Part shown: in pieces, positions 1 through 64,000 of the stretch | Layout: each line of letters starts with the position of its first letter | Numbering within the stretch: the stretch's first letter is position 1 | Assembly (NCBI GenBank): GCA_964440985.1 | Contig: CAYTWE010000004.1 | Span: 3,092-67,091 of the forward strand | Direction: 5' to 3' | DNA from: an uncultured Lentisphaeraceae bacterium | Lineage (GTDB): Bacteria; Verrucomicrobiota; Kiritimatiellia; RFP12; UBA1067 | Length of the DNA stretch: 64,000 nucleotides | Program-made: the position numbers and the translations under genes | The notes under the pieces: model-generated | Database searches by the model: none | Seen by the model: only the letters and a program-made list of their open reading frames with translations | Told to the model about the DNA's origin: nothing

Positions 1-551
1 TCGGCGGCAACCTGATCGTCCGTCATTCCAAGGATGTCGTTTCGGATATGCTCAGAGCAGTCGAGCGTGAGCATCGTGTAGCCTTCTCCGAGAGCATACT
101 CCACCTCTGCATCGGTTTTGAGGTGATCGCCGTCCGCGCCATAGCCTTTCCGGAAATCCTCCCTGAACACGGCGCGTGTTGCGCAGTCCAGCACATCGCC
201 GAACGTACGGCCGGTCAGCGTGAGTTCACGTATCGACTGCTGCGCCAGCACCGGCAGGGCATCGAACTTCTCAAAGACGCGAAGATGACCCGGCGTCGCG
301 AGGCCAAGACGGTCGCCCACTCCGACGGTGCGAACGGACGACAGCACCGGTCTTGGCGCACAGAACGGAAAGAGCTTCCTCAGCAGAACCGTATTGGCAT
401 GGTCAAGCGGGTAGAATCCCGCCCCTGCGGCGCAAGTCCCGGAGAATCCGGGATTCGGGCCTGACACCTTGAGAAAATCAGCGTCTTCACCGCGCACCAT
501 TGAAACCGTGGTTTCGCCCAGTCTATGTACGGAACGTGGATATTCGAACAT
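1..551 (-). CDS. Partial CDS (N-terminal 183 aa; the 3' end lies beyond the window start). Hypothetical, possibly a GatZ/KbaZ/UxaE-superfamily sugar-phosphate or sugar-acid enzyme.
   Basis: Stop-free minus-strand reading frame from the ATG at 551 to the window edge. My own translation gives MFEYPRSVHRLGET...GADGDHLKTDAEVEYALGEGYTMLTLDCSEH, with GDHL and LDCS motifs reminiscent of GatZ-like proteins. A GAGAGAGG RBS sits upstream. It is absent from the ORF track only because its stop is off-window. Confidence 0.35.
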   Translation of the reverse strand, partial: MFEYPRSVHRLGETTVSMVRGEDADFLKVSGPNPGFSGTCAAGAGFYPLDHANTVLLRKLFPFCAPRPVLSSVRTVGVGDRLGLATPGHLRVFEKFDALPVLAQQSIRELTLTGRTFGDVLDCATRAVFREDFRKGYGADGDHLKTDAEVEYALGEGYTMLTLDCSEHIRNDILGMTDDQVAA

Positions 552-596
552 CGATAAACCTCTCTCACCGCCTTGCTGCATGAAAAAAACGGCGGA

Positions 597-612
597 TATT
601 TTATACCATGCC
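597..612 (-). promoter_or_regulatory. Extended -10 promoter element (TGGTATAAA) for the partial gene at 1..551, giving a leader of about 45 nt.
   Basis: The reverse complement reads ATGGTATAAAATATCC about 45 nt upstream of the ATG. The same TGGTATAA(T) motif recurs upstream of many genes in this window. Confidence 0.35.
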
Positions 613-808
613 GCCATCTGCGTCAAATCGCCAAAATAGGCGGCATGACCATCCGCAGTCTGCCGCAAAAACTGACACTCCCGAAAAAGACGCGGTCTTC
701 GGCTCCGCTCCGTTTGCCAAATGCCGCCAAACTGCCTGCGAAGTCTCTTTCACATTTGACAAGTCGGCACGAACGGCAGAGCAGACACGCCGAATACGAC
801 GGAATCTT

Positions 809-1957
809 TCAACGCCGCCGCAGCACTATCTCGGTGATCTCGGTTGGATTGAACAGGCGCAAAGGAAATCCAGCCCACTGTCCCGTACCGGGAGAAAGAT
901 TCAAAAACCGCCTCTCGGCAAATTCGTATACGCCATGTGTGCGACCTTCGTTCAATTTCGCTATGAGAGGTCTGAATGGCGGCATTACGCCGCCATGGGT
1001 GTGTCCGGAAAGCTGCAGACGCACATTTGACTGCGCCGCACCTGCAGCCTCTGCCCACGGGCGGTGGCAAAGGAATATCCTGAAAGCGTCATCCGGAACT
1101 CCGTCGAACGCATTGCGGATTCTGATCGCATCCCGGCCACCTGCCGGTCTGCCCAAAAATGCCGGATCCTTCACCGCACCTATCGCGATGGAGTCGCCGC
1201 CACGGCGAACGACGACAGGACCCGATTCCTCCGGGAACAAAATTCCCCATCTCATGAATGCGCTTCCCCAACTCTTCCAATCCCAATAGGCCTCATGGTT
1301 CCCGGTGCAACCTACAACTCCATCCCTCGCTCGAAGGTCTGCGAGCGGCGCAAGGTCGGATTCCCGATCCGTAAAGCGTCCATCCACGAAATCGCCGGTG
1401 ATGGCAACAAGATCGGCATCAAGTGAATTTGCAAGATCAACTATTCGCTCAAAATGTCCGCGTCTTGCAGCCGAGGAGCAGTGCAGATCGCTCATATGCA
1501 CTATGCGGTAGCCGTCAAACGACGCCGGCAACTCGCTCCACGCAAGCTCTACGCGACGGACACTCGGCACACATATGCCCTCATATATCCCCCAGACCGA
1601 CAGCACGGCTGCGACAAGCGCAAGAAAGGCCGTGCGAATGCGCTTTGCGCGAACGGACACGGGATGTCCGCAAACGCGAAACGCACCATCCGCCAGGACG
1701 GCAACAAAGGCAAAAGCCGTGAACAGCATCGCCCATGAATATACGCCGCCATAGCACCAGATGAGGATTGACGGAAGTTCCGGGACGAAACAATCGCCAC
1801 CGGCAAACGAAAAGAACGCGAATTTGCCGAAAGCAAGAGCCAACAGTCCGGAAAACGCCAAAGCCCTGCGCATACGAAGCCGCAAAGGCGCCACCGCCAC
1901 CAACAGCGACAGCAACCAGGCAAACACCGGTATCACCTGAAACGCGAACCGCCACAT
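809..1957 (-). CDS. Membrane-anchored metallophosphoesterase (calcineurin-like, YkuE-type).
   Basis: Motifs GDFVDG, GNHE and GHTHGG follow N-terminal transmembrane helices. I chose the start at MWRFAF (1957) because of an AGGAG RBS 9 nt upstream and the TGTGGTATAAT -10 at 2027-2038. Confidence 0.7.
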   Translation of the reverse strand: MWRFAFQVIPVFAWLLSLLVAVAPLRLRMRRALAFSGLLALAFGKFAFFSFAGGDCFVPELPSILIWCYGGVYSWAMLFTAFAFVAVLADGAFRVCGHPVSVRAKRIRTAFLALVAAVLSVWGIYEGICVPSVRRVELAWSELPASFDGYRIVHMSDLHCSSAARRGHFERIVDLANSLDADLVAITGDFVDGRFTDRESDLAPLADLRARDGVVGCTGNHEAYWDWKSWGSAFMRWGILFPEESGPVVVRRGGDSIAIGAVKDPAFLGRPAGGRDAIRIRNAFDGVPDDAFRIFLCHRPWAEAAGAAQSNVRLQLSGHTHGGVMPPFRPLIAKLNEGRTHGVYEFAERRFLNLSPGTGQWAGFPLRLFNPTEITEIVLRRR

Positions 1958-2026
1958 AACGCTGCACTCCTTCCGTTTTACAAGGCGGCCCGCTTCCAGC
2001 AATCGCACATCCGCCAAATGCCGCGC

Positions 2027-2038
2027 GATTATACCACA
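2027..2038 (-). promoter_or_regulatory. Extended -10 (TGTGGTATAATC) promoter for the metallophosphoesterase gene.
   Basis: The reverse complement is TGTGGTATAATC, about 55 nt upstream of the RBS/ATG at 1957. Confidence 0.5.
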
Positions 2039-2109
2039 AACTCAGTCACTTAAATGCACATGACGCAATCAAAAGCCGGCAACAGGCAATCAATGCGCAA
2101 ATCCACATA

Positions 2110-5100
2110 TTAACCATACTCACGGAGCGTACGTACGCCAGTGCCGCCGAACTGCCTCTCATCCTCAAGCCCAGCCAACGCGGCGGCAAATCCAGCCATC
2201 GTCGTTGTGACGGGAATCCCCGCCGCGACGGCCGCCGCCCTCATTCGCCGCCCATCAGCCTCCGCTTCTCCGCTTGTCTCGGACGTGTTGACTATCCACG
2301 CAATTTCACGGCGGCGAATGAAGTCGAGAGCGTTCGGACGCCCCCGCGAAATCCTGAACGCCGCACGGGACTCTATCCCCGCCTCCCACAGATGCGTTGA
2401 TGTGCCGCGTGTCGCGCAAAGCGAGTACCCCATCTTCACAAGTCTGCGGACAAGCGGAACGGCAGACTCCTTGTCCTCATCCTTGAGGGACAGAAACACA
2501 GTCCCTTTAAGCGGAAGCGGGCTGCCCGCCGCGATCTGGCTCTTGAAATAGGCGCTGTCCGGATCATCGTCCATCGCCATGACTTCACCGGTCGACTTCA
2601 TTTCCGGAGAAAGCCCGATATCCACACCAGGGAATTTCACGAACGGAAACACCGCCTCCTTCACAGAATAGTGCTTCGGCAAGACCTCCGACGCAAACCC
2701 GATCTCATTCAAAGTCTCACCGACCATGCACCGCGCCGCATACCCTGCGAGCGGAACGCCTATCGCCTTCGAGACGAACGGCACGGTACGCGATGCGCGA
2801 GGGTTGACCTCTATCATCCATATCGTCTCCTTGCCGGCAGAATCGCGAGTGACGGCGAGCTGGATGTTCATAAGCCCTACGACGTGAAGACGCTCGGCGA
2901 AAAGCCTTGCATAGCGCTTCACCTCCTCGATTGTGCTTTGCAGGAGCGAGACGGGCGGAGTGATTGCGGCTGCGTCACCTGAATGGCATCCCGCCGCCTC
3001 GACGTGTTCAAGTATTGCGCCCACGACTGTGGTTTTGCCGTCCGATATGCTGTCCACATCAAGCTCGACCGCATGTTCAAGGAACTTGTCGATAAGAATC
3101 GGCTTTCCGTCCGAAGCGGCGACTGCATCGGCGACATAGCGTTCGAGTTCACCCTCCGCGTACACAATCGCCATGCCTCGTCCCCCAAGCACGAAACTCG
3201 GGCGCACCAGCACCGGATATCCGATGTCCGCCGCAATGCGTCTTGCATCGTCTACGGAATGTGCAATGCCCGAAGGTGGCTGGCGCATACCGACTTCGGA
3301 GACAAGCGTCTTGAAGAAGTCCCTGTCTTCAGCAAGGTCGATATCCTCAGGCGATGTGCCGATGATGTTCGCTCCCGCCGCCTTCAGCCTTTTAGCAAGG
3401 TTAAGCGGAGTCTGTCCGCCATACTGCACAATCGCTCCGTCGCACCCTTCCCGGTCGTATATCTCCATTACGTCCTCAAACGTCAGAGGCTCGAAATACA
3501 GGCTGTCGGACGTATCATAGTCCGTCGAGACGGTCTCCGGGTTTGAGTTCACCATCACAACCTCAAAGCCTCGTCTGCGAAGCGCGTATGCCGCATGGCA
3601 GCAGCACCAGTCGAACTCAATCCCCTGTCCAATCCGGTTAGGCCCGCCACCGAGAACCATGATCTTCCTTTTTGCAGAACCGGACTGCCTTTCCTGCGTC
3701 GGCAACCGCTCAGAGAAATCATAGTATGAGTAGTAGTACGGCGTTCGCGCCTCGAACTCGCCGGCACAGGTGTCGACCTCGCCAAACTCCGGACGGATGC
3801 CGAGCGCCAATCTTCTCTCGCGGACGGTCGCTTCGTCTTCGCCGACGGCATCGGCAATCTCCGCGTCGCTGAATCCGAACACCTTGGCCTGCCGCAGCAA
3901 TGATACGGCCTGTCCGTACATGGCTTGGTCTGCATCATTGCCGTTATCCGATTTCGCCAATCCGGCAAATACGCTCCTTTGGCTTTTCAGAAACGCCCTG
4001 AACGCCTCTATCTCATCGAGTTCACGCCTGAACCACGGATCGAACGATGAGGCATCGTGGTATTTGAGCGGAGCCTCAAGCGAGCGCACCGCCTTGAGGT
4101 ATGCCTGCTTGAAATTGCGCCCTATCGCCATGACCTCGCCGACGCTCTTCATCTGCGTACCGAGCCGTACGTCAGCGCCTGGGAACTTCTCGAATGCGAA
4201 GCGCGGGATCTTCACAACCACATAGTCGAGCGCCGGTTCAAAGCAGGCGGGCGTATGTCCCGTGATGTCGTTCTTGAGTTCGTCCAGCGTATATCCAACG
4301 GCGAGCAGCGCAGCGATCTTTGCAATCGGGAATCCCGTCGCCTTCGATGCAAGAGCGGATGAACGTGATACTCGCGGATTCATTTCTATGATGATGCGCC
4401 GCCCCGTCTTGGGATTTACCGCCCACTGCACATTCGAGCCGCCGGTCGCTATGCCTATCTTCTCAAGTACGGCGATCGAATCGGTGCGCATCTCCTGGTA
4501 CTCCCGGTCGGTCAGGGTGAGAATGGGCGCGACGGTTATCGAATCTCCGGTATGTACGCCCATCGGGTCGCAGTTTTCGATGGAGCATACGATCACGGCA
4601 TTGCCTGCCTTGTCACGCATGACCTCCATCTCATATTCCTTCCACCCTATCAGCGACTCCTCGATCAGCACTTCACTGTTGAGCGACGCATCAAGCCCAC
4701 GCGTCACGATTGCGCGGAACTCGTCCTGATCATGCGCAATGCCTCCGCCAGTGCCGCCAAGCGTAAACGCCGGTCTGACAATAAGCGGCCACGTGCCGAT
4801 CGTGCTGGCCACGGCATCCGCCTCCTGCAAGGTATGAGCAATGCCGCTCTGCGGCTGATCCATGCCTATCTCGCGCATCGCGTCCTTGAACTGCTGACGG
4901 TCTTCGGCCCTATCTATGGCTTCCGCCTGCGCCCCTATCATCTCGACGCGATAGCGCTTGAGAATGTTCTTCCTGAAAAGCTCCATGGCCAGATTCAGCG
5001 CAGTCTGCCCGCCAAGCGTCGGCAGCAGCGCGTCTGGACGTTCGCGACGGATGATTTCGTGCAAAGTGTCGACAGTAAGCGGTTCGATGTAGACCCTGTC

Positions 5101-5295
5101 GGCCTTGATGCCGTCGTCATCGAAGTCATCCGTCATGACTGTCGCGGGATTGGAGTTGACAAGCACCACCTCATAACCTTCGCGTTTGAGGGCCTTCACG
5201 GCCTGCACTCCGGAATAGTCGAACTCACATCCCTGCCCAATGACTATCGGACCGGCGCCAATTATGAGAATCTTCTTGATGTCAGTGCGTTTCAT
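2110..5295 (-). CDS. carB: Carbamoyl-phosphate synthase large subunit.
   Basis: 1,061 aa with two ATP-grasp halves and the N-terminus [29 protein letters not shown], ending in an MGS-like domain. Confidence 0.95.
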
Positions 5296-6931
5296 GTGCT
5301 ATTGCCTCGGCTACAAGCCCGCAGAACAGCGGATGCGGTTCGGTCGGACGCGATTTGAACTCAGGATGGAACTGGCAGGCGATGAAGTACGGATGCGACG
5401 GCAGCTCCACAATCTCCGCCAGCGAACCGTCGGGAGACACACCCGACACGACAAGGCCGGCATTCTCCATCGCCTTCTGACATGGCGTCCCGTTCGCAAA
5501 TTCGTAGCGGTGTCTGTGCCGCTCGGATATGTTCTGCCGTCCATAAAGCTTCGCAGCGAGCGAGCCTTTTTTCAAGACGCACGGGAACGCTCCGAGACGC
5601 ATTGTTCCACCCTTTTGCACAACGCCGCGCTGCTCCTCCATTAGATCTATCACCGGATGCGGCGTACCCTCGTCAAACTCGGTCGAATTTGCGTCCCGCC
5701 ACCCAAGGACGTCTCTGGCATACTCGATCACCGTACACTGCATCCCAAGGCAGATTCCGAGAAATGGCACGCCGCGCTCCCGCGCATACCGTATCGCCGC
5801 AATCTTTCCGTCAACGCCCCGGGAACCAAAACCGCCAGGAACAAGGATTCCATCGATGCCACGCATCGTCTGCTCACCGGCAAACTCCTCCGCCTCCACA
5901 GGCACGACCTCCACCCTGCAGTTCATCGACATTCCGGCGTGCTGAAGAGCCTCATGAATCGACTTGTATGCATCGCGTATGGATATGTACTTGCCCACAA
6001 GCGCAATGCGGCAGGACCGCTTCGGCTTCGTCGCCTTGCGAACAAGAGTGTCCCACACCGTATGCCGTATCGGCCATATGTCGAGATGGAGCTGACGCAG
6101 CACCTGTTCATCAAGCCCCTGCTTCCGCAGCTCTCGCGGAACGGCATACACGGAATCGGTGACATCCCTTTCCTCTATCACACACTCGCGCCTGACATTG
6201 CAGAAAAGCGCAAGCTTCCTCAGATGTTCTTCAGGTATTGCCATCTCAGTTCGGCATACAAGGATGTCCGGAACTATCCCGATGTTCCGCAGCATCCCGA
6301 CGGAATGCTGCGACGGTTTCGTCTTAAGCTCCCCGGCGGCCTTCAGGTATGGCACGAGCGTGAGATGTATGAAACAAGTGTTCTCAAACCCCTCCTCAAA
6401 ACGGAACTGACGGGCTGCCTCCAGAAACGGAAGGCTTTCAATGTCTCCGGACACTCCGCCAATCTCGCACAGGACGATATCCGGGCTGCATTCCTTCGCC
6501 CGTCCCGCAGACTTTGCGCCACGTCCGACGTCACCGGCGCTGCGTATCGCCGCCTTTATCTCATCGGTGATGTGCGGCACAACCTGAACAGTTCCGCCAA
6601 GATATCCGCCTGCGCGTTCACGCGCCAGGACGTTCGAGTAGATTCTGCCGGACGTGAAGTTGGATGCCTTTGTGCATGTCACACCCGCAAACCGTTCATA
6701 ATGTCCCAGATCCAGATCCGTCTCAGCCCCGTCATCCGTGACAAACACCTCGCCGTGCTGATATGGGGACATTGTACCCGGATCAACATTGAGATACGGG
6801 TCGAGCTTCTGCATGAACACCTTGTATCCGCGGCTCTTCAGCAGAAGCGCCAACGATGCGCTTGTGATGCCCTTTCCGAGCGAACTCACAACACCGCCTG
6901 TGATGAAAACATACTTTACCGGTCTCTTCAT
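5282..6931 (-). CDS. pyrG: CTP synthase.
   Basis: [22 protein letters not shown]...GHYERF synthetase domain plus a glutamine amidotransferase domain. The start is taken at the internal Met (MKRPVKYVF). The gene overlaps the carB start by 13 nt. Confidence 0.93.
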
Positions 6932-7049
6932 GCGAAAACCAGATAGCACACACCGTGCCAAACGCCCACATGCGGCATTGCGCCGCCCGAAAGACCGCAA
7001 ATTTCATCGGCGTGCTACAAGTTCTGCCTATGCGCCACGCCGACTGGAA

Positions 7050-7084
7050 CAGAAAATGTAAAAGCCGCCGTCAGGTCTGGCGGC
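7050..7084 (-). terminator. Rho-independent terminator downstream of rsmI, ending the ASKHA-nahK-dnaB-rsmI transcription unit.
   Basis: On the minus strand the sequence reads GCCGCC-agacctgac-GGCGGC followed by TTTTACATTTTCT. The stem overlaps the rsmI stop codon. Confidence 0.6.
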
Positions 7085-7766
7085 AGAACTTCGGGTTGTT
7101 GCCGGCTATTACGATGGCAACCTCGCCCTTCACCTTTCCGTCCTTGAATTCCGCCACAAGATCGGAAAGATAGCCGCGTGAGACACGCTCATGGAGTTTC
7201 GTCAACTCGATGCACACTGCGGCCTCCCTGTCGCCGAACACGTCATACGCCGCCTGGAGCGTCTGCGCGACACGGAACGGGGATTCGTAGCAGATCAGCG
7301 TATGGTCATGGTCGCGCTCTTCTGCAAACCAGTTCCGCAACGCACCCGGCCCGCGCGGCGGAAATCCCTTGAATGTGAAGGAACTTGTGGAAAGACCGCT
7401 CATCAGCAACGCAACGTTGACGGCGCTCGCGCCTGGTATCACGCAATATGGCACGCGCTCAACCGCGCACTTGCGTATCAGACGGTATCCCGGATCGGAG
7501 ATTCCTGGATACCCGCCATCCGAACAGAGGGCGACATCACCTCCGGCGTTGACCGCGGCGACAATCGTCTCCGCCACCCTGTCTTCATTTCCCTGCCGGT
7601 AGGAGATCATCTCCGGACGCGGTATGCCGAAATGCGTAAGCAGCTGCCACGTGCGGCGGGTGTCTTCGCAGGCTATCAGCCGAACCGACTTCAGGCACTC
7701 GATTGCGCGGGCGCTCATGTCGCCGAGATTGCCGATCGGTGTTGCGACTACGTAGAGCATCGGCAC
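7071..7766 (-). CDS. rsmI: 16S rRNA (cytidine1402-2'-O)-methyltransferase.
   Basis: Tetrapyrrole-methylase fold with MLYVVATPIGNLGD...ACEDTRRT. Confidence 0.85.
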   Translation of the reverse strand: MPMLYVVATPIGNLGDMSARAIECLKSVRLIACEDTRRTWQLLTHFGIPRPEMISYRQGNEDRVAETIVAAVNAGGDVALCSDGGYPGISDPGYRLIRKCAVERVPYCVIPGASAVNVALLMSGLSTSSFTFKGFPPRGPGALRNWFAEERDHDHTLICYESPFRVAQTLQAAYDVFGDREAAVCIELTKLHERVSRGYLSDLVAEFKDGKVKGEVAIVIAGNNPKFCRQT

Positions 7767-7772
7767 ATCCCT

Positions 7773-9281
7773 CTACATCAAATCCTCGACGATTATCTGC
7801 TCCTGATGCATCTCAGGCACGGCAGCCTCGTCCATCTGCCGCTGCACCTCCTCTGCGGCGGCGGTCTCGTCCTTTTGCGACCTGTCGCCGAAACGGACGA
7901 AATCGCGGTAGAAGTTCATCTTCACGTCGCCTGTTTCCCCGTTGCGGTGCTTGGCAACGTCTACGACAGCAAGGTTCTGCGTCTCAACATCGTCACGCGT
8001 CGCCCGCACCATAGACGGACGCCGCAGCATCATCACGACGTCGGCATCCTGCTCGATCGCGCCGGAGTCGCGCAGGTCGGAGAGCTTCGGCACCTCGTTC
8101 TTGTCGCCGCGCTGCTCGTTCGCACGGGAGAGCTGGGAGAGAACTATCACCGGCACCTGAAGCTCCTTGGCCATGGACTTGATCTGTCCGGATATGCGGC
8201 TCACCTCTATCTGGCGGCTCTGCTTTGCGACTTCGCGGCACTGGCAGAGCTGGAGGTAGTCGATTACCACAAGCTCTATTCCGTGCTGACGCTTCATGCG
8301 TCTTGCGCGGGCGCGGAGGTCGGCTATGTCAAGTCCGCTCGCATCGTCAATGTAGATTGGAGCCGTCTTAAGCTCCCCTGCCGCCCTGATGAGCGCAGCG
8401 GTGGCGTCGGCCTTCTCGGACTTCGCCATCAGGTTGCGCGCTATGCGCCACGAACTCACATGTGCGCGTCCGCACAGCATACGCTTCGCAAGCGATTCCG
8501 CATCCATTTCAAGCGAAAAGATCAGCACCGGATGCGGACGTCCCGCATCGCCCTCGAACGGACGCCCGTTTATGTCGCTTCCGAGGGCAACGCATTCCGC
8601 TATGTTCATGGCGAACGAAGTCTTGCCCACCGACGGACGCGCCGCTATGACTATCATCTCCGCCTTCTTCAGACCAAGCAGCTTTTCGTCGATGTACTTG
8701 AAGCCTGTCGGAAGCCCCTCCATCATCCCGGTGGACTCGAAAAGGCGCTCTATCGACTTGAACGTGCGGTCGATTGCGCTCTTCCAGTCCTTCTTGACCG
8801 CAGTTTCGCCGCCAATGCCGAGGAATGCGCTTTCCGCCTCGCCAAGTATCACGTCGGCGTTGCGTCCGTCGCCGCTGTAGCATTTGCGCTCAGTCTCCTG
8901 CGCGGTTGCGATGAGCTTGCGCAGGACGTGCTTCTGCCGCACGATGTCGATGTAATACTCCGCGTGTGCGGATGTAGGCGTACCGGAGACAAGGGATTCG
9001 ACTACTGTGAGCCCTCCGACCGCCTCTAAACGATCCATGGCGCGAAGCCGCTCTATGAGCGTGACGCCGTCCACCGGCATCGTTGCGCGGGACATCTCAA
9101 GGAGCGTCTCGTAGATGATTCTGTGGCGCGGATCGTAGAACGAATCCGGCTCCAGTCCATGCGTGAGACACAGATCAAGCACCCTGGTGTCCTCGCCCGT
9201 CTCCGCATCAAGCAGAATCGAGCCGAGGACACCACGTTCGGCCTCCGCGCTGTGCGGCGGCGTCTTTACGTCGTCCACCAT
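7773..9281 (-). CDS. dnaB: Replicative DNA helicase.
   Basis: DnaB N-terminal domain (ERGVLGSILLD) and a RecA-like C-terminal domain (GKTSFAMNIA, Walker A). Confidence 0.92.
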   Translation of the reverse strand: MVDDVKTPPHSAEAERGVLGSILLDAETGEDTRVLDLCLTHGLEPDSFYDPRHRIIYETLLEMSRATMPVDGVTLIERLRAMDRLEAVGGLTVVESLVSGTPTSAHAEYYIDIVRQKHVLRKLIATAQETERKCYSGDGRNADVILGEAESAFLGIGGETAVKKDWKSAIDRTFKSIERLFESTGMMEGLPTGFKYIDEKLLGLKKAEMIVIAARPSVGKTSFAMNIAECVALGSDINGRPFEGDAGRPHPVLIFSLEMDAESLAKRMLCGRAHVSSWRIARNLMAKSEKADATAALIRAAGELKTAPIYIDDASGLDIADLRARARRMKRQHGIELVVIDYLQLCQCREVAKQSRQIEVSRISGQIKSMAKELQVPVIVLSQLSRANEQRGDKNEVPKLSDLRDSGAIEQDADVVMMLRRPSMVRATRDDVETQNLAVVDVAKHRNGETGDVKMNFYRDFVRFGDRSQKDETAAAEEVQRQMDEAAVPEMHQEQIIVEDLM

Positions 9282-9287
9282 GTCGGA

Positions 9288-10397
9288 TTATGCGCCGGCG
9301 CGGACAATCGCCTCGTATTCGTCCTTCTGAGCCTCCATCGACTCGACCATCTTGAACTGCGTACGGCAGCGCACAAGGTTGTGCTCCGGGTACGCAGTGT
9401 GGAAGTACGTGTCGCCCGCGAGGTAGTCTGTGAGGAAGCGTATCCCGATGGTGAGCGTAATGAGCCTTCCGGAAAACGCAAGGTTGGCCTTCTCCGCCTC
9501 GGTGAGGAACTTCGCCTCAGAGAGATAGCCTTTGACAAGCGCCTCGAAGTACTCCTTGCGGGAGAACACCTTGGACAGATCCTTTTCGTCCTCGGCGGCC
9601 GCCGCAGTTGACGTGCGCACCATGTCGCCGAAGTCGTAGAGAGCACAGCCTGGCATCACGGTGTCGAGATCGATTACGGCAACGCCTTCGCCCGTCGCAT
9701 CGTCGAGCATCACGTTGTTGATCTTCGTGTCGTTGTGCGTGATGCGTTCGGGAATCTCGCCTGCGGCCATCATCTTGACGATCTTGCCGGCCTCTTCCGA
9801 ACGGGCCTCGACGAACGCGAGCTCCGCAGCGACGGATGCCTTGCGGCCAACCTTGTCCTCCGCCGCCGCGACATTAAGCTGCTCAATGCGCGACAGCGTA
9901 TTGTGGAAGTTGGGGATCGTCTCGTAGAGGCGCGGCGCGGGAAGATCCGCAAGTGCGTTCTGGAATCCGGCGAACGCCTTTGCGGCCTTGCGCGCCTGAT
10001 CGGCGTTTTCGATGAGGTCGATAGTCCTTGCGCCGGCGATGAACACATACATGCGCCACCAGCCACCCTCAGGACCACGCGCAACGGGCTGCCCGTCACG
10101 TGACGGTATCACCGTGAGCGTCCGGCGGGACGCATCGTCCGAACCGGCAAACTTGCAGCGTATGTGGTTCGTGACGCGGGCGATGTTCTCCATCACGCGG
10201 TCTGGGCGCGTGAATATGCCGTCGTTGATGCGTTGAAGCACATACGAGACGGGAACGCCGCCAAGGGAAAGGTCGACCTTGAAGGTGTCGTTGATGTGTC
10301 CGGAACCGTACCGGTTCACAGCGACGATGTCGCCGTAGACCTGGAAAAGCGCAATGACCTCACGGAGCTGCTCGTGTGAAAACGTCCTGTTGCTCAT
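9288..10397 (-). CDS. APH-fold anomeric sugar kinase, N-acetylhexosamine 1-kinase (NahK)-like.
   Basis: Motifs GSGHINDTFKV, ITHNDTKINNVMLD, VIDLDTVMPG..YDFGD, AEDEKDLSKV and YPEHNLVRCRTQ match my recollection of Bifidobacterium NahK almost motif-for-motif. A GAGG RBS is present. The gene starts 7 nt after the stop of the upstream gene. Confidence 0.6.
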   Translation of the reverse strand: MSNRTFSHEQLREVIALFQVYGDIVAVNRYGSGHINDTFKVDLSLGGVPVSYVLQRINDGIFTRPDRVMENIARVTNHIRCKFAGSDDASRRTLTVIPSRDGQPVARGPEGGWWRMYVFIAGARTIDLIENADQARKAAKAFAGFQNALADLPAPRLYETIPNFHNTLSRIEQLNVAAAEDKVGRKASVAAELAFVEARSEEAGKIVKMMAAGEIPERITHNDTKINNVMLDDATGEGVAVIDLDTVMPGCALYDFGDMVRTSTAAAAEDEKDLSKVFSRKEYFEALVKGYLSEAKFLTEAEKANLAFSGRLITLTIGIRFLTDYLAGDTYFHTAYPEHNLVRCRTQFKMVESMEAQKDEYEAIVRAGA

Positions 10398-10404
10398 CTT
10401 CGCC

Positions 10405-11802
10405 TCACTTCTTGATCACAGGAATCTGGGCTGCGGCCACAGACTGACCGAGACGACGCGCCTTCTCGTCCGGCATGAACACGTCAACCTCCTCCGCAAG
10501 TGCGGGATCGATCGCCTCAAGCCCCATCCGCGCAGTCTCAAGAAGCAGTTCGCCGCCGAATCCAGACGTGACGCGACCGAGGATCATGAGGTTCGAGAAG
10601 TCGTAGAACTCACGATACCAGCAGACAGCATTGGCGAGGTAGCGGCCGATCATCAGATAGACCTTCATCGCCTTTGCGTCATGCTTCTCCATGGCGGCCT
10701 GAACGACCTTGAGGCGTTCGGGGAGTTTCATCGACTTCGGGAACTTGAATCCGTACTTGCAGGCAAGATGGTTCACGGCCTGCTGCGAGAAGTACATCGC
10801 GCCGACGCCGGCGTCGCCGCTCCATTCGTCGCAAGCGGCATTCGGATTGAGATCCACCGGCGCAAACGCAAGCTCGGAGATGCGGCCTGTCAGCGCCCCC
10901 TTCGGGTTGATGTATCCGACAGCCTCGGACGATCCCATCGCCACGCCGAGGATGCCGCTCTTCTTCATCGTGATCGCACCGGCAAGAGCCGTGACGTCGC
11001 CGTCGTTGTAGACCTCGAACGGCACCTTCCATTCGTCCTCTATGCGCGTGAAGAGGTTGCGGGCTTCGTCCTTCTTCTTCGGGTTCTTCTCGAGAATTGC
11101 GCGAAGAAGCGAAGCCGGTCCGAGCCGCTTGCCGACGAGTGTGCCGGCGGTCGAGCCGCCGATGGCGTCAACCTTGCCGCCAAGAGCCTGTGCGGCCTCT
11201 TCAAGTCCGGCGGAAAGCTTCGTGTAGTGGTATTCGGGATCGGGCTGATTGCGCGGATCCCACGGGAACTCCTTGGAGAACACGACCTTGCCGCGCTTGA
11301 GCGCTGAGATTTTGAAGTCGGAGGCGCCGAGGTCGAACCCGATGCGATTGCCGTTTGTGTTGTTCTTGACGATCACTTCGCGCTCGTTGGTCTCAGGCAT
11401 CTTCTTGAGCGGAACGATGGCGACCTCGAACGGCTTGCCGTAGAGATCCTTGAAGAATCCGTAGTCGAACTTGCGCGCACCCTTTGCCGAGTAGTCCTTG
11501 GCGATGGGCTTTACGATCCAGTCCGGACCGGAGAGATAAAGCTTCCAGCCGCCGGCAGCCCAAAGCACGAACTTCACGCAGCGCTCAACAAGATGAACCA
11601 CTCCGGGACGCGCCGACGAGTGTATGTTGGACGGAATCATCAGGTCGTAGCGGAAGGTGTGTCCATCCTCGCGCTCCCAGGCTATGGCCACGGTCATCGG
11701 CTTGGATTCCGAGGCGGAAAGATACCTGAGGTAGTCCAACGCCCTCGTAGGAGCCTGAAATCCGTCATCCATTTCGCAGCCGCACGTGCACTTCTTCGAC
11801 AT
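10405..11802 (-). CDS. ASKHA-superfamily (hexokinase/ROK/BadF-like) putative sugar kinase with a roughly 170-aa N-terminal extension carrying a CxCxC cluster.
   Basis: IGFDLGASDFKISAL (phosphate-1-like) and AIGGSTAGTLVG motifs. The N-terminus reads MSKKCTCGCEMDD. The start is set at 11802 (AAAGGAAAA RBS, ATG); the ORF-track upstream extension is unlikely. Confidence 0.45.
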   Translation of the reverse strand: MSKKCTCGCEMDDGFQAPTRALDYLRYLSASESKPMTVAIAWEREDGHTFRYDLMIPSNIHSSARPGVVHLVERCVKFVLWAAGGWKLYLSGPDWIVKPIAKDYSAKGARKFDYGFFKDLYGKPFEVAIVPLKKMPETNEREVIVKNNTNGNRIGFDLGASDFKISALKRGKVVFSKEFPWDPRNQPDPEYHYTKLSAGLEEAAQALGGKVDAIGGSTAGTLVGKRLGPASLLRAILEKNPKKKDEARNLFTRIEDEWKVPFEVYNDGDVTALAGAITMKKSGILGVAMGSSEAVGYINPKGALTGRISELAFAPVDLNPNAACDEWSGDAGVGAMYFSQQAVNHLACKYGFKFPKSMKLPERLKVVQAAMEKHDAKAMKVYLMIGRYLANAVCWYREFYDFSNLMILGRVTSGFGGELLLETARMGLEAIDPALAEEVDVFMPDEKARRLGQSVAAAQIPVIKK

Positions 11803-11844
11803 GATATTTTCCTTTGTTGTGTTGATGAAAACTGATGTCAGCGT

Positions 11845-11873
11845 ATGATACACGAAACCGCCGCCGATTTCAA
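11845..11873 (-). promoter_or_regulatory. Sigma70-like promoter (TTGAAA-17 nt-TATCAT) for the ASKHA-nahK-dnaB-rsmI operon.
   Basis: Reverse complement of 11868-11873 is TTGAAA; there is a 17-nt spacer; reverse complement of 11845-11850 is TATCAT, preceded by TG. This gives a leader of about 36 nt. Confidence 0.45.
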
Positions 11874-11988
11874 CCTTGCAAAAAGCCTGAGGCTCCCCCA
11901 TTTCTTTTTCTTGGCGGACGAGGTGGCTGTCTGCGTCTTTGTGTTCTCTGTGTTCTTTGTTGTTTCACGAGAGAGAGTGTGTGGAGAG

Positions 11989-12027
11989 TGGGGGGTGGGG
12001 GTGGGCTTGGTCGCAAACCCACCCCCG
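11989..12027 (-). terminator. GC-rich perfect hairpin (9-bp stem, no U-tract) downstream of the lipoprotein gene; possibly a non-canonical terminator.
   Basis: Minus strand reads GGGGGTGGG-tttgcgaccaag-CCCACCCCC. There is no following T-run; it is embedded in a roughly 100-nt GT/CA-rich low-complexity tract. Confidence 0.3.
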
Positions 12028-12058
12028 CAAAAGAAGTCAACTTTTTCGCTTTTCCGCA

Positions 12059-12622
12059 TCAAATCAGACCGGGCAACAGCCAGCGGAACCAAGGACGCCG
12101 CTTCGCCGAAATGCCAACAGGCTTGCCTTTGTCACTTGTTAACGTCTCCCATGGCTTAATGCGAATCACCTGAACATCCTTGGGAAGAACGACCGGCTTA
12201 TCCTGGATCATGTTCACGCTCTTCATGTTCGCCGGGAAGCCGGTGGCTTCGCATTCGACCTCCTTGTAGAAGAAGTAGTCGCTCACCTTGTAGCGGTAAA
12301 GCGTACCCATGAGCGCATCTGCCTTCGCGTTCTCCAGCGCGTCATATGTGGCCGACGCCTTGGCTGCATGGATGCCCCAGTTGACATCAGGCGAAGGCAC
12401 GGGTGCAGACCTGCCATCGGAGGAGGCGAAAATCCAGAACCAGCAGGAGGATGTTCCCGTCCCCTTCACGCGCTCGTTCCTGATTGTGTAGTCGATGTAG
12501 TACGGATTGCAGCTTCCGTCCGACATCGTCGGCGCAAGTTGCGTATCGCGTTCAACATGATAGGATGTGCTGCATCCCGCCATCAGCAAGGCCGCACCGG
12601 CAACCATCATCATCTGTTTCAT
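12059..12622 (-). CDS. Hypothetical lipoprotein.
   Basis: Signal peptide with lipobox (MKQMMMVAGAALLMAGCS) and a GGAG RBS. No recognisable domain. Confidence 0.6.
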   Translation of the reverse strand: MKQMMMVAGAALLMAGCSTSYHVERDTQLAPTMSDGSCNPYYIDYTIRNERVKGTGTSSCWFWIFASSDGRSAPVPSPDVNWGIHAAKASATYDALENAKADALMGTLYRYKVSDYFFYKEVECEATGFPANMKSVNMIQDKPVVLPKDVQVIRIKPWETLTSDKGKPVGISAKRRPWFRWLLPGLI

Positions 12623-12698
12623 GATTTTCAGCTCCTTTGTTTATTGTTCATGTCTCGATTGACATCTCCAGTCAGACACAAGAGACATCACACCGCAA

Positions 12699-13271
12699 AT
12701 GTCAATTAAGATATCATTTTTTTTTTATTGTCAATCCCCCCCCCCCCCCCACACACACACACACACACACACCACCGCCACCACTGTGGATTGGGTCATT
12801 CCCCTGATCTCTGATGGCATCGACAGGACGGCGCTTCCCTTCGCAAACCGCGCCCCGCACGCGGCCGTTCCGCAGTTCGCGCCCAATGCCGCCGTCACTG
12901 TGACACGCAACAAGGGCAAGTCCCGCCACGGAAAGGATGTCGCACCGGTCTCAGTCTCCTTCCCGAACATCGCCGCCGCAGACCAGGCGGACAAGGCCGT
13001 GCGGCCTTTCGACTACGAGGTCACGGTCGAGGCAAAGGAGTGCGACTTCGATAAGACGTGGATGGTCAAGCGCGTCTATTCACCAGGCTTCTACCGTGGC
13101 GCGAAGAAAGACGAGCCGACAGCAACGTGCGTGTTTGCGGCGGAAGAACTGCCACGCGGCAACGGACATGAACCCATCGCGCGCGACCGCACGTTCCGAT
13201 TCGCCGTCCGTCCCGCCAACTGCTTCGGCGCATTGGGCCGCCCCATCCGGTCGGACTGGATGGTCGGATGA
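12699..13271 (+). CDS. Hypothetical ORF whose 5' end spans the T10, C15 and (AC)11 tracts (the only substantial plus-strand ORF here); coding status uncertain.
   Basis: 190-codon ORF with plausible amino-acid composition in its 3' two-thirds. There is no RBS or signal peptide. The repeats encode FFFY, PPPP and HTHTHT, so tract-length changes would shift the frame. Confidence 0.25.
   Translation: MSIKISFFFYCQSPPPPHTHTHTHTTATTVDWVIPLISDGIDRTALPFANRAPHAAVPQFAPNAAVTVTRNKGKSRHGKDVAPVSVSFPNIAAADQADKAVRPFDYEVTVEAKECDFDKTWMVKRVYSPGFYRGAKKDEPTATCVFAAEELPRGNGHEPIARDRTFRFAVRPANCFGALGRPIRSDWMVG
12700..12772 (-). promoter_or_regulatory. Promoter of the lipoprotein gene with an A10 homopolymer inside the -35/-10 spacer, flanked upstream by G15 and (GT)11 tracts; candidate phase-variable promoter.
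   Basis: On the minus strand the order is (GT)11, G15, A, TTGACA (reverse complement of 12729-12734), the 15-nt spacer AT-A10-TGA, then TATCTT (reverse complement of 12708-12713). TGA immediately precedes the -10, so it is an extended -10. The plus strand shows T10 at 12717-12726, C15 at 12736-12750 and (AC)11 at 12751-12772. Confidence 0.5.
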
Positions 13272-13368
13272 ATGTCCGATGGCGGAGTTCCGCTCTTCAT
13301 GCAACCGGAGCAGCCGTAGATGAGGAGCGGCAATTCTCAATTCGCCGTCCAGGATTGACCTGCGCGAA

Positions 13369-14358
13369 TCACAGAACATCCGCCGCCGGACGGCTGCCGT
13401 TGACAGCCTCGGCGGCAAAGTCCACCGCACGGCGGAATGCCGACGGCTGACCTGGTACCGTCACGAAAAGATGGGTGCTGCCGGGAATGAGTTCGTAGCG
13501 CACACGGCATCCGCACGACTTCAGGCGTCTGGCAAAACGAATTCCCTGATCACGCAGGACATCGTGATCGGCGCCGAGAATGTGAACGGGCGGCAGACTG
13601 CGCAGCTGTTCGTCAGAGGCGCACATCGGCGATATGAGCGGATCGGCAAAATAGCGCCCGTTCAGATATGCCGTGTTGCAAGCGTCCATGAATGCGGCGT
13701 CCATGCCAAAGCCGGTCGCGAAATCACGCCATGACCCGGAGCCGTCGGCCCTTGCCTCGGTAACGGGATAGTGCAGAACAAGCGAACGGGACACCAGTCC
13801 ATCCCGCATCAGGGCGAACGCAGCCGTCACAGACAGATTTCCGCCTGACGAATCACCTCCTATCGAGACGCTTCCCGGATCGCATCCAAACCTCTCCGGA
13901 TTGCGGACGACCTCCCGGTATGATGCACACACTGCGTCCAGCGCACATGGGAACGGACGTTCCGGCGCAAGAGGATAGTCGACGGCAAGCACGGCAATTC
14001 CCTTCGCAGCCAGTGCGCCGCAGTACGCAGAACAGCTTGCGATGCTTCCGATCACCCATCCGCCTCCATGCAGATAGATGAGAAGCGGCAATCCGTACGG
14101 AGACCCCGCAGGGCGGTAGAGCCGCATTGTCGGTGAAACCATTTCGGCCACTACGCCATCCGGAAGAGGCGCAAACGCATTCCTCGCCGCCCGCACAGCA
14201 ACAAGTTCATCCACAGCGCCATCCGTCGCCTTGCGGATGGCGGCGATTTGACGCGCCTGCACACGCACATCACGCGCCGACAGAAAGGCATCGGCCTCGC
14301 GGGCATAGATTCCATCAGCGGTTTTCACGACCGCACAGTTGACGAAATTCTTCTTCAT
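13369..14358 (-). CDS. Alpha/beta-hydrolase fold-3 esterase/lipase (hormone-sensitive-lipase family).
   Basis: Oxyanion-hole box LIYLHGGGWVIGS and nucleophile elbow GDSSGGN. Confidence 0.75.
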   Translation of the reverse strand: MKKNFVNCAVVKTADGIYAREADAFLSARDVRVQARQIAAIRKATDGAVDELVAVRAARNAFAPLPDGVVAEMVSPTMRLYRPAGSPYGLPLLIYLHGGGWVIGSIASCSAYCGALAAKGIAVLAVDYPLAPERPFPCALDAVCASYREVVRNPERFGCDPGSVSIGGDSSGGNLSVTAAFALMRDGLVSRSLVLHYPVTEARADGSGSWRDFATGFGMDAAFMDACNTAYLNGRYFADPLISPMCASDEQLRSLPPVHILGADHDVLRDQGIRFARRLKSCGCRVRYELIPGSTHLFVTVPGQPSAFRRAVDFAAEAVNGSRPAADVL

Positions 14359-14423
14359 GTTTGCGGGTTAATCTCCAGTGAAGCAGAACGGTTCTCATGA
14401 AGAGAAAGAAATCACCCGTCCTG

Positions 14424-15947
14424 TCAGGGCTTTTGCCGGAAGACCCGCAGGGTGGTGTGGTTCTGACCGAAATCGTCAATGCGCAGAATGTTTCTGTACC
14501 CTTCTTCAAGAAGGTTCACATACCGCCGCTGCATATCTTTGGGCGTCTCCGTCCCCTTCGGCGACTCAATCGCAAAGCCATACCCGGAAACTGCGGCAAG
14601 GCGGCAAGGCGCGGACTTGAGCAATCCTTCCATCAACTCGCCGTTCACCACATGGATTGCGGAAGCATCTTCTGTTGACAGGTCGGGGAAGTACGAAAAC
14701 GGCCCCATCTCAAGTCCGTGCGGGACCTTGCGTCCCATCTCCACCGCAAGGTAAAGATCCTGTGTAAGCAGCATCTCACCGCCGGGGTCGAGCGTCTCCA
14801 TGGCCTTGGCGACCGAACGGATCTGCGACAGTTCGCTTGCGCACTTCTTCCTGGGCCAGAAGCGATCCTGTCCGTTTGTCATCCAATCCTGCATCAGCGG
14901 CGAAGCGAATGCGCACATCCCAGAGACAAGGACCGGAAACCAGCGGACTGCGTTCGGCATTTCCGATGCGCCGTTGACAAACCATACCGATATGATCACG
15001 GCCAGGATCGGCATGATTGGCACGGCGTAGTCGTCGTACGGGAACGGTGCGCACATCTGGAGCAGGAACACGGCGGCAAAACCGAGACCCGCCATCCACA
15101 TCAAATCTCTGGCGTACTGAACCGCCGTAGTTTCAGTGGCGGTGCGGCGAACTGCACGAAAACCGGCGGCGGCGAACATGACGGCGCCGAGCGAGAGATA
15201 ACCGCGGGCAAGACGGCTGACCGAGCCGACGGCAAAGAAAGCGTCAAAACCTCCGCGTCCGGCATGATACGTCTGCGCGGCAAGCAATCCGTTCAAAGAC
15301 GTTTCATCAAGAGCAAACAGACCGTACACGAGGAAAAGTCCAAGCGTGCCGCCGATTCCGAACCACAGCCAGTCTAAACGGCGGAAGCGAGTGACCAGAA
15401 GCCAAACGCCGACCACGCCAAGCAGGAGCACCAGCGATATGCGTGTACCGCTGGCGAACGCAAACGACATCGCAGCAGGGAAGTTCCATCCACGGGAAAG
15501 CAGCAGGAAGCCGCCCATCACAAAAAGCGCCCCCACTGCATATGTTTTAGGTATGGCGGTGAAGTATGCGTGATACAGGTTGCAGGAGAGAAGCGCAAAC
15601 ACCGTCAGACCTACGGCCCCGCGCCGCTGCGGCGAGACAAGCCCACGTGCGAACGCCATCGCCAGCAGCGTGGCGACAAGTGAGATGCCCGCCGTGACGA
15701 GGCGTCCGGAGAGCAGACCATGTATCGGCATCGCCGAATAGAGGAACGGAAGCACCGGACCCTGCGTGAAGAAGAAGTCCCGGTACGGCAGACGCCCCTC
15801 ACCGACAAGACGCGCAGCGTAGAGATACCATCCCTCATCCTGGTTCAACGCCCCCCACCATACGGCAAGCGCCGCAACGCACACCGCCACAAACACGGCG
15901 AGCAGCGCCGGGGAATGTGCGGCAATGATGTTCCACAACCGTCTCAT
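14424..15947 (-). CDS. Integral-membrane glycosyltransferase, PMT_2/ArnT-like family (GT39/GT83-type).
   Basis: Multi-transmembrane N-terminal region with the WYLYAARLVGEGRLPYRDFFFTQGP motif typical of ArnT/PMT-family transferases, plus a soluble C-terminal domain. Confidence 0.5.
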   Translation of the reverse strand: MRRLWNIIAAHSPALLAVFVAVCVAALAVWWGALNQDEGWYLYAARLVGEGRLPYRDFFFTQGPVLPFLYSAMPIHGLLSGRLVTAGISLVATLLAMAFARGLVSPQRRGAVGLTVFALLSCNLYHAYFTAIPKTYAVGALFVMGGFLLLSRGWNFPAAMSFAFASGTRISLVLLLGVVGVWLLVTRFRRLDWLWFGIGGTLGLFLVYGLFALDETSLNGLLAAQTYHAGRGGFDAFFAVGSVSRLARGYLSLGAVMFAAAGFRAVRRTATETTAVQYARDLMWMAGLGFAAVFLLQMCAPFPYDDYAVPIMPILAVIISVWFVNGASEMPNAVRWFPVLVSGMCAFASPLMQDWMTNGQDRFWPRKKCASELSQIRSVAKAMETLDPGGEMLLTQDLYLAVEMGRKVPHGLEMGPFSYFPDLSTEDASAIHVVNGELMEGLLKSAPCRLAAVSGYGFAIESPKGTETPKDMQRRYVNLLEEGYRNILRIDDFGQNHTTLRVFRQKP

Positions 15948-16822
15948 CTATCTTCCGCAGCCGATGCCGCCCGCTCCATATACCTGAAAAGCTCCTTTGC
16001 GACGCCGTTCTCATCGTTTGACGCCGTGACGACATCCGCCGCCGCAAGCACCTGCGGATGCGCGTTTGACATTGCGACGCCTGTCCCTGCCGCCTCTATC
16101 ATCGAAAGGTCGTTCAATCCGTCGCCGAAAGCCATGCAGTTGTCGAGCGTAAGCCCAAGGGACTCCGCAAAGCGGCGAAGCGAATTCCCCTTGTTTGCCG
16201 TCGATATGTTGAATTCAAGATTGTTCCACGTCGATGCGGTGGTCTTCAGTTCAGGGAACTCCGCCTCAACCTCTGCGCGGATCGCCTCGGCTTCACGCCC
16301 CCCCTCCGGGGTGTTGCGGGTGAAGAGCATGACCTTCTGCACATCCCCCTCCGATGCCGTGGCGGCGAGATGGGACTTCAGATCCTGAACCGGCCTCCTG
16401 AACTCCCGGATCATCTTCAGATAGTGCGCGTCAGTCGCGTATGCGGCGGCCTTGCCCTGCAGCGATTCCGTCATCCATCCCCAGTTCGAGCGGTAGCAGT
16501 CGTATATCACATCATGGCGGTCGAGTAGACGCATCAGGCGCAGCGCAACTTCGAGCGGGATCTCCTCACGGACAATCGCGGCATCCGTCTCGCGGTCATA
16601 GACCTGCGCTCCATTTATTGTTATTGCATAGCGTACAAACGGCAGATCGCGCACGGCCTGCGGCATCATGCCGAAAAAGCGGCCGGTTGTCGGAACGATG
16701 TGCATTCCGTTCGCCGCCGCCTTTTCGAGCGCCATGCGATTGACGTCACTGAGACGCTTCTGCGAATCAAGCAGCGTTCCGTCAAGGTCAAGCGCAACTA
16801 TCTTTATGTCCTTTTCCGTCAT
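15944..16822 (-). CDS. Cof-type HAD-IIB sugar-phosphate phosphatase.
   Basis: IVALDLDGTLL (motif I), TGRFF and FGDGLNDLSMIEAAGTGVAMSNA (motif IV). The start is set at MTEKDIK; an alternative GTG at 16861 overlaps the ymdB stop. Confidence 0.75.
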   Translation of the reverse strand: MTEKDIKIVALDLDGTLLDSQKRLSDVNRMALEKAAANGMHIVPTTGRFFGMMPQAVRDLPFVRYAITINGAQVYDRETDAAIVREEIPLEVALRLMRLLDRHDVIYDCYRSNWGWMTESLQGKAAAYATDAHYLKMIREFRRPVQDLKSHLAATASEGDVQKVMLFTRNTPEGGREAEAIRAEVEAEFPELKTTASTWNNLEFNISTANKGNSLRRFAESLGLTLDNCMAFGDGLNDLSMIEAAGTGVAMSNAHPQVLAAADVVTASNDENGVAKELFRYMERAASAAEDR

Positions 16823-16857
16823 TCGCAAACCCCTGGTCAAACCGGCTAAACCGCCCT

Positions 16858-17652
16858 TCACTGCTGCGCAGACGCAAGCGGTTCACGCACACGCAGCGTC
16901 TCGATCGAAACCGCCCGCTTCGTCCTGGGATCAAATTCGATCACAGCCCCTTCAAGAGTGGCCGGGCCTTCCGCCATCTCGAAGCGTGACGGCATCCCGG
17001 TGAGGAATTTCTTGATGACGGGCTTGATGTCGCGTCCGATCGAAGATACGTACGGGCCGCACATTCCAAGGTCGGTAAGATATGCGGTTCCTTTCGGGAG
17101 CAGTATCGCATCGGACGTCTGCACATGGGTATGGGTGCCGACAACGGCCGTCACTCGTCCATCGAGATGGAATCCGAGTGCAGCCTTCTCGCTTGTCGCC
17201 TCCGCATGGAAATCAACGAACACCGGCACGTCCTTCGGCATCTCGTTCAGGCAGTCATCCGCCGTCCTGAACGGACAGTCCGCAGGGTTCATGAAGGTGC
17301 GTCCGACAAGGTTAAGCAGCGCAAAGCGGCAGGTCGGCGCAGTGACGAGCGTCCAGCCCTTGCCGGGCTGCCCCGGCCCACCATTGGCCGGACGCACAAC
17401 ATTCTGAAGGCGGTCTATCTCCGACGCAAACGTCTTCTGCCCCCAAGTATGGTCACCAAGCGTTATGGCATCCACACCGCTTTCAAACAGCTCATTCGCA
17501 AGCGCGGCGGTCAGCCCATTCCCGGCGGCGGCGTTCTCGGCGTTCGCCACCACGGCGGCAAGGCCAAGCTCCTGCTTAAGCCTCCGAACGTGTTCCTTGA
17601 CCATCCGACGTCCGGGAGACCCGTTGACGTCCCCAAGCATCAGAATCTTCAT
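16858..17652 (-). CDS. ymdB: YmdB-family metallophosphoesterase (2',3'-cyclic-nucleotide 2'-phosphodiesterase-like, TIGR00282).
   Basis: MKILMLGDVNGSPGRRMV...NAENAAAGNGLT...GDHTWGQK...GTHTHVQTSD is characteristic of the YmdB family. Confidence 0.75.
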   Translation of the reverse strand: MKILMLGDVNGSPGRRMVKEHVRRLKQELGLAAVVANAENAAAGNGLTAALANELFESGVDAITLGDHTWGQKTFASEIDRLQNVVRPANGGPGQPGKGWTLVTAPTCRFALLNLVGRTFMNPADCPFRTADDCLNEMPKDVPVFVDFHAEATSEKAALGFHLDGRVTAVVGTHTHVQTSDAILLPKGTAYLTDLGMCGPYVSSIGRDIKPVIKKFLTGMPSRFEMAEGPATLEGAVIEFDPRTKRAVSIETLRVREPLASAQQ

Positions 17653-18248
17653 TTTCCGCCTCCAAGCGCTCGTTTGATCACAGTCTCTGTGTCCGCGACA
17701 TGCGGATCGGCCTCAAGCACGTCAGAGACCATCTTTCTCGCCTTGTCATCCGTGAAGCCAAGAGCCGTCAGCGCAAGCATCGCATCGCGCAGGACAGTCC
17801 GCTGCGCACCGCACGATGCGGCGGAGGAGTTCGCAAGAGCCTCGATCGGGTTGACCTTGTCCTTCAGCTCGACCACGATGCGCTCCGCCGTCTTCATCCC
17901 GATGCCCTTGACGGTTGCAATCCTTTTCGCGTCCCCCTGGGATATGGCGAGCTGCAGATCTCCGACCGTAAATCCGGAAAGGACGGAGAGAGCCGTCTTC
18001 GGCCCAACGCCGGAGACGGCCGTCACCTTGGCGAACATATCCCGCTCCTCGACCGTCGCGAAACCGAAGAGCGCCTCGCCGTCCTCGCGCACCACGTGGC
18101 TGGTGAACAGCTTCACCTTGCCGCCCGTCGCCGGAAGCCGATCAAACGTGGAAAGAGGAATCATCGCCTCATAGCCTACGCCACAGCATTCCACAACGAC
18201 GTTCGCAGGCGACTTCTCCGCCAGTACTCCATTCAGATACGCTATCAT
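17649..18248 (-). CDS. ruvA: Holliday junction branch-migration complex subunit RuvA.
   Basis: MIAYLNGVLAEKSP...GVGYEAMIPLST...VSGVGPKTALSVLSG (HhH domains), 199 aa. Confidence 0.9.
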   Translation of the reverse strand: MIAYLNGVLAEKSPANVVVECCGVGYEAMIPLSTFDRLPATGGKVKLFTSHVVREDGEALFGFATVEERDMFAKVTAVSGVGPKTALSVLSGFTVGDLQLAISQGDAKRIATVKGIGMKTAERIVVELKDKVNPIEALANSSAASCGAQRTVLRDAMLALTALGFTDDKARKMVSDVLEADPHVADTETVIKRALGGGK

Positions 18249-18307
18249 GCCTCAGCCTTCGGCTTCCGCCGCCCTTCTGCGCAAAGCCAACAGTCAACCG
18301 CCGAAAA

Positions 18308-19270
18308 TCACAGGCCGACCGCCATGCGCACCTTGTCCATGGTCACCGCCGCAGCGGCGCGGGCCTTCGCCGCGCCGGCCTTAAGTATGTCCTCGATCGT
18401 GTCAGGATCTTTGGCAAGTTCCTCGCGCTTTTCCCTGAACGGGTCGAACTGGCGGTGGTACGCTTCGAGAAGAGCCTTCTTGGCGTGTCCGTAGCCATAG
18501 TTGCCGGCACGGAAGCTTGCCGCCATCTGTGCGACCTCCTCCGGAGTCGCAAAAAGCTTGTACAGCTCGTAGATGGAGTTCCCTTCAGGCTCTTTCGGCT
18601 CTTCCATGGTCTTGGAATCAGTCACAATGCCCATGACCTTCTTCTTGATTGATCCGTTCGGCTCAAAAAGCTCTATGGCATTGTGGTAGCTCTTGGACAT
18701 CTTCTGTCCATCGGTGCCGGGAATCGTCGCGACCGATGCCGGAATGTATGCGTCCGGCAGCTTGAACGTCTCGCCGTATGCGTTGTTGAACTTTTGCGCA
18801 AGATCACGCGTCACCTCAAGGTGTTGCTTCTGATCCTTGCCGACGGGGACGAGGTCTGCGTTCATGATGAGTATGTCGGCGGCCATCAGCACCGGATATG
18901 CGAACAGGCCGTGCGTCGCCTCGAACCCGTGAGCCATCTTGTCCTTGTAGCTGTGGCACCGCTCAAGCAGCCCCATTGGCGTGAGGCAGGAAAGGAACCA
19001 CGCAAGCTCCTGCACCTCCATCACATCGCTCTGGCGATAGACTATCGACTTTTCCGGATCAAGACCGCAAGCGAGGTAGTCGAGCACGACGTCACGCGTC
19101 TGTGCGCGAAGCGCGGCGCCGTCCCGGACGGTTGTCATCGCATGGTAGTTCGCAATGAACATGAATATCTCTTCGCCCTTCGCCTGAAGGTCGAACATTG
19201 ACTTCATCGCCCCGAAATAGTTTCCCCAGTGGAGTTTGCCGGATGGCTGTATGCCTGTTAGGATTCTCAT
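18308..19270 (-). CDS. trpS: Tryptophan--tRNA ligase.
   Basis: TGIQPSGKLHWGNYFG (HIGH-region equivalent), KMSKS motif, 320 aa. Confidence 0.92.
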   Translation of the reverse strand: MRILTGIQPSGKLHWGNYFGAMKSMFDLQAKGEEIFMFIANYHAMTTVRDGAALRAQTRDVVLDYLACGLDPEKSIVYRQSDVMEVQELAWFLSCLTPMGLLERCHSYKDKMAHGFEATHGLFAYPVLMAADILIMNADLVPVGKDQKQHLEVTRDLAQKFNNAYGETFKLPDAYIPASVATIPGTDGQKMSKSYHNAIELFEPNGSIKKKVMGIVTDSKTMEEPKEPEGNSIYELYKLFATPEEVAQMAASFRAGNYGYGHAKKALLEAYHRQFDPFREKREELAKDPDTIEDILKAGAAKARAAAAVTMDKVRMAVGL

Positions 19271-19300
19271 GTCTTTTTCTGCCTTTCAAATGAGTGTGCG

Positions 19301-20737
19301 TCAGAACTTCACCGTCACTTCCCAGCGCAGGAACCAGGCCGGACGCGACGAATCGTAGTAGTCGCCCGGGTTGAACAGCTCAGCGACGACATGGCCGAAC
19401 ATTTCGAACCTGTCGACGCCGGTCGCCCCCTTCGGTGCAAGCACGAGCGGAAAATCGTAGCGCGTCGCGGAAAGCACACCCTTGAACATGCTCTCGCCCG
19501 AACCGTCCGCATGGCCGGCCCTGTCCTGCGCCGCCGCGAACATCGGACCTGAATATGCGGAGACCCTGTGCTTCGGGCCGATGTCAAGCCCGAGCGTGAA
19601 CTTCGGATAGGTCATGTTGCTCCAGTATCCGAGACCGTACAGGGTCCCGTACTGGAACATCTCTGAATCCTGCGGCGTGCGACCCCATAGCGGATCCCAT
19701 CCGATGTCATTGTCGCTGTCGCCTCCGTGATTGCGGTCGCCTGACAGGTACAGCACACTGAAGCGCGAATACGGATGCATCCCCTGCGCACTGCGCGATC
19801 TGTGGAAATCCACTGCGGCGTAGCCCATGCGCCCGCCGGCCTGACGGCTTCCGATCGAGCCGAACTGTTGGGCGAAATCGAACTCGAACGACAGGTTGTC
19901 GGTCACTTCCGGAAGCACATTCAACCCGACAGTGGTGATCTGCTTGTCCGGGACACGACGGTATCCCGACGCATGGTACGCCTCGTTGTGCTTATGCACC
20001 ACGTACGCCTTGTACGGGAAACTTCCGGATGCGAACGAATCATGCCACACAAGGCCACCGCCCCACTCATCCATGCCAGGACCGTCGGTCGGGTTTATGG
20101 CGTTCATCGGCCGCCCGCGCGAATTGTGGTTTCCGTAGCGGAACATGTTGCGTCCGTTGTTGTAGAGCGCGAACGCATCAAGTTTCGATTCGTCCGACGT
20201 ATGGAATGTGAACCGCACCATGTCCGAATAGCACGAACGCGACCCGACGTACGGAGAGCCGTCCGAGAGGATGCGGTCAAGACCAAATACGGAATGCCCC
20301 TGCTCCAGCATGTCCTGACGGCCGAACCTGAAATCCAGGAAGCCGTCGAACAGCCCCTTTCCGTCAAGATACAGGCTGTCGAGCACGACCTCATCCGGAA
20401 ACGTGTACGAACGGCGCTTGCGCGGCACACCGTTCTTCACGATATGTTCGCGAATCTCGTCCACAAGTCGCCCATACAGCGTGAAGCTGTCCCATGCCGC
20501 GCTTGCCCATATGCGTGGGCGGATGCGGATGTGGTTGATGTCCTTCTTGTATGCGCGGGGCATCATCGCGTTCGGCGCGCCCGGCAACCCGGTGACGTTG
20601 TGCATTATCTCCTGCCGCACACGCAGATCGGCCCCGGCGTCGAACACGACGGAATTGGTCGACTGCGCTTCAGCCGTCAGGAGCAGCGCCGCGAAGACTG
20701 CGGCGCTGACGGAAGGGGATGATGCAAACATTGACAT
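19301..20737 (-). CDS. Putative outer-membrane beta-barrel protein/porin.
   Basis: Signal peptide MSMFASSPSVSAAVFAALLLTAEAQS, aromatic-rich alternating pattern, C-terminal ...WEVTVKF (terminal Phe). Immediately downstream of kdgK, probably same operon. Confidence 0.45.
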   Translation of the reverse strand: MSMFASSPSVSAAVFAALLLTAEAQSTNSVVFDAGADLRVRQEIMHNVTGLPGAPNAMMPRAYKKDINHIRIRPRIWASAAWDSFTLYGRLVDEIREHIVKNGVPRKRRSYTFPDEVVLDSLYLDGKGLFDGFLDFRFGRQDMLEQGHSVFGLDRILSDGSPYVGSRSCYSDMVRFTFHTSDESKLDAFALYNNGRNMFRYGNHNSRGRPMNAINPTDGPGMDEWGGGLVWHDSFASGSFPYKAYVVHKHNEAYHASGYRRVPDKQITTVGLNVLPEVTDNLSFEFDFAQQFGSIGSRQAGGRMGYAAVDFHRSRSAQGMHPYSRFSVLYLSGDRNHGGDSDNDIGWDPLWGRTPQDSEMFQYGTLYGLGYWSNMTYPKFTLGLDIGPKHRVSAYSGPMFAAAQDRAGHADGSGESMFKGVLSATRYDFPLVLAPKGATGVDRFEMFGHVVAELFNPGDYYDSSRPAWFLRWEVTVKF

Positions 20738-20758
20738 TTTCCGGATGCCGTGCAAACG

Positions 20759-21832
20759 TCAGCGCTGGACGCGGGCGTTGCCCGCGTAGACGTCCCACAC
20801 CTGCTTTTCGTCGGCCGGCTCTGCATAGTCGTTGAGGGACGATGCCGCCATCACTCCGGATGCCCATCCGAACTGGAGGCACTTGTCCGCCGTCCAGCCC
20901 TTGAGGACGCCATACAGAAGTCCGCCGGTGAATCCGTCGCCGCCGCCGATGCGGTCAAGCACATCGATCTCACGCGGTTCTTCGACAAACCACTTGCCCT
21001 TGGAATAGAGGATTGCACCCCAAAGATGCTTTGATGCAGAGATGACCTGACGCAGCGTCGTGCCGTACATCTGCGCATTAGGATACTTCTTCGTCACCTG
21101 GACGATCATCTCCTTGAAGCGCTCGATCTTGCCCTGCAGATCCTTGCCGCCCGCCTCCGGCCCCTTGAAGCCGAGGCAGAGCTGGAAATCCTCTTCATTC
21201 CCAACGAGGATGTCTGCGACGGACGCGATCTTGTGGAACGCGGCGGCAAGCTCCTTCTCACGCCCCTTCCAGAAAGTGGCGCGGTAGTTGAGGTCGAACG
21301 AGACCAGCACACCGTACTTCTTCGCCTCGGCCGCAAGCTTGAGACAGCATTTCGTCGTTTCCGGGCTCATGGCGGCGATCAGTCCCGAAAGATGCAGAAT
21401 GCCGACGCCATCCTTGCCGAAAAGCCTTGCCGTATCGTAGTCCTTCGCGTCAAGTGTGCGGCCGACTTCGCCGGCGCGGTCATTCCACACGCGAGGTGCG
21501 CGAAGCCCGAAGCCGGAATCGGCGATGTTGAACTGGTGGCGGTATCCCCACGGCCCGCCCTGCGCCACGTCCGGTCCCGCATACGCAATGTTGCGGGCGC
21601 GGAGCTGCGCCTTGATGAACGCCGCCATGGGGCTTCCCTCAACGAAGCGCGTAAGCACAAGGCACTCCCTGCCGAGCGACGACGTCACGTTCAGCACGTT
21701 GGTCTCCGCACTCGTCGCCTGGAGTATGAAGCGGTTGGAGTTGTGCACGGCCATGCGGTTTTCCGGCGTGATGCGAAGTCCCATCGACGACAGGCAGGCC
21801 ACGGCGTACTTTGCGTTCTTCTTCACTTTCAT
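20759..21832 (-). CDS. kdgK: PfkB-family sugar kinase, 2-dehydro-3-deoxygluconokinase-like.
   Basis: PfkB signature DRIGGGDGFTGG near the C-terminus and a ribokinase-like fold. The gene-symbol assignment is tentative. Confidence 0.7.
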   Translation of the reverse strand: MKVKKNAKYAVACLSSMGLRITPENRMAVHNSNRFILQATSAETNVLNVTSSLGRECLVLTRFVEGSPMAAFIKAQLRARNIAYAGPDVAQGGPWGYRHQFNIADSGFGLRAPRVWNDRAGEVGRTLDAKDYDTARLFGKDGVGILHLSGLIAAMSPETTKCCLKLAAEAKKYGVLVSFDLNYRATFWKGREKELAAAFHKIASVADILVGNEEDFQLCLGFKGPEAGGKDLQGKIERFKEMIVQVTKKYPNAQMYGTTLRQVISASKHLWGAILYSKGKWFVEEPREIDVLDRIGGGDGFTGGLLYGVLKGWTADKCLQFGWASGVMAASSLNDYAEPADEKQVWDVYAGNARVQR

Positions 21833-21857
21833 TTCAAATACTCCTTTCTGGGACAGT

Positions 21858-22643
21858 TCAGAGTTCCTTGATCTTCAGGTTGCGGTAGGACACCGTGGAG
21901 TCCGAATGATCCTGCAGAAGTATGCGGCCTTCAGGAAGTTCGCCCCACTTGTTCCCGTCCGTACCCCATGTCGCGTACTTGGATTCGGCGACCGCCTGGC
22001 GGAACGCCTCGGAGCCGCGCTCGTACTCAAGCACCTTCTTGCCGTTGAGCCAATGCTCCACATGGCTGCCCTTCGAGACGATCATGCCACGATTCCATTC
22101 GCCTATCGAATTGCAGACCTTTTCGGCATTGGCGGGAATCAGGTCGTAGAGAGACGCCACGCGGCGGTTGCCGTCCTCGCCCTTGTCCCAGTCAGGATGG
22201 CCCTTGTCGAGAATCTGATACTCCTCGCAGGTGCCGCGGTTCTTCGTCTCGTCGTAGAAGTACTTCACGCCGGAATTTGCGCTGTCCGTGAGGCGGAAAT
22301 CAAACTTGAACACGAAATCCCTGTACTTCTTGACGGTGCAGATGTCGCCGCCGCCGCCAAGCTTCACGTCCTCCGGCGGAAGGTCAATCCACCTGCCGTT
22401 GGAGATGCCCTTGATGGGCAGCACGGTAAGCACCCCCTTGCGCATCTTCCAGCCACGATCAGGGAACGTCTTGCAGCCGGACTTCACTCCGACCCATCCG
22501 GCGGATGTCTTGCCGTCCCAGAGCAGTTGCCAACCCTCCGCCTTCTCCTTCTCGGACAACGTATTGGGAGCCTGCTCCGGCTCGCAGAACGTACAGCATC
22601 CCGCGACTGCCGCGAGCGCACCAAGAATCGTAAGCTTCTTCAT
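21858..22643 (-). CDS. DUF1080-family lipoprotein (3-keto-disaccharide hydrolase-like, LamG-type jelly roll).
   Basis: [26 protein letters not shown]...[20 protein letters not shown] is the DUF1080 C-terminal hallmark. Lipobox [27 protein letters not shown] start is taken at the internal Met. Confidence 0.65.
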
Positions 22644-22678
22644 CTTTCGGTCAACCTTTCGTTGTTGGGTAAATGTGC

Positions 22679-22690
22679 GGATTATACCAT
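22679..22690 (-). promoter_or_regulatory. Extended -10 (TGGTATAATC) promoter for the DUF1080-kdgK-porin operon.
   Basis: The reverse complement is ATGGTATAATCC, about 30 nt upstream of the ATG at 22643. Confidence 0.5.
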
Positions 22691-22714
22691 ATCGGCCGTA
22701 CACGAGGCCTGACG

Positions 22715-25525
22715 TCAATGGGCCTCAAGCCAATTCCGGCCGACGCCGACGGACACCTCTATCGGAACTCCGACGTCGAGTGCGTGCTCCATCTCGCGCT
22801 TCGCTATGTCCACGACCTGATCCGCCTCCTCCTTCCGGACGTCAAACAGCAGTTCGTCGTGTATCTGAAGAATCATCCTGGACTTCAATCCGGCCTTCTT
22901 GATTGCACGGTCCACACGCACCATGGCGAGCTTGATCATGTCCGCCGCAGTTCCCTGCACAGGCGTGTTTATCGCATCGCGCTCCGCCGCCGTACGAGCC
23001 GTTGCATTGCGCGAGTTGATGTCGCGCAACGTCCTCCGCCGCCCGAGCAGCGTCTCCGCGTATCCGGTTTTGCGAGCCTTTGCGATGGCTTCGTCCATGT
23101 ATCTCCGAACCGCCGGATAGAGCTTGAAATACGTATCAATCAACGCGGCGGCCTCCGTCCGCGTCACTTTAAGCCTCTGCGCAAGGCCGAACGCGGATAT
23201 TCCGTAGATGATGCCGAAGTTGACCATCTTGCATTTCGAACGCTGCTCCGGGGTGACATCCTCCGGCGACACGCCGAAGACGCGGGCCGCGGCATCGCGG
23301 TGGATGTCCTCACCACGCTCGAACGCGCTCTTCATCGCCTCGTCTCCGCTCATCGCAGCCATCAGTCTCAGCTCTATCTGCGAATAGTCTGCGGAAACGA
23401 GCAGATGCCCGTCATCATGCGGAACGACTGCGGCGCGTATGTTCTTGCCGCGCTCAGTCCGCACCGGTATGTTCTGCAGGTTGGGGCCGCTTGACGAAAG
23501 CCGGCCAGTTTCGGTGAGCGACTGCGCGAACGTGGTGTGGATGCGTCCGTCCACCGGATCTATGCACTGCGGAAGCTTCTCCACGTACGTGGACTTAAGC
23601 TTGGAGCAGGTGCGGTACTCAAGAATGTCGAACACGACGGGATGCAGGCCGATGACGCTCTGCAGCGTCTTCTCGTCCGTCGACCAATGACCCTTCGTCG
23701 TGCGCTTCACTCCGGTGGGGTCGAGCTTGAGCTTGTCGAACAGCAGTTCGCCTATCTGCTTCGGCGAATCGATGTTCATCCCGGGATCGCCGTAGGACAT
23801 TATGGATTTGACGAGTCCCTGTATCTCCCTGTCCAGCGAAACGCCGTACGCCCGCAGCGCCGCCACGTCAATCTTTACGCCCGTAAGCTCCATCTCGGAA
23901 AGGATGTCTGAAAGCGGCTCCTCGCTCTCTTCGAGAACCTTGATCAGTCCGGCGTCCTTCACGGCGGGACGGAGTACGTCCTCAAGCTGCAACGTGACGT
24001 CAGCATCCTCGGCCGCGTAGTCCTTCACAAGCTCAGGCGGCAGGTCGCGCATGTTCTTCTGCGGCTTTCCGCGCTCCTTCGCGCCGATCAGATCCTCGAT
24101 AGGCACCGGTGCATATCCAAGACGCTCCCGCGCCATCACGTCCATGCCATGCCGTGCGGCGGCGTCCAGCACATAGTGTTCGAGCATCGTATCATGCACA
24201 GTAGACCCGAACCGTATTCCGTAGCGCTTCAGGAGCGTCGTGTCGAACTTCGCGTTCTGCGCTATGAGCGTCTTGTCCGGATCGGCGAACGCCTTGGCGA
24301 ACACCTGCACAAATTCCCTCGCAGAGACTGCGGATGACATCGAGAACGAAAACAGGTCGTCGGACGCGGCAACGCCTCCACCCTGCGGGACTGCGGCGTA
24401 CCAGGCGCGGCCAGGCTCTGTGGCGAAACTCATGCCTACGATGTCGGCGGTGCGGGCATCGGTGCTTGTTGTCTCGGTGTCAAACGCAAAGCGGGGAGCA
24501 GCCTCAAGTATCGCGGCCAACTCCCTGGCCTGTTCAATCGTCGTGACAAGACTGTACTCGTGCGGAACGTCGCGCAGCGTACGAAGGTGTTCCGGATCAG
24601 GTCTGTCATCGTTTCGCGACGTCGGCTCGTTGGCCCGTACGTTGACCGGAGACAGATATATGCCGAACCTCTTGGCGAGGTTGTACAGCTCGTATTTCAC
24701 GCACACCGCAGTCAGCCTGTCGGTGTCCGGCGGCGTAAGGCGGCACGTCTCGAGGTCTATGTCGATAGATACATCCGTCCGGATCGTAGCGAGGAATTTC
24801 GACAGCTTTGCGTCCTCCACTCCGGCGGACACCTTTTCGCCGATCTTGCCGCCTATTTCGGACGCATGGGCAATGATGTTCTCGATGCTGCCCCAGTCGT
24901 TGAGCAGCTGCGCGGCCGACTTCCCGCCTATTCCCTTTATGCCTGATATGTTGTCTGCGGTGTCCCCGGCGAGCGCAAGGAAATCGATCATCTGCTTCGG
25001 ATGCGCAAGCCCCCACATCCTCTTTACGTCCTCCACGCCAAGCACTTCGGACGCCGATGCGCCCTTCCCAGGACGGAACAGCTTTATCCTGTCCGTCACC
25101 AGCTGCGCGGCATCCTTGTCCGGCGTGACGACATACACCATGTCGAACCCCTCCGCCACGGCCTTCTCCGCAAGCGTACCGATGACGTCGTCCGCCTCGA
25201 ATCCTGACTTCCGCACGACAGGGATGTTCAGGGCGTCAGCGACCTCGAACGAATACGGTATGTTCTCCGCAAGCTCCTCAGGCATCTTCTGCCTGTGCGC
25301 CTTGTACCCCGGAAACATCTCGTGCCTGAAAGTCTTGCCGTCGGGATCCATGGCCAACGCCACATGCGTCGGCGAAATCTCCTTCAGCACGGCCATCACT
25401 CCGTTCACGAAGCCAAGAAGAGCCGATGTGTTGATCCCGGAATACGTGATGCGCGGCTTGTTCAGGAACACAAAATGGCCGCGATACAGAAATGGCATCA
25501 AATCGATGACGCACAGCGTTTTCAT
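22715..25525 (-). CDS. polA: DNA polymerase I.
   Basis: 5'-3' exonuclease N-terminus ([18 protein letters not shown]), 3'-5' exonuclease and polymerase domains. The start is at MKTL; the ORF-track upstream extension is rejected. Confidence 0.93.
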
Positions 25526-25534
25526 AATGCGCCC

Positions 25535-25546
25535 GATTATACCACA
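25535..25546 (-). promoter_or_regulatory. Extended -10 (TGTGGTATAATC) 10 nt upstream of the polA ATG, giving a near-leaderless transcript.
   Basis: The reverse complement is TGTGGTATAATC-gggcgcatt-ATG, with no room for an RBS. Confidence 0.5.
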
Positions 25547-25568
25547 ATGCCCATGCCGCATGGAGCGG

Positions 25569-26439
25569 TCAGTGGTCGTGCCGCCCCTCGCCGTGCCATG
25601 GGATGAACGGCGGCACCTCGTCGATGCCGGCGGCAATCCTCTGGCGAACGGCCTCATACAGCAGAATCGTGGCGGCGGCGGACACGTTGAGGGAGTCCGC
25701 AAGGCCGAGCATCGGAATTCGTACGCGCAGCTCCGCTCCGTCCATCCACTTCTCCGTGAGGCCGTACTGCTCCGCGCCAAGCGCCACGGCGACGTTCCCC
25801 GTGAGATCAACCTCGAAATGCAGCCGCTCCGCATGTGGCGTAGCCGCAAGTATCTTGAACCCATTCGCCTTGAGCCAGGCCAAGGCCTCCTCGGATGTCG
25901 CCTCGACGATCGGCACCGAGAACATCGTGCCGGTAGACGCCCGCACCACGTTCGGGTTGTGTATGTCGGTCGTGCGGTCGCACACGATCACGGCGGACAC
26001 CTTTGCGGCGTCCGCGCTGCGGAGGATCGTTCCGAGGTTGCCGGGCTTCTCGATCGCCTCAGTCACCACAACAAGCGCGTTTGGAGGAAGCGAAAGGTCT
26101 GAAAGCCGTTTGGAGACGTGCGGCCCGGTCATCAGCAGACCGTCGGGGCGCTCCTTGTACGCCATCTTCACGAACGCCGTCTTTGAACACAGAAACACGT
26201 CCGCGCCCGCACGTTCGGCGTCATCCACGAGATTCCGTTCGTTCTCGTTTTTGAGGTACAGATCCGGACAGTGGAAGATTGCGTTCGGACGATATCCGTT
26301 GTCGAGCGCCCGGCGGCATTCACGAAAGCCCTCGACTATCATCTCACCCGTCTCCTCTCGCTCCGAACAGGAGCGAAGCTTGACGACGTGCTTTATCTTC
26401 GGATTCGCTGGACTAGTCAGTTCAGTTCTCACTTCCGGA
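25569..26439 (-). CDS. TrmH/SpoU-family RNA 2'-O-methyltransferase (RlmB-like).
   Basis: SPOUT domain (GNVAVALGAEQYGLT...LNVSAAATILLYE) with an N-terminal substrate-binding domain. The start is estimated at the GTG at 26439 after a GGAG RBS. Confidence 0.65.
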
Positions 26440-27070
26440 TCTCCTGCTGCTTCTGCTCCTTCGGGCTTTCGTACGGGCGCACACGCAAACGCGCACCGAC
26501 GCCCTCGCATATGCGGCGGCAGCGCTCCTGCTTCTCAGGCGAAGTGACCGGTTCGCCCACGACCGTCATCACAACGTCCGGCACGAATCTCGCCACCTCT
26601 TCGGCAAACTTCAGCATGGCGGGATACGCCGCCGCGCCGAACTTCGGACGGCACATCGACAGATACTCCTCCGGATCGTCGGTGTTGAGGCTTATCGAGA
26701 CCTCATCGACAAGCCCGGAAAATCTTGAAGCCGTAGGCGCTCCCGCAATCAAATCGGAAAGGCCGTTCGTGTTCACGCGGATCTTCACCTGAGGCCACCT
26801 GCCGCGAATGAACTTCGCGACCTCAAGCAGAACGTCAAGGCGTTCCGTCGGCTCGCCGTAGCCGCAGAATACGATTTCGCGGAACCGTTCGAAATCCCAG
26901 CCTGAAAGCGAACCCTCAATCTCGCACACCGTCGGCTCACGCTCCAGCCAGAGCGAACCGGACCCGAACACGCCGTCGGCGTTGTTGCGCAGGCAGAACG
27001 TGCAGGCGCACGGACACCGGTTCGTAAGGTTCACGTAGACCGAATCTTTCACCTGATAGGTAATGGTCAT
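26429..27070 (-). CDS. Small radical-SAM protein (CX3CX2C), TatD-associated-type.
   Basis: VNLTNRCPCACTFC near the N-terminus, 213 aa, with a GYGEPT glycine-rich SAM motif. Confidence 0.5.
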   Translation of the reverse strand: MTITYQVKDSVYVNLTNRCPCACTFCLRNNADGVFGSGSLWLEREPTVCEIEGSLSGWDFERFREIVFCGYGEPTERLDVLLEVAKFIRGRWPQVKIRVNTNGLSDLIAGAPTASRFSGLVDEVSISLNTDDPEEYLSMCRPKFGAAAYPAMLKFAEEVARFVPDVVMTVVGEPVTSPEKQERCRRICEGVGARLRVRPYESPKEQKQQEIRK

Positions 27071-27897
27071 GCCACAATCTCCGAAAGCACTTCCTCGAAA
27101 GCCAGGCCATCATGCGTCGGGATGCCAAGCGCCTCCGAGCGAGCGACGGCCTTCGAGACGAAAAGCGCAGCCCGGCGGACTGACTCCATGAATGATGCGC
27201 CGTTGAGAAGCGAACCGAGAAGCACCGATACGAACACGTCACCGGTGCCGCTTCTGTCCGCACCTATGCGCTTGACCGAAAAGACCTGCGACGCACTTCC
27301 CTTTTCGTACACGTAGTTCACAAGGTCGTCGCCACGCGCTATGCCGGAGATGACAATGCGCTTCGCGTGAACCGCAAGCGCACCGCAGAGGTCTTCCAGT
27401 TCGGCGTCGGTCATGTCCGGTGCATACGGCCTGTCCGCAAGGACGCAAGCCTCGGTAAGGTTGGGCGTAAGCACGTCCGCAACGTTGAGGAACGCCCGCA
27501 TGGACTTTGCAAGCTCGTCGTCGTATGTCGAGTACAGCCTTCCGTAGTCGCCCATCACCGGATCGACAAGCACCAGCGTATCGGGAGTGCGGAACGCTTC
27601 GATGAAGCGGAACACAAAATCTATCTGACGGCTGGAGCCGAGAAATCCGGTTGATATGGCGCTGAACCGCAAATCCAGCCTCTTCCACTGCTCAACATAG
27701 TCGTCAAGGTGGTCGGTGCAGTCCGTCCACGCATATGACGGAAAGCCTGTGTGGTTTGTGAAGATCGCAGTCGGGACCGGACAGCACTGAACCTTCATCG
27801 CCGACAGTATCGGCAGGGCGACTGTCAGCGAACATCTCCCGAACCCGGAGAAATCGTTTATGGCCGCAACTTTCCTTTGTCTGTTGTGGTCTTCCAT
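27067..27897 (-). CDS. pdxK: Pyridoxal/pyridoxine/pyridoxamine kinase.
   Basis: PfkB-like fold with GTGDVFVSVLLGSLLNG at the C-terminus; the N-terminus FSGFGRCSLTVALPIL resembles PdxY. Confidence 0.7.
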   Translation of the reverse strand: MEDHNRQRKVAAINDFSGFGRCSLTVALPILSAMKVQCCPVPTAIFTNHTGFPSYAWTDCTDHLDDYVEQWKRLDLRFSAISTGFLGSSRQIDFVFRFIEAFRTPDTLVLVDPVMGDYGRLYSTYDDELAKSMRAFLNVADVLTPNLTEACVLADRPYAPDMTDAELEDLCGALAVHAKRIVISGIARGDDLVNYVYEKGSASQVFSVKRIGADRSGTGDVFVSVLLGSLLNGASFMESVRRAALFVSKAVARSEALGIPTHDGLAFEEVLSEIVA

Positions 27898-28021
27898 TCT
27901 CAACAGTCCATCGCCGTGCATTTGCAAAGTGGATGCGGCGATATGGCCGCATCCACTCCGTTCAACAGCTGAACCAGCACCCGCCGTCCTTGCGGACGGA
28001 ACGGGTGGTCGGTCACTCCGG

Positions 28022-28783
28022 TCAGGCCTTGGCGGCCGCAGAGATGATGCCGGCGAAGTCCTCGGCCTTGAGGGCGGCGCCGCCGATGAGACCGCCGTCG
28101 ATGTCCTTCTTGGCGAGCAGCTCAGCGGCGTTGCCGGGCTTCATCGAGCCGCCGTACTGGATGCGGACAGTCTCGGCCGTTTCGGCGCCAACGAGCTTGG
28201 CAAGCGTGGCGCGGATGAGTGCATGGACCTCCTGCGCCTGATCGGGCGTAGCCGTCTTTCCGGTTCCGATCGCCCACACAGGCTCGTACGCGATCACAAG
28301 CTTCGCGCAGTCCGCCGCCGTGACGTCCTTGAGGCCGACGTTCATCTGACGCTCGATGACCTCGTTGAGCTTTCCGGCCTCGCGCTCCTCAAGCGTTTCG
28401 CCGACGCAGACGATGGCCGTAAGCCCCGCCGCGATCACAGCACGCGTACGCTTGTTCACCGTCTCGTCCGTCTCGCCGAAGTACTGGCGGCGTTCCGAGT
28501 GACCGATGATCACGTACTCGACCCCGGCGTCAACGAGCATTCCCGTGGAGATTTCGCCGGTGAACGCACCCTTCGCCTCCCAGTGCGCGTTCTCCGCACC
28601 GGCCTTGACCTGTGTTCCCTTGCAGGCCTCAACTGCGGCGGGAATGTCGATTGCGGGTGTGCAGCACACGATGTCGACGTTATTGAAATCCTTTGTCGCC
28701 TCAGCGATTGCCTTCACGAGAGCCGCCGTCTCCGAGGGCTTGACGTTCATCTTCCAGTTGCCGGCGATGATTTTCTTGCGCAT
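28022..28783 (-). CDS. tpiA: Triose-phosphate isomerase.
   Basis: MRKKIIAGNWKMN... with AYEPVWAIGTG and the GGS phosphate loop. The start is at the internal Met. Confidence 0.92.
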   Translation of the reverse strand: MRKKIIAGNWKMNVKPSETAALVKAIAEATKDFNNVDIVCCTPAIDIPAAVEACKGTQVKAGAENAHWEAKGAFTGEISTGMLVDAGVEYVIIGHSERRQYFGETDETVNKRTRAVIAAGLTAIVCVGETLEEREAGKLNEVIERQMNVGLKDVTAADCAKLVIAYEPVWAIGTGKTATPDQAQEVHALIRATLAKLVGAETAETVRIQYGGSMKPGNAAELLAKKDIDGGLIGGAALKAEDFAGIISAAAKA

Positions 28784-28905
28784 TTCTGTTCTGACCTTTC
28801 TGTATCCTTGCTTCTTGTTGCAAAATGCCCGCTGGAGGGGTTTCTCTCCAGACATATGTCCGCCCTCCTGCCGACACCCGCCGGGCATGGGAAAGCTTTT
28901 GGCGC

Positions 28906-28917
28906 GTAATTATACAC
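28906..28917 (-). promoter_or_regulatory. -10 element (GTGTATAAT) for tpiA, with a 5' UTR of about 120 nt.
   Basis: The reverse complement is ATGGTGTATAATTA; a long structured leader lies before the tpiA ATG at 28783. Confidence 0.35.
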
Positions 28918-28982
28918 CATCGGTGTTCCGTTTTGCAAGAAAATTGGAAATCAATTCATTTTCCTGGAACGGCAGCACCTCG

Positions 28983-31385
28983 CTACCTGGCAAAATCCAG
29001 CAGCCTCACCGTCTCCGGAGGGATCGTCGCTTCGGCAGCTCCGTTGATGAACCGCCACTCTGCACCGGCCACAAGCTCCTTTGCCCGCTTTGCACCGGTA
29101 AGCGACCTGATCCTCACGTTCTGCGGCGTTGTGCCTGAATTGAACACGGTCAGGTATCTGTCGCCAAACTGCTCGACGAACACCGATGGCGTCTCGGAGA
29201 CGGCAAGGGTGTTGACCGGACGCCATCCGGCCTCAGAGATCATTCGGCAGAGCGGCACGTACTTCTTGAACAGCGGACGGTCACGATTGTACAGTTCAGG
29301 GCACGAGAAGTAGTGCCCGCCGGAGGCGTTCGGACTGAAGAAGCTCGGAAGCAGGCCATAGGCGAGCGTACGCTGCATGTACTTCTCTACCATCTCGTGA
29401 GTGAACTTGCTGAAATCCACGTTCATCAGGAAGCAGTACGGCTTGCCGCCGCTTATCGCCCGACGGTAGAGCAGCTCTTCGTCGGACATCGGCTTCCACT
29501 GCGCCGTCTTGTGGTCAATCCACCCGGTCTCAGTCCCGTTGTAGTCGCTGTACGGAACGAGCCACGGCCAGCGGTTCGGAACGGCGTTGCACATCAGGAG
29601 GCGACCTATCGAATGGCATCTATCAGATGCGGCGCGAACGTACTCGTAGAACATGAGCGACTTGGCGAGAGCTGGACGCTTCGTCTCCTTGGAATAGACA
29701 AGCGGCGTCTTTGAATACGCAAAATGCTCGCGGTTGAAGTTCACATCCGGAGTGACATACCCTTCTGCGGAGTCGATGTACTCACCGTCCACGCCCTGCG
29801 GGAACGTCTTGCCGCCGTAGCGTCCGTTCCACTCCTTGTCCGAGAACTTGTAGGCGTATTCGCCGCCGGGGAGCGACGGAAGCGGACACAGATTCCATAC
29901 CGCGCCGCTGCACCACGGCTCATCCTTGACCTTGCCGACAACACTTCCGTGTTCATCGCGAAAGGCAGACCTGCGCCACGCAATGGCGAATTCGTTTCCG
30001 TTTGCGGCCTGCCTGTCGCCCTCGATGAAGCAGTCGCCGATTGTGTATCCGCCCATTCCCTTCGGCATCGCCATCCACCATGTGGACGGTTCCGTGTAGC
30101 GGAACGTGAGTATGCCGTGGGCATCGTCCCAGCCCGGCTCTCCGTCGCCCTCCTTCACGCCAAATCCAAAATCATCCCACCCTTCGACCTTGCTGATGTT
30201 GTGGAACGCCATCCATATGCCGTGCCTTTTGATCCTGACTTCGTTGAGTTCCGGATAGAGTGCCTGATACGTCGCAAGAGCGCCGCGGAATCCGTGCTTT
30301 GCCGGGAACGCAAAGCGCACGAAACGGAAATGCGCGTCGGGATGCTCCTTGGCGAATCCGAGGTCGAATGCGATGAACAGCTGACGCAGACGCTGGTGGG
30401 CGGTCACGCGGAACACGGCAGGCGCCGTGCAGTCAATGCCGAGCGCAACGCCCTTTCCGTCAACGGTCACGGCGCCAAACGGCCAACGGGACATCAGCCC
30501 TTCACCTGCGTTCTGCTGAATCGTGGTGCGGAACTGGACATCGCCCTCCGCATCGAGCGTCACGTCTGTGCGCGGATCGGAATGCCACACCATCGGCGCG
30601 GCTTCATCGAACGGAATCGCGTACACAAGCGTGACGGCCCTGTCACGTCCGGAAAGCTCACGCGCCGTGACATCGAAGATCGTGGCATCTGCAATCTGCT
30701 CCGTCTTCACGTCAAGCGCAATCTTCTCCGCCTCGCCGCCGGACGCAACGGAAACGAAACCGCGACCGGCCGTGACGTCTCGCACCATGAAACCGGGCGC
30801 TTCGAGCCTGCGCTGCCGTGAGAGATCCGCAAAGCAGGTGTCATACATCGAAATCGCGCCAAGCGAATGCAGACGGACGACCGGTGCACGGAACTTGACG
30901 CGGCCGGCGACGTTCCTCAAAAGCAGATTGCAGGAGAACGACTTGACCGGCTTGTTCGGCATTACCGTCACTTTCCCCTTCTGCCAGCCGAGACCAGGAT
31001 TGCGGGTGAACTGGGCGCACTGTCCGTACAGCGACGTTCCGTCCGCATACTGCACGTCGATGTAGAGAGCGTAGTCGTTGGAGCGCTCTCCGCGCACGGA
31101 GACGGCCAGGCTCTCCGCCGTAACGGTGAACGGTGCGGCATTGGTCTGATTCAAGTTTACGTTCCACGATGCGCCACGGGACACCTTGGAATCCTTGCCG
31201 TTGTCGCACACGATAACGTCCGAACCCTCAAATGCGAACCCTTCGCCAAACTTGCGGCATTTGTCGAAGGACAGGTCCCGCACAGATACGCCAGCCGTTC
31301 CGGAAGCCTCCGGATACACCACGCCGCCCACAAGCGGAAGCGCAAAGATCGCAACCGCCGCAAAAAACAGATTTGATGCCTTCAT
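28983..31385 (-). CDS. Large secreted hypothetical protein, glycoside-hydrolase-like.
   Basis: Signal peptide MKASNLFFAAVAIFALPLV, 800 aa, Trp/aromatic-rich carbohydrate-active-enzyme-like composition. I recognise no confident family. The start at 31385 is leaderless. Confidence 0.4.
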   Translation of the reverse strand: MKASNLFFAAVAIFALPLVGGVVYPEASGTAGVSVRDLSFDKCRKFGEGFAFEGSDVIVCDNGKDSKVSRGASWNVNLNQTNAAPFTVTAESLAVSVRGERSNDYALYIDVQYADGTSLYGQCAQFTRNPGLGWQKGKVTVMPNKPVKSFSCNLLLRNVAGRVKFRAPVVRLHSLGAISMYDTCFADLSRQRRLEAPGFMVRDVTAGRGFVSVASGGEAEKIALDVKTEQIADATIFDVTARELSGRDRAVTLVYAIPFDEAAPMVWHSDPRTDVTLDAEGDVQFRTTIQQNAGEGLMSRWPFGAVTVDGKGVALGIDCTAPAVFRVTAHQRLRQLFIAFDLGFAKEHPDAHFRFVRFAFPAKHGFRGALATYQALYPELNEVRIKRHGIWMAFHNISKVEGWDDFGFGVKEGDGEPGWDDAHGILTFRYTEPSTWWMAMPKGMGGYTIGDCFIEGDRQAANGNEFAIAWRRSAFRDEHGSVVGKVKDEPWCSGAVWNLCPLPSLPGGEYAYKFSDKEWNGRYGGKTFPQGVDGEYIDSAEGYVTPDVNFNREHFAYSKTPLVYSKETKRPALAKSLMFYEYVRAASDRCHSIGRLLMCNAVPNRWPWLVPYSDYNGTETGWIDHKTAQWKPMSDEELLYRRAISGGKPYCFLMNVDFSKFTHEMVEKYMQRTLAYGLLPSFFSPNASGGHYFSCPELYNRDRPLFKKYVPLCRMISEAGWRPVNTLAVSETPSVFVEQFGDRYLTVFNSGTTPQNVRIRSLTGAKRAKELVAGAEWRFINGAAEATIPPETVRLLDFAR

Positions 31386-31392
31386 GTGCCGC

Positions 31393-31401
31393 ATTGTATC
31401 A
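31393..31401 (-). promoter_or_regulatory. Extended -10 (TGATACAAT) 7 nt upstream of the ATG, giving a leaderless transcript.
   Basis: The reverse complement is TTATGATACAAT-gcggcac-ATG. Confidence 0.45.
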
Positions 31402-33624
31402 TAATGAACCGCCGAGGACACGTGCAACGTGCGGAAGGAAGGCGGCGGACAACGCCTTGTATCCGGCGTCGGTCGGGTGGGCTGAATCCGACATCATCCC
31501 GTGCACGATGTCGCCGTTTGCGTCAACGAATCGTCCCCCCGCATTCTCAAAGCTGACCTTCCCGTCATATCCGTACGACGGGATTCGCGACAAAAGCGCA
31601 TTCAGCCTGTCCACGTTCCGGCGAAGCGGACTTCCCGGTGTCCCCGCCGGCAGGGCGCCCATCAGCAGAATGCGCGCCTGCGGCTGGATGCGCCGGATGC
31701 GGCCGATCAGGCCTCTGATCGCCTGCGCCGTCTCCTCCGGTGAATCCGCCTTCCCCTCTTCGTCCGGCACAAGGTTGTTTCTGCCGAGCATGATTACAAC
31801 CAGCTGTGTACGCACGTTCTTGAGTTCGCCGTTGTCGACTCGCCAAAGCGCGTTCTCCGTGCGGTCGCCAGCACAGCTCATGTTCATGACGCGCACACGG
31901 CGGTCGAACATCGCCTTCCAGCGCGGCAGCGTCAGCGAGTCGTCCGTCTCGCCGATGGAGTCGATGCCCGACCACAGATGGAGCGCATCGTCGCCGATGA
32001 ACACGACATTCGGATTCGTGCGCCATGTCTTGGCTTCCGCCAATATGTAGTCATGCCGTTCGCGCCAGTCATAGCCAACGGCCCGTACGTTCTCCGCCGG
32101 CTGCAGGGCACGGCTGGCCGGAACGCCCTCCGGCGTCGGGGCGGCGTTCACGCCCATCCGGCGAAGCCTCGGAATGTGATCGCCCATCCGCCGAAGGAAA
32201 TCGCCGTAATTGAGGGCGGACTTCTCCGACCACAGGATTTCCGCAACGGCGCACAGCCTCGGAAAGCCCTGCCACATAAGCTCTTCCGGAACACGTATTC
32301 CCTCCGACCAGAGAAGCCCCTCCGAACCCAGCACATGACCGGCAAATTCGCCGGGAACGCCGTCTGTCGGATCGAAAGAGTAGACGCGGGAAAGCGGCAG
32401 CCCGCCGCCGTCCGACCGCCACGGATCGTCGGGAATCCCCTGCTTCTGGTCAAGGTACATCAACCGGTTCGGACAGACCACGCAGTCGACGCCGTTCGTG
32501 GCGGCGAAAGCCGCCTTCTCCGTTCCAAGCCAGCACATGGCCGCCGTGTTTCCGCAGATGCCGCCGTCCAGCATCTCCTCCCAGCCAATGGCACGTTTGC
32601 CCTTCTTCATCAGATACTCCGCGAAATGGCGCATCAGCCACGTCTGCAGCGCATTCTCGTCCTTCAGCCCGGCGGACTTGATGCGGGCCTGGCATTTCGG
32701 ACACTTCCGCCAGCGGATCTTCGGACACTCGTCGCCGCCGATGTGGATGAACTCGGAATGCTTGAACAGGCGACAGTATTCGTCAAGAACGCTTTCAAGG
32801 AAGGCGATTGCGCGGTCGTTTCCGGCGCAGTACAGCTCGCGCTTGACGCCCCATTTCACGTCCACGCGGCGTTCAAGCCGCTCTCCAAGGCACGAGAATT
32901 CCGGATAGGCCGTAAGCGCGGCCCTGGAGTGTCCGGGAATCTCAAGCTCCGGCACGATCTTGACATGATGCCGTTCCGCGAACTCGACGATCTCCTTGAT
33001 ATCCTCCTCCGTGTAGAAATGCGGCCCGTACCGCCGTCCGTCGCCCTCAGCGGAGTTGTCGAAGCGCGGACTTTCCGCCCGAACTGCCCCCCGTGCCGTC
33101 AGCTCCGGCCATTTCCGGATCTCGATGCGCCACCCCTGGTCTTCCGTCAGGTGCCAATGCAGAACGTTCAGCTTGTTGAACGCCATGGCCTCGATTATCT
33201 TCTTGATCGTCTCCTTGCCGAAGAAATGGCGTCCTTCGTCCACAAGGCAGCCCCGCCAGCGGAAGCGCGGCCAGTCCCGTATGCGGCAGAACGGATACGA
33301 GACCTGCTCGCCCACGCCCTGCGCCAGCTGCCGAAGCGTAATCCGCGCATAAAACGCGCCGTCGCCGTCCGACGACGCCACGCGAACGCCACTGGCATCG
33401 ACCGTCAGTTCATATCCCGCTTTCGGCTGGGCCGCATCAAAGACGTCAACCACATTTGTGCCGCTGTACATCCCGTCACGCCATTCAACCTGCCGAGGCG
33501 CAGGAACGATCGACGGCAGGATGCCTGTGCCACCGGCACCCGCCCCCGCATATGCGAAAACGGCTACTGAACACGCAAGCGCGCAGACCGCGCCCCTCAC
33601 GGACATTTTCTTTTCACTCATCAT
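31399..33624 (-). CDS. Bifunctional secreted beta-N-acetylhexosaminidase (GH20) fused to a C-terminal SGNH/GDSL esterase domain.
   Basis: GH20 catalytic core (RFRWRGCLVDEGRHFF...LNVLHWHLTEDQGWRIEI). C-terminal VVFIGDDALHLWSG...LLMGALPAG matches SGNH blocks I and III. Signal peptide present. Confidence 0.7.
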   Translation of the reverse strand: MMSEKKMSVRGAVCALACSVAVFAYAGAGAGGTGILPSIVPAPRQVEWRDGMYSGTNVVDVFDAAQPKAGYELTVDASGVRVASSDGDGAFYARITLRQLAQGVGEQVSYPFCRIRDWPRFRWRGCLVDEGRHFFGKETIKKIIEAMAFNKLNVLHWHLTEDQGWRIEIRKWPELTARGAVRAESPRFDNSAEGDGRRYGPHFYTEEDIKEIVEFAERHHVKIVPELEIPGHSRAALTAYPEFSCLGERLERRVDVKWGVKRELYCAGNDRAIAFLESVLDEYCRLFKHSEFIHIGGDECPKIRWRKCPKCQARIKSAGLKDENALQTWLMRHFAEYLMKKGKRAIGWEEMLDGGICGNTAAMCWLGTEKAAFAATNGVDCVVCPNRLMYLDQKQGIPDDPWRSDGGGLPLSRVYSFDPTDGVPGEFAGHVLGSEGLLWSEGIRVPEELMWQGFPRLCAVAEILWSEKSALNYGDFLRRMGDHIPRLRRMGVNAAPTPEGVPASRALQPAENVRAVGYDWRERHDYILAEAKTWRTNPNVVFIGDDALHLWSGIDSIGETDDSLTLPRWKAMFDRRVRVMNMSCAGDRTENALWRVDNGELKNVRTQLVVIMLGRNNLVPDEEGKADSPEETAQAIRGLIGRIRRIQPQARILLMGALPAGTPGSPLRRNVDRLNALLSRIPSYGYDGKVSFENAGGRFVDANGDIVHGMMSDSAHPTDAGYKALSAAFLPHVARVLGGSL

Positions 33625-33641
33625 CAACACCTTTCCTTCCG

Positions 33642-33647
33642 ATTATA
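33642..33647 (-). promoter_or_regulatory. -10 hexamer TATAAT upstream of the GH20-SGNH gene, with a GGAAGGAAAGG RBS.
   Basis: The reverse complement is GGTATAATCGGAAGGAAAGGTGTTGATGATG. Confidence 0.4.
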
Positions 33648-33993
33648 CCGTCAGGCGCAAACTTATGTTCAGCGCCTTTCCCCGGCACGTAAGCGACGGA
33701 TAGAAGAGAACGATCCTTTCTGCGTCTGCCGTGACGGTCGGCGTCTGCTCCGCCCCCAGCACGGGCACCTCACGCTCCTCATGTCCGCCGCGCCGGTCGT
33801 CGAAATAGAGCCGCCACAGCTGTGCGCCGCCCGCCCAGTCATGCCCCGTCGCCTTGCATACGAGCGCCTTCAGTTCGCCCCTGTCTCCGACTTCGACGCG
33901 CACAAGGCCGTTCTCAAGACTTGCCGCCGCCGCTACTGACGCGACGCCGGCCAATGCCAGCGCGAGCAGACCGGTTTTTCGCGAATAATTCAT
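33643..33993 (-). CDS. Small secreted hypothetical protein (116 aa).
   Basis: Signal peptide MNYSRKTGLLALALAGVASVAAAAS. It could be a free-standing N-terminal-like domain or a gene remnant. Confidence 0.35.
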   Translation of the reverse strand: MNYSRKTGLLALALAGVASVAAAASLENGLVRVEVGDRGELKALVCKATGHDWAGGAQLWRLYFDDRRGGHEEREVPVLGAEQTPTVTADAERIVLFYPSLTCRGKALNISLRLTV

Positions 33994-33995
33994 CT

Positions 33996-36900
33996 TCACC
34001 TCTCCCATACCGCGACATCAAGCGGACCAAGTTCCGTCGACTGCGTTGTTCCAAACACGAACCGCCATTTGCCGTTCAATTCGATTCGCTTCCTCTCACG
34101 CGAGAGGTTGGCGAAAAACACGAGGTCGCGTCCATCCGCAGTACGCCCCGTGCGCCACATCACGCCGTACGGCGCCCGTGCGTCGTCCCTCGGCGGCGCG
34201 GCGAGCGCGGCGTAGTCCACCGGACGGTACGGCAGCGGCAGCGTCTGCCGACGCTCGCCGCGTTCGTCCTTCGCAAGCGCCGTCGGCGCGGAGAAGAGGA
34301 GCGTGCCGCCGTCGGCAACGAAGCGTTCGAGCGCAGCGTACACGCGGTCGGAGACGCGTCGTGCGTCGGGAAGCACGATCTTCTTGGCGCCCTTGAAATC
34401 TCCGCGCTCAAGGTCACGCTCCGTGATGAACCGCACCGCCCAGCCGGAGAATGACGCCTTGCCGTAGACGTCGTACAGCGACCGCACGTAGGCGTCGCGT
34501 TCGCCAAACGACGCGACGGAATGGAACAGCCGGAACGGCGGATCGGGCGTACGCCTGAACGCGGCGATCTCCTCCGGATGCGCCCGGCAGTCAAGCGCCG
34601 CACGAAGCGTCGCGTGGTATGTGTTCGCACGCGTGAACGCATACTCGCCGTACGTGTGACGTGTGTTCGCCCACTCCCAGATTGATGATGCGTTCAGCCC
34701 CATGAGAAACGCCAGCACGTTTGAGAGGTAGATTTCCTTCTCGGAATACTCCCTGTACACGCCGTCCACGATCACGTGCGTTTCGTTGTCGGCGATCGGC
34801 TTCTCCGGCGCAACGGAACGCGCAAAGTCAAGCTCGAACCCGCCCTTCGGGAAGTCCATCGCCCATTCACTTCCGTCCAGCCCGAATCCGCCGTCGAAGC
34901 CGACGATGTCGAAGATCTCCCACAGCCGCTCAAAATCCGCCATGACGACAAGCGGATCCAGCCCGGCAATGTTGTAGTGCGTGGAGTAGTGGACGGTCGT
35001 GGGCAGGCCAAAGCGCCGCTTGAGCCAGTCCTGCTGCGGAATCTCGCGGGCGATGTTTCGCTCTAACTGCGCCTGCATCCGTGCGAACTTCCCGCCCTCG
35101 TCGCCCGCCGGCGGCTTGGAGTCCCACTGCTCCGGGAATGACACCTGAAACACGAACGCCGGCGACGGATTGGACGGCACGAGCGAGCCAAGCCAATAGC
35201 CGCGCCCGCCACGATATGCGTTCTGCAGATCGGCGGACGCGACAGCCAGCGGGTCGTGCGCCGTCAGGTCATGCGAGGAGGCGTGCGCCGATCCCCAGGC
35301 GCAGTATACGCCGTTCGTCTCGCAGCGGCGCACGACGTCGGCGTAGTTCGTTCCGCCGATGTAGAAGCAGTTCACGAGGTTGAACCCGGTCTTCGCAATC
35401 CATTCGACGTCCGCATTCTCCCACCCGGCGACGTTCGTCCAGGTGTCAGGGCCAATCAGGAGAATCTCCCGACCGTCAACCTTGAACCCGCCCTCCGACG
35501 GCACGGGACGTACGCCACGCGGATACTTGACCGTCCGAAGCGGCGCAACCTTTCCGTCCGCAATGGCCCTCTGACGCGCCGCGAGTCCCCGTTGCAGCCG
35601 TTCGAGGTCGATGGCATTCTTCAACACGCGCTCATCCATGTAGTGCCGATATCCGTCCGTAATGGCCTTGCGCACATGACCGACGGCGATGTGTCCCTCG
35701 GCATCCAGGTCGCGTCGCATGAATTCCACGAAATAGTCCGTCATCGCCTTGACCGCGATGGAATACTCGTCGTCCTCTGCGACGCGCAGTGCGGCATTGG
35801 CGGCGGCGATCGCGTCCACCCTGCGGCGCAACTCGTCCCGCGTGGGCAGTTTGGCGCGTTCCGGCTCAAATCCCGTCTCTACGCGCACAAGGTCGACGAA
35901 CGGCCACAGTCTCGGGTCACGGCCGCCCAAAACACCATCGGCGACGCCCATCCAGTTCTCGACGGCATCGCCCCGATCCCGATCGACTACGCAGACGTTG
36001 AAGCGGATTCCGTCCTCACGCCGCATCCCGGCCTCGGCAAGTTCACGCCACTGGAATCTGACCTTAACCTCATCACCGGGATAGAAGCGCTCAAAGGTGC
36101 GCCCGCCAGCCGCATCGGCAAACACGACATGGACGCCGTCATCCTTTGTCTTCACGTCATCAGTGACGCGCACATCAACGTCAATGCCCTGTTCGGTCGC
36201 CGTCACGTGCGCGACGAACGAAAGATCGGAAGCGCCCGACCATGTCGGAGACGCGAGCGGACGATAGTCCTTCGTCTCGCTCCGACTGATTTCGCCGCCG
36301 GCAACGCCCCAATCGCACGCACGCAGCGCACGGAGTGCATCGAGATCCCTCGCGCCGCCTACGCGGCCAAACGCGATCGACTGCGCAATGCGTTCGCCTG
36401 GGGCGACGCCCCTTCCCTGACGCGGCGCGGGAATGTCGGCCTGGGCGCAGAACGTGCCGGGCTTGCCGTCACCACGCGGACAGAACGTCCCGAACTCGCG
36501 CCCCATGTACCACGTCTCGCCGCCAGTCGTGCGTCCAAGCACGTACCGCCCGGCCTTCACCTTGTAGCCGCCATCCTTCGACCGGAACTCCTTCGTCGTC
36601 GGGAACGGCGCAAATTCCGTCCCGTCAATGGCGTAGTCCGTCACCTCAAGCCCCATCCCCATGTTCCACGATATGAAATGGAACGGCTCCAGCACGTTCA
36701 GGCGCGAGGCCGCCACCACGCCGGGTACGCCCGGCTTCATCACGTAGTCTGTGACGAGCCGCGCCTTGGACCACGGTGTCGGCTTCTTGCCGTGCAGGTA
36801 GTCGTGCAAGGACAGCGAACGGTCTGCCCGCACGATGACGACTGGATTTGTGGCAAGCACCGAAAAGACGTCATCGCGCCCGTCGCACACGGCCGCCACC

Positions 36901-37043
36901 ATGCCGTCCGCTCCGGCGACGCGGATGTTCTGCGAGAACCGCCGCGCCCATCCCTTTGCATCGTCAATCGGCGAACCGGCCATCGCCGGGAGCACCAGCA
37001 CCGCAGCCAGCCCGGCAACGAACGCCCTCAACACCACATTCAT
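33996..37043 (-). CDS. Large secreted hypothetical glycoside-hydrolase-like protein (GH42/beta-galactosidase-trimerisation-like C-terminal region).
   Basis: Signal peptide MNVVLRAFVAGLAAVLVLPAMA, 1,015 aa. The C-terminal segment KIVLPDARRVSDRVYAALERFVADGGTLLF resembles glutamine-amidotransferase-like trimerisation domains of GH42. Confidence 0.4.
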   Translation of the reverse strand: MNVVLRAFVAGLAAVLVLPAMAGSPIDDAKGWARRFSQNIRVAGADGMVAAVCDGRDDVFSVLATNPVVIVRADRSLSLHDYLHGKKPTPWSKARLVTDYVMKPGVPGVVAASRLNVLEPFHFISWNMGMGLEVTDYAIDGTEFAPFPTTKEFRSKDGGYKVKAGRYVLGRTTGGETWYMGREFGTFCPRGDGKPGTFCAQADIPAPRQGRGVAPGERIAQSIAFGRVGGARDLDALRALRACDWGVAGGEISRSETKDYRPLASPTWSGASDLSFVAHVTATEQGIDVDVRVTDDVKTKDDGVHVVFADAAGGRTFERFYPGDEVKVRFQWRELAEAGMRREDGIRFNVCVVDRDRGDAVENWMGVADGVLGGRDPRLWPFVDLVRVETGFEPERAKLPTRDELRRRVDAIAAANAALRVAEDDEYSIAVKAMTDYFVEFMRRDLDAEGHIAVGHVRKAITDGYRHYMDERVLKNAIDLERLQRGLAARQRAIADGKVAPLRTVKYPRGVRPVPSEGGFKVDGREILLIGPDTWTNVAGWENADVEWIAKTGFNLVNCFYIGGTNYADVVRRCETNGVYCAWGSAHASSHDLTAHDPLAVASADLQNAYRGGRGYWLGSLVPSNPSPAFVFQVSFPEQWDSKPPAGDEGGKFARMQAQLERNIAREIPQQDWLKRRFGLPTTVHYSTHYNIAGLDPLVVMADFERLWEIFDIVGFDGGFGLDGSEWAMDFPKGGFELDFARSVAPEKPIADNETHVIVDGVYREYSEKEIYLSNVLAFLMGLNASSIWEWANTRHTYGEYAFTRANTYHATLRAALDCRAHPEEIAAFRRTPDPPFRLFHSVASFGERDAYVRSLYDVYGKASFSGWAVRFITERDLERGDFKGAKKIVLPDARRVSDRVYAALERFVADGGTLLFSAPTALAKDERGERRQTLPLPYRPVDYAALAAPPRDDARAPYGVMWRTGRTADGRDLVFFANLSRERKRIELNGKWRFVFGTTQSTELGPLDVAVWER

Positions 37044-40033
37044 CTTTCAACCTCCCTGATGGCGACGATGCACGGACGCGCCTTTGGATTCCACCGGAAC
37101 GAGGCCGCCGTCACCGTCTTGCCGGAGAGGACGTCATGGATTGACGCCTCGGCGGGCAGCCGCAGTTCCAGTTCGGTATCCGGCTGTGCGTTCAAGGCGC
37201 GTGTGCCTTTCATGACATTCCCTGCGTCCACGGCCCTTCCCGTCAGCAGCAGGATTCGCCGCCCGTCCGCCGTGCGAAAGTCCCCGCACGTGATTCCCGT
37301 CGCCACGCCGCCGCCCGACATCATCGCGATTTCATAATCGGCCTTCACGCCGCAGTCCGCAAGGAAATCGCGCAGGCCATCGACGAACGATGCATCATTC
37401 ACGTTAGGCAGCGACGGGCAGCAACGGTCGAGCATTCCGGCGAACGATGCTGTCGGCACACCGCGTTCGTCATGCCGGCCGCAACGGTCGTCCCCGACGA
37501 CAACGCCGCCGCGTGCGCGGAAGTCGCGGATTGCGTTGCGCGTCGTCTGCGACAGCGCCCAGCATTCCGGAAGGACAAGCACCTTGGCCGTTTCAAGCCG
37601 TTTCGCCAGCTGCGGCTCGCTCGTGTAGTCAAATCCGAGACGCAGCGTATGAAGCACCTTCTCCCACTGCTCCTGCGAACGGAACCAGTTGAGGTAGTGG
37701 CTTCCCTCCTTCTTTCCGCGAGCCTCCCAGTCGAACTGAAGCGGATCGTCACTTTCAAGCCAGGCAATGCCCATGCCGCCCTGCGCATAGAGGATGGTGA
37801 CGGGCATGGGTGCACGTTCGGCGGCGTTGATCAAGTCGCCCCATCCGCCGGAGACGAGCGGCGCAAGCGCGGCCTTCAACCGTCTGCCGTTCGCGCTCAA
37901 CAGTCCGTCCTCCGATAGATAGCCCTCACCCGTCGCCACGGTGTGCTGGACGGAACCGTACAGCATGATTCCCGTCGCGCCGTTGTTGACGGCGCTCCAG
38001 ACATCCATCTCGATGTTGTCGTAGTTTCCGTACCCAAGCCACGTCAACACGGGCGCACCCTTCCGCTTGAACGAGCGCACATACGCGCTCGGCCCGTAGT
38101 CCTGCCCTGACGTCCGGTTCGGGACAATCTTCGACGGATCGATCCCAGCCATCGGCGTCATCCACGTCCAGTTCGGCTGCCCAGTGGAGATGCGCGGGTT
38201 CTCGCGTCCGAACACATCGACCGCGACCTTCGACACCTCCGCGAGGACATCGTCCATGAACAGCCTGAACTCAAGCCATGACGCATAGTTCCGGTCGCCC
38301 TTCCGGCGGCGGCCGCGCATCTCGTCCGTGAGCGACGGCACAACGTCATCGAACGTCGCAAACGCCGTTCCCCATGCACGGTTCAGCGCGGCGACATCGC
38401 CGTACTTCGTGCGCATCGCGTTCCTGAACCGTGCAAGGCACGGCGCCATGCGGCACGGCTCAGAATCCTTGGCATGATAGTTCATCCAGGGCGCCGAGAG
38501 CGTCATCTCGTCTCCGATGGCATACGCGAACGGCTCACGTCCACGGGCCAGACGCGCATAGGCGGCAAACCCCGCCTCGGCGGCGGGCTTCCACGTGGCG
38601 TCGGAGAGGCATCCATTGCGCCAATGCTTCTTGACGGGATCGTTCCCGTAGCACGTACGCCCATGGACGCCCTGCTCCTGAAGCGCCGCCTCCACAATCG
38701 GATTCTCGCGGTTGACGATTCCGCCCCATCCGTCCGTCCACGCGAAGCCATGCTTCGCCGCATCGTACGCGCCGGGCATCCAGCAGTTTATCGCGTTTAT
38801 TCCGATGTCGCGCATGACGGGATAGAACTGCCGCCGGTAGTGTATCGGCATCCACAGATAGCCGGCGACTACGAATTTCCTGCGATCTTCAAAGCACGGG
38901 CGGACGGACAGCGGCGCGTCCGGCGTGTGCGTCCACGGCACGACCTCAAGTTCCCTGTCGAGAATGAGATCGGCGTACAGCAGCGACCACATCTCATTGT
39001 ACGGATAGCCGGCCTGTCGCTCATCGAAGTCGCTGAGTTCACGCGTCAGGTACACCTCATCCACCTCCGGCCAGATGGCGCTGCGGAAGAAGACGCGGCC
39101 GCGCAGAAGCAGCTCCACGACCATGCCGTCTCCGAACCGCCCCTCCGTGAGACTCGCGATTCCGTACCGGCCGCATCCCTTCGGGGAGATGCGCGAATAG
39201 TCTACGCCTTGCGGGAGCTCTCTTGGACGACCGAAGCGCCGGCCATATTCGGACGAGACGAAGACCGCCCGTCCGCCGCGCCGGACGTACGAGACGACGG
39301 CCTTCTCCTTCTTCTCGAACGCATCGGCGTTCGTTCCGGCAAAGAGCAGGACGTATTCGCCGTTCGAGAACCGTCTCTGCACCGTCTCCGGATCGGCAGT
39401 CGCGCCGTCATTGACGACGTCAACCTTCAGCCCGAATTGCCGTTCGAGGTCTTCTGCAACCCAGTCGAGACACGATCCGGACGCGAACAGCAGAACGCGC
39501 TGCGAAACCTTTTCCTTTGCGAAAACATGCAGCTTGCGCTCCGGGAAGCGTCCGCTCGCAGACGGCTTCCGCTCACGGCGCTTCAGACCCAGATTCAGTT
39601 CGACGTCATCCATCACCCGCAGCGACAGGTTGTTCAACGTGACGTTCACCGGCTTTGATACGAAGATGCGGAACTCGCCATCCTCGATTTTCCAGTCCAG
39701 ATCAACACGATCGCCGACAAACGCTCTGTCACACCGGAAGTCTATCCGCGCTCCAGACCCCGGTGACGACTTGAGTTTCTGTGACAGCAGCACGCCGGGC
39801 GTATCGCGCCGGACGGCGACAAGGAAGTCCTCGCTGAGATAGTCGCGCTCCCGATACTCAAACGCCACGTCGCCGGGGATGCGCCAGTCAGCCGGCGTCT
39901 TTCCGTCAAACGACTTTGCGTCAAGCGAACCGTTCGCAAGAAGTTCAGCGTCTGCGGCTTGTGCCGCGACTGCCGCCGCAAGGCATACGACCGCAACGCA
40001 TAGGCGCCGTGCGCAGGATTTCGTCGCCGTCAT
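37040..40033 (-). CDS. Large secreted hypothetical glycoside-hydrolase-like protein, distantly similar in architecture to the preceding gene.
   Basis: Signal peptide, 997 aa. KVLVLPECWALSQTTRNAIRDFRARGGVVV is a similar C-terminal module. The start overlaps the upstream stop (ATGA). Confidence 0.4.
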   Translation of the reverse strand: MTATKSCARRLCVAVVCLAAAVAAQAADAELLANGSLDAKSFDGKTPADWRIPGDVAFEYRERDYLSEDFLVAVRRDTPGVLLSQKLKSSPGSGARIDFRCDRAFVGDRVDLDWKIEDGEFRIFVSKPVNVTLNNLSLRVMDDVELNLGLKRRERKPSASGRFPERKLHVFAKEKVSQRVLLFASGSCLDWVAEDLERQFGLKVDVVNDGATADPETVQRRFSNGEYVLLFAGTNADAFEKKEKAVVSYVRRGGRAVFVSSEYGRRFGRPRELPQGVDYSRISPKGCGRYGIASLTEGRFGDGMVVELLLRGRVFFRSAIWPEVDEVYLTRELSDFDERQAGYPYNEMWSLLYADLILDRELEVVPWTHTPDAPLSVRPCFEDRRKFVVAGYLWMPIHYRRQFYPVMRDIGINAINCWMPGAYDAAKHGFAWTDGWGGIVNRENPIVEAALQEQGVHGRTCYGNDPVKKHWRNGCLSDATWKPAAEAGFAAYARLARGREPFAYAIGDEMTLSAPWMNYHAKDSEPCRMAPCLARFRNAMRTKYGDVAALNRAWGTAFATFDDVVPSLTDEMRGRRRKGDRNYASWLEFRLFMDDVLAEVSKVAVDVFGRENPRISTGQPNWTWMTPMAGIDPSKIVPNRTSGQDYGPSAYVRSFKRKGAPVLTWLGYGNYDNIEMDVWSAVNNGATGIMLYGSVQHTVATGEGYLSEDGLLSANGRRLKAALAPLVSGGWGDLINAAERAPMPVTILYAQGGMGIAWLESDDPLQFDWEARGKKEGSHYLNWFRSQEQWEKVLHTLRLGFDYTSEPQLAKRLETAKVLVLPECWALSQTTRNAIRDFRARGGVVVGDDRCGRHDERGVPTASFAGMLDRCCPSLPNVNDASFVDGLRDFLADCGVKADYEIAMMSGGGVATGITCGDFRTADGRRILLLTGRAVDAGNVMKGTRALNAQPDTELELRLPAEASIHDVLSGKTVTAASFRWNPKARPCIVAIREVER

Positions 40034-41427
40034 CTCTGCGATGCCTTTCGCTCAAGCACGATGGCAGGACGGAAGGAGTTGTACCCGCCTCTACCCTGCT
40101 TCAGGTAGAACGCCGCCCGTGCGGCGGAGCGGCAGCGATCCGCGCTCGAAAGCCAATCCCCTCCGCGAACCACCGCATGGAATCCGTTTCCGTCAGTCGC
40201 AACGACATTCAGGGGTTCGACTACAGGTTTGTCGCCGAGGTCGTTCCTGCACGTCGTCCAGTCCACAACATCGCGGCAGATCTCACCAGCATTTCCGTGC
40301 ATGTCGTAGAATCCCCAGGCGTTCGGCAGATACCTGCCACCGACACCAGGCTGATTGCCCTGATCCCAAACGCCGTTGCGGCTGCAGTAGTTGCCGAGAA
40401 GATCCATGACCGTATTGGCATAGAAGCCGTCCTTGTAGGCCGTCTTGCCGTTATCGGTGTAGACGCCGTAGTAGTCGCCCTCACCCGCACCTGCGTTCCA
40501 CGAACCGTCCGTTCCGGCGCGGCAGGCGTACTCCCACTGCGCCTCGGTCGGCAGGTCAAGCGTGTAGCCGGGCGGAAGGCAGTTCGCCGCCGACGAACGG
40601 AAACGCCCAAAGAACGATTCCGGATCTACATCCGTGCAGGTGTTGTTCCAGTAGTCCGTCGTGTATCCGCGAAGCGAATACAGGAAGAACTCGTTGGAAT
40701 CGGAACTCAAGAACGTCGGACGCCAGGCTTGCTTGGCATAGTAGTCATCGTCGACCTGCGTCATGACATTCGTCTCCCACACCTTGAACGACTGCGCGTA
40801 CGTCAATTCAAAGAGCGCAAGGTAGAAGTCGTTGGTGAACGTAACAAGATGCCGCGCCTCCGGCAAGGCCGCGATATTGTTGGTATATGCCACCACGCGC
40901 TTTGACTCCGCCTCAGGTGACCCCATGAAATACGAACCGGCCCGGCAGCGACGGAACGCTATCTTCGTTGTCTTGTACACGTCCGTGTTGAACCCGCCCT
41001 CCGGCGGCGCATCCATCTGCTCGGCGGTGTATGTTCCGCCGACCCCGGCCGAAAGATCCATGACAAGATAGCGTCTGCCGACCGGCTGCGCGAGCGAAAG
41101 GCTGAACGTCAGCCCAATGCGCGGTACAGCGGATGTGACTCCGGCGGCGACTGGATTCCATACGAGACGATGCGTCCCGGCCTTCACGTATTCCAGATCA
41201 CCGCTCTGGGCGGCGTAAGCACCGGTGACGTCATTCCCTTCCGGGTCTGTAACCTTGAGAACGACATCCCATCCGACATCGCCGTTCGAGTCGCCGTCTA
41301 TTCTGTACTCGATGACTGTCTTTGCGTTCCATGGCCACATCTGCGAAATCTTCACGGGAGTGACCGTGGCGCCGTACGAGGCAAGGCCCGCCACGGCATA
41401 AACAAGAACGATTGCCGCTTTTTTCAT
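40030..41427 (-). CDS. Secreted FGE/SUMF1-domain (formylglycine-generating-enzyme-like) protein, paralogue A.
   Basis: Signal peptide MKKAAIVLVYAVAGLASYG, central F.MGSPE and C-terminal RGGDW...RSAAR...FRPAIV FGE-domain motifs. TGATG start/stop overlap with paralogue B. Confidence 0.6.
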   Translation of the reverse strand: MKKAAIVLVYAVAGLASYGATVTPVKISQMWPWNAKTVIEYRIDGDSNGDVGWDVVLKVTDPEGNDVTGAYAAQSGDLEYVKAGTHRLVWNPVAAGVTSAVPRIGLTFSLSLAQPVGRRYLVMDLSAGVGGTYTAEQMDAPPEGGFNTDVYKTTKIAFRRCRAGSYFMGSPEAESKRVVAYTNNIAALPEARHLVTFTNDFYLALFELTYAQSFKVWETNVMTQVDDDYYAKQAWRPTFLSSDSNEFFLYSLRGYTTDYWNNTCTDVDPESFFGRFRSSAANCLPPGYTLDLPTEAQWEYACRAGTDGSWNAGAGEGDYYGVYTDNGKTAYKDGFYANTVMDLLGNYCSRNGVWDQGNQPGVGGRYLPNAWGFYDMHGNAGEICRDVVDWTTCRNDLGDKPVVEPLNVVATDGNGFHAVVRGGDWLSSADRCRSAARAAFYLKQGRGGYNSFRPAIVLERKASQR

Positions 41428-42797
41428 CACTTCACCTCCCACACTATTGCCGGACGCACAGTATACTGCGCCGCCGTCGGCAGCCAGCCTTTCCGTCGCG
41501 ATGCGCTGCGGCAGTTCTCCGCGCCGGTCAGCCATCCGCCGCCACGCGCAATGGCACCCATCCTGTTAGAATCGAACCAGACGTAGAGCGGCTCCACGGC
41601 CTCAGCGCTGCCAAGGTCGGCATTGCCGTTGGACTCCACGGCCGCATCGCGGCAAAACTCCTCGCAGTTGCCGTACATGTCATAGAAACCCCACGGATTC
41701 GGCGCGTACCGGCCAACGGTCGATGGCTGCACCGCCTGTCGCCACACGCCGCCGTTTGCGCAATACTGTCCAAGCGAATCAAGTGCCGCAAGATGGTAGA
41801 ACGGCAATTCACGGGAATTGTAGCTTCCGAAGTCAGTGACACGCACATAATCGTTGGAGGTGGGTGAGACACCGCTGGAATAGGCAGTGTCCGTTCCGGC
41901 GCGGCAGGCGTACTCCCACTGCGCCTCGGTCGGCAGGTCAAGCGTGTAGCCGGGCGGAAGGCAGTTCGCCGCCGACGAACGGAAGCGGCCGAAGAACGAA
42001 TTTGGCTCAACCTGCGAATCCGTCCTGTTCCACCATGTGTAGTCCGAACCACGGAAGCTGAGCGGCGTTTCGACCCCGTAGAACACCTTCGTGCTGTCCG
42101 CCGAACACGTCTTGTTCGTCTCCCAGATTCGCGCCGACTGCCCCTCGGTCAGTTCGAAGATCGCAAGCCAGAAATCATTGGTGAACGTGACGAGATGGCG
42201 CGTCTCGGCAAATAGCAGGGTGTTGTCGTTGCGGGTTTCATATGGCTGTGAAACGCGCATTGCCTCGGTCTCCGGCGATCCCATGAAATACGAACCCGCC
42301 TTGCAGCGACGGAACGCCATCTTGCGGGTCTTGTACTCGTTCGTGTTGAACCCGCCCTCCGGCGGCGCATCCATCTGCTCGGCGGTGTATGTTCCGCCGA
42401 CCCCGGCCGAAAGGTCGATTACAAGATACTTCGGCCCGGACGGCTGGCCGAGCGTCACCTCGAATTTGAGCAGTGTTTCGCGGGCGATCTCGCATCCGGC
42501 GACCTTCGGATTCCACCAGATGTCATGTTCGCCGGCGGACACGAACTCGATGTCGCCAGTCTGTGCCGCAAGCGTACCGGTGACGTCGTTGCCGAGCGGG
42601 TCTGTGACCCGAAGCGAAACATCGTACACCTCGCCCGCCGCCGCGTCGAGCACATAGTTGACGCGCACCCGTCCGTCCCACGGCCATTGCTGTCTCACAA
42701 TCTGCGAAACCACCTGCGCCCCGTTCGCCACGCACGCAAACGCGGCAAACACCGCAAAAAGACCAGGAGTTGCCGACATGTTCATTTTCATTGCCAC
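41427..42797 (-). CDS. Secreted FGE/SUMF1-domain protein, paralogue B (tandem duplicate of the preceding gene).
   Basis: Same architecture. YLVIDLSAGVGGTYTAEQMDAPPEGGFNT and the downstream segment are identical to paralogue A, including roughly 115-bp and 85-bp identical DNA tracts. Confidence 0.6.
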   Translation of the reverse strand: MAMKMNMSATPGLFAVFAAFACVANGAQVVSQIVRQQWPWDGRVRVNYVLDAAAGEVYDVSLRVTDPLGNDVTGTLAAQTGDIEFVSAGEHDIWWNPKVAGCEIARETLLKFEVTLGQPSGPKYLVIDLSAGVGGTYTAEQMDAPPEGGFNTNEYKTRKMAFRRCKAGSYFMGSPETEAMRVSQPYETRNDNTLLFAETRHLVTFTNDFWLAIFELTEGQSARIWETNKTCSADSTKVFYGVETPLSFRGSDYTWWNRTDSQVEPNSFFGRFRSSAANCLPPGYTLDLPTEAQWEYACRAGTDTAYSSGVSPTSNDYVRVTDFGSYNSRELPFYHLAALDSLGQYCANGGVWRQAVQPSTVGRYAPNPWGFYDMYGNCEEFCRDAAVESNGNADLGSAEAVEPLYVWFDSNRMGAIARGGGWLTGAENCRSASRRKGWLPTAAQYTVRPAIVWEVK

Positions 42798-42801
42798 ACC
42801 T

Positions 42802-43446
42802 CTATTTGACCGTGATCATAAACGCCCGACGTACGCCAACGGACATGGAAAAAGGCTTGCCGTCCACGACGGCGGTGAGCAGATCGCCTTCGCCGGAGAG
42901 TGCCAGCGTCTGCCAGCCGGGTGCGTCCATCGTCGGAGGAAGCTCTTCGCCTCCGAATGTCACGTTTGATACGCTTTCAGGCAGCAGAACGACCGGATGC
43001 CTGACTGATGCCCGTGACCAATGCCCGCGTCGTGCCTCGTCCTTGACGCAGACCGAATCGCCGACCCCTGTTCCCACGACAAGCCCCAGCGATGCGGATA
43101 CCGCCGATACCTCAGTTCCTTCTGCATCCTGATATGACACAGAGATGGTGATTATGCGTTCGCCTGTGGCATCGGACGGAAGCGAGAACGGAACAGAAAC
43201 TGAATCCGCCGTCACGTCGGAACTGGTCGCAACAGTTCTCCCGTCAACGCTGACGACGGCGCTGACGGCGCCAGTCGGCCAATCAAGCGCAACATCAGAC
43301 GATGCGGCGGTCACAGTCTTCCACGACAGCGACTCCGCCGGATTGACGCAGATCAGCGCGTTGGTTGAGGTGGCCCCGGATGCTCCAGCCACGGCGCACA
43401 GGGCAACTGCCACAGACGCACATAAAGTTCCTGCAATGTTATTCAT
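42802..43446 (-). CDS. Secreted Ser/Thr/Val-rich hypothetical protein, first gene of the FGE-domain operon.
   Basis: Signal peptide MNNIAGTLCASVAVALCAVAGASG, GGAGAAG RBS, low-complexity S/T/V-rich body. Its stop overlaps the next start. Confidence 0.5.
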   Translation of the reverse strand: MNNIAGTLCASVAVALCAVAGASGATSTNALICVNPAESLSWKTVTAASSDVALDWPTGAVSAVVSVDGRTVATSSDVTADSVSVPFSLPSDATGERIITISVSYQDAEGTEVSAVSASLGLVVGTGVGDSVCVKDEARRGHWSRASVRHPVVLLPESVSNVTFGGEELPPTMDAPGWQTLALSGEGDLLTAVVDGKPFSMSVGVRRAFMITVK

Positions 43447-43493
43447 AGCGCTTCTCCAATGGAACAAAGTATGCCTTTAAATAAATTGCAGCG

Positions 43494-43521
43494 ATTATAC
43501 ATTTTTTTTTTCTACGGTCAA
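43494..43521 (-). promoter_or_regulatory. Near-consensus sigma70 promoter TTGACC-16 nt-TATAAT whose spacer contains an A10 tract; candidate phase-variable promoter of the secreted-protein/FGE-domain operon.
   Basis: Reverse complement of 43516-43521 is TTGACC; the spacer is GTAG-A10-TG; reverse complement of 43494-43499 is TATAAT. The plus strand shows T10 at 43502-43511. Confidence 0.55.
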
Positions 43522-43542
43522 TCCATCTGCGAAAGCTGTCCA

Positions 43543-44607
43543 TTATTGCTCTTGACGCTTCAGGTGGCGGTCGAGAAAGACGTAGCCGGTCTCTGTTGCG
43601 GATGGCGGCGGACGGTGTCCCTGTGCGTGATTCACGAGTTTCAGCCTTTCTGGGTTGCGTTCATATCCGGAAGCCCTGCGCATGAGCGCACCGCTTGAAT
43701 CGTCATCATAGCGTCCGGCTATCAGGCAGAACGGTTTGCCGCCCGAAAGTGAGAGAAGCCCCGCATGATCCATGCCTTTGGCGCGCACTTCGTCAAGTTT
43801 TCCGCCCCAATACCACACATCGCTCCAGTTGGACTGATCCCAGCGAATCCCGAAATCGCTTGCGACAATCACCTTTATGCGCGAATCGATGCACCCCGCA
43901 TAGAAAGCCATCTTGCCGCCGAGCGAATGACCGATGATTCCGATGCGGTTGGTGTCTACACGCGCATCCTCGCAGAGCAGATCGATGAGAAGCCGCGTAT
44001 CGAACGCAAGCTTTCCGATGCCGGTCCAATCCGGATGGTCTGCGAGAAGTTTTCGTCCCGCGTGTCCCCATTTCGCCCACTGGTCTTTCGGTGCATTTGC
44101 CGGGTCGTACATAAGGTGGTAGGCGTCCGCCGAAATTGTCACATAGCCGCGTTTCGCGAGATCCGACATGTACGACACGGCGGCATAGAACGTCAGGTTC
44201 GTTCCTGATGGAGCGAGCGGAGAATCTGCACTCCCGGTTCTCGGATCGAATCCAAGCGTCGCCTCCGGAAAGTAGAACGGGACAACAACCGCCGGCAACG
44301 GATATCGGTCTGCGCCGACTTTCGGCACCGCCATCATCACACGCTGTTCCGTGGATGGGCCGTTGGCCTGGCGGAACTCCTCGACGTCAAACTCTGTGAA
44401 CCGGTACACGCCGACCTTTTCCACTTTGCGCGGAAACGCCGCATACGACGGCGGCGCTTCGATGTATGCCCCCCAATCAGATGCCGACGGCATCGATGCA
44501 CGCTTCACTTCATTTGGGGATGCGCATCCCGCTGATGCTGCGCCAAACGCAAGAAGCGGTATGCATCCTATCAGCAAGGCACATCTCTTCATGAGGACAT
44601 GATTCAT
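43543..44607 (-). CDS. Secreted alpha/beta-hydrolase (carbohydrate-esterase-like).
   Basis: Signal/lipobox-like N-terminus and nucleophile elbow GHSLGG. Coupled ATGA overlap with the upstream CN-hydrolase gene. Confidence 0.55.
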   Translation of the reverse strand: MNHVLMKRCALLIGCIPLLAFGAASAGCASPNEVKRASMPSASDWGAYIEAPPSYAAFPRKVEKVGVYRFTEFDVEEFRQANGPSTEQRVMMAVPKVGADRYPLPAVVVPFYFPEATLGFDPRTGSADSPLAPSGTNLTFYAAVSYMSDLAKRGYVTISADAYHLMYDPANAPKDQWAKWGHAGRKLLADHPDWTGIGKLAFDTRLLIDLLCEDARVDTNRIGIIGHSLGGKMAFYAGCIDSRIKVIVASDFGIRWDQSNWSDVWYWGGKLDEVRAKGMDHAGLLSLSGGKPFCLIAGRYDDDSSGALMRRASGYERNPERLKLVNHAQGHRPPPSATETGYVFLDRHLKRQEQ

Positions 44608-45656
44608 TTGATTTCGCCGCCGCGAAGTTCAACAGAGCGGCTGTAGTAGTCGTCCCAGAGGATGAGACCGAACTCCTTAATCAGATTGTCGACCGGAACG
44701 GATGGATCGTTGGAGAGGAACGTCACGCATCCGACAGCGCCCGGATTGCGCACTTCGACCTTCTGGCCGTACTTGTCGACGGCATGTTGCAGTCCGCCCC
44801 AATTGTCATCAAGATGGCATACACGGTAGTTGGTGTTGATGCGGAAAGTCCCCGTGCGGAAATATCCCTGCGAATGGAATATCGCCTCGCCGGACGGCCC
44901 CCATACGTCCTTGGCGAGTTCGCCAAGCGTCGCCCCGACAAAGTAGCTCTGGCAGGTGTAGGCCCATACGCGCTGCCAGAAGTCGCCGTGATAGGCGCTG
45001 GAGAAGCAGATCACATCAGGCTTTTCGCGCCTGTATGCTTCGATCAGGTCGCGGAAGTTGAGGTCGAAGCATACGGCAAACCCAACTCGCCCGAAATCCG
45101 TATCGATCACAACCGGACTGTCGCCCGGAACGATCGGGAGTTCCTTCCAGAGTATTTCCCCCGGCGTCGGATATGCCTTGTCGTATACGCCCACCACATC
45201 ACCTTCGCGGTCTATGAGATAGGAGGCGTTGGCAAAGCGTCCGTCCTTTCGCTGACGATAGGAGTTGAACACAAGATATGCGCTGTGTTCCTTCGCATAG
45301 CGCTGAAACTCCTTGAGCAGCAGATCGCCGCGCCGCTTCACCCAATCGAACTTGTCGGCGGGGGTTGCGCCGAGCCATGAATCCACACCCTCCGGCAGAA
45401 CGATCAAATCAGGTTTGTTGGCGATCTCCTTGTCCATCCCGCCTTTCCAGTGGCGGAAACATTCTTCGACGGTGGGCTTGCGCCCTTTCGGAAGCGCGGG
45501 ACGCGCCAATCCGATGATCGATACCGTAATCTCCCGCCGGACGACCTTGACCTGCTTCTTCACCGGCACGGGATCGCACGGCGGCGGAAATACTTCATCG
45601 CAGACACCGACATAAACAGACGCCACTGAGCAAACAGCCAAAATTATTCTTTTCAT
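44604..45656 (-). CDS. Secreted carbon-nitrogen hydrolase (nitrilase superfamily).
   Basis: CN-hydrolase blocks (RVGFAVCFDLNFRD with catalytic Cys) and a signal peptide MKRIILAVCSVASV. The start is set at the internal Met; the transcript is leaderless. Confidence 0.6.
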   Translation of the reverse strand: MKRIILAVCSVASVYVGVCDEVFPPPCDPVPVKKQVKVVRREITVSIIGLARPALPKGRKPTVEECFRHWKGGMDKEIANKPDLIVLPEGVDSWLGATPADKFDWVKRRGDLLLKEFQRYAKEHSAYLVFNSYRQRKDGRFANASYLIDREGDVVGVYDKAYPTPGEILWKELPIVPGDSPVVIDTDFGRVGFAVCFDLNFRDLIEAYRREKPDVICFSSAYHGDFWQRVWAYTCQSYFVGATLGELAKDVWGPSGEAIFHSQGYFRTGTFRINTNYRVCHLDDNWGGLQHAVDKYGQKVEVRNPGAVGCVTFLSNDPSVPVDNLIKEFGLILWDDYYSRSVELRGGEIK

Positions 45657-45664
45657 GGCGGCAA

Positions 45665-45673
45665 TGATACCAT
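45665..45673 (-). promoter_or_regulatory. Extended -10 (TGGTATCAT) 8 nt upstream of the CN-hydrolase ATG (leaderless).
   Basis: The reverse complement is ATGGTATCAT-tgccgcc-ATG. Confidence 0.4.
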
Positions 45674-46712
45674 ATCGGCATCCTTTATCAAACCGAAATC
45701 CGATTGCCACTTGTCAAAGCAGCACGATAATCCTTGAAATCCGTGGCAAACAAACGATGTGTGGACACAACGACGCAGGGAGAGAAGCGGAGCGAGACCT
45801 TCAGGCGCATGGCCGCCCCTTCTTCATGCGCACACGCAGGACGACCTTACGGCGCGGCAGGGCGGCCAGCGAGATGGGTACGGATGCCAACCGTTGCCGC
45901 TCCTTGAGGAAGTCGCCGACCGCCTGAAGTTGGCACAAGGCGAAGGCAATCCGAAAAAGTGTACTAAAGACACTAAGAGCCAAGGTCAAGACCAACTTCA
46001 GAAGAAGCAAATGCACATTCGGAGCAACTGAATGCGACCATGGGTCATCGTGGCACAAATTCAGTCGCATATGCTCTGACAAGTGACAGCCGGAATCCAA
46101 TGTCAACCACCAATCCGCTTTTGGAGGTTCCCCAAATTTTTATTGGCGGACGAGGCGTCGCGCAGGTTGCGTCATCCGGTAGGGCGCGACGTCCCTGTCG
46201 CGCCGGGTTGTATCATGCGGGCGCGGAAGTTCGTTGCTTTCGCTGCGGTGAGTTCTGGAGTTTTGGAGTTCGGGGCGAATTGTGGAACGACCTCGCGCCT
46301 CCAAGCCTTCGAAACTCCCGGTAGCTAAAGCGACAGCAGCACTGCGGCATCTGCCCGCAGAAGATCTCTTCGAGGGTGTGCTGTGGACGCGCTCTGTGTT
46401 CCCGTAGCCGAGTTTTCACTTGGCGCAACGTGAAAACCGCGACATCGCCCTTTGTTTACAGCGGTTCAGAGATTTTCTTGCCCGAAAAAATGGGGGATCT
46501 CCAACCAATCCGCTTGGATTGCAATTCACCTGTCAGACACCTGACTGCTTGCGTTTGCTCTTGTATTGATTAAGAAGAAAAGCAAACGTGCGTCTTCAGA
46601 ACGTCAACTTCACAAGCGACACCCATCTGCCCTTCCGCCAGAATCAGCTTAAGCAGACGCCGACTTCTGACAGACGTAATCCAAATCGGCAAATACGCCA
46701 CACAACGAATGA

Positions 46713-46800
46713 TGGCGGAGGGGGGGGGATTCGAACCCCCGGTGGACTTGCGCCCACACAACCTTTCCAAGGTTGCACCATCGACCACTCGGACACCCCT
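46713..46800 (-). tRNA. tRNA-Ser (anticodon GGA), 88 nt with a long variable arm and an encoded CCA.
   Basis: The reverse complement is GGAGGGGTGTCCGAGTGGTCGATGGTGCAACCTTGGAAAGGTTG...GGGGGTTCGAATCCCCCCCTCCGCCA. The anticodon loop is uuGGAaa. It has a type-II tRNA cloverleaf. Confidence 0.85.
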
Positions 46801-46818
46801 CCAAACGAAAAACGGCAC

Positions 46819-46828
46819 ACATTATACC
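46819..46828 (-). promoter_or_regulatory. Extended -10 (TGGTATAATG) promoter 18 nt upstream of the tRNA-Ser 5' end.
   Basis: The reverse complement is TTTTGGTATAATGTGTGCC. Confidence 0.45.
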
Positions 46829-46900
46829 AAAACACCCCCACCGACGCAAGAGCCCCGCCTGAATGGCATCATGGTGCTGTATATCTGCCGATTTCGCAGA

Positions 46901-48565
46901 TCAGATGCGCTTTGGCGCGGCGATGCCGAGCAGGTCGAGACCTTTGGCAAGCACCCTGCCGAACAGCGCACACAGCTTAAGTCTTGCGTCACGAACCTCC
47001 AGCTCGCTCTTCAGTATCGGATTCTGCTGATAGAACGACGAGTATATCTGCGCCGTCTGGAACAGGTAGTCCGCAAGAAGCGAAGGTTTGTAGTTCTCGG
47101 CCGCCTTGCGCACGGTGTCCCCGAACTTGAGCAGCTGCAGCGCCAGAAGCTTCTCCGACTGCGATGCGACGTTGAAGCGGAACGAAGCGACATCCGGATT
47201 GCCGGCCTTCTCCATGAGCGAACATACGCGAGCGTGTGCGTACTGCAGATATGGGCCGGAGTTGCCTTCAAGCGCAAGTGCCTTGTCCCAGTTGAAGTCG
47301 ATCGCCGTTCCGGGGTCATGGCTGAGATCCGCATACTTCACCGCACCAAACCCGATCTGCTCGGCAAGCGCCTCGTCTCCGCCACGATCCTTCACGATAT
47401 CGTACGCCCGGCGCGTCGCCTCGGACAGAAGATCGTCAAGCTTGATCAGGTTGCCCTCACGCGTGGATATCGCCTTACCCTGATACGACATCAGTCCGAA
47501 CGGTACATGGACAAGCTTTGCCGTCATGCCCATCTTCCGGCAGATGATGAAGAACTGCTTGAAGTGAAGTATCTGGCGGTCATCCGTCACGTAGATGATC
47601 TCCGCCGGATCGTAGTCCCTGATGCGGCTCTCCACGCAAGCGATGTCCGACGTCGTGTAGTTGAATCCGCCGTCGGACTTCCTTACGATCGCAAGAGGCA
47701 ACCCCTCTTCCTCGAAACGGACTACGAGTGCGCCCTCCGACTCCTCAGCAAGCCCCATCTTCACGAGCCTATCCACGACAGGCGCCATCATGTCGCGGTA
47801 GAACGATTCACCGCGCCACGTATCGAACTTGACGCCAAGCTTGGCGTACATCCTGTTGAATTCGTTGATCGAAATTTCGATGAACCTCTTCCACAGCGCC
47901 ACATCATCAGGATCCCCCTGCTGCAGCTTCACCAGTTCTTCGCGACACGCCGCCTTCCAGGCTTCGTCAGCCTTTGCGCGTGAGGATGATTCCACATAGC
48001 ACTTCTCAAGCGTCGCCACGGCAAGATTGTCGCGCTCCTCCTGCGTAAGGCATTCGCGATATCCCTTGATGAGAATGCCGAACTGCGTCCCCCAGTCGCC
48101 AAGGTGGTTGTCCGCTATCACGTCATATCCGAGCGCACGGTACATCCTGTCTATCGCATTGCCGATCACCGTCGATCGGATGTGTCCGATATGCATCTGC
48201 TTCGCGGCGTTCGGCGACGAATAGTCGATCACAACCTTTCGACCGTCACCTATCTTGGCTATTCCGCAGTTGGAATCCGCCTCAAGCGCGGAAAGCGCAT
48301 TTCCGAGCCAGGCAGACGTTATCGTCACGTTCAGGAACCCAGGCCCCGCAACCTCCACCTTGTATTCGTCCGAGAGGCACTCGACGACTTTCTGCGCCGC
48401 CTCACGCGGATTCCTGAATCCGGCTTTCTTCGCAATTTTGAGCGCATCGTTGCACTGATAGTCGCCGAACTTTGGATCAGTGGCGGGCACCACCTTTATC
48501 TCCGGAATGTCCGTACCCGGAAAAGCCTTTTCAAATCCCTCTTTGAGCCATTCTGTAATCGTCAT
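46901..48565 (-). CDS. argS: Arginine--tRNA ligase.
   Basis: Arg-tRNA synthetase N-domain, HIGH-type motif (MHIGHIRSTVIG) and a DALR anticodon-binding C-terminal domain, about 555 aa. Confidence 0.9.
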   Translation of the reverse strand: MTITEWLKEGFEKAFPGTDIPEIKVVPATDPKFGDYQCNDALKIAKKAGFRNPREAAQKVVECLSDEYKVEVAGPGFLNVTITSAWLGNALSALEADSNCGIAKIGDGRKVVIDYSSPNAAKQMHIGHIRSTVIGNAIDRMYRALGYDVIADNHLGDWGTQFGILIKGYRECLTQEERDNLAVATLEKCYVESSSRAKADEAWKAACREELVKLQQGDPDDVALWKRFIEISINEFNRMYAKLGVKFDTWRGESFYRDMMAPVVDRLVKMGLAEESEGALVVRFEEEGLPLAIVRKSDGGFNYTTSDIACVESRIRDYDPAEIIYVTDDRQILHFKQFFIICRKMGMTAKLVHVPFGLMSYQGKAISTREGNLIKLDDLLSEATRRAYDIVKDRGGDEALAEQIGFGAVKYADLSHDPGTAIDFNWDKALALEGNSGPYLQYAHARVCSLMEKAGNPDVASFRFNVASQSEKLLALQLLKFGDTVRKAAENYKPSLLADYLFQTAQIYSSFYQQNPILKSELEVRDARLKLCALFGRVLAKGLDLLGIAAPKRI

Positions 48566-48598
48566 GATTTGCATCTCGGCGATGTTCCGCCGTCTCCG

Positions 48599-49126
48599 TC
48601 ACTTGCTGTTCTTCTTGAGTTTCTTGATTACCTTGTCGCGAGACCGCTCATCCATGTGGTCTACGTACAGTATGCCTTTCAGATGATCCGTCTCATGGCA
48701 GACGGCCCTCGCAAGAAAGCCGCGCACCGTTGCCATCTGCGGAACACCGCTGCAATCGACATACTGAACCGTAACCTCCTCCGGACGCGTAACGTCACCG
48801 CCGACGTTCGGGAGCGACAGGCACCCCTCTCGTCCCGTCTGCTCGCCGGATGTCGCCACAATCTCCGGATTGAAGAGCACAAGCGGCTGCTGCGTTCCGG
48901 CGTTGAAGAGCTTAGTCTCCTCGTCGTCCTCACAGCTCAGCGGAACATCTATCACGCAAAGCGCCTCGTCCCTGCCGACCTGCTCTGCCGCAAGTCCTAC
49001 ACCCTTGGCCTTGTACATGGTCTCAAGCATGTTTTCGGCAAGAGCCACAAGCTCCGGCGTCACCGCCACCTTGCGCGCCTTTACCCGCAGCTTATCACTG
49101 CCGTATTTTTCAATTGGAAGTATCAT
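48599..49126 (-). CDS. def: Peptide deformylase.
   Basis: GVGLAAEQVG, CLSLP (EGCLS motif) and HETDHL metal-binding motifs. Confidence 0.9.
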   Translation of the reverse strand: MILPIEKYGSDKLRVKARKVAVTPELVALAENMLETMYKAKGVGLAAEQVGRDEALCVIDVPLSCEDDEETKLFNAGTQQPLVLFNPEIVATSGEQTGREGCLSLPNVGGDVTRPEEVTVQYVDCSGVPQMATVRGFLARAVCHETDHLKGILYVDHMDERSRDKVIKKLKKNSK

Positions 49127-49179
49127 GTCTCCATCCGTTAAGTAAACCTATGCCTAAATCACGCCCGGCGCCGGCAGCC

Positions 49180-52113
49180 TCACTCGGCCACGCTTTCCGT
49201 CTTCGCAAGGCTACAGGCCTCAAGCGGCTTCTTCCCGCCGACTATGCACACTGACGGCTTCTTCGACAGTCTCTCAAGGACATCCGCGAAGCGAAGCAGA
49301 TCCTCTCGCTTCGTGGACAGTATCTCAGCCCTCACCCTGTCCAAGTCCTGAGGCGTGCGCCCGGAAAGATAAAGTTCGGATGCCCTCTGCGCCTCAAGCC
49401 TCGGCGAAAGGTACGGCTCCGTCTTTCCGATCGCCGAGACTACATACTTGTCAAAGTCGGCATTCGACTCACAGAACCTCCTGAGCGCCGCTCCTGTCTC
49501 GGCGATCTTTTCGAGCGAACGCGACGGATTGGGATCGCGGTACGTCATGTACTGCACGTCTCCATCGGGACGCACGGCAAGCCCCATGCCATAGGCTCCG
49601 CCAAGCACACGTATCTCGTTCCACAGATAATCGAGCGACAGTATGCGAGCGGCGACAAGCTGCGAGCCGCTGTAATCCACTCCATCCGGCAGACGCGCCG
49701 CAACGCCGGCATAAGCCACCTCCGCAGGAATGGTGAAGCCCTCTCCGCCCGACACCGAAGGAAGGACGGTCTTCCATTCCGCCGCTTTCACCGCTTCGCC
49801 ATCCGGCCATGCCTCGACAACCTCCGCCGCATACTCCGTCGGCATGTTGTCCGTCAGGCATACCGTAAGGCGGCTTCTCGTGAACACGCGCTTGGCGAAT
49901 CCGGAAAACCGCGCAAGCATCGGCTGTTCGACCTTGGCCTTCTGCAGCCAGCGAAGCTGAGAGAGACCAGAGATGACCTCATCCATCTCGTTCTGCCGCG
50001 AAAGACGCGCCCCCGCTCTGCGCATTGCGTATTTGTTGCCCGAACTCGCAACGCTAAGCTCAACGCCCTGACGCACCTGCTTGAGCAGATCGTCAACGGC
50101 TTTCGCATCGTCGAACTTCGTGCCGAGCAGAATCTCCTTCAACACGCGGAGGGCATCGGCACGTTTCGATTCAAGAGCGGCGATCTGAACCGTAAGATAC
50201 GGAGCGCCCGCCCCCTTCGCATCGTACACCGAAACACCCGCCGAGAAGCGTCCGAGGTTCGCATCCATCTCTCTCTTGAGTTCGAGAGCGCTGAAGCGTT
50301 CCGTCGCCACATCTCCAAGCAGGGATGAGAAGAACGGCATCTCGACAAGTTCGTCAGCAGCCATGTCGGCAAGCGAGAAATGCAGTTCGAGATAGAAGAT
50401 GCCGTCAGCGCCTACCTTTGGACGCAGCAGCGTCCGTCCGCCGACCGACGCAATCTCCTGCCTTATCTCCTCGCCCTTAAGCGGAATGTCCTTCACAGAA
50501 AGTGCAGGCAGCTTTGCGGTGGCTTCGGGGCTGTCCTTCGACTTCTGAAACTCCTTCAGCTTGGCGGCGGCGGACTTGACTTCAGAAATCTTCTTTTCGT
50601 CCCACCCCGCCATGACAGCGGCAAGTTTTGCCTCAAGCGCCTTTGCGCGCTCCTCGCCAAGCGTCGAAGACGGCTCAAGCGTAAGCTCCACATGATGCGC
50701 ATTGTCTATCAGCATTTCACGAAGGTAGCGCATGAACTCACCGGAACGTATCTTCTCCCGCATTGAGCCAAAGAGTTCCCTATAGCGGAAGCCGTCCGCA
50801 GGATCGCCGCCGTACAGCCAAGAGTCGTACGCAGCGGACATAAATGCCAGACCACGCGGATATGTTCCGGAATCCTTCTCCCGCGCAAGGAACTCGCATT
50901 TGTTCAGCACAGCCTCAAGCCGACTGCGGTCAAGGCCGTCGCGCACAAGCTTCTCCAACGTCTCGCGGACGACCTTGCGGCATTCTGACATCTTGTCTTT
51001 GGACGTGTTGCGGATCGTCAGCATCGCCGCAATCTGCTGTACACCCTCGGCATCCAGCTCGACATCCTCACACAGCCCCCTGTCGAGAAGCGCCTTCTTG
51101 AGAGGCGCCTCATTCGATCCGACAAGAGCATCGGAAAGCACGGCGAACGCAAGCCGCCTGTCGCGATCGTCAAACCGGCCGATGCCCCATCCATCGACGA
51201 GAATGTACTTGTCCTTGCCGTCATCGGCCACTTCGTACTTGACGGTGGCGCTTCCGGACACCGGCTTCTGGAACGGAATGTCGGCGTGTACGTCGGCACG
51301 TTCATAGTCTTTGAGAAATGAATCAAGCCGGGACAGCACGGCATCCAGATCAACCTTGCCGTCGAGGAATATGCGGGCATTGGACGGATGATAGAACCTT
51401 GCATGAAACGCCTTGTAGGCATCGAACGTCAAATCAGGTATGTGGTTTGGATCGCCGCCAGACTCCTTGGAGTAGCAGCAGTCCGGGAAGAGAAGTTTCA
51501 TCGTCTCCCAAAAAGCGACGGAATCCGGATTGGAGAACACTCCCTTCATTTCCGAGTACACGACGCCGTTCATGGTGAGTTTCCCGCCGTCGTCGAACTC
51601 GTAGTGCCATCCCTCCTGATCGAGCGCCATGCGGTTTTCAATCGATAGCGGATGCAGCACGGCATCCATGTATACGTCGATGAGATTGAGGAAATCGGCG
51701 TTGTTGCGGGTGGCGACCGGATATACAGTCTTGTCCGGATACGTCATCGCGTTGAGGAACGTGGCGAGCGAACTTTTCAGCAGATCCACGAACGGCTCCT
51801 TGACAGGATATTTGCGCGACCCGCAGAGAACGGAATGCTCCATTATGTGAGCGACGCCTGTATCATCCTCCGGAACAGTCTTGAACGCGATCGCAAACGT
51901 CTTGTTGTCGTCCTCACGCTCAAGCCACACGAGATCCGCGCCGTTTTTCGCATAGGTCATCCGCCATATCCGCCCCGGCACCTCCGGAAGCTCTGAGACC
52001 GACTGTACTGTGAAGTTGTGGATGTTGTCGCCTTGTTTCATTGCGTATGATGCCGACGCGCACAGAAGTGCCGTCAATGTTGCCGTAATACCAGATTTCA
52101 TGCTCACTGTCAT
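49180..52113 (-). CDS. Secreted M16-family zinc metallopeptidase (pitrilysin/PreP-like, with M16C-associated domain).
   Basis: Inverted zinc motif HIMEHSVLCGSRKYP (HxxEH), about 970 aa, signal peptide MKSGITATLTALLCASASYA. The start is either 52113 (near-leaderless) or 52101. Confidence 0.75.
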   Translation of the reverse strand: MTVSMKSGITATLTALLCASASYAMKQGDNIHNFTVQSVSELPEVPGRIWRMTYAKNGADLVWLEREDDNKTFAIAFKTVPEDDTGVAHIMEHSVLCGSRKYPVKEPFVDLLKSSLATFLNAMTYPDKTVYPVATRNNADFLNLIDVYMDAVLHPLSIENRMALDQEGWHYEFDDGGKLTMNGVVYSEMKGVFSNPDSVAFWETMKLLFPDCCYSKESGGDPNHIPDLTFDAYKAFHARFYHPSNARIFLDGKVDLDAVLSRLDSFLKDYERADVHADIPFQKPVSGSATVKYEVADDGKDKYILVDGWGIGRFDDRDRRLAFAVLSDALVGSNEAPLKKALLDRGLCEDVELDAEGVQQIAAMLTIRNTSKDKMSECRKVVRETLEKLVRDGLDRSRLEAVLNKCEFLAREKDSGTYPRGLAFMSAAYDSWLYGGDPADGFRYRELFGSMREKIRSGEFMRYLREMLIDNAHHVELTLEPSSTLGEERAKALEAKLAAVMAGWDEKKISEVKSAAAKLKEFQKSKDSPEATAKLPALSVKDIPLKGEEIRQEIASVGGRTLLRPKVGADGIFYLELHFSLADMAADELVEMPFFSSLLGDVATERFSALELKREMDANLGRFSAGVSVYDAKGAGAPYLTVQIAALESKRADALRVLKEILLGTKFDDAKAVDDLLKQVRQGVELSVASSGNKYAMRRAGARLSRQNEMDEVISGLSQLRWLQKAKVEQPMLARFSGFAKRVFTRSRLTVCLTDNMPTEYAAEVVEAWPDGEAVKAAEWKTVLPSVSGGEGFTIPAEVAYAGVAARLPDGVDYSGSQLVAARILSLDYLWNEIRVLGGAYGMGLAVRPDGDVQYMTYRDPNPSRSLEKIAETGAALRRFCESNADFDKYVVSAIGKTEPYLSPRLEAQRASELYLSGRTPQDLDRVRAEILSTKREDLLRFADVLERLSKKPSVCIVGGKKPLEACSLAKTESVAE

Positions 52114-52121
52114 GTTGTGGC

Positions 52122-52134
52122 GTATTATACCACA
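52122..52134 (-). promoter_or_regulatory. Extended -10 (TGTGGTATAATA) promoter for the M16 peptidase gene.
   Basis: The reverse complement is TGTGGTATAATA-cgccacaac-ATG. It sits immediately after the eno terminator. Confidence 0.5.
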
Positions 52135-52135
52135 C

Positions 52136-52180
52136 AAAAAAGGAAAACGGCGCATCCGCACCGGCGGATGCACCGTTTCC
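52136..52180 (-). terminator. Rho-independent terminator of eno.
   Basis: On the minus strand the sequence reads GGAAACGGTGCATCCGC-cggt-GCGGATGCGCCGTTTTCC followed by TTTTTT. Confidence 0.65.
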
Positions 52181-52199
52181 GTTATCCGAGAAGGTCGGT

Positions 52200-53492
<1,293 letters not shown>

Positions 53493-53523
53493 TTACTGTT
53501 CCTTAAGTGGAAAATTGCCGCGT

Positions 53524-53552
53524 AGTCTACCATCATCGCCCATGAAAGTCAA
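53524..53552 (-). promoter_or_regulatory. Sigma70 promoter TTGACT-17 nt-TGG-TAGACT for eno.
   Basis: Reverse complement of 53547-53552 is TTGACT; the spacer is exactly 17 nt; the extended -10 is TGGTAGACT (reverse complement of 53524-53532). The leader is about 28 nt with an AAGGAA RBS. Confidence 0.5.
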
Positions 53553-53585
53553 ACCGGCGCAAAAACGGAATTGTCGATTCCATGC

Positions 53586-54398
53586 TCAGCGACGCTGTCC
53601 GAAAAGCCATTCCAGCGCAGCGTCGTCGGCGTAGGTGCATGACCAGACATTGTGTCCGGCCTTCGGTATCTCATTGTATGTCACATTACCGCCGACGGAC
53701 TTCAGGGCATCCACCATGTCGCGGGAACGCTTCACCGGAACAACGCTGTCGGCGTCGCCATGGACTGCGCGAACCGGAAGCTCCTTCAGCCTCGGCGCAC
53801 AGGCGACGTCACCGCCGCCGCAGATTGGCATTGCTGCGGCGAACTTCTGCGGTTCGCGCTGTGCAATGTCCCACGTGCCGTAGCCGCCCATGGATATCCC
53901 GGTCACATAGACGCGATCCCGGTCAACCGGATATCTTGCCATGACGTCATCTATCAGCGCCATTGCCTTCGCCATGTTCACGGACGGCTCGGGGTTCATC
54001 GTGTGGGCAGGTGCGCTCCACGGAGTGTCCACCCACTGCGCCCCGTTCGGGCACTGCGGCGCAATGACGATCGCCTTCTGTCCGGTGCGTTCGCTGTAGC
54101 CGATGATCTGCGGCACTCCATGGACAAGCTGCGCAACGTTGTTCGTGCCGCGCTCGCCTGCACCATGCAGGAACAGCACCAGCGGCACCTTCTCCATCCA
54201 GCCGATGCCACGCGGAACGAATATGCGGTACTTCAGTCCATTGAAGTCGCAGGTCTGCGTGACGGTTTTCGCCCAGGCAAGATCCACCTTTTCGGGGACT
54301 TTCGCGTCTTCGGAGATTGTCGGAACGACCGTGCTGCATCCGGCCGCGAACAGCCCGGCAAGCATGCACACTGCAATTGGCTTGAAGATGTTTTTCAT
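53586..54398 (-). CDS. Lipoprotein alpha/beta-hydrolase esterase (phospholipase/carboxylesterase or PHB-depolymerase-like).
   Basis: Lipobox MKNIFKPIAVCMLAGLFAAGCS; oxyanion motif LFLHGAGE; nucleophile motif GISMGG. Start at 54398 (leaderless); the ORF-track upstream extension is rejected. Confidence 0.65.
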   Translation of the reverse strand: MKNIFKPIAVCMLAGLFAAGCSTVVPTISEDAKVPEKVDLAWAKTVTQTCDFNGLKYRIFVPRGIGWMEKVPLVLFLHGAGERGTNNVAQLVHGVPQIIGYSERTGQKAIVIAPQCPNGAQWVDTPWSAPAHTMNPEPSVNMAKAMALIDDVMARYPVDRDRVYVTGISMGGYGTWDIAQREPQKFAAAMPICGGGDVACAPRLKELPVRAVHGDADSVVPVKRSRDMVDALKSVGGNVTYNEIPKAGHNVWSCTYADDAALEWLFGQRR

Positions 54399-54404
54399 GG
54401 GACG

Positions 54405-54416
54405 GATTATACCACA
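54405..54416 (-). promoter_or_regulatory. Extended -10 (TGTGGTATAATC) 7 nt upstream of the esterase ATG (leaderless).
   Basis: The reverse complement is TGTGGTATAATC-cgtccc-ATG. Confidence 0.5.
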
Positions 54417-54446
54417 ACGCGATGCGCCGCCGCTCTTTTGCGGACA

Positions 54447-54455
54447 TGATACAAT
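54447..54455 (+). promoter_or_regulatory. Extended -10 (TGATACAAT) 7 nt upstream of the ubiE ATG; divergent, leaderless partner of the esterase promoter.
   Basis: The plus strand reads cggacaTGATACAAT-acgcggc-ATG. Confidence 0.45.
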
Positions 54456-54462
54456 ACGCGGC

Positions 54463-55140
54463 ATGAAAAGGATGTTTGGCAACATCGCCGGAAAGTACGA
54501 CAGGATGAACAGGATCATGTCCCTCTCGCTTGACCGGCTGTGGCGGCGCAAGTCGCTTGACGCGGTTCCGCCGCCGCATCCGGATAGCGTCCTCGACCTT
54601 GCCTGCGGAACCGGAGACTTCACGCTCGAACTTCTCAAGCGCTTTCCGAAGACATGTATCACCTGCGTGGACATCACGCCGGAAATGATCGATGTCGCAA
54701 AGGCAAAGCTCGCCGGACGCCAATCGGTGCGGTTTATGGTCGGCGACGCCCAGAACCTTTCCGGCATTCCTGACGGCTCATTCGGGCTTGCGGTGTGCGG
54801 ATTCGGATTCCGCAACTTCCCGGACAAGGCATCCGCGCTTGCGGAATGCAGGCGCGTACTCGCCGGAGACGGCAGACTTGTGGTGCTTGAGCTGTTTCGC
54901 CCGCAATCACGTTTCGTCGGGGCGATCGTCAACGCATGGCTTACGCTTGTCTCCTTTGTGTTCGCAAATGCGTTCGACAGGGAATACGCCTATCTCCGGC
55001 AATCCGTTTCAAGGACGGTCAGCGCAGATGAGTTTGCGAAAATGGCGGAGACTGCGGGGTTCTCCCTCATCGCCAGAAGATCACTGGTTCCTTCGGCGAC
55101 GGCCCTGGTCTTCGAAAGGCGAGACAGCGACGGTCAGTAG
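54463..55140 (+). CDS. ubiE: Demethylmenaquinone/ubiquinone C-methyltransferase (UbiE/MenG family).
   Basis: MKRMFGNIAGKYDRMNRIMSLSLDRLWRR (UbiE N-terminal signature) and the SAM motif VLDLACGTGD. This is the only plus-strand gene in the window. Confidence 0.8.
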   Translation: MKRMFGNIAGKYDRMNRIMSLSLDRLWRRKSLDAVPPPHPDSVLDLACGTGDFTLELLKRFPKTCITCVDITPEMIDVAKAKLAGRQSVRFMVGDAQNLSGIPDGSFGLAVCGFGFRNFPDKASALAECRRVLAGDGRLVVLELFRPQSRFVGAIVNAWLTLVSFVFANAFDREYAYLRQSVSRTVSADEFAKMAETAGFSLIARRSLVPSATALVFERRDSDGQ

Positions 55141-55784
55141 AGCAGATGCTGCCCGGCGTCCACCGGTATCACCGTTCCGGTCACGCACTCAGCCTCGAGC
55201 AGATATCGGACAGCTGAGGCCACATCTTCCGTGGTCGGCCTCCTGTCAAGGAGCATATCTCCGGAAGGCTCATGGACGCCGACCGGCGGCAGCACCGGGC
55301 CAGGCGCGACCGCGTTCACGCGAAGCGTCTGCGCAAACATGGCGGCATATTTCTTTGTATCCGCGAGCAGCTGGCGTTTCGTACGCGTGTATGCGGAATC
55401 GCCAGCCTCCATCGGACCGAGCGCACGGGAATCGAGGATGTTCACGACTGAACACTTCACGCCCTCGCGTCCGGCAAGGAGCGTCGTAAGTTTGCGAGGC
55501 GCAACGACGTTCAACGCCTCAAGCATCGCTTCGTCGCCCCGGAAGAGCGCGGCGTTGTTCACTATGGCGCAAAGATCCGGCGCGGCGGCAAGCGCGGCGG
55601 AATACAGCCTTGCAGGCCCGTCAGGGCTTGTGAGATCCACCACGAAATCCTCCGCTCCGGACTTCGCATGAGACGAAACAAGGACGCGCCATCCCGCCGT
55701 GCGCAGCGCATCCGCAATGCATTTGCCAAGCCGCCGGACACCGCCGGTGACAAGCACAGTCCCCAGATTTCTCTCTTCTGTCAT
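55134..55784 (-). CDS. Short-chain dehydrogenase/reductase, FolM/pteridine-reductase-like.
   Basis: VLVTGGVRRLG cofactor motif (TGGxRRIG as in FolM/PTR1), 216 aa. The transcript is leaderless. Confidence 0.55.
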   Translation of the reverse strand: MTEERNLGTVLVTGGVRRLGKCIADALRTAGWRVLVSSHAKSGAEDFVVDLTSPDGPARLYSAALAAAPDLCAIVNNAALFRGDEAMLEALNVVAPRKLTTLLAGREGVKCSVVNILDSRALGPMEAGDSAYTRTKRQLLADTKKYAAMFAQTLRVNAVAPGPVLPPVGVHEPSGDMLLDRRPTTEDVASAVRYLLEAECVTGTVIPVDAGQHLLY

Positions 55785-55790
55785 GCGCAG

Positions 55791-55796
55791 ATTATA
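55791..55796 (-). promoter_or_regulatory. -10 TATAAT (TGcTATAAT) 6 nt upstream of the SDR ATG (leaderless).
   Basis: The reverse complement is TTGCTATAAT-ctgcgc-ATG. Confidence 0.45.
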
Positions 55797-55869
55797 GCAA
55801 AATGGAACGTCCGGTTTTCATTGCTCTGCGCACCATGCGTGTGTCGGAGAATGTGCATCCGGGAAACGC

Positions 55870-57288
55870 TCACTCGCTGTCTTCAATGTGGAACGCACCG
55901 AGCGGAAGTCCGGCCTCGTTCATCAGATAGCCGCGCCATGGACGCGAATGGAGATAGCGAAGCTTCTTCGGATCCTTCACTTCGGGCGCAAACACAACAA
56001 GCTCCTCCCCGACGATGTCACCGCGATATTCAACCCATGCGGCGTCAAGCTTCTTGAAGTTGCCGATCTGCGCCTTGACCCATTTGCCGTCCGCGCCGGC
56101 AACCTCGAATCCGTATTCCGCACTTTGCGCCGGATCACGGTGGATGCGCCACTCCGCCTCATATGCAGACCACTTCTTTACGTCGTTGAACCTCATCACA
56201 AACCTGCCGTCCTCAATCTTCCACGATTTGAGCGTCGGCGAATCAGCAACGATATCCGCAAAACCGTAGTCGCGCTTCAAGGCAAGAAGCGCAAGACGCA
56301 GCCCTGGCGTCTGCTTGTCGTTCGGATGTATGTCGTGCAGATTCCCCAGATCGCAAAGAACCGCCATTCCGGCATCAGGTTCACTTTGCGCAAACCGCTG
56401 CTGAACCTCCTGCATTCGAGGCACATCGGCACTTCCCCACGGACACAGCTGGCAGAAGTAGAGCTTCATGCGCGGGTTCTCGAAAATGCGCTTCCAACCG
56501 CCGAGAAGAGCCTCCATGCGAGCGCCATAGCCATCAATTACGCCGGGGCCGGCGTGCGTGTTGCTCTCGCCCTGATACCATATCGCCCCGCGCAGGGCGT
56601 ACGGCACAATCGGGTTCACCTTGCCGTTATGGTACTGGGACGGCTTCTGCCCGTCTGTCTTCTCGCGTCCCGGCGGCGGAGCGAACCTGCAGTCTGGAAT
56701 CCACGTCTCAATGTCCGTTGCGCCTACATATGCGCCAAGGAGGCCGACAGGGATCTTGAGCGTCGTCTGGAGATAGTACCCATACCAGAGAGCCACAGCG
56801 GAAAATCCGCCGGAAAGGCAGAACTGCGGCGTGGCGCGCCTCCACTGCACGTTCTCATCCGTCAGCGGAACGTCGCTCCAGCCGTTGCCGAGATGTGCAC
56901 AGCGCAGAAGCGGCAGGTTCATTATCTGTCCAATCGCACCGCCAAGCCGATCGCGGCCGCGTGGAGAATCGCTCCAGAACGGAATGCCCATGTTGCTCTG
57001 TCCGGAGCACAGCCAAACCTCGCCGACGAGTACATCCTTCACAGAGACGCCGTTCGCCGTCAGCGTCCGCCCTTCGCAGCAGGCGTCCATCGGATCAAGA
57101 TCCACACTCCAGCGTCCGTCCGCAGTCGCCGTCGCGGTTTTTGTCTGTCCGGCAAACGCCACCGTCACAGTTTCGCCGGGAGAGGCCTTGCCCCAAATCG
57201 GCACCTTCGTCTCTCGCTGCAGAACTGCGCCGTCCGTGAATGGTGCGGCAAGCTTCACCGCCGCAAGCAGAATCGTGATTCCGTTCAT
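55870..57288 (-). CDS. Sialate O-acetylesterase (SASA/DUF303 family).
   Basis: N-terminus FTDGAVLQRETKVPIWGKASPGETVTV...RWSVDL and the catalytic block VWLCSGQSNM are typical of sialic-acid 9-O-acetylesterases. Signal peptide present. Confidence 0.8.
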   Translation of the reverse strand: MNGITILLAAVKLAAPFTDGAVLQRETKVPIWGKASPGETVTVAFAGQTKTATATADGRWSVDLDPMDACCEGRTLTANGVSVKDVLVGEVWLCSGQSNMGIPFWSDSPRGRDRLGGAIGQIMNLPLLRCAHLGNGWSDVPLTDENVQWRRATPQFCLSGGFSAVALWYGYYLQTTLKIPVGLLGAYVGATDIETWIPDCRFAPPPGREKTDGQKPSQYHNGKVNPIVPYALRGAIWYQGESNTHAGPGVIDGYGARMEALLGGWKRIFENPRMKLYFCQLCPWGSADVPRMQEVQQRFAQSEPDAGMAVLCDLGNLHDIHPNDKQTPGLRLALLALKRDYGFADIVADSPTLKSWKIEDGRFVMRFNDVKKWSAYEAEWRIHRDPAQSAEYGFEVAGADGKWVKAQIGNFKKLDAAWVEYRGDIVGEELVVFAPEVKDPKKLRYLHSRPWRGYLMNEAGLPLGAFHIEDSE

Positions 57289-57337
57289 GTCAACCCTTTT
57301 CCTTCCTCTTTGATTTATCTACTCAACCGCTCCATGA

Positions 57338-60300
57338 CTACCGGACAACGATCTGCATCCCGATCGGCGGCATTATCTGTCCGTAGCCTACCGTCCCGGC
57401 CTCGCCGAATGATGCCGGACGCTCAAGAGACGCCGCTCCTACGCGGGCGTAGATGTTCGTTCCGCCAGACACATCGACCACGCCCGCATATGTACAGCCT
57501 TCCTGCGCTTCGGCGGTGCGGCGGATGCGGCAACGCCTTTCAGTTCCGTACTTCGCGGCGTTTTCGACACCAGACCACAACGCAACCCGTCCGCCACCGC
57601 CACAGCCGGAGGCGCTGTTCGCATAGTTTGCGCCATCGCCGCCACGAGCAGATATTCTTCCGCCACCGGAGACGGTGCTGCCGGAAAGATACACGGTTCC
57701 GCCTGCACCGGATGCAACCCTGCACTGGTATCCCTCCGGCAAGGATGCGTCATTTCCGGAATATTTGGAGAAATATCCGCTCATCCACCCGTCGGATGAC
57801 ACCGTGCCGTCAATGTTTATCGACGATTTTGCCTCAACGATGATTGCGCCGCCGCCTGCGCCGCCCTCTCCGTAGCCATACACGCTCCCGCCCATGCCGG
57901 GCGCATCGGGGGCAAACCTGTCGCCAACGGTTGCGGACGCAAGTCCGTTGTTGACGAACGCACCATCGGAACCCACGCCAACGCCGCCAAGCCCGCCATG
58001 CGAACCGCCCGCCGCCTGCGATGAGGTCGCCGCGCCGAATCCCCATCTGTGCGACGCGCCCATCATGCTGTTCTGCGTGGTCGCATCCCACCCACCGGCT
58101 CCACCTCTTCGGTCGGAAGAAAACAGCCCATCGGCAGTCACGTCAAGCGCACCGACCGAAAAATGCGGAACGGAAAGATTCACCGGATCGCACGAAGCGT
58201 AAAGCGTTCCGGCTACCGTCATTGTCCCCGTCACAGACACCTCAGCACCCCATCGCATTGCCGCATTCGTCTCCGCCGCACGAACCTCAACGGTCGCGCC
58301 CTCCGCTATCGTGAAATCTCCGCCGACGGTCAGCCTGTTCACCTCACGACCGCCCCATGTATCGTTCACTGCGCAGCGCATATTCGTCCAGCACACGTTC
58401 CCGATCTCAAGACGAGACTCCGCCGATTCGACCGTCAGGTCGCCGGTCACCTCAAAGCTGAATCCCTCGGCAGGAAACCTCACGTGCCCCCACGACCAGA
58501 CGAAATTCCCTTCGTGGCGGAACGACGGAACGTCAAGCAGCTTTCCAGATATGCCCTTTCCGACCAGACGTCCACGCAACGCCGCATCGGTGATTACAAC
58601 CGTGCCAGGCTCCGCATGTGTATTGTAGCGGTCGAACGTCGCAAGGGTGTCGCACTCGAACTTTTCGTCCCGATAGTAGCCGGGAGCTGCGGATATCTTC
58701 AGCCCATCGACATCCGCCGCCGCCTGCGCCTCAGCATCGGATGTCTGTATCTTCACCATGCCGCCCCCAGCCGCGTGTCCGATGCGCGAGTCATCGGACG
58801 GATAGTTGCCGTTCGCAAGCACAAGCATAGGCGGATATACCGGCGCACCGCCATCACCGCCGTTCGCGGAGATCATCCCGGAACCCTTTATCGCCTTGCA
58901 TGAAATCCATACGCTTCCGCCTGATGCACCGGTATCGTGCTTCTGAGACGTGAGGAACGCCGTCGTTGCATCTGCGCCATCAGCCAGGATTGCGCCGTCA
59001 ACGCTTACGATCCCTGCAGCCTCAATCCGAACCGCACCACCGCCGGAATGCGATTCGCCGCTTCCCCACTTCGATGGGCAGGTGCCGCCAGAACCTGGCT
59101 CAACCGGCGCATAGGGATCGTCGTATGTCGATCCAGGCATATGCGGTACGGCGTTGAATCCACCCATCCCGCCATGCGACGGCGCGGATTTGCTTTCTGC
59201 CGATGCAGCTCCAGGACCGAAACCTGTAGCATGAATCTGCAGTTCACCATCCCACAGACCTCCGTCCCATCCCTTCTTCGATACGTCAATCGCGCCATCA
59301 TTTGCAATGGAGAGATCGCCACACTTAATCCACACACGCGATTTCGCAGACTCGTTCGTGAACGGCCCGGCACATGTAACAAGGCCTTCAATGCTCACCG
59401 TGTCGGCGTTGACGCTGGTTGTCCAGTTGGAAAGCGTAAGCGTGGCTCCGTCACAGACCACAAGCAAACTAAGACGTGGCGTGGATTCAGAGAGAATCAC
59501 GTCACCTTCAATGATTGCGCTCTCCCCTGCAACTGGCACAACCCCGCCATGCCAGTTTGCCGGATCATTCCAGTCCGAAGATGCGCTCCCACTCCAGAAC
59601 CTACTTGCGCCAAGCACGGTGAGAGTACCGTCACCTATGATGTTCACTCCATGCGCCCCCATATCGTATATGCCCGGCGCAAGCGGCGTTCCGTCAACGG
59701 TTGCGGATATGCACATTAACACCCGCCCTTTGCCGAGAACGAGTTCGGAAGACGAGCCCAGCACAACATTCGTGACGAACAACGGCAGTTTCGATGCCTC
59801 CGCTTCGAATGTCGCATCCTCGGATACGGAGAGCTGCCCAAGCGCGGTGAACCCCGCCGTCCCCGTTACCATAAGTCTGCCACCCTTCACGTCAAATGTG
59901 CCGATGGTCGTGGATACGGCGTTGCTGAGGTACAGCGTGGTATCCTGTCCCTCTTTTGGCGTCCATTCAATGCCGGCGGCTCCCGTGAACGCACTCTTGA
60001 ATCCTGATGTGGCACAACCCGACATCCTTATCGATGCCGGTGCCGGAGAAGTCACCACGCCACCATACTTTGCGGTTGCATCCCTCGCTGTGAATCCCGT
60101 CAGCAGCTGGCTGTGTCCGTTCAGGTTTACGCAGCCGTGTTCACGCTCGAAATAGAAGTACGTGACATTCCGCGGCAGCACATTCTCGTCCTCGCATATG
60201 AATGGGGAGTCTGCAACAAAAATTGCGGCCTGACTCGATTCCGTACTGTGGAAATGAACTGTGCTCTCGCTGTCGCCAGATGTCCTGTTCGATCCGGCAA

Positions 60301-61219
60301 GAGGCGCGTACATATGCAGTTCCCCACCATTGTACGGCGCAAGCATAAAATAGTTGGCATGCTTTACGTTGCCCCTTAAACTCACCGTTCCGCCATCAAC
60401 TATCGCCCTCAGCCTGAATCGGCAGTTTATCTCTGCGGTGAAATCGACGTCGGCGTTGTTGACGACAAGCGACCCTATGTTCTTGTAGTCCCCAGTCAGT
60501 TCAATGGGAATGGAGATGGTGCCGTCCGCTTCAACGATCAGCCGGCATCCGAACCCGGCCGTATCCTCATTTTTGCAGGTCGCCTCGGCATCAAAAGCGG
60601 CGGACAACGCACCAAGCGCTCCGCAATCGTAGATGATGACGTCCCCAGACCCTGTCAACCTGTAGTTCAACGCCGCAAAATCTCCGCCACTCGGCGTACG
60701 CCCTGTCCCGTTGGCGATGAATGCACCGCTGAACGTATTGCCTCGATAGAGATGCAGACATCCGGCCCCTGTCTTTGCAAGCCCACCCGCGCCGGAAATT
60801 ACGCCTCCAAGATGCAGAGGGCCGGCAGGCGTAGCGGCGGACAGCGCCGCCGGCCCGGTCACCGCAAGCGGTGTGGCCGCAGACGCCACATGGATGTCGT
60901 TTGAAATCCCGACCGCCGCCGATGATGTCGAGGATATGCCGCCATCGCCAAGGGAGATTGCCTTGCCGGTCACGGTCAGCGTACTAGCACCTGACACCTC
61001 CATGCCTTTTATTTCGATGTCAGACGCAACGGTCACGGCAGTTGCAGATGATGGTGCAAACTTCGCGACATCAGATGTGTCATTTGGATAACCGCTTGAC
61101 GGCGACCAGTTTGAAGCCGTCGTCCACTCACCAGCCGTGCCGCCGACCCACGTATAATCCGTTGCAGACGCAGACATGGCGACCAGCGCCAACGCAACCG
61201 AGATTCCTCTAATGTTCAT
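57338..61219 (-). CDS. Giant secreted Gly-rich beta-helix repeat protein (autotransporter-associated beta-strand-repeat/PATR-like surface protein).
   Basis: Signal peptide MNIRGISVALALVAMSASA, 1,294 aa, many GxGxL/TGxGxLxLxG-type repeats and Gly-rich C-terminal blocks (GGAGGG). AAAAGGGGTG RBS. Confidence 0.5.
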   Translation of the reverse strand: MNIRGISVALALVAMSASATDYTWVGGTAGEWTTASNWSPSSGYPNDTSDVAKFAPSSATAVTVASDIEIKGMEVSGASTLTVTGKAISLGDGGISSTSSAAVGISNDIHVASAATPLAVTGPAALSAATPAGPLHLGGVISGAGGLAKTGAGCLHLYRGNTFSGAFIANGTGRTPSGGDFAALNYRLTGSGDVIIYDCGALGALSAAFDAEATCKNEDTAGFGCRLIVEADGTISIPIELTGDYKNIGSLVVNNADVDFTAEINCRFRLRAIVDGGTVSLRGNVKHANYFMLAPYNGGELHMYAPLAGSNRTSGDSESTVHFHSTESSQAAIFVADSPFICEDENVLPRNVTYFYFEREHGCVNLNGHSQLLTGFTARDATAKYGGVVTSPAPASIRMSGCATSGFKSAFTGAAGIEWTPKEGQDTTLYLSNAVSTTIGTFDVKGGRLMVTGTAGFTALGQLSVSEDATFEAEASKLPLFVTNVVLGSSSELVLGKGRVLMCISATVDGTPLAPGIYDMGAHGVNIIGDGTLTVLGASRFWSGSASSDWNDPANWHGGVVPVAGESAIIEGDVILSESTPRLSLLVVCDGATLTLSNWTTSVNADTVSIEGLVTCAGPFTNESAKSRVWIKCGDLSIANDGAIDVSKKGWDGGLWDGELQIHATGFGPGAASAESKSAPSHGGMGGFNAVPHMPGSTYDDPYAPVEPGSGGTCPSKWGSGESHSGGGAVRIEAAGIVSVDGAILADGADATTAFLTSQKHDTGASGGSVWISCKAIKGSGMISANGGDGGAPVYPPMLVLANGNYPSDDSRIGHAAGGGMVKIQTSDAEAQAAADVDGLKISAAPGYYRDEKFECDTLATFDRYNTHAEPGTVVITDAALRGRLVGKGISGKLLDVPSFRHEGNFVWSWGHVRFPAEGFSFEVTGDLTVESAESRLEIGNVCWTNMRCAVNDTWGGREVNRLTVGGDFTIAEGATVEVRAAETNAAMRWGAEVSVTGTMTVAGTLYASCDPVNLSVPHFSVGALDVTADGLFSSDRRGGAGGWDATTQNSMMGASHRWGFGAATSSQAAGGSHGGLGGVGVGSDGAFVNNGLASATVGDRFAPDAPGMGGSVYGYGEGGAGGGAIIVEAKSSINIDGTVSSDGWMSGYFSKYSGNDASLPEGYQCRVASGAGGTVYLSGSTVSGGGRISARGGDGANYANSASGCGGGGRVALWSGVENAAKYGTERRCRIRRTAEAQEGCTYAGVVDVSGGTNIYARVGAASLERPASFGEAGTVGYGQIMPPIGMQIVVR

Positions 61220-61264
61220 TGCACACCCCTTTTCTGTTTGACGATCAAATTTACGCAATAGCAG

Positions 61265-62473
61265 TTAATCGCTGTAGACGCGCTCCGTGCCGCGGTTCAC
61301 AAACGGACTGTCGAGACCGGAAGCAAGATACGCCTTCAACGTGACATACGTCACATCCACCAGCTCGTCGAAAGTGTATTTCCTCGTAGGCGACGAATTC
61401 GCCTGCGGCTTGTCCGGGCGGTCATACGACACGGAGCATTCAAGTGTGAGGGCCAAGGCGCCGGACGCAAGGGCGAACATGCTGTTGAGGTTTATCTCCG
61501 GCCTGCTTGGACGATCCTCTTCCGGAGACTTCGGCACGGATGACGTCAATCCCGCTTCGTGCAGAGCAAGGTTGCAGCGATAGCGGACATCCCTTGCACG
61601 CTTCAGCTTTTCCGGATGCTCTATCGAACTCGGCGAAAGCACCGACGGCGCAAACTCATATGAATGTCCGTTCAGCACCGCATCCGCACGCCATCTCGCA
61701 GCAAGTTTCAGCAATGCCTTCGCCTCCTCCGTACGGATGTCCCCGGGACACGCATCGTGCATGATGTTGTAGCCATCGGCATTTGGATATCCGCCCGGAT
61801 ATGCGACCTTGCCTACAGGCAGCGGAAACCACGCCTTGCTTCCGCGCCATCCGATCAGCGAGCCGTCCGCCCACACGCCCTGCGACACCTTTCTGAATGT
61901 CACCCAATCCACACCGCGAAGGTGGTCAGGGGAAATTGCGCGTCCGTCCATGTTAACGCACGGAACGATGATGAGCCTGTACCTCCCCGCAAGGCGAATC
62001 AGCTCCTCGTCCCGTCTGCCGCGAAAGTCAGTCCCCGTTTCAAGCATCTTGATGACGTTTGCCGCGCCAGCGACCGTTTCAGGCTCAGCGCCATGCACAC
62101 CGGCAATGAAGAGGAACGTCTGCGTTCCTCCCTGCGGACGGCCATAGTAGTTCCGGTAGGTGGTCGACCCCTGCCCTGCCGACCAGTTGGTCTGCGGCGG
62201 CGGTTCATTGAAGTCGCCATAGAACAGGGCGTACACCGGATATCCGAGCGGCGTTCTGCATATGATCTCCTTCCGTGAGCATTTCGTAGCGTTCTCGCAA
62301 AGTTCCATGATCTCCGCAGGGCGCACCTTCCAGAAATCCGGCCGTCTCTCAAGCCCCTCCACCTCAAACGGCTTGAACCGCGTAGGACTGATTCCGCCGC
62401 CATGCGTTCTGCATCCCGCAAACGCCGCAGCGAGCGACATTGCGCCTAAAAAGCCCTTTCTCGAAGTGTTCAT
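61265..62473 (-). CDS. M14-family zinc carboxypeptidase-like protein with a Tat-like signal.
   Basis: HGAEPE (HxxE zinc ligands), NMDG and a downstream NGHSYEF His. N-terminus MNTSRKGFLGAMSLAAAFAGC. GGAG RBS. Confidence 0.5.
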   Translation of the reverse strand: MNTSRKGFLGAMSLAAAFAGCRTHGGGISPTRFKPFEVEGLERRPDFWKVRPAEIMELCENATKCSRKEIICRTPLGYPVYALFYGDFNEPPPQTNWSAGQGSTTYRNYYGRPQGGTQTFLFIAGVHGAEPETVAGAANVIKMLETGTDFRGRRDEELIRLAGRYRLIIVPCVNMDGRAISPDHLRGVDWVTFRKVSQGVWADGSLIGWRGSKAWFPLPVGKVAYPGGYPNADGYNIMHDACPGDIRTEEAKALLKLAARWRADAVLNGHSYEFAPSVLSPSSIEHPEKLKRARDVRYRCNLALHEAGLTSSVPKSPEEDRPSRPEINLNSMFALASGALALTLECSVSYDRPDKPQANSSPTRKYTFDELVDVTYVTLKAYLASGLDSPFVNRGTERVYSD

Positions 62474-62492
62474 GGCATAATCTCCCTGCAAA

Positions 62493-64000
62493 TCACAACA
62501 CACCGGACTGCGCAGTCACCTTTTCGGCAAGCTTCGCGCTTTCCTTCGCCAGACATTTCCCGTCACTCCCGACAAGACGGAATCGCACATCCCCGCCGAC
62601 AGGGCCTGTGCGGTTGAAGCGCAAGACCACTTCAAGCGTCCCGGTCTTCCCTTGCATTCGCTGTCCGGGAATGGTCATCCTGACCCCGTCGCTTGACGGA
62701 CCTTTTACGTACTCGCTGATCACCGGTTCGCAGTTCGACGCATCACCGACATTTATCACGTGAAGAAACCTGTCGTTCTTGGACGGCCTTCCCGGCTTTA
62801 CGGAAATGCGCCACTGCCCGAACCACGGCCCTGTCCCGCGTCTTGCGCACCTCTCGTTTGCGTCCTTTACGTAATCTTCATCTAACGGCCAGTTCCTTCC
62901 GGCGCTCCAGAACTCACGTCCCGGTCCGCCTGTCTTTTCGATGCTGCCGCCTTCTGGGAGAAGCGTCCGCACATGCATCATGCCGTCCTCCGCCTTGGAC
63001 TTGACGATGCAACCGTTGATGTCCGGCTCGTTCTGCATATGGAGAAGCCACTCCTTCGAATAGGACGGATCTGTTGCGCCAACACGGTCGTACACGACAA
63101 AGACGTCCGGCATTATGTAGACGAACTGGCGGACTGCTTCGCTGCATTTGCCGCCATAGCTGCGCGTCGCGTCAGCCGCCACGTAGGTATACAGCGGATT
63201 CGTTTCGAACGCAATGGGCGTCCCCTTGGCCTTGCACTGCCCGCCGTAGGAGAACTTGCCTTCCGGTCCGTCGTATTTCAATCCCCAGTAGGGGGTGAGC
63301 GGCTCGTTCGGCTTGTGGATCAGCACACAGTTGTGTGCGACAGTCTGTGCATAGTAGTACGTGAGGTTGTGATCGGTCTGACGTGCGCGGGAACCGGAAT
63401 CGAGCGCCTGATATCCGTTGCGATATATGACAAAGTTGTTTTCGTCGTAATGGCGGTGGTTGTCGACATCACCGCCGGAGGTGAACATGCAGTATGTGGC
63501 GTCTGCATTCCAGCCGCTCCGCATTGCAAACTGTCCGATGCTCTCGAAGTGCCTCGCCTTGAGCTTCCATGCGTCCAGCTCTTCATCCGAAAATGGTTCA
63601 ATCCCGTCGACATCTGCGAACAGGAACGGATACATCGGCCATGTGCCGCCAAGGCTCTGGCGCGACACATGGCGGCGCAGCGTGACGGCGAGACGCGCCG
63701 CCGCCGGGGACGACTTGCGGTAGAAGTTGGCGTACTGCGTCATGTGCTCGTAGAGACGCCCCACAGGAAGCAGGTTGTCGTCGTGCGGCGCATCGCCAAA
63801 CCCGCAATGTCCCGCACCGGCCTTCGTCGGAATCCAGTTCCACCATATCCAGTTCGGGAACAGCGCGAGATTCGGATATTCTGCCGCCGCATCCATTCCT
63901 GCGGCAGAGGCCAACGTATGGAAGAAGTTGAAATGCGCCCACGGGTACTCCCCCATCGAATATCCGACAACGCCGGACGCCAATGCGCCATCATCGCCGG
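62493..64000 (-). CDS. Heparinase II/III-like polysaccharide lyase, partial (the N-terminus lies beyond the window end).
   Basis: C-terminal beta-sandwich/heparinase II/III-like region (GGDVDNHRHYDENNFVIYRNGY...). The ORF is open to the window edge. Confidence 0.5.
   Translation of the reverse strand, partial: GDDGALASGVVGYSMGEYPWAHFNFFHTLASAAGMDAAAEYPNLALFPNWIWWNWIPTKAGAGHCGFGDAPHDDNLLPVGRLYEHMTQYANFYRKSSPAAARLAVTLRRHVSRQSLGGTWPMYPFLFADVDGIEPFSDEELDAWKLKARHFESIGQFAMRSGWNADATYCMFTSGGDVDNHRHYDENNFVIYRNGYQALDSGSRARQTDHNLTYYYAQTVAHNCVLIHKPNEPLTPYWGLKYDGPEGKFSYGGQCKAKGTPIAFETNPLYTYVAADATRSYGGKCSEAVRQFVYIMPDVFVVYDRVGATDPSYSKEWLLHMQNEPDINGCIVKSKAEDGMMHVRTLLPEGGSIEKTGGPGREFWSAGRNWPLDEDYVKDANERCARRGTGPWFGQWRISVKPGRPSKNDRFLHVINVGDASNCEPVISEYVKGPSSDGVRMTIPGQRMQGKTGTLEVVLRFNRTGPVGGDVRFRLVGSDGKCLAKESAKLAEKVTAQSGVL

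Follow-up and report, generated by a model that had tools for sequence, protein, structure and literature searches.

The 64,000-nt stretch of DNA analysed here (the window) very probably contains a real promoter with a run of ten adenines in its spacer (locus 2), 47 nt upstream of the first gene of an eight-gene operon on the minus strand. Among near-identical public assemblies the run is found with nine, ten or eleven adenines, and we favour, with some reserve, a reading in which expression is modulated by tract length.

The promoter places a TTGACC −35 hexamer and a TATAAT −10 hexamer on either side of a 16-nt spacer, GTAG-A10-TG, exactly as a sequence-only reading had proposed, and lies on the minus strand at 43521-43494 (Table 1). 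With 11 of 12 hexamer positions at consensus, it has the top sigma-70 score in the 64 kb. A scan of both strands of the whole window, requiring at least 10 of 12 hexamer matches and spacers of 15-19 nt, returned only nine sites, and both A10 runs of the window lie inside such sites. The spacer TG directly adjoins the −10 hexamer and is thus not at the canonical extended −10 position. Transcription is predicted to start near 43487, at the A of CGCTGCA. To judge from the tRNA-Ser gene (46713-46802, minus strand), which is preceded by TTGCGT-17-TATAAT, the source organism uses canonical promoters; A tracts are missing from other window promoters (tRNA-Ser, tpiA and a CN-hydrolase gene).

Runs of this length are rare in the window. 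The only A/T runs of 8 nt or more are T10 at 12717-12726 and T10 at 43502-43511, each within a promoter-like spacer, and the expected number of runs of at least 10 nt is between 0.012 (independent bases) and 0.049 (first-order Markov). The probability that a random 10-nt block of the window lies 2-6 nt downstream of a −35-like hexamer and 2-4 nt upstream of a −10-like one is p = 0.003, which takes the placement of both A10 runs (2/2) well outside chance. The earlier statements that A10 runs are otherwise absent from the 64 kb, and that two such sites are unlikely to be chance, are thus upheld (0.01-0.05 runs expected, p = 0.003 per random block); its figure of 62% GC is not, as the window measures 59.4% G+C. 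A scan of JGI metagenomes for the exact promoter pattern (TTGACCGYAG-A8+N0-4-TGTATAAT) gave 0 matches.

Table 1. Elements of the locus-2 promoter, genes of its operon, and the A-tract promoters of the clade; positions are those of the window.
Feature	Position	Strand	Sequence or description
−35 hexamer, locus 2	43521-43516	minus	TTGACC; 5/6 consensus; same in the 87% and 81% relatives
Spacer, locus 2	43515-43500	minus	GTAG-A10-TG, 16 nt; GTAG at 43515-43512, TG at 43501-43500
A10 homopolymer	43511-43502	minus	T10 on the plus strand; length-variable element
−10 hexamer, locus 2	43499-43494	minus	TATAAT; 6/6; unchanged across three A-tract lineages
Discriminator and 5′UTR	43447-43493	minus	47 nt; Shine-Dalgarno GGAG at 43457-43454, before the gene 1 ATG
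Gene 1	42802-43446	minus	214-aa secreted protein without family; signal peptide, 21% Ser+Thr, beta-rich
Gene 2	41427-42797	minus	Secreted FGE-sulfatase-fold protein, about 452 aa from ATG; PF03781, E=4e-17
Gene 3	40030-41427	minus	Secreted FGE-fold paralogue, 465 aa from MKKAAIV; PF03781, E=1e-16
Gene 4	37040-40033	minus	997-aa secreted GH42-like protein; 4-nt ATGA overlap
Gene 5	33996-37043	minus	1015-aa secreted protein; weak matches to GH42 M and C domains; 4-nt overlap
Genes 6-8	28983-34008	minus	121-aa unknown; GH20 hexosaminidase fused to GDSL esterase (743 aa); 814-aa unknown
A-tract promoter, window locus 2	43521-43494	minus	TTGACC-GTAG-A10-TG-TATAAT; spacer 16; 8-gene operon
A-tract promoter, window locus 1	12734-12708	minus	TTGACA-AT-A10-TGA-TATCTT; spacer 15; 10/12; 187-aa lipoprotein gene (12059-12622)
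A-tract promoter, L024-26			TTGACA-GGTGAG-A10-TGG-TACAAT; spacer 19; 78% ortholog of the locus-1 lipoprotein; flanks differ
A-tract promoter, L028/L029 (GCA_964386385.1)			TTGCAA-TCAGGG-A10-TGC-TATTAT; spacer 19; 138-aa lipoprotein homolog
A-tract promoter, L028/L029 (GCA_964386385.1)			TTGCGG-AGGG-A9-GAA-TATAAT; spacer 16; 1224-aa protein with signal peptide
A-tract promoter, L031 (ArgRS 91% identical species)			TTGACA-TGGGG-A9-CAAT-TATAAT; spacer 18; gene of unknown product; locus ends

The locus-2 promoter was compared with contig L011, whose gene 1 product is 87% identical, and with L012-L014 and L017, in which it is 81% identical. L017, a metagenome-assembled genome (MAG), was the one match to gene 1 among GTDB species genomes and holds the ortholog at a syntenic locus. 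The 28-nt core promoter differs by one substitution from the 87% relative and by none from the 81% relatives, whereas each comparison finds 11 differences among the 47 nt of the 5′UTR (binomial p = 0.01 for the 87% and 0.0006 for the 81% relatives), and gene 1 itself has diverged by 11-17% at the nucleotide level. The L011 spacer has one substitution, GTAG to GCAG; otherwise the spacers differ only in the length of the A run. L011 has a different upstream gene and becomes clearly similar to the window only from about the −35 hexamer onward, so the promoter cassette belongs to gene 1. In a 62% relative (L015, L016), the same position is occupied by TTGCAA-17-TATACT with a mixed-sequence spacer and no tract. 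Because this ortholog has an ordinary 17-nt spacer and no run, the A tract is a derived feature of the sub-clade, one that leaves the spacer one base under 17. In the species with 91% identical ArgRS (L030-L033, L039), locus 2 is absent because synteny ends after ArgRS; no tract of locus 2 could be counted there, but L031 supplied another A9 promoter (Table 1).

Recurrence of the design in the clade

We collected every distinct A/T run of at least 9 nt in the DNA obtained from the close clade, which yielded six runs from about 120 kb of partly biased sampling (Table 1). Each of the six is oriented toward a gene and is followed, after 2-4 nt, by a −10-like hexamer; the product was readable in three cases and has a signal peptide in all of them (3/3). 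The flanks are unrelated apart from the design, and a mobile cassette copied six times was therefore rejected. The tract of locus 1 is also A10 in contigs L018 and L027. A wider set of ArgRS-linked loci adds up to 802 kb, in which ArgRS identity is 75% or less except at the five closest loci (about 39 kb). These 802 kb contain 115 runs of 6, 30 of 7, 9 of 8, 2 of 9 and 1 of 10; apart from L031, they provide one A9 and one A10, neither with the geometry of the six.

The six spacers measure 15, 16, 16, 18, 19 and 19 nt, and 17 never occurs, an absence that fits “detuned”, switchable promoters. The tracts are 9-10 nt long and always A on the non-template strand, with TG following directly in four of the six. 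Spacing alone predicts neither the steady length of about 10 nor the strand bias. Since the length stays near 10 across spacers of 15-19 nt, and always on one strand, the tract may have a sequence-specific role besides, or instead of, setting the spacing.

The same regularities could come from a static promoter element, in which the run is a rigid, AT-rich spacer of one helical turn that aids RNA polymerase, or a regulator site, and changes of one base either way are near-neutral noise. We regard this as the main alternative, possible though unlikely. A fixed tract of 9-10 in spacers of 15-19 nt, its orientation and its usual TG are what such an element would show, as is an A10 majority allele in all three species examined below; yet an AT-rich spacer needs no perfect homopolymer, and perfect runs over the slippage threshold resemble contingency loci. 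Spacer sequence by itself alters promoter output in other bacteria (PMC5066175) and, as a looser parallel, verified promoters of Chlamydia, also of the PVC superphylum, are AT-enriched in their spacers (PMC2743672), but the promoters of tRNA-Ser, tpiA and the CN-hydrolase and the 62% ortholog do without A tracts. Were the six promoters optimised for strength, it would be odd for all of them to miss the optimal spacer length of 17 nt, and length changes recur in two species.

Other repeats were observed near the sister promoter at locus 1. C15 (12736-12750) and (CA)11.5 (12750-12772) adjoin each other 1 nt from its −35 hexamer. With the A10 they make up a set of three hypermutable repeats spanning 56 nt, in the interval that separates the lipoprotein gene from a possible divergent ORF (GTG at 12786). 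Contigs L018 and L027 both begin inside the −35 hexamer, 5 nt from the poly-G/C run. In L028 (positions 1-9356, GCA_964386385.1), the A9 promoter is preceded by a block encoding an HNH protein, a BsuBI/PstI-type restriction enzyme, a DNA methylase, a Ser/Thr kinase and an ECF-like sigma factor. More distant Lentisphaerota contain C11 (L100 18748-18758), G11 (L075 17726-17736) and G9 (L057 289-297) runs, the first within TTG-C11-TTGTAAAAATG... at a site that looks intergenic; these G/C runs may represent another flavour of repeat-bearing regulatory site.

Tract length among related assemblies

Exact-protein look-ups in public assemblies gave contigs from three related species, so that the tract could be read in 18 assemblies: the window, 12 contigs of the window species, one of the 87% species, three of the 81% species and the 81% MAG. 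The run is A10 in 15, A9 in two and A11 in one, corresponding to spacers of 16, 15 and 17 nt. In the window species, the window itself and 11 contigs (L001-L009, L110, L111) have A10, and L010 has A9. The 87% species has A10 (L011), and the 81% species has A10 in L012 and L014, A11 in L013 and A9 in the MAG (L017). Changes in length thus recur in two species, with at least three independent changes in the 10-nt tract. The sequence-only reading had looked to populations and relatives for length polymorphism, and A9, A10 and A11 alleles do occur among near-identical assemblies; it had also pointed out that one extra A would give a 17-nt spacer, and the A11 of L013 is such an allele. Over 3.9 kb, L013 and L012 (A10) are distinguished by only 6 SNPs. 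Because SNPs separate the contigs, they represent distinct populations, although they are not independent, as many come from few shared sequencing projects. The A10 majority (15/18) would also be expected if the optimum were fixed and departures from it occasional, whether neutral or erroneous.

The T-arm of the tRNA-Ser gene provides a control in the form of a G9/C9 run (46720-46728). It measures 9 in the window, L012, L013, L014, L017 and L031, including the four contigs with A tracts of 9, 10, 10 and 11, and in tRNA-Ser(GGA) it is exactly 9 in all relatives holding the gene. No other homopolymer varies in the aligned 3.8-3.9 kb. Three small indels outside repeats were found in the same alignments, namely an inserted base at 45674 in L002, 3 nt in frame in L005 and one at position 217 in L012, so indel polymorphism is not unique to the tract. 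Set against these three indels in the rest of about 3.8-3.9 kb per species, the tract changes represent a more than 100-fold enrichment per base, as expected of a run that would be hypermutable.

The polymorphism data are consensus assemblies, in which some sequencing error may persist, and it is conceivable, though improbable, that the promoter and tract are real but that A9 and A11 arose as homopolymer errors during the sequencing or assembly of low-coverage contigs, with no biological variation in length. Just three of the 18 assemblies deviate, by one base each, but more than one pipeline produced them, as Logan contigs and as a co-assembled MAG, and reads and k-mers are both amply longer than an A10 run. 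In favour of error, contigs from Logan are short, with a coverage that is probably low, and odd single-base indels occur elsewhere in the same contigs; against this, the 9-base G/C run of the tRNA-Ser gene was assembled alike in A9, A10 and A11 contigs, and the other aligned homopolymers are invariant. One Logan contig, L113, ends in a Nextera adapter (CTGTCTCTTATACACATCT, 2240-2258), and artefacts are thus present in such assemblies.

The operon and its upstream neighbourhood

The operon runs from 43446 to 28983, its neighbouring genes overlapping or separated by no more than about 12 nt, and stops ahead of the tpiA promoter, TTGCAA-18-TATAAT (28938-28909). The gene 2 ATG lies 10 nt past the gene 1 stop codon, and the gene 3 start overlaps the gene 2 stop codon by 1 nt. 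The sequence-only reading described an operon of a secreted Ser/Thr-rich protein and two secreted FGE-domain paralogues. Secreted products do lie downstream, to judge from their signal peptides, but the genes number eight and not three. Gene 1 has four clusters in a 5.8-billion-protein collection, all from Logan metagenome assemblies, and an AlphaFold2 prediction of its product from a four-sequence alignment gave an unusable model (mean pLDDT 40).

For genes 2 and 3, the “FGE-domain” label stands as far as the PF03781 fold is concerned. Their nearest named models and solved chains are GldK/PorK-type lipoproteins; no solved FGE was matched at E ≤ 0.001, only PorK/GldK-type chains, and the best NCBIfam models (GldK, PvdO, GldJ) score far under their cut-offs. 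On these grounds, we would not label them formylglycine-generating enzymes. Both proteins have a single Cys in the motif RGG(G/D)WL..A(E/D)(N/R)CRSA, and FGEs carry C-x4-C at the corresponding position. The two genes (40030-42797) share stretches of DNA that are about 73% identical. Twelve public contigs of the window species extend to gene 1, and 10 of these stop inside gene 2, with eight breaking off at 42365-42384. A second module in the 62% relative L015 (1-3885) consists of a 201-aa small protein, an FGE-fold protein and a DUF6259 protein beside an AraC-type regulator, and the pair of a small secreted and an FGE-fold protein is thus a repeated module in the group. With two GH42-like proteins and a GH20/GDSL protein, the cargo of the operon is predicted to be mainly a secreted glycan-degrading set. 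The suggestion that the two A10 promoters reflect a shared strategy for surface-associated factors therefore holds for the design, which recurs at locus 1 and in four promoters of close relatives, and less well for the cargo, which is mainly glycan-degrading rather than classic surface antigens.

Upstream of gene 1 lie co-directional alpha/beta-hydrolase and CN-hydrolase genes with their own promoter, and no terminator was predicted between them and gene 1 (43446-43543). Because these genes are co-directional and no terminator is recognisable, the A-tract promoter is internal and would add to any read-through. That the run is not part of a promoter at all, but a terminator tail, an insertion remnant or chance, with the operon transcribed only from upstream, is highly improbable: the upstream arrangement would allow it and the start site rests on prediction, but the run has no adjacent hairpin and no plus-strand gene for T10 to end, the hexamers are the best match in 64 kb (11/12) and under purifying selection, the L011 cassette goes with gene 1 and not with the upstream gene, and the same geometry occurs at five other A-tract sites. 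T10 as a terminator was rejected for the same lack of an adjacent hairpin and of a plus-strand gene to terminate. An Rfam search of the intergenic region matched only the tRNA, and RNA folding of the intergenic region and 5′UTR gave no structure signal (z = 0.75); on these results, a riboswitch, leader or terminator in the intergenic region was rejected.

Exact-protein look-ups of the upstream hydrolase, in 354-aa and 316-aa forms, returned no record. The CN-hydrolase promoter (45656-45691) reads TTGATA-16-TATCAT with TG before the −10 hexamer, and the called ATG lies only 7 nt past that hexamer, which suggests a leaderless mRNA. The L002 insertion falls at a non-repeat site in the spacer of this promoter and changes it from 16 to 17 nt. 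Relative to the related MAG (L017), the window has an 877-nt insertion at 45716-46592, about 120 nt downstream of the tRNA-Ser 3′ end, in which a short GAGTTCTG repeat and a 101-aa ORF, unmatched by any family, are found. Window position 46194 is the common start of contigs L001-L005, and L006 is strongly divergent above about 46080; this spot appears to be strain-variable.

Possible effect on expression, and its parallels

Sigma-70 promoters depend on the length of their spacer, for which 17 nt is optimal, and as a rule of thumb A/T tracts of about 9 or more slip often. Poly-A/T tracts slip less than poly-G/C tracts, which counts against a switch. Locus 2 shows the sequence-level features of transcriptional phase variation mediated by simple sequence repeats (SSRs), with a repeat between the hexamers, a length over background and polymorphism with conserved flanks. 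We think it somewhat better than an even bet that the locus is a spacer-length switch or rheostat of the porA/vlp type. Slipped-strand mispairing during replication would add or remove one A, setting the distance between the −35 and −10 hexamers at 15 nt (A9), 16 nt (A10) or 17 nt (A11) and shifting their rotational register as well. Because both hexamers are near consensus (5/6 and 6/6), the output is predicted to be maximal with A11, intermediate with A10 and low with A9; with spacers of 15, 16 and 17 nt between such hexamers, a rheostat and an ON/OFF switch are equally likely. Each lineage would thereby have a heritable, reversible setting for the level of an eight-gene operon of secreted glycan-degrading or glycan-binding proteins, probably as a variable boost over read-through from the co-directional upstream genes. 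Locus 2 belongs to a small group of promoters with A9-10 spacers within this Lentisphaeraceae clade.

Promoter spacers with a homopolymer that acts as a switch are well established in a few host-adapted pathogens such as Neisseria, Mycoplasma and Helicobacter. In Mycoplasma hyorhinis, Yogev, Citti and Wise are said to have described vlp lipoprotein promoters with poly(A) between the −35 and −10 hexamers, in tracts of about 17. The likeness, as reported, lies in a coding-strand poly(A) in the spacer, several such genes per genome and lipoprotein or surface products, as at locus 1; the difference is that the Mycoplasma tracts are reportedly longer and that the genes here are not a paralogous family. 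Mycoplasma genomes are AT-rich and long A runs arise easily in them, whereas the A runs here are extreme outliers in 59% G+C DNA. For sabA of Helicobacter pylori, Aberg et al. (2014) and Harvey et al. (2014) reportedly found a poly-T “rheostat” that grades expression through DNA geometry. That case is said to share an A/T homopolymer beside the core promoter, but to have its tract at or upstream of the −35, whereas here it lies between the hexamers.

A further parallel is porA of Neisseria meningitidis, in which a poly-G run lies between the −35 and −10 and transcription is lost once the spacer drops below the optimal 17 nt, as stated in a summary of van der Ende et al. 1995 (PMC7864442). On the terms of that summary, the two systems share a homopolymer wholly within a sigma-70 spacer, one-base changes that shift the spacer toward or away from 17 nt, and an exported product. 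They differ in that porA has poly-G and controls one porin of a pathogen, whereas the tract here is poly-A, in a GC-rich uncultured Lentisphaeraceae bacterium, and precedes a 14.5-kb enzyme operon. Within the PVC superphylum, the spacers of verified Chlamydia promoters contain 38% A and 33% T, as against 28.5% each genome-wide (PMC2743672). The A/T-biased spacers of these sigma-66 promoters and their PVC host resemble the present case, but they are a general promoter feature, with no homopolymer and no length variation, rather than the property of a few genes (PMC2743672).

No account of phase variation in Lentisphaerota/Lentisphaerae came up in a full-text search of the literature; of two matching papers, the one listed was a Chlamydia pan-genome study with a single mention of Lentisphaerae. 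Stochastic heterogeneity in glycan foraging is mostly tied to invertible promoters in Bacteroides. Locus 2 is probably a known trick in a new bacterial group, with added interest from the GC-rich host, the enzyme-operon cargo and the recurrence across the clade. The recurrent A10-(TG)-TATAAT motif is a simple search key for other genomes of the clade, and the claim is testable from existing metagenome reads. As a tentative extension, which we hold to be rather doubtful, a narrow clade of GC-rich Lentisphaeraceae may have evolved a set of A9-11 spacer switches that stochastically tune secreted glycan-foraging operons and lipoproteins, an SSR “phasome” by which a commensal or environmental PVC bacterium would hedge its nutritional bets, in place of immune evasion by a pathogen, with the A tract also having a strand-specific role in recognition by the polymerase. 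If the tract does tune expression, the logic of contingency loci would reach an uncultured, GC-rich member of the PVC superphylum and operons of carbohydrate-active enzymes.
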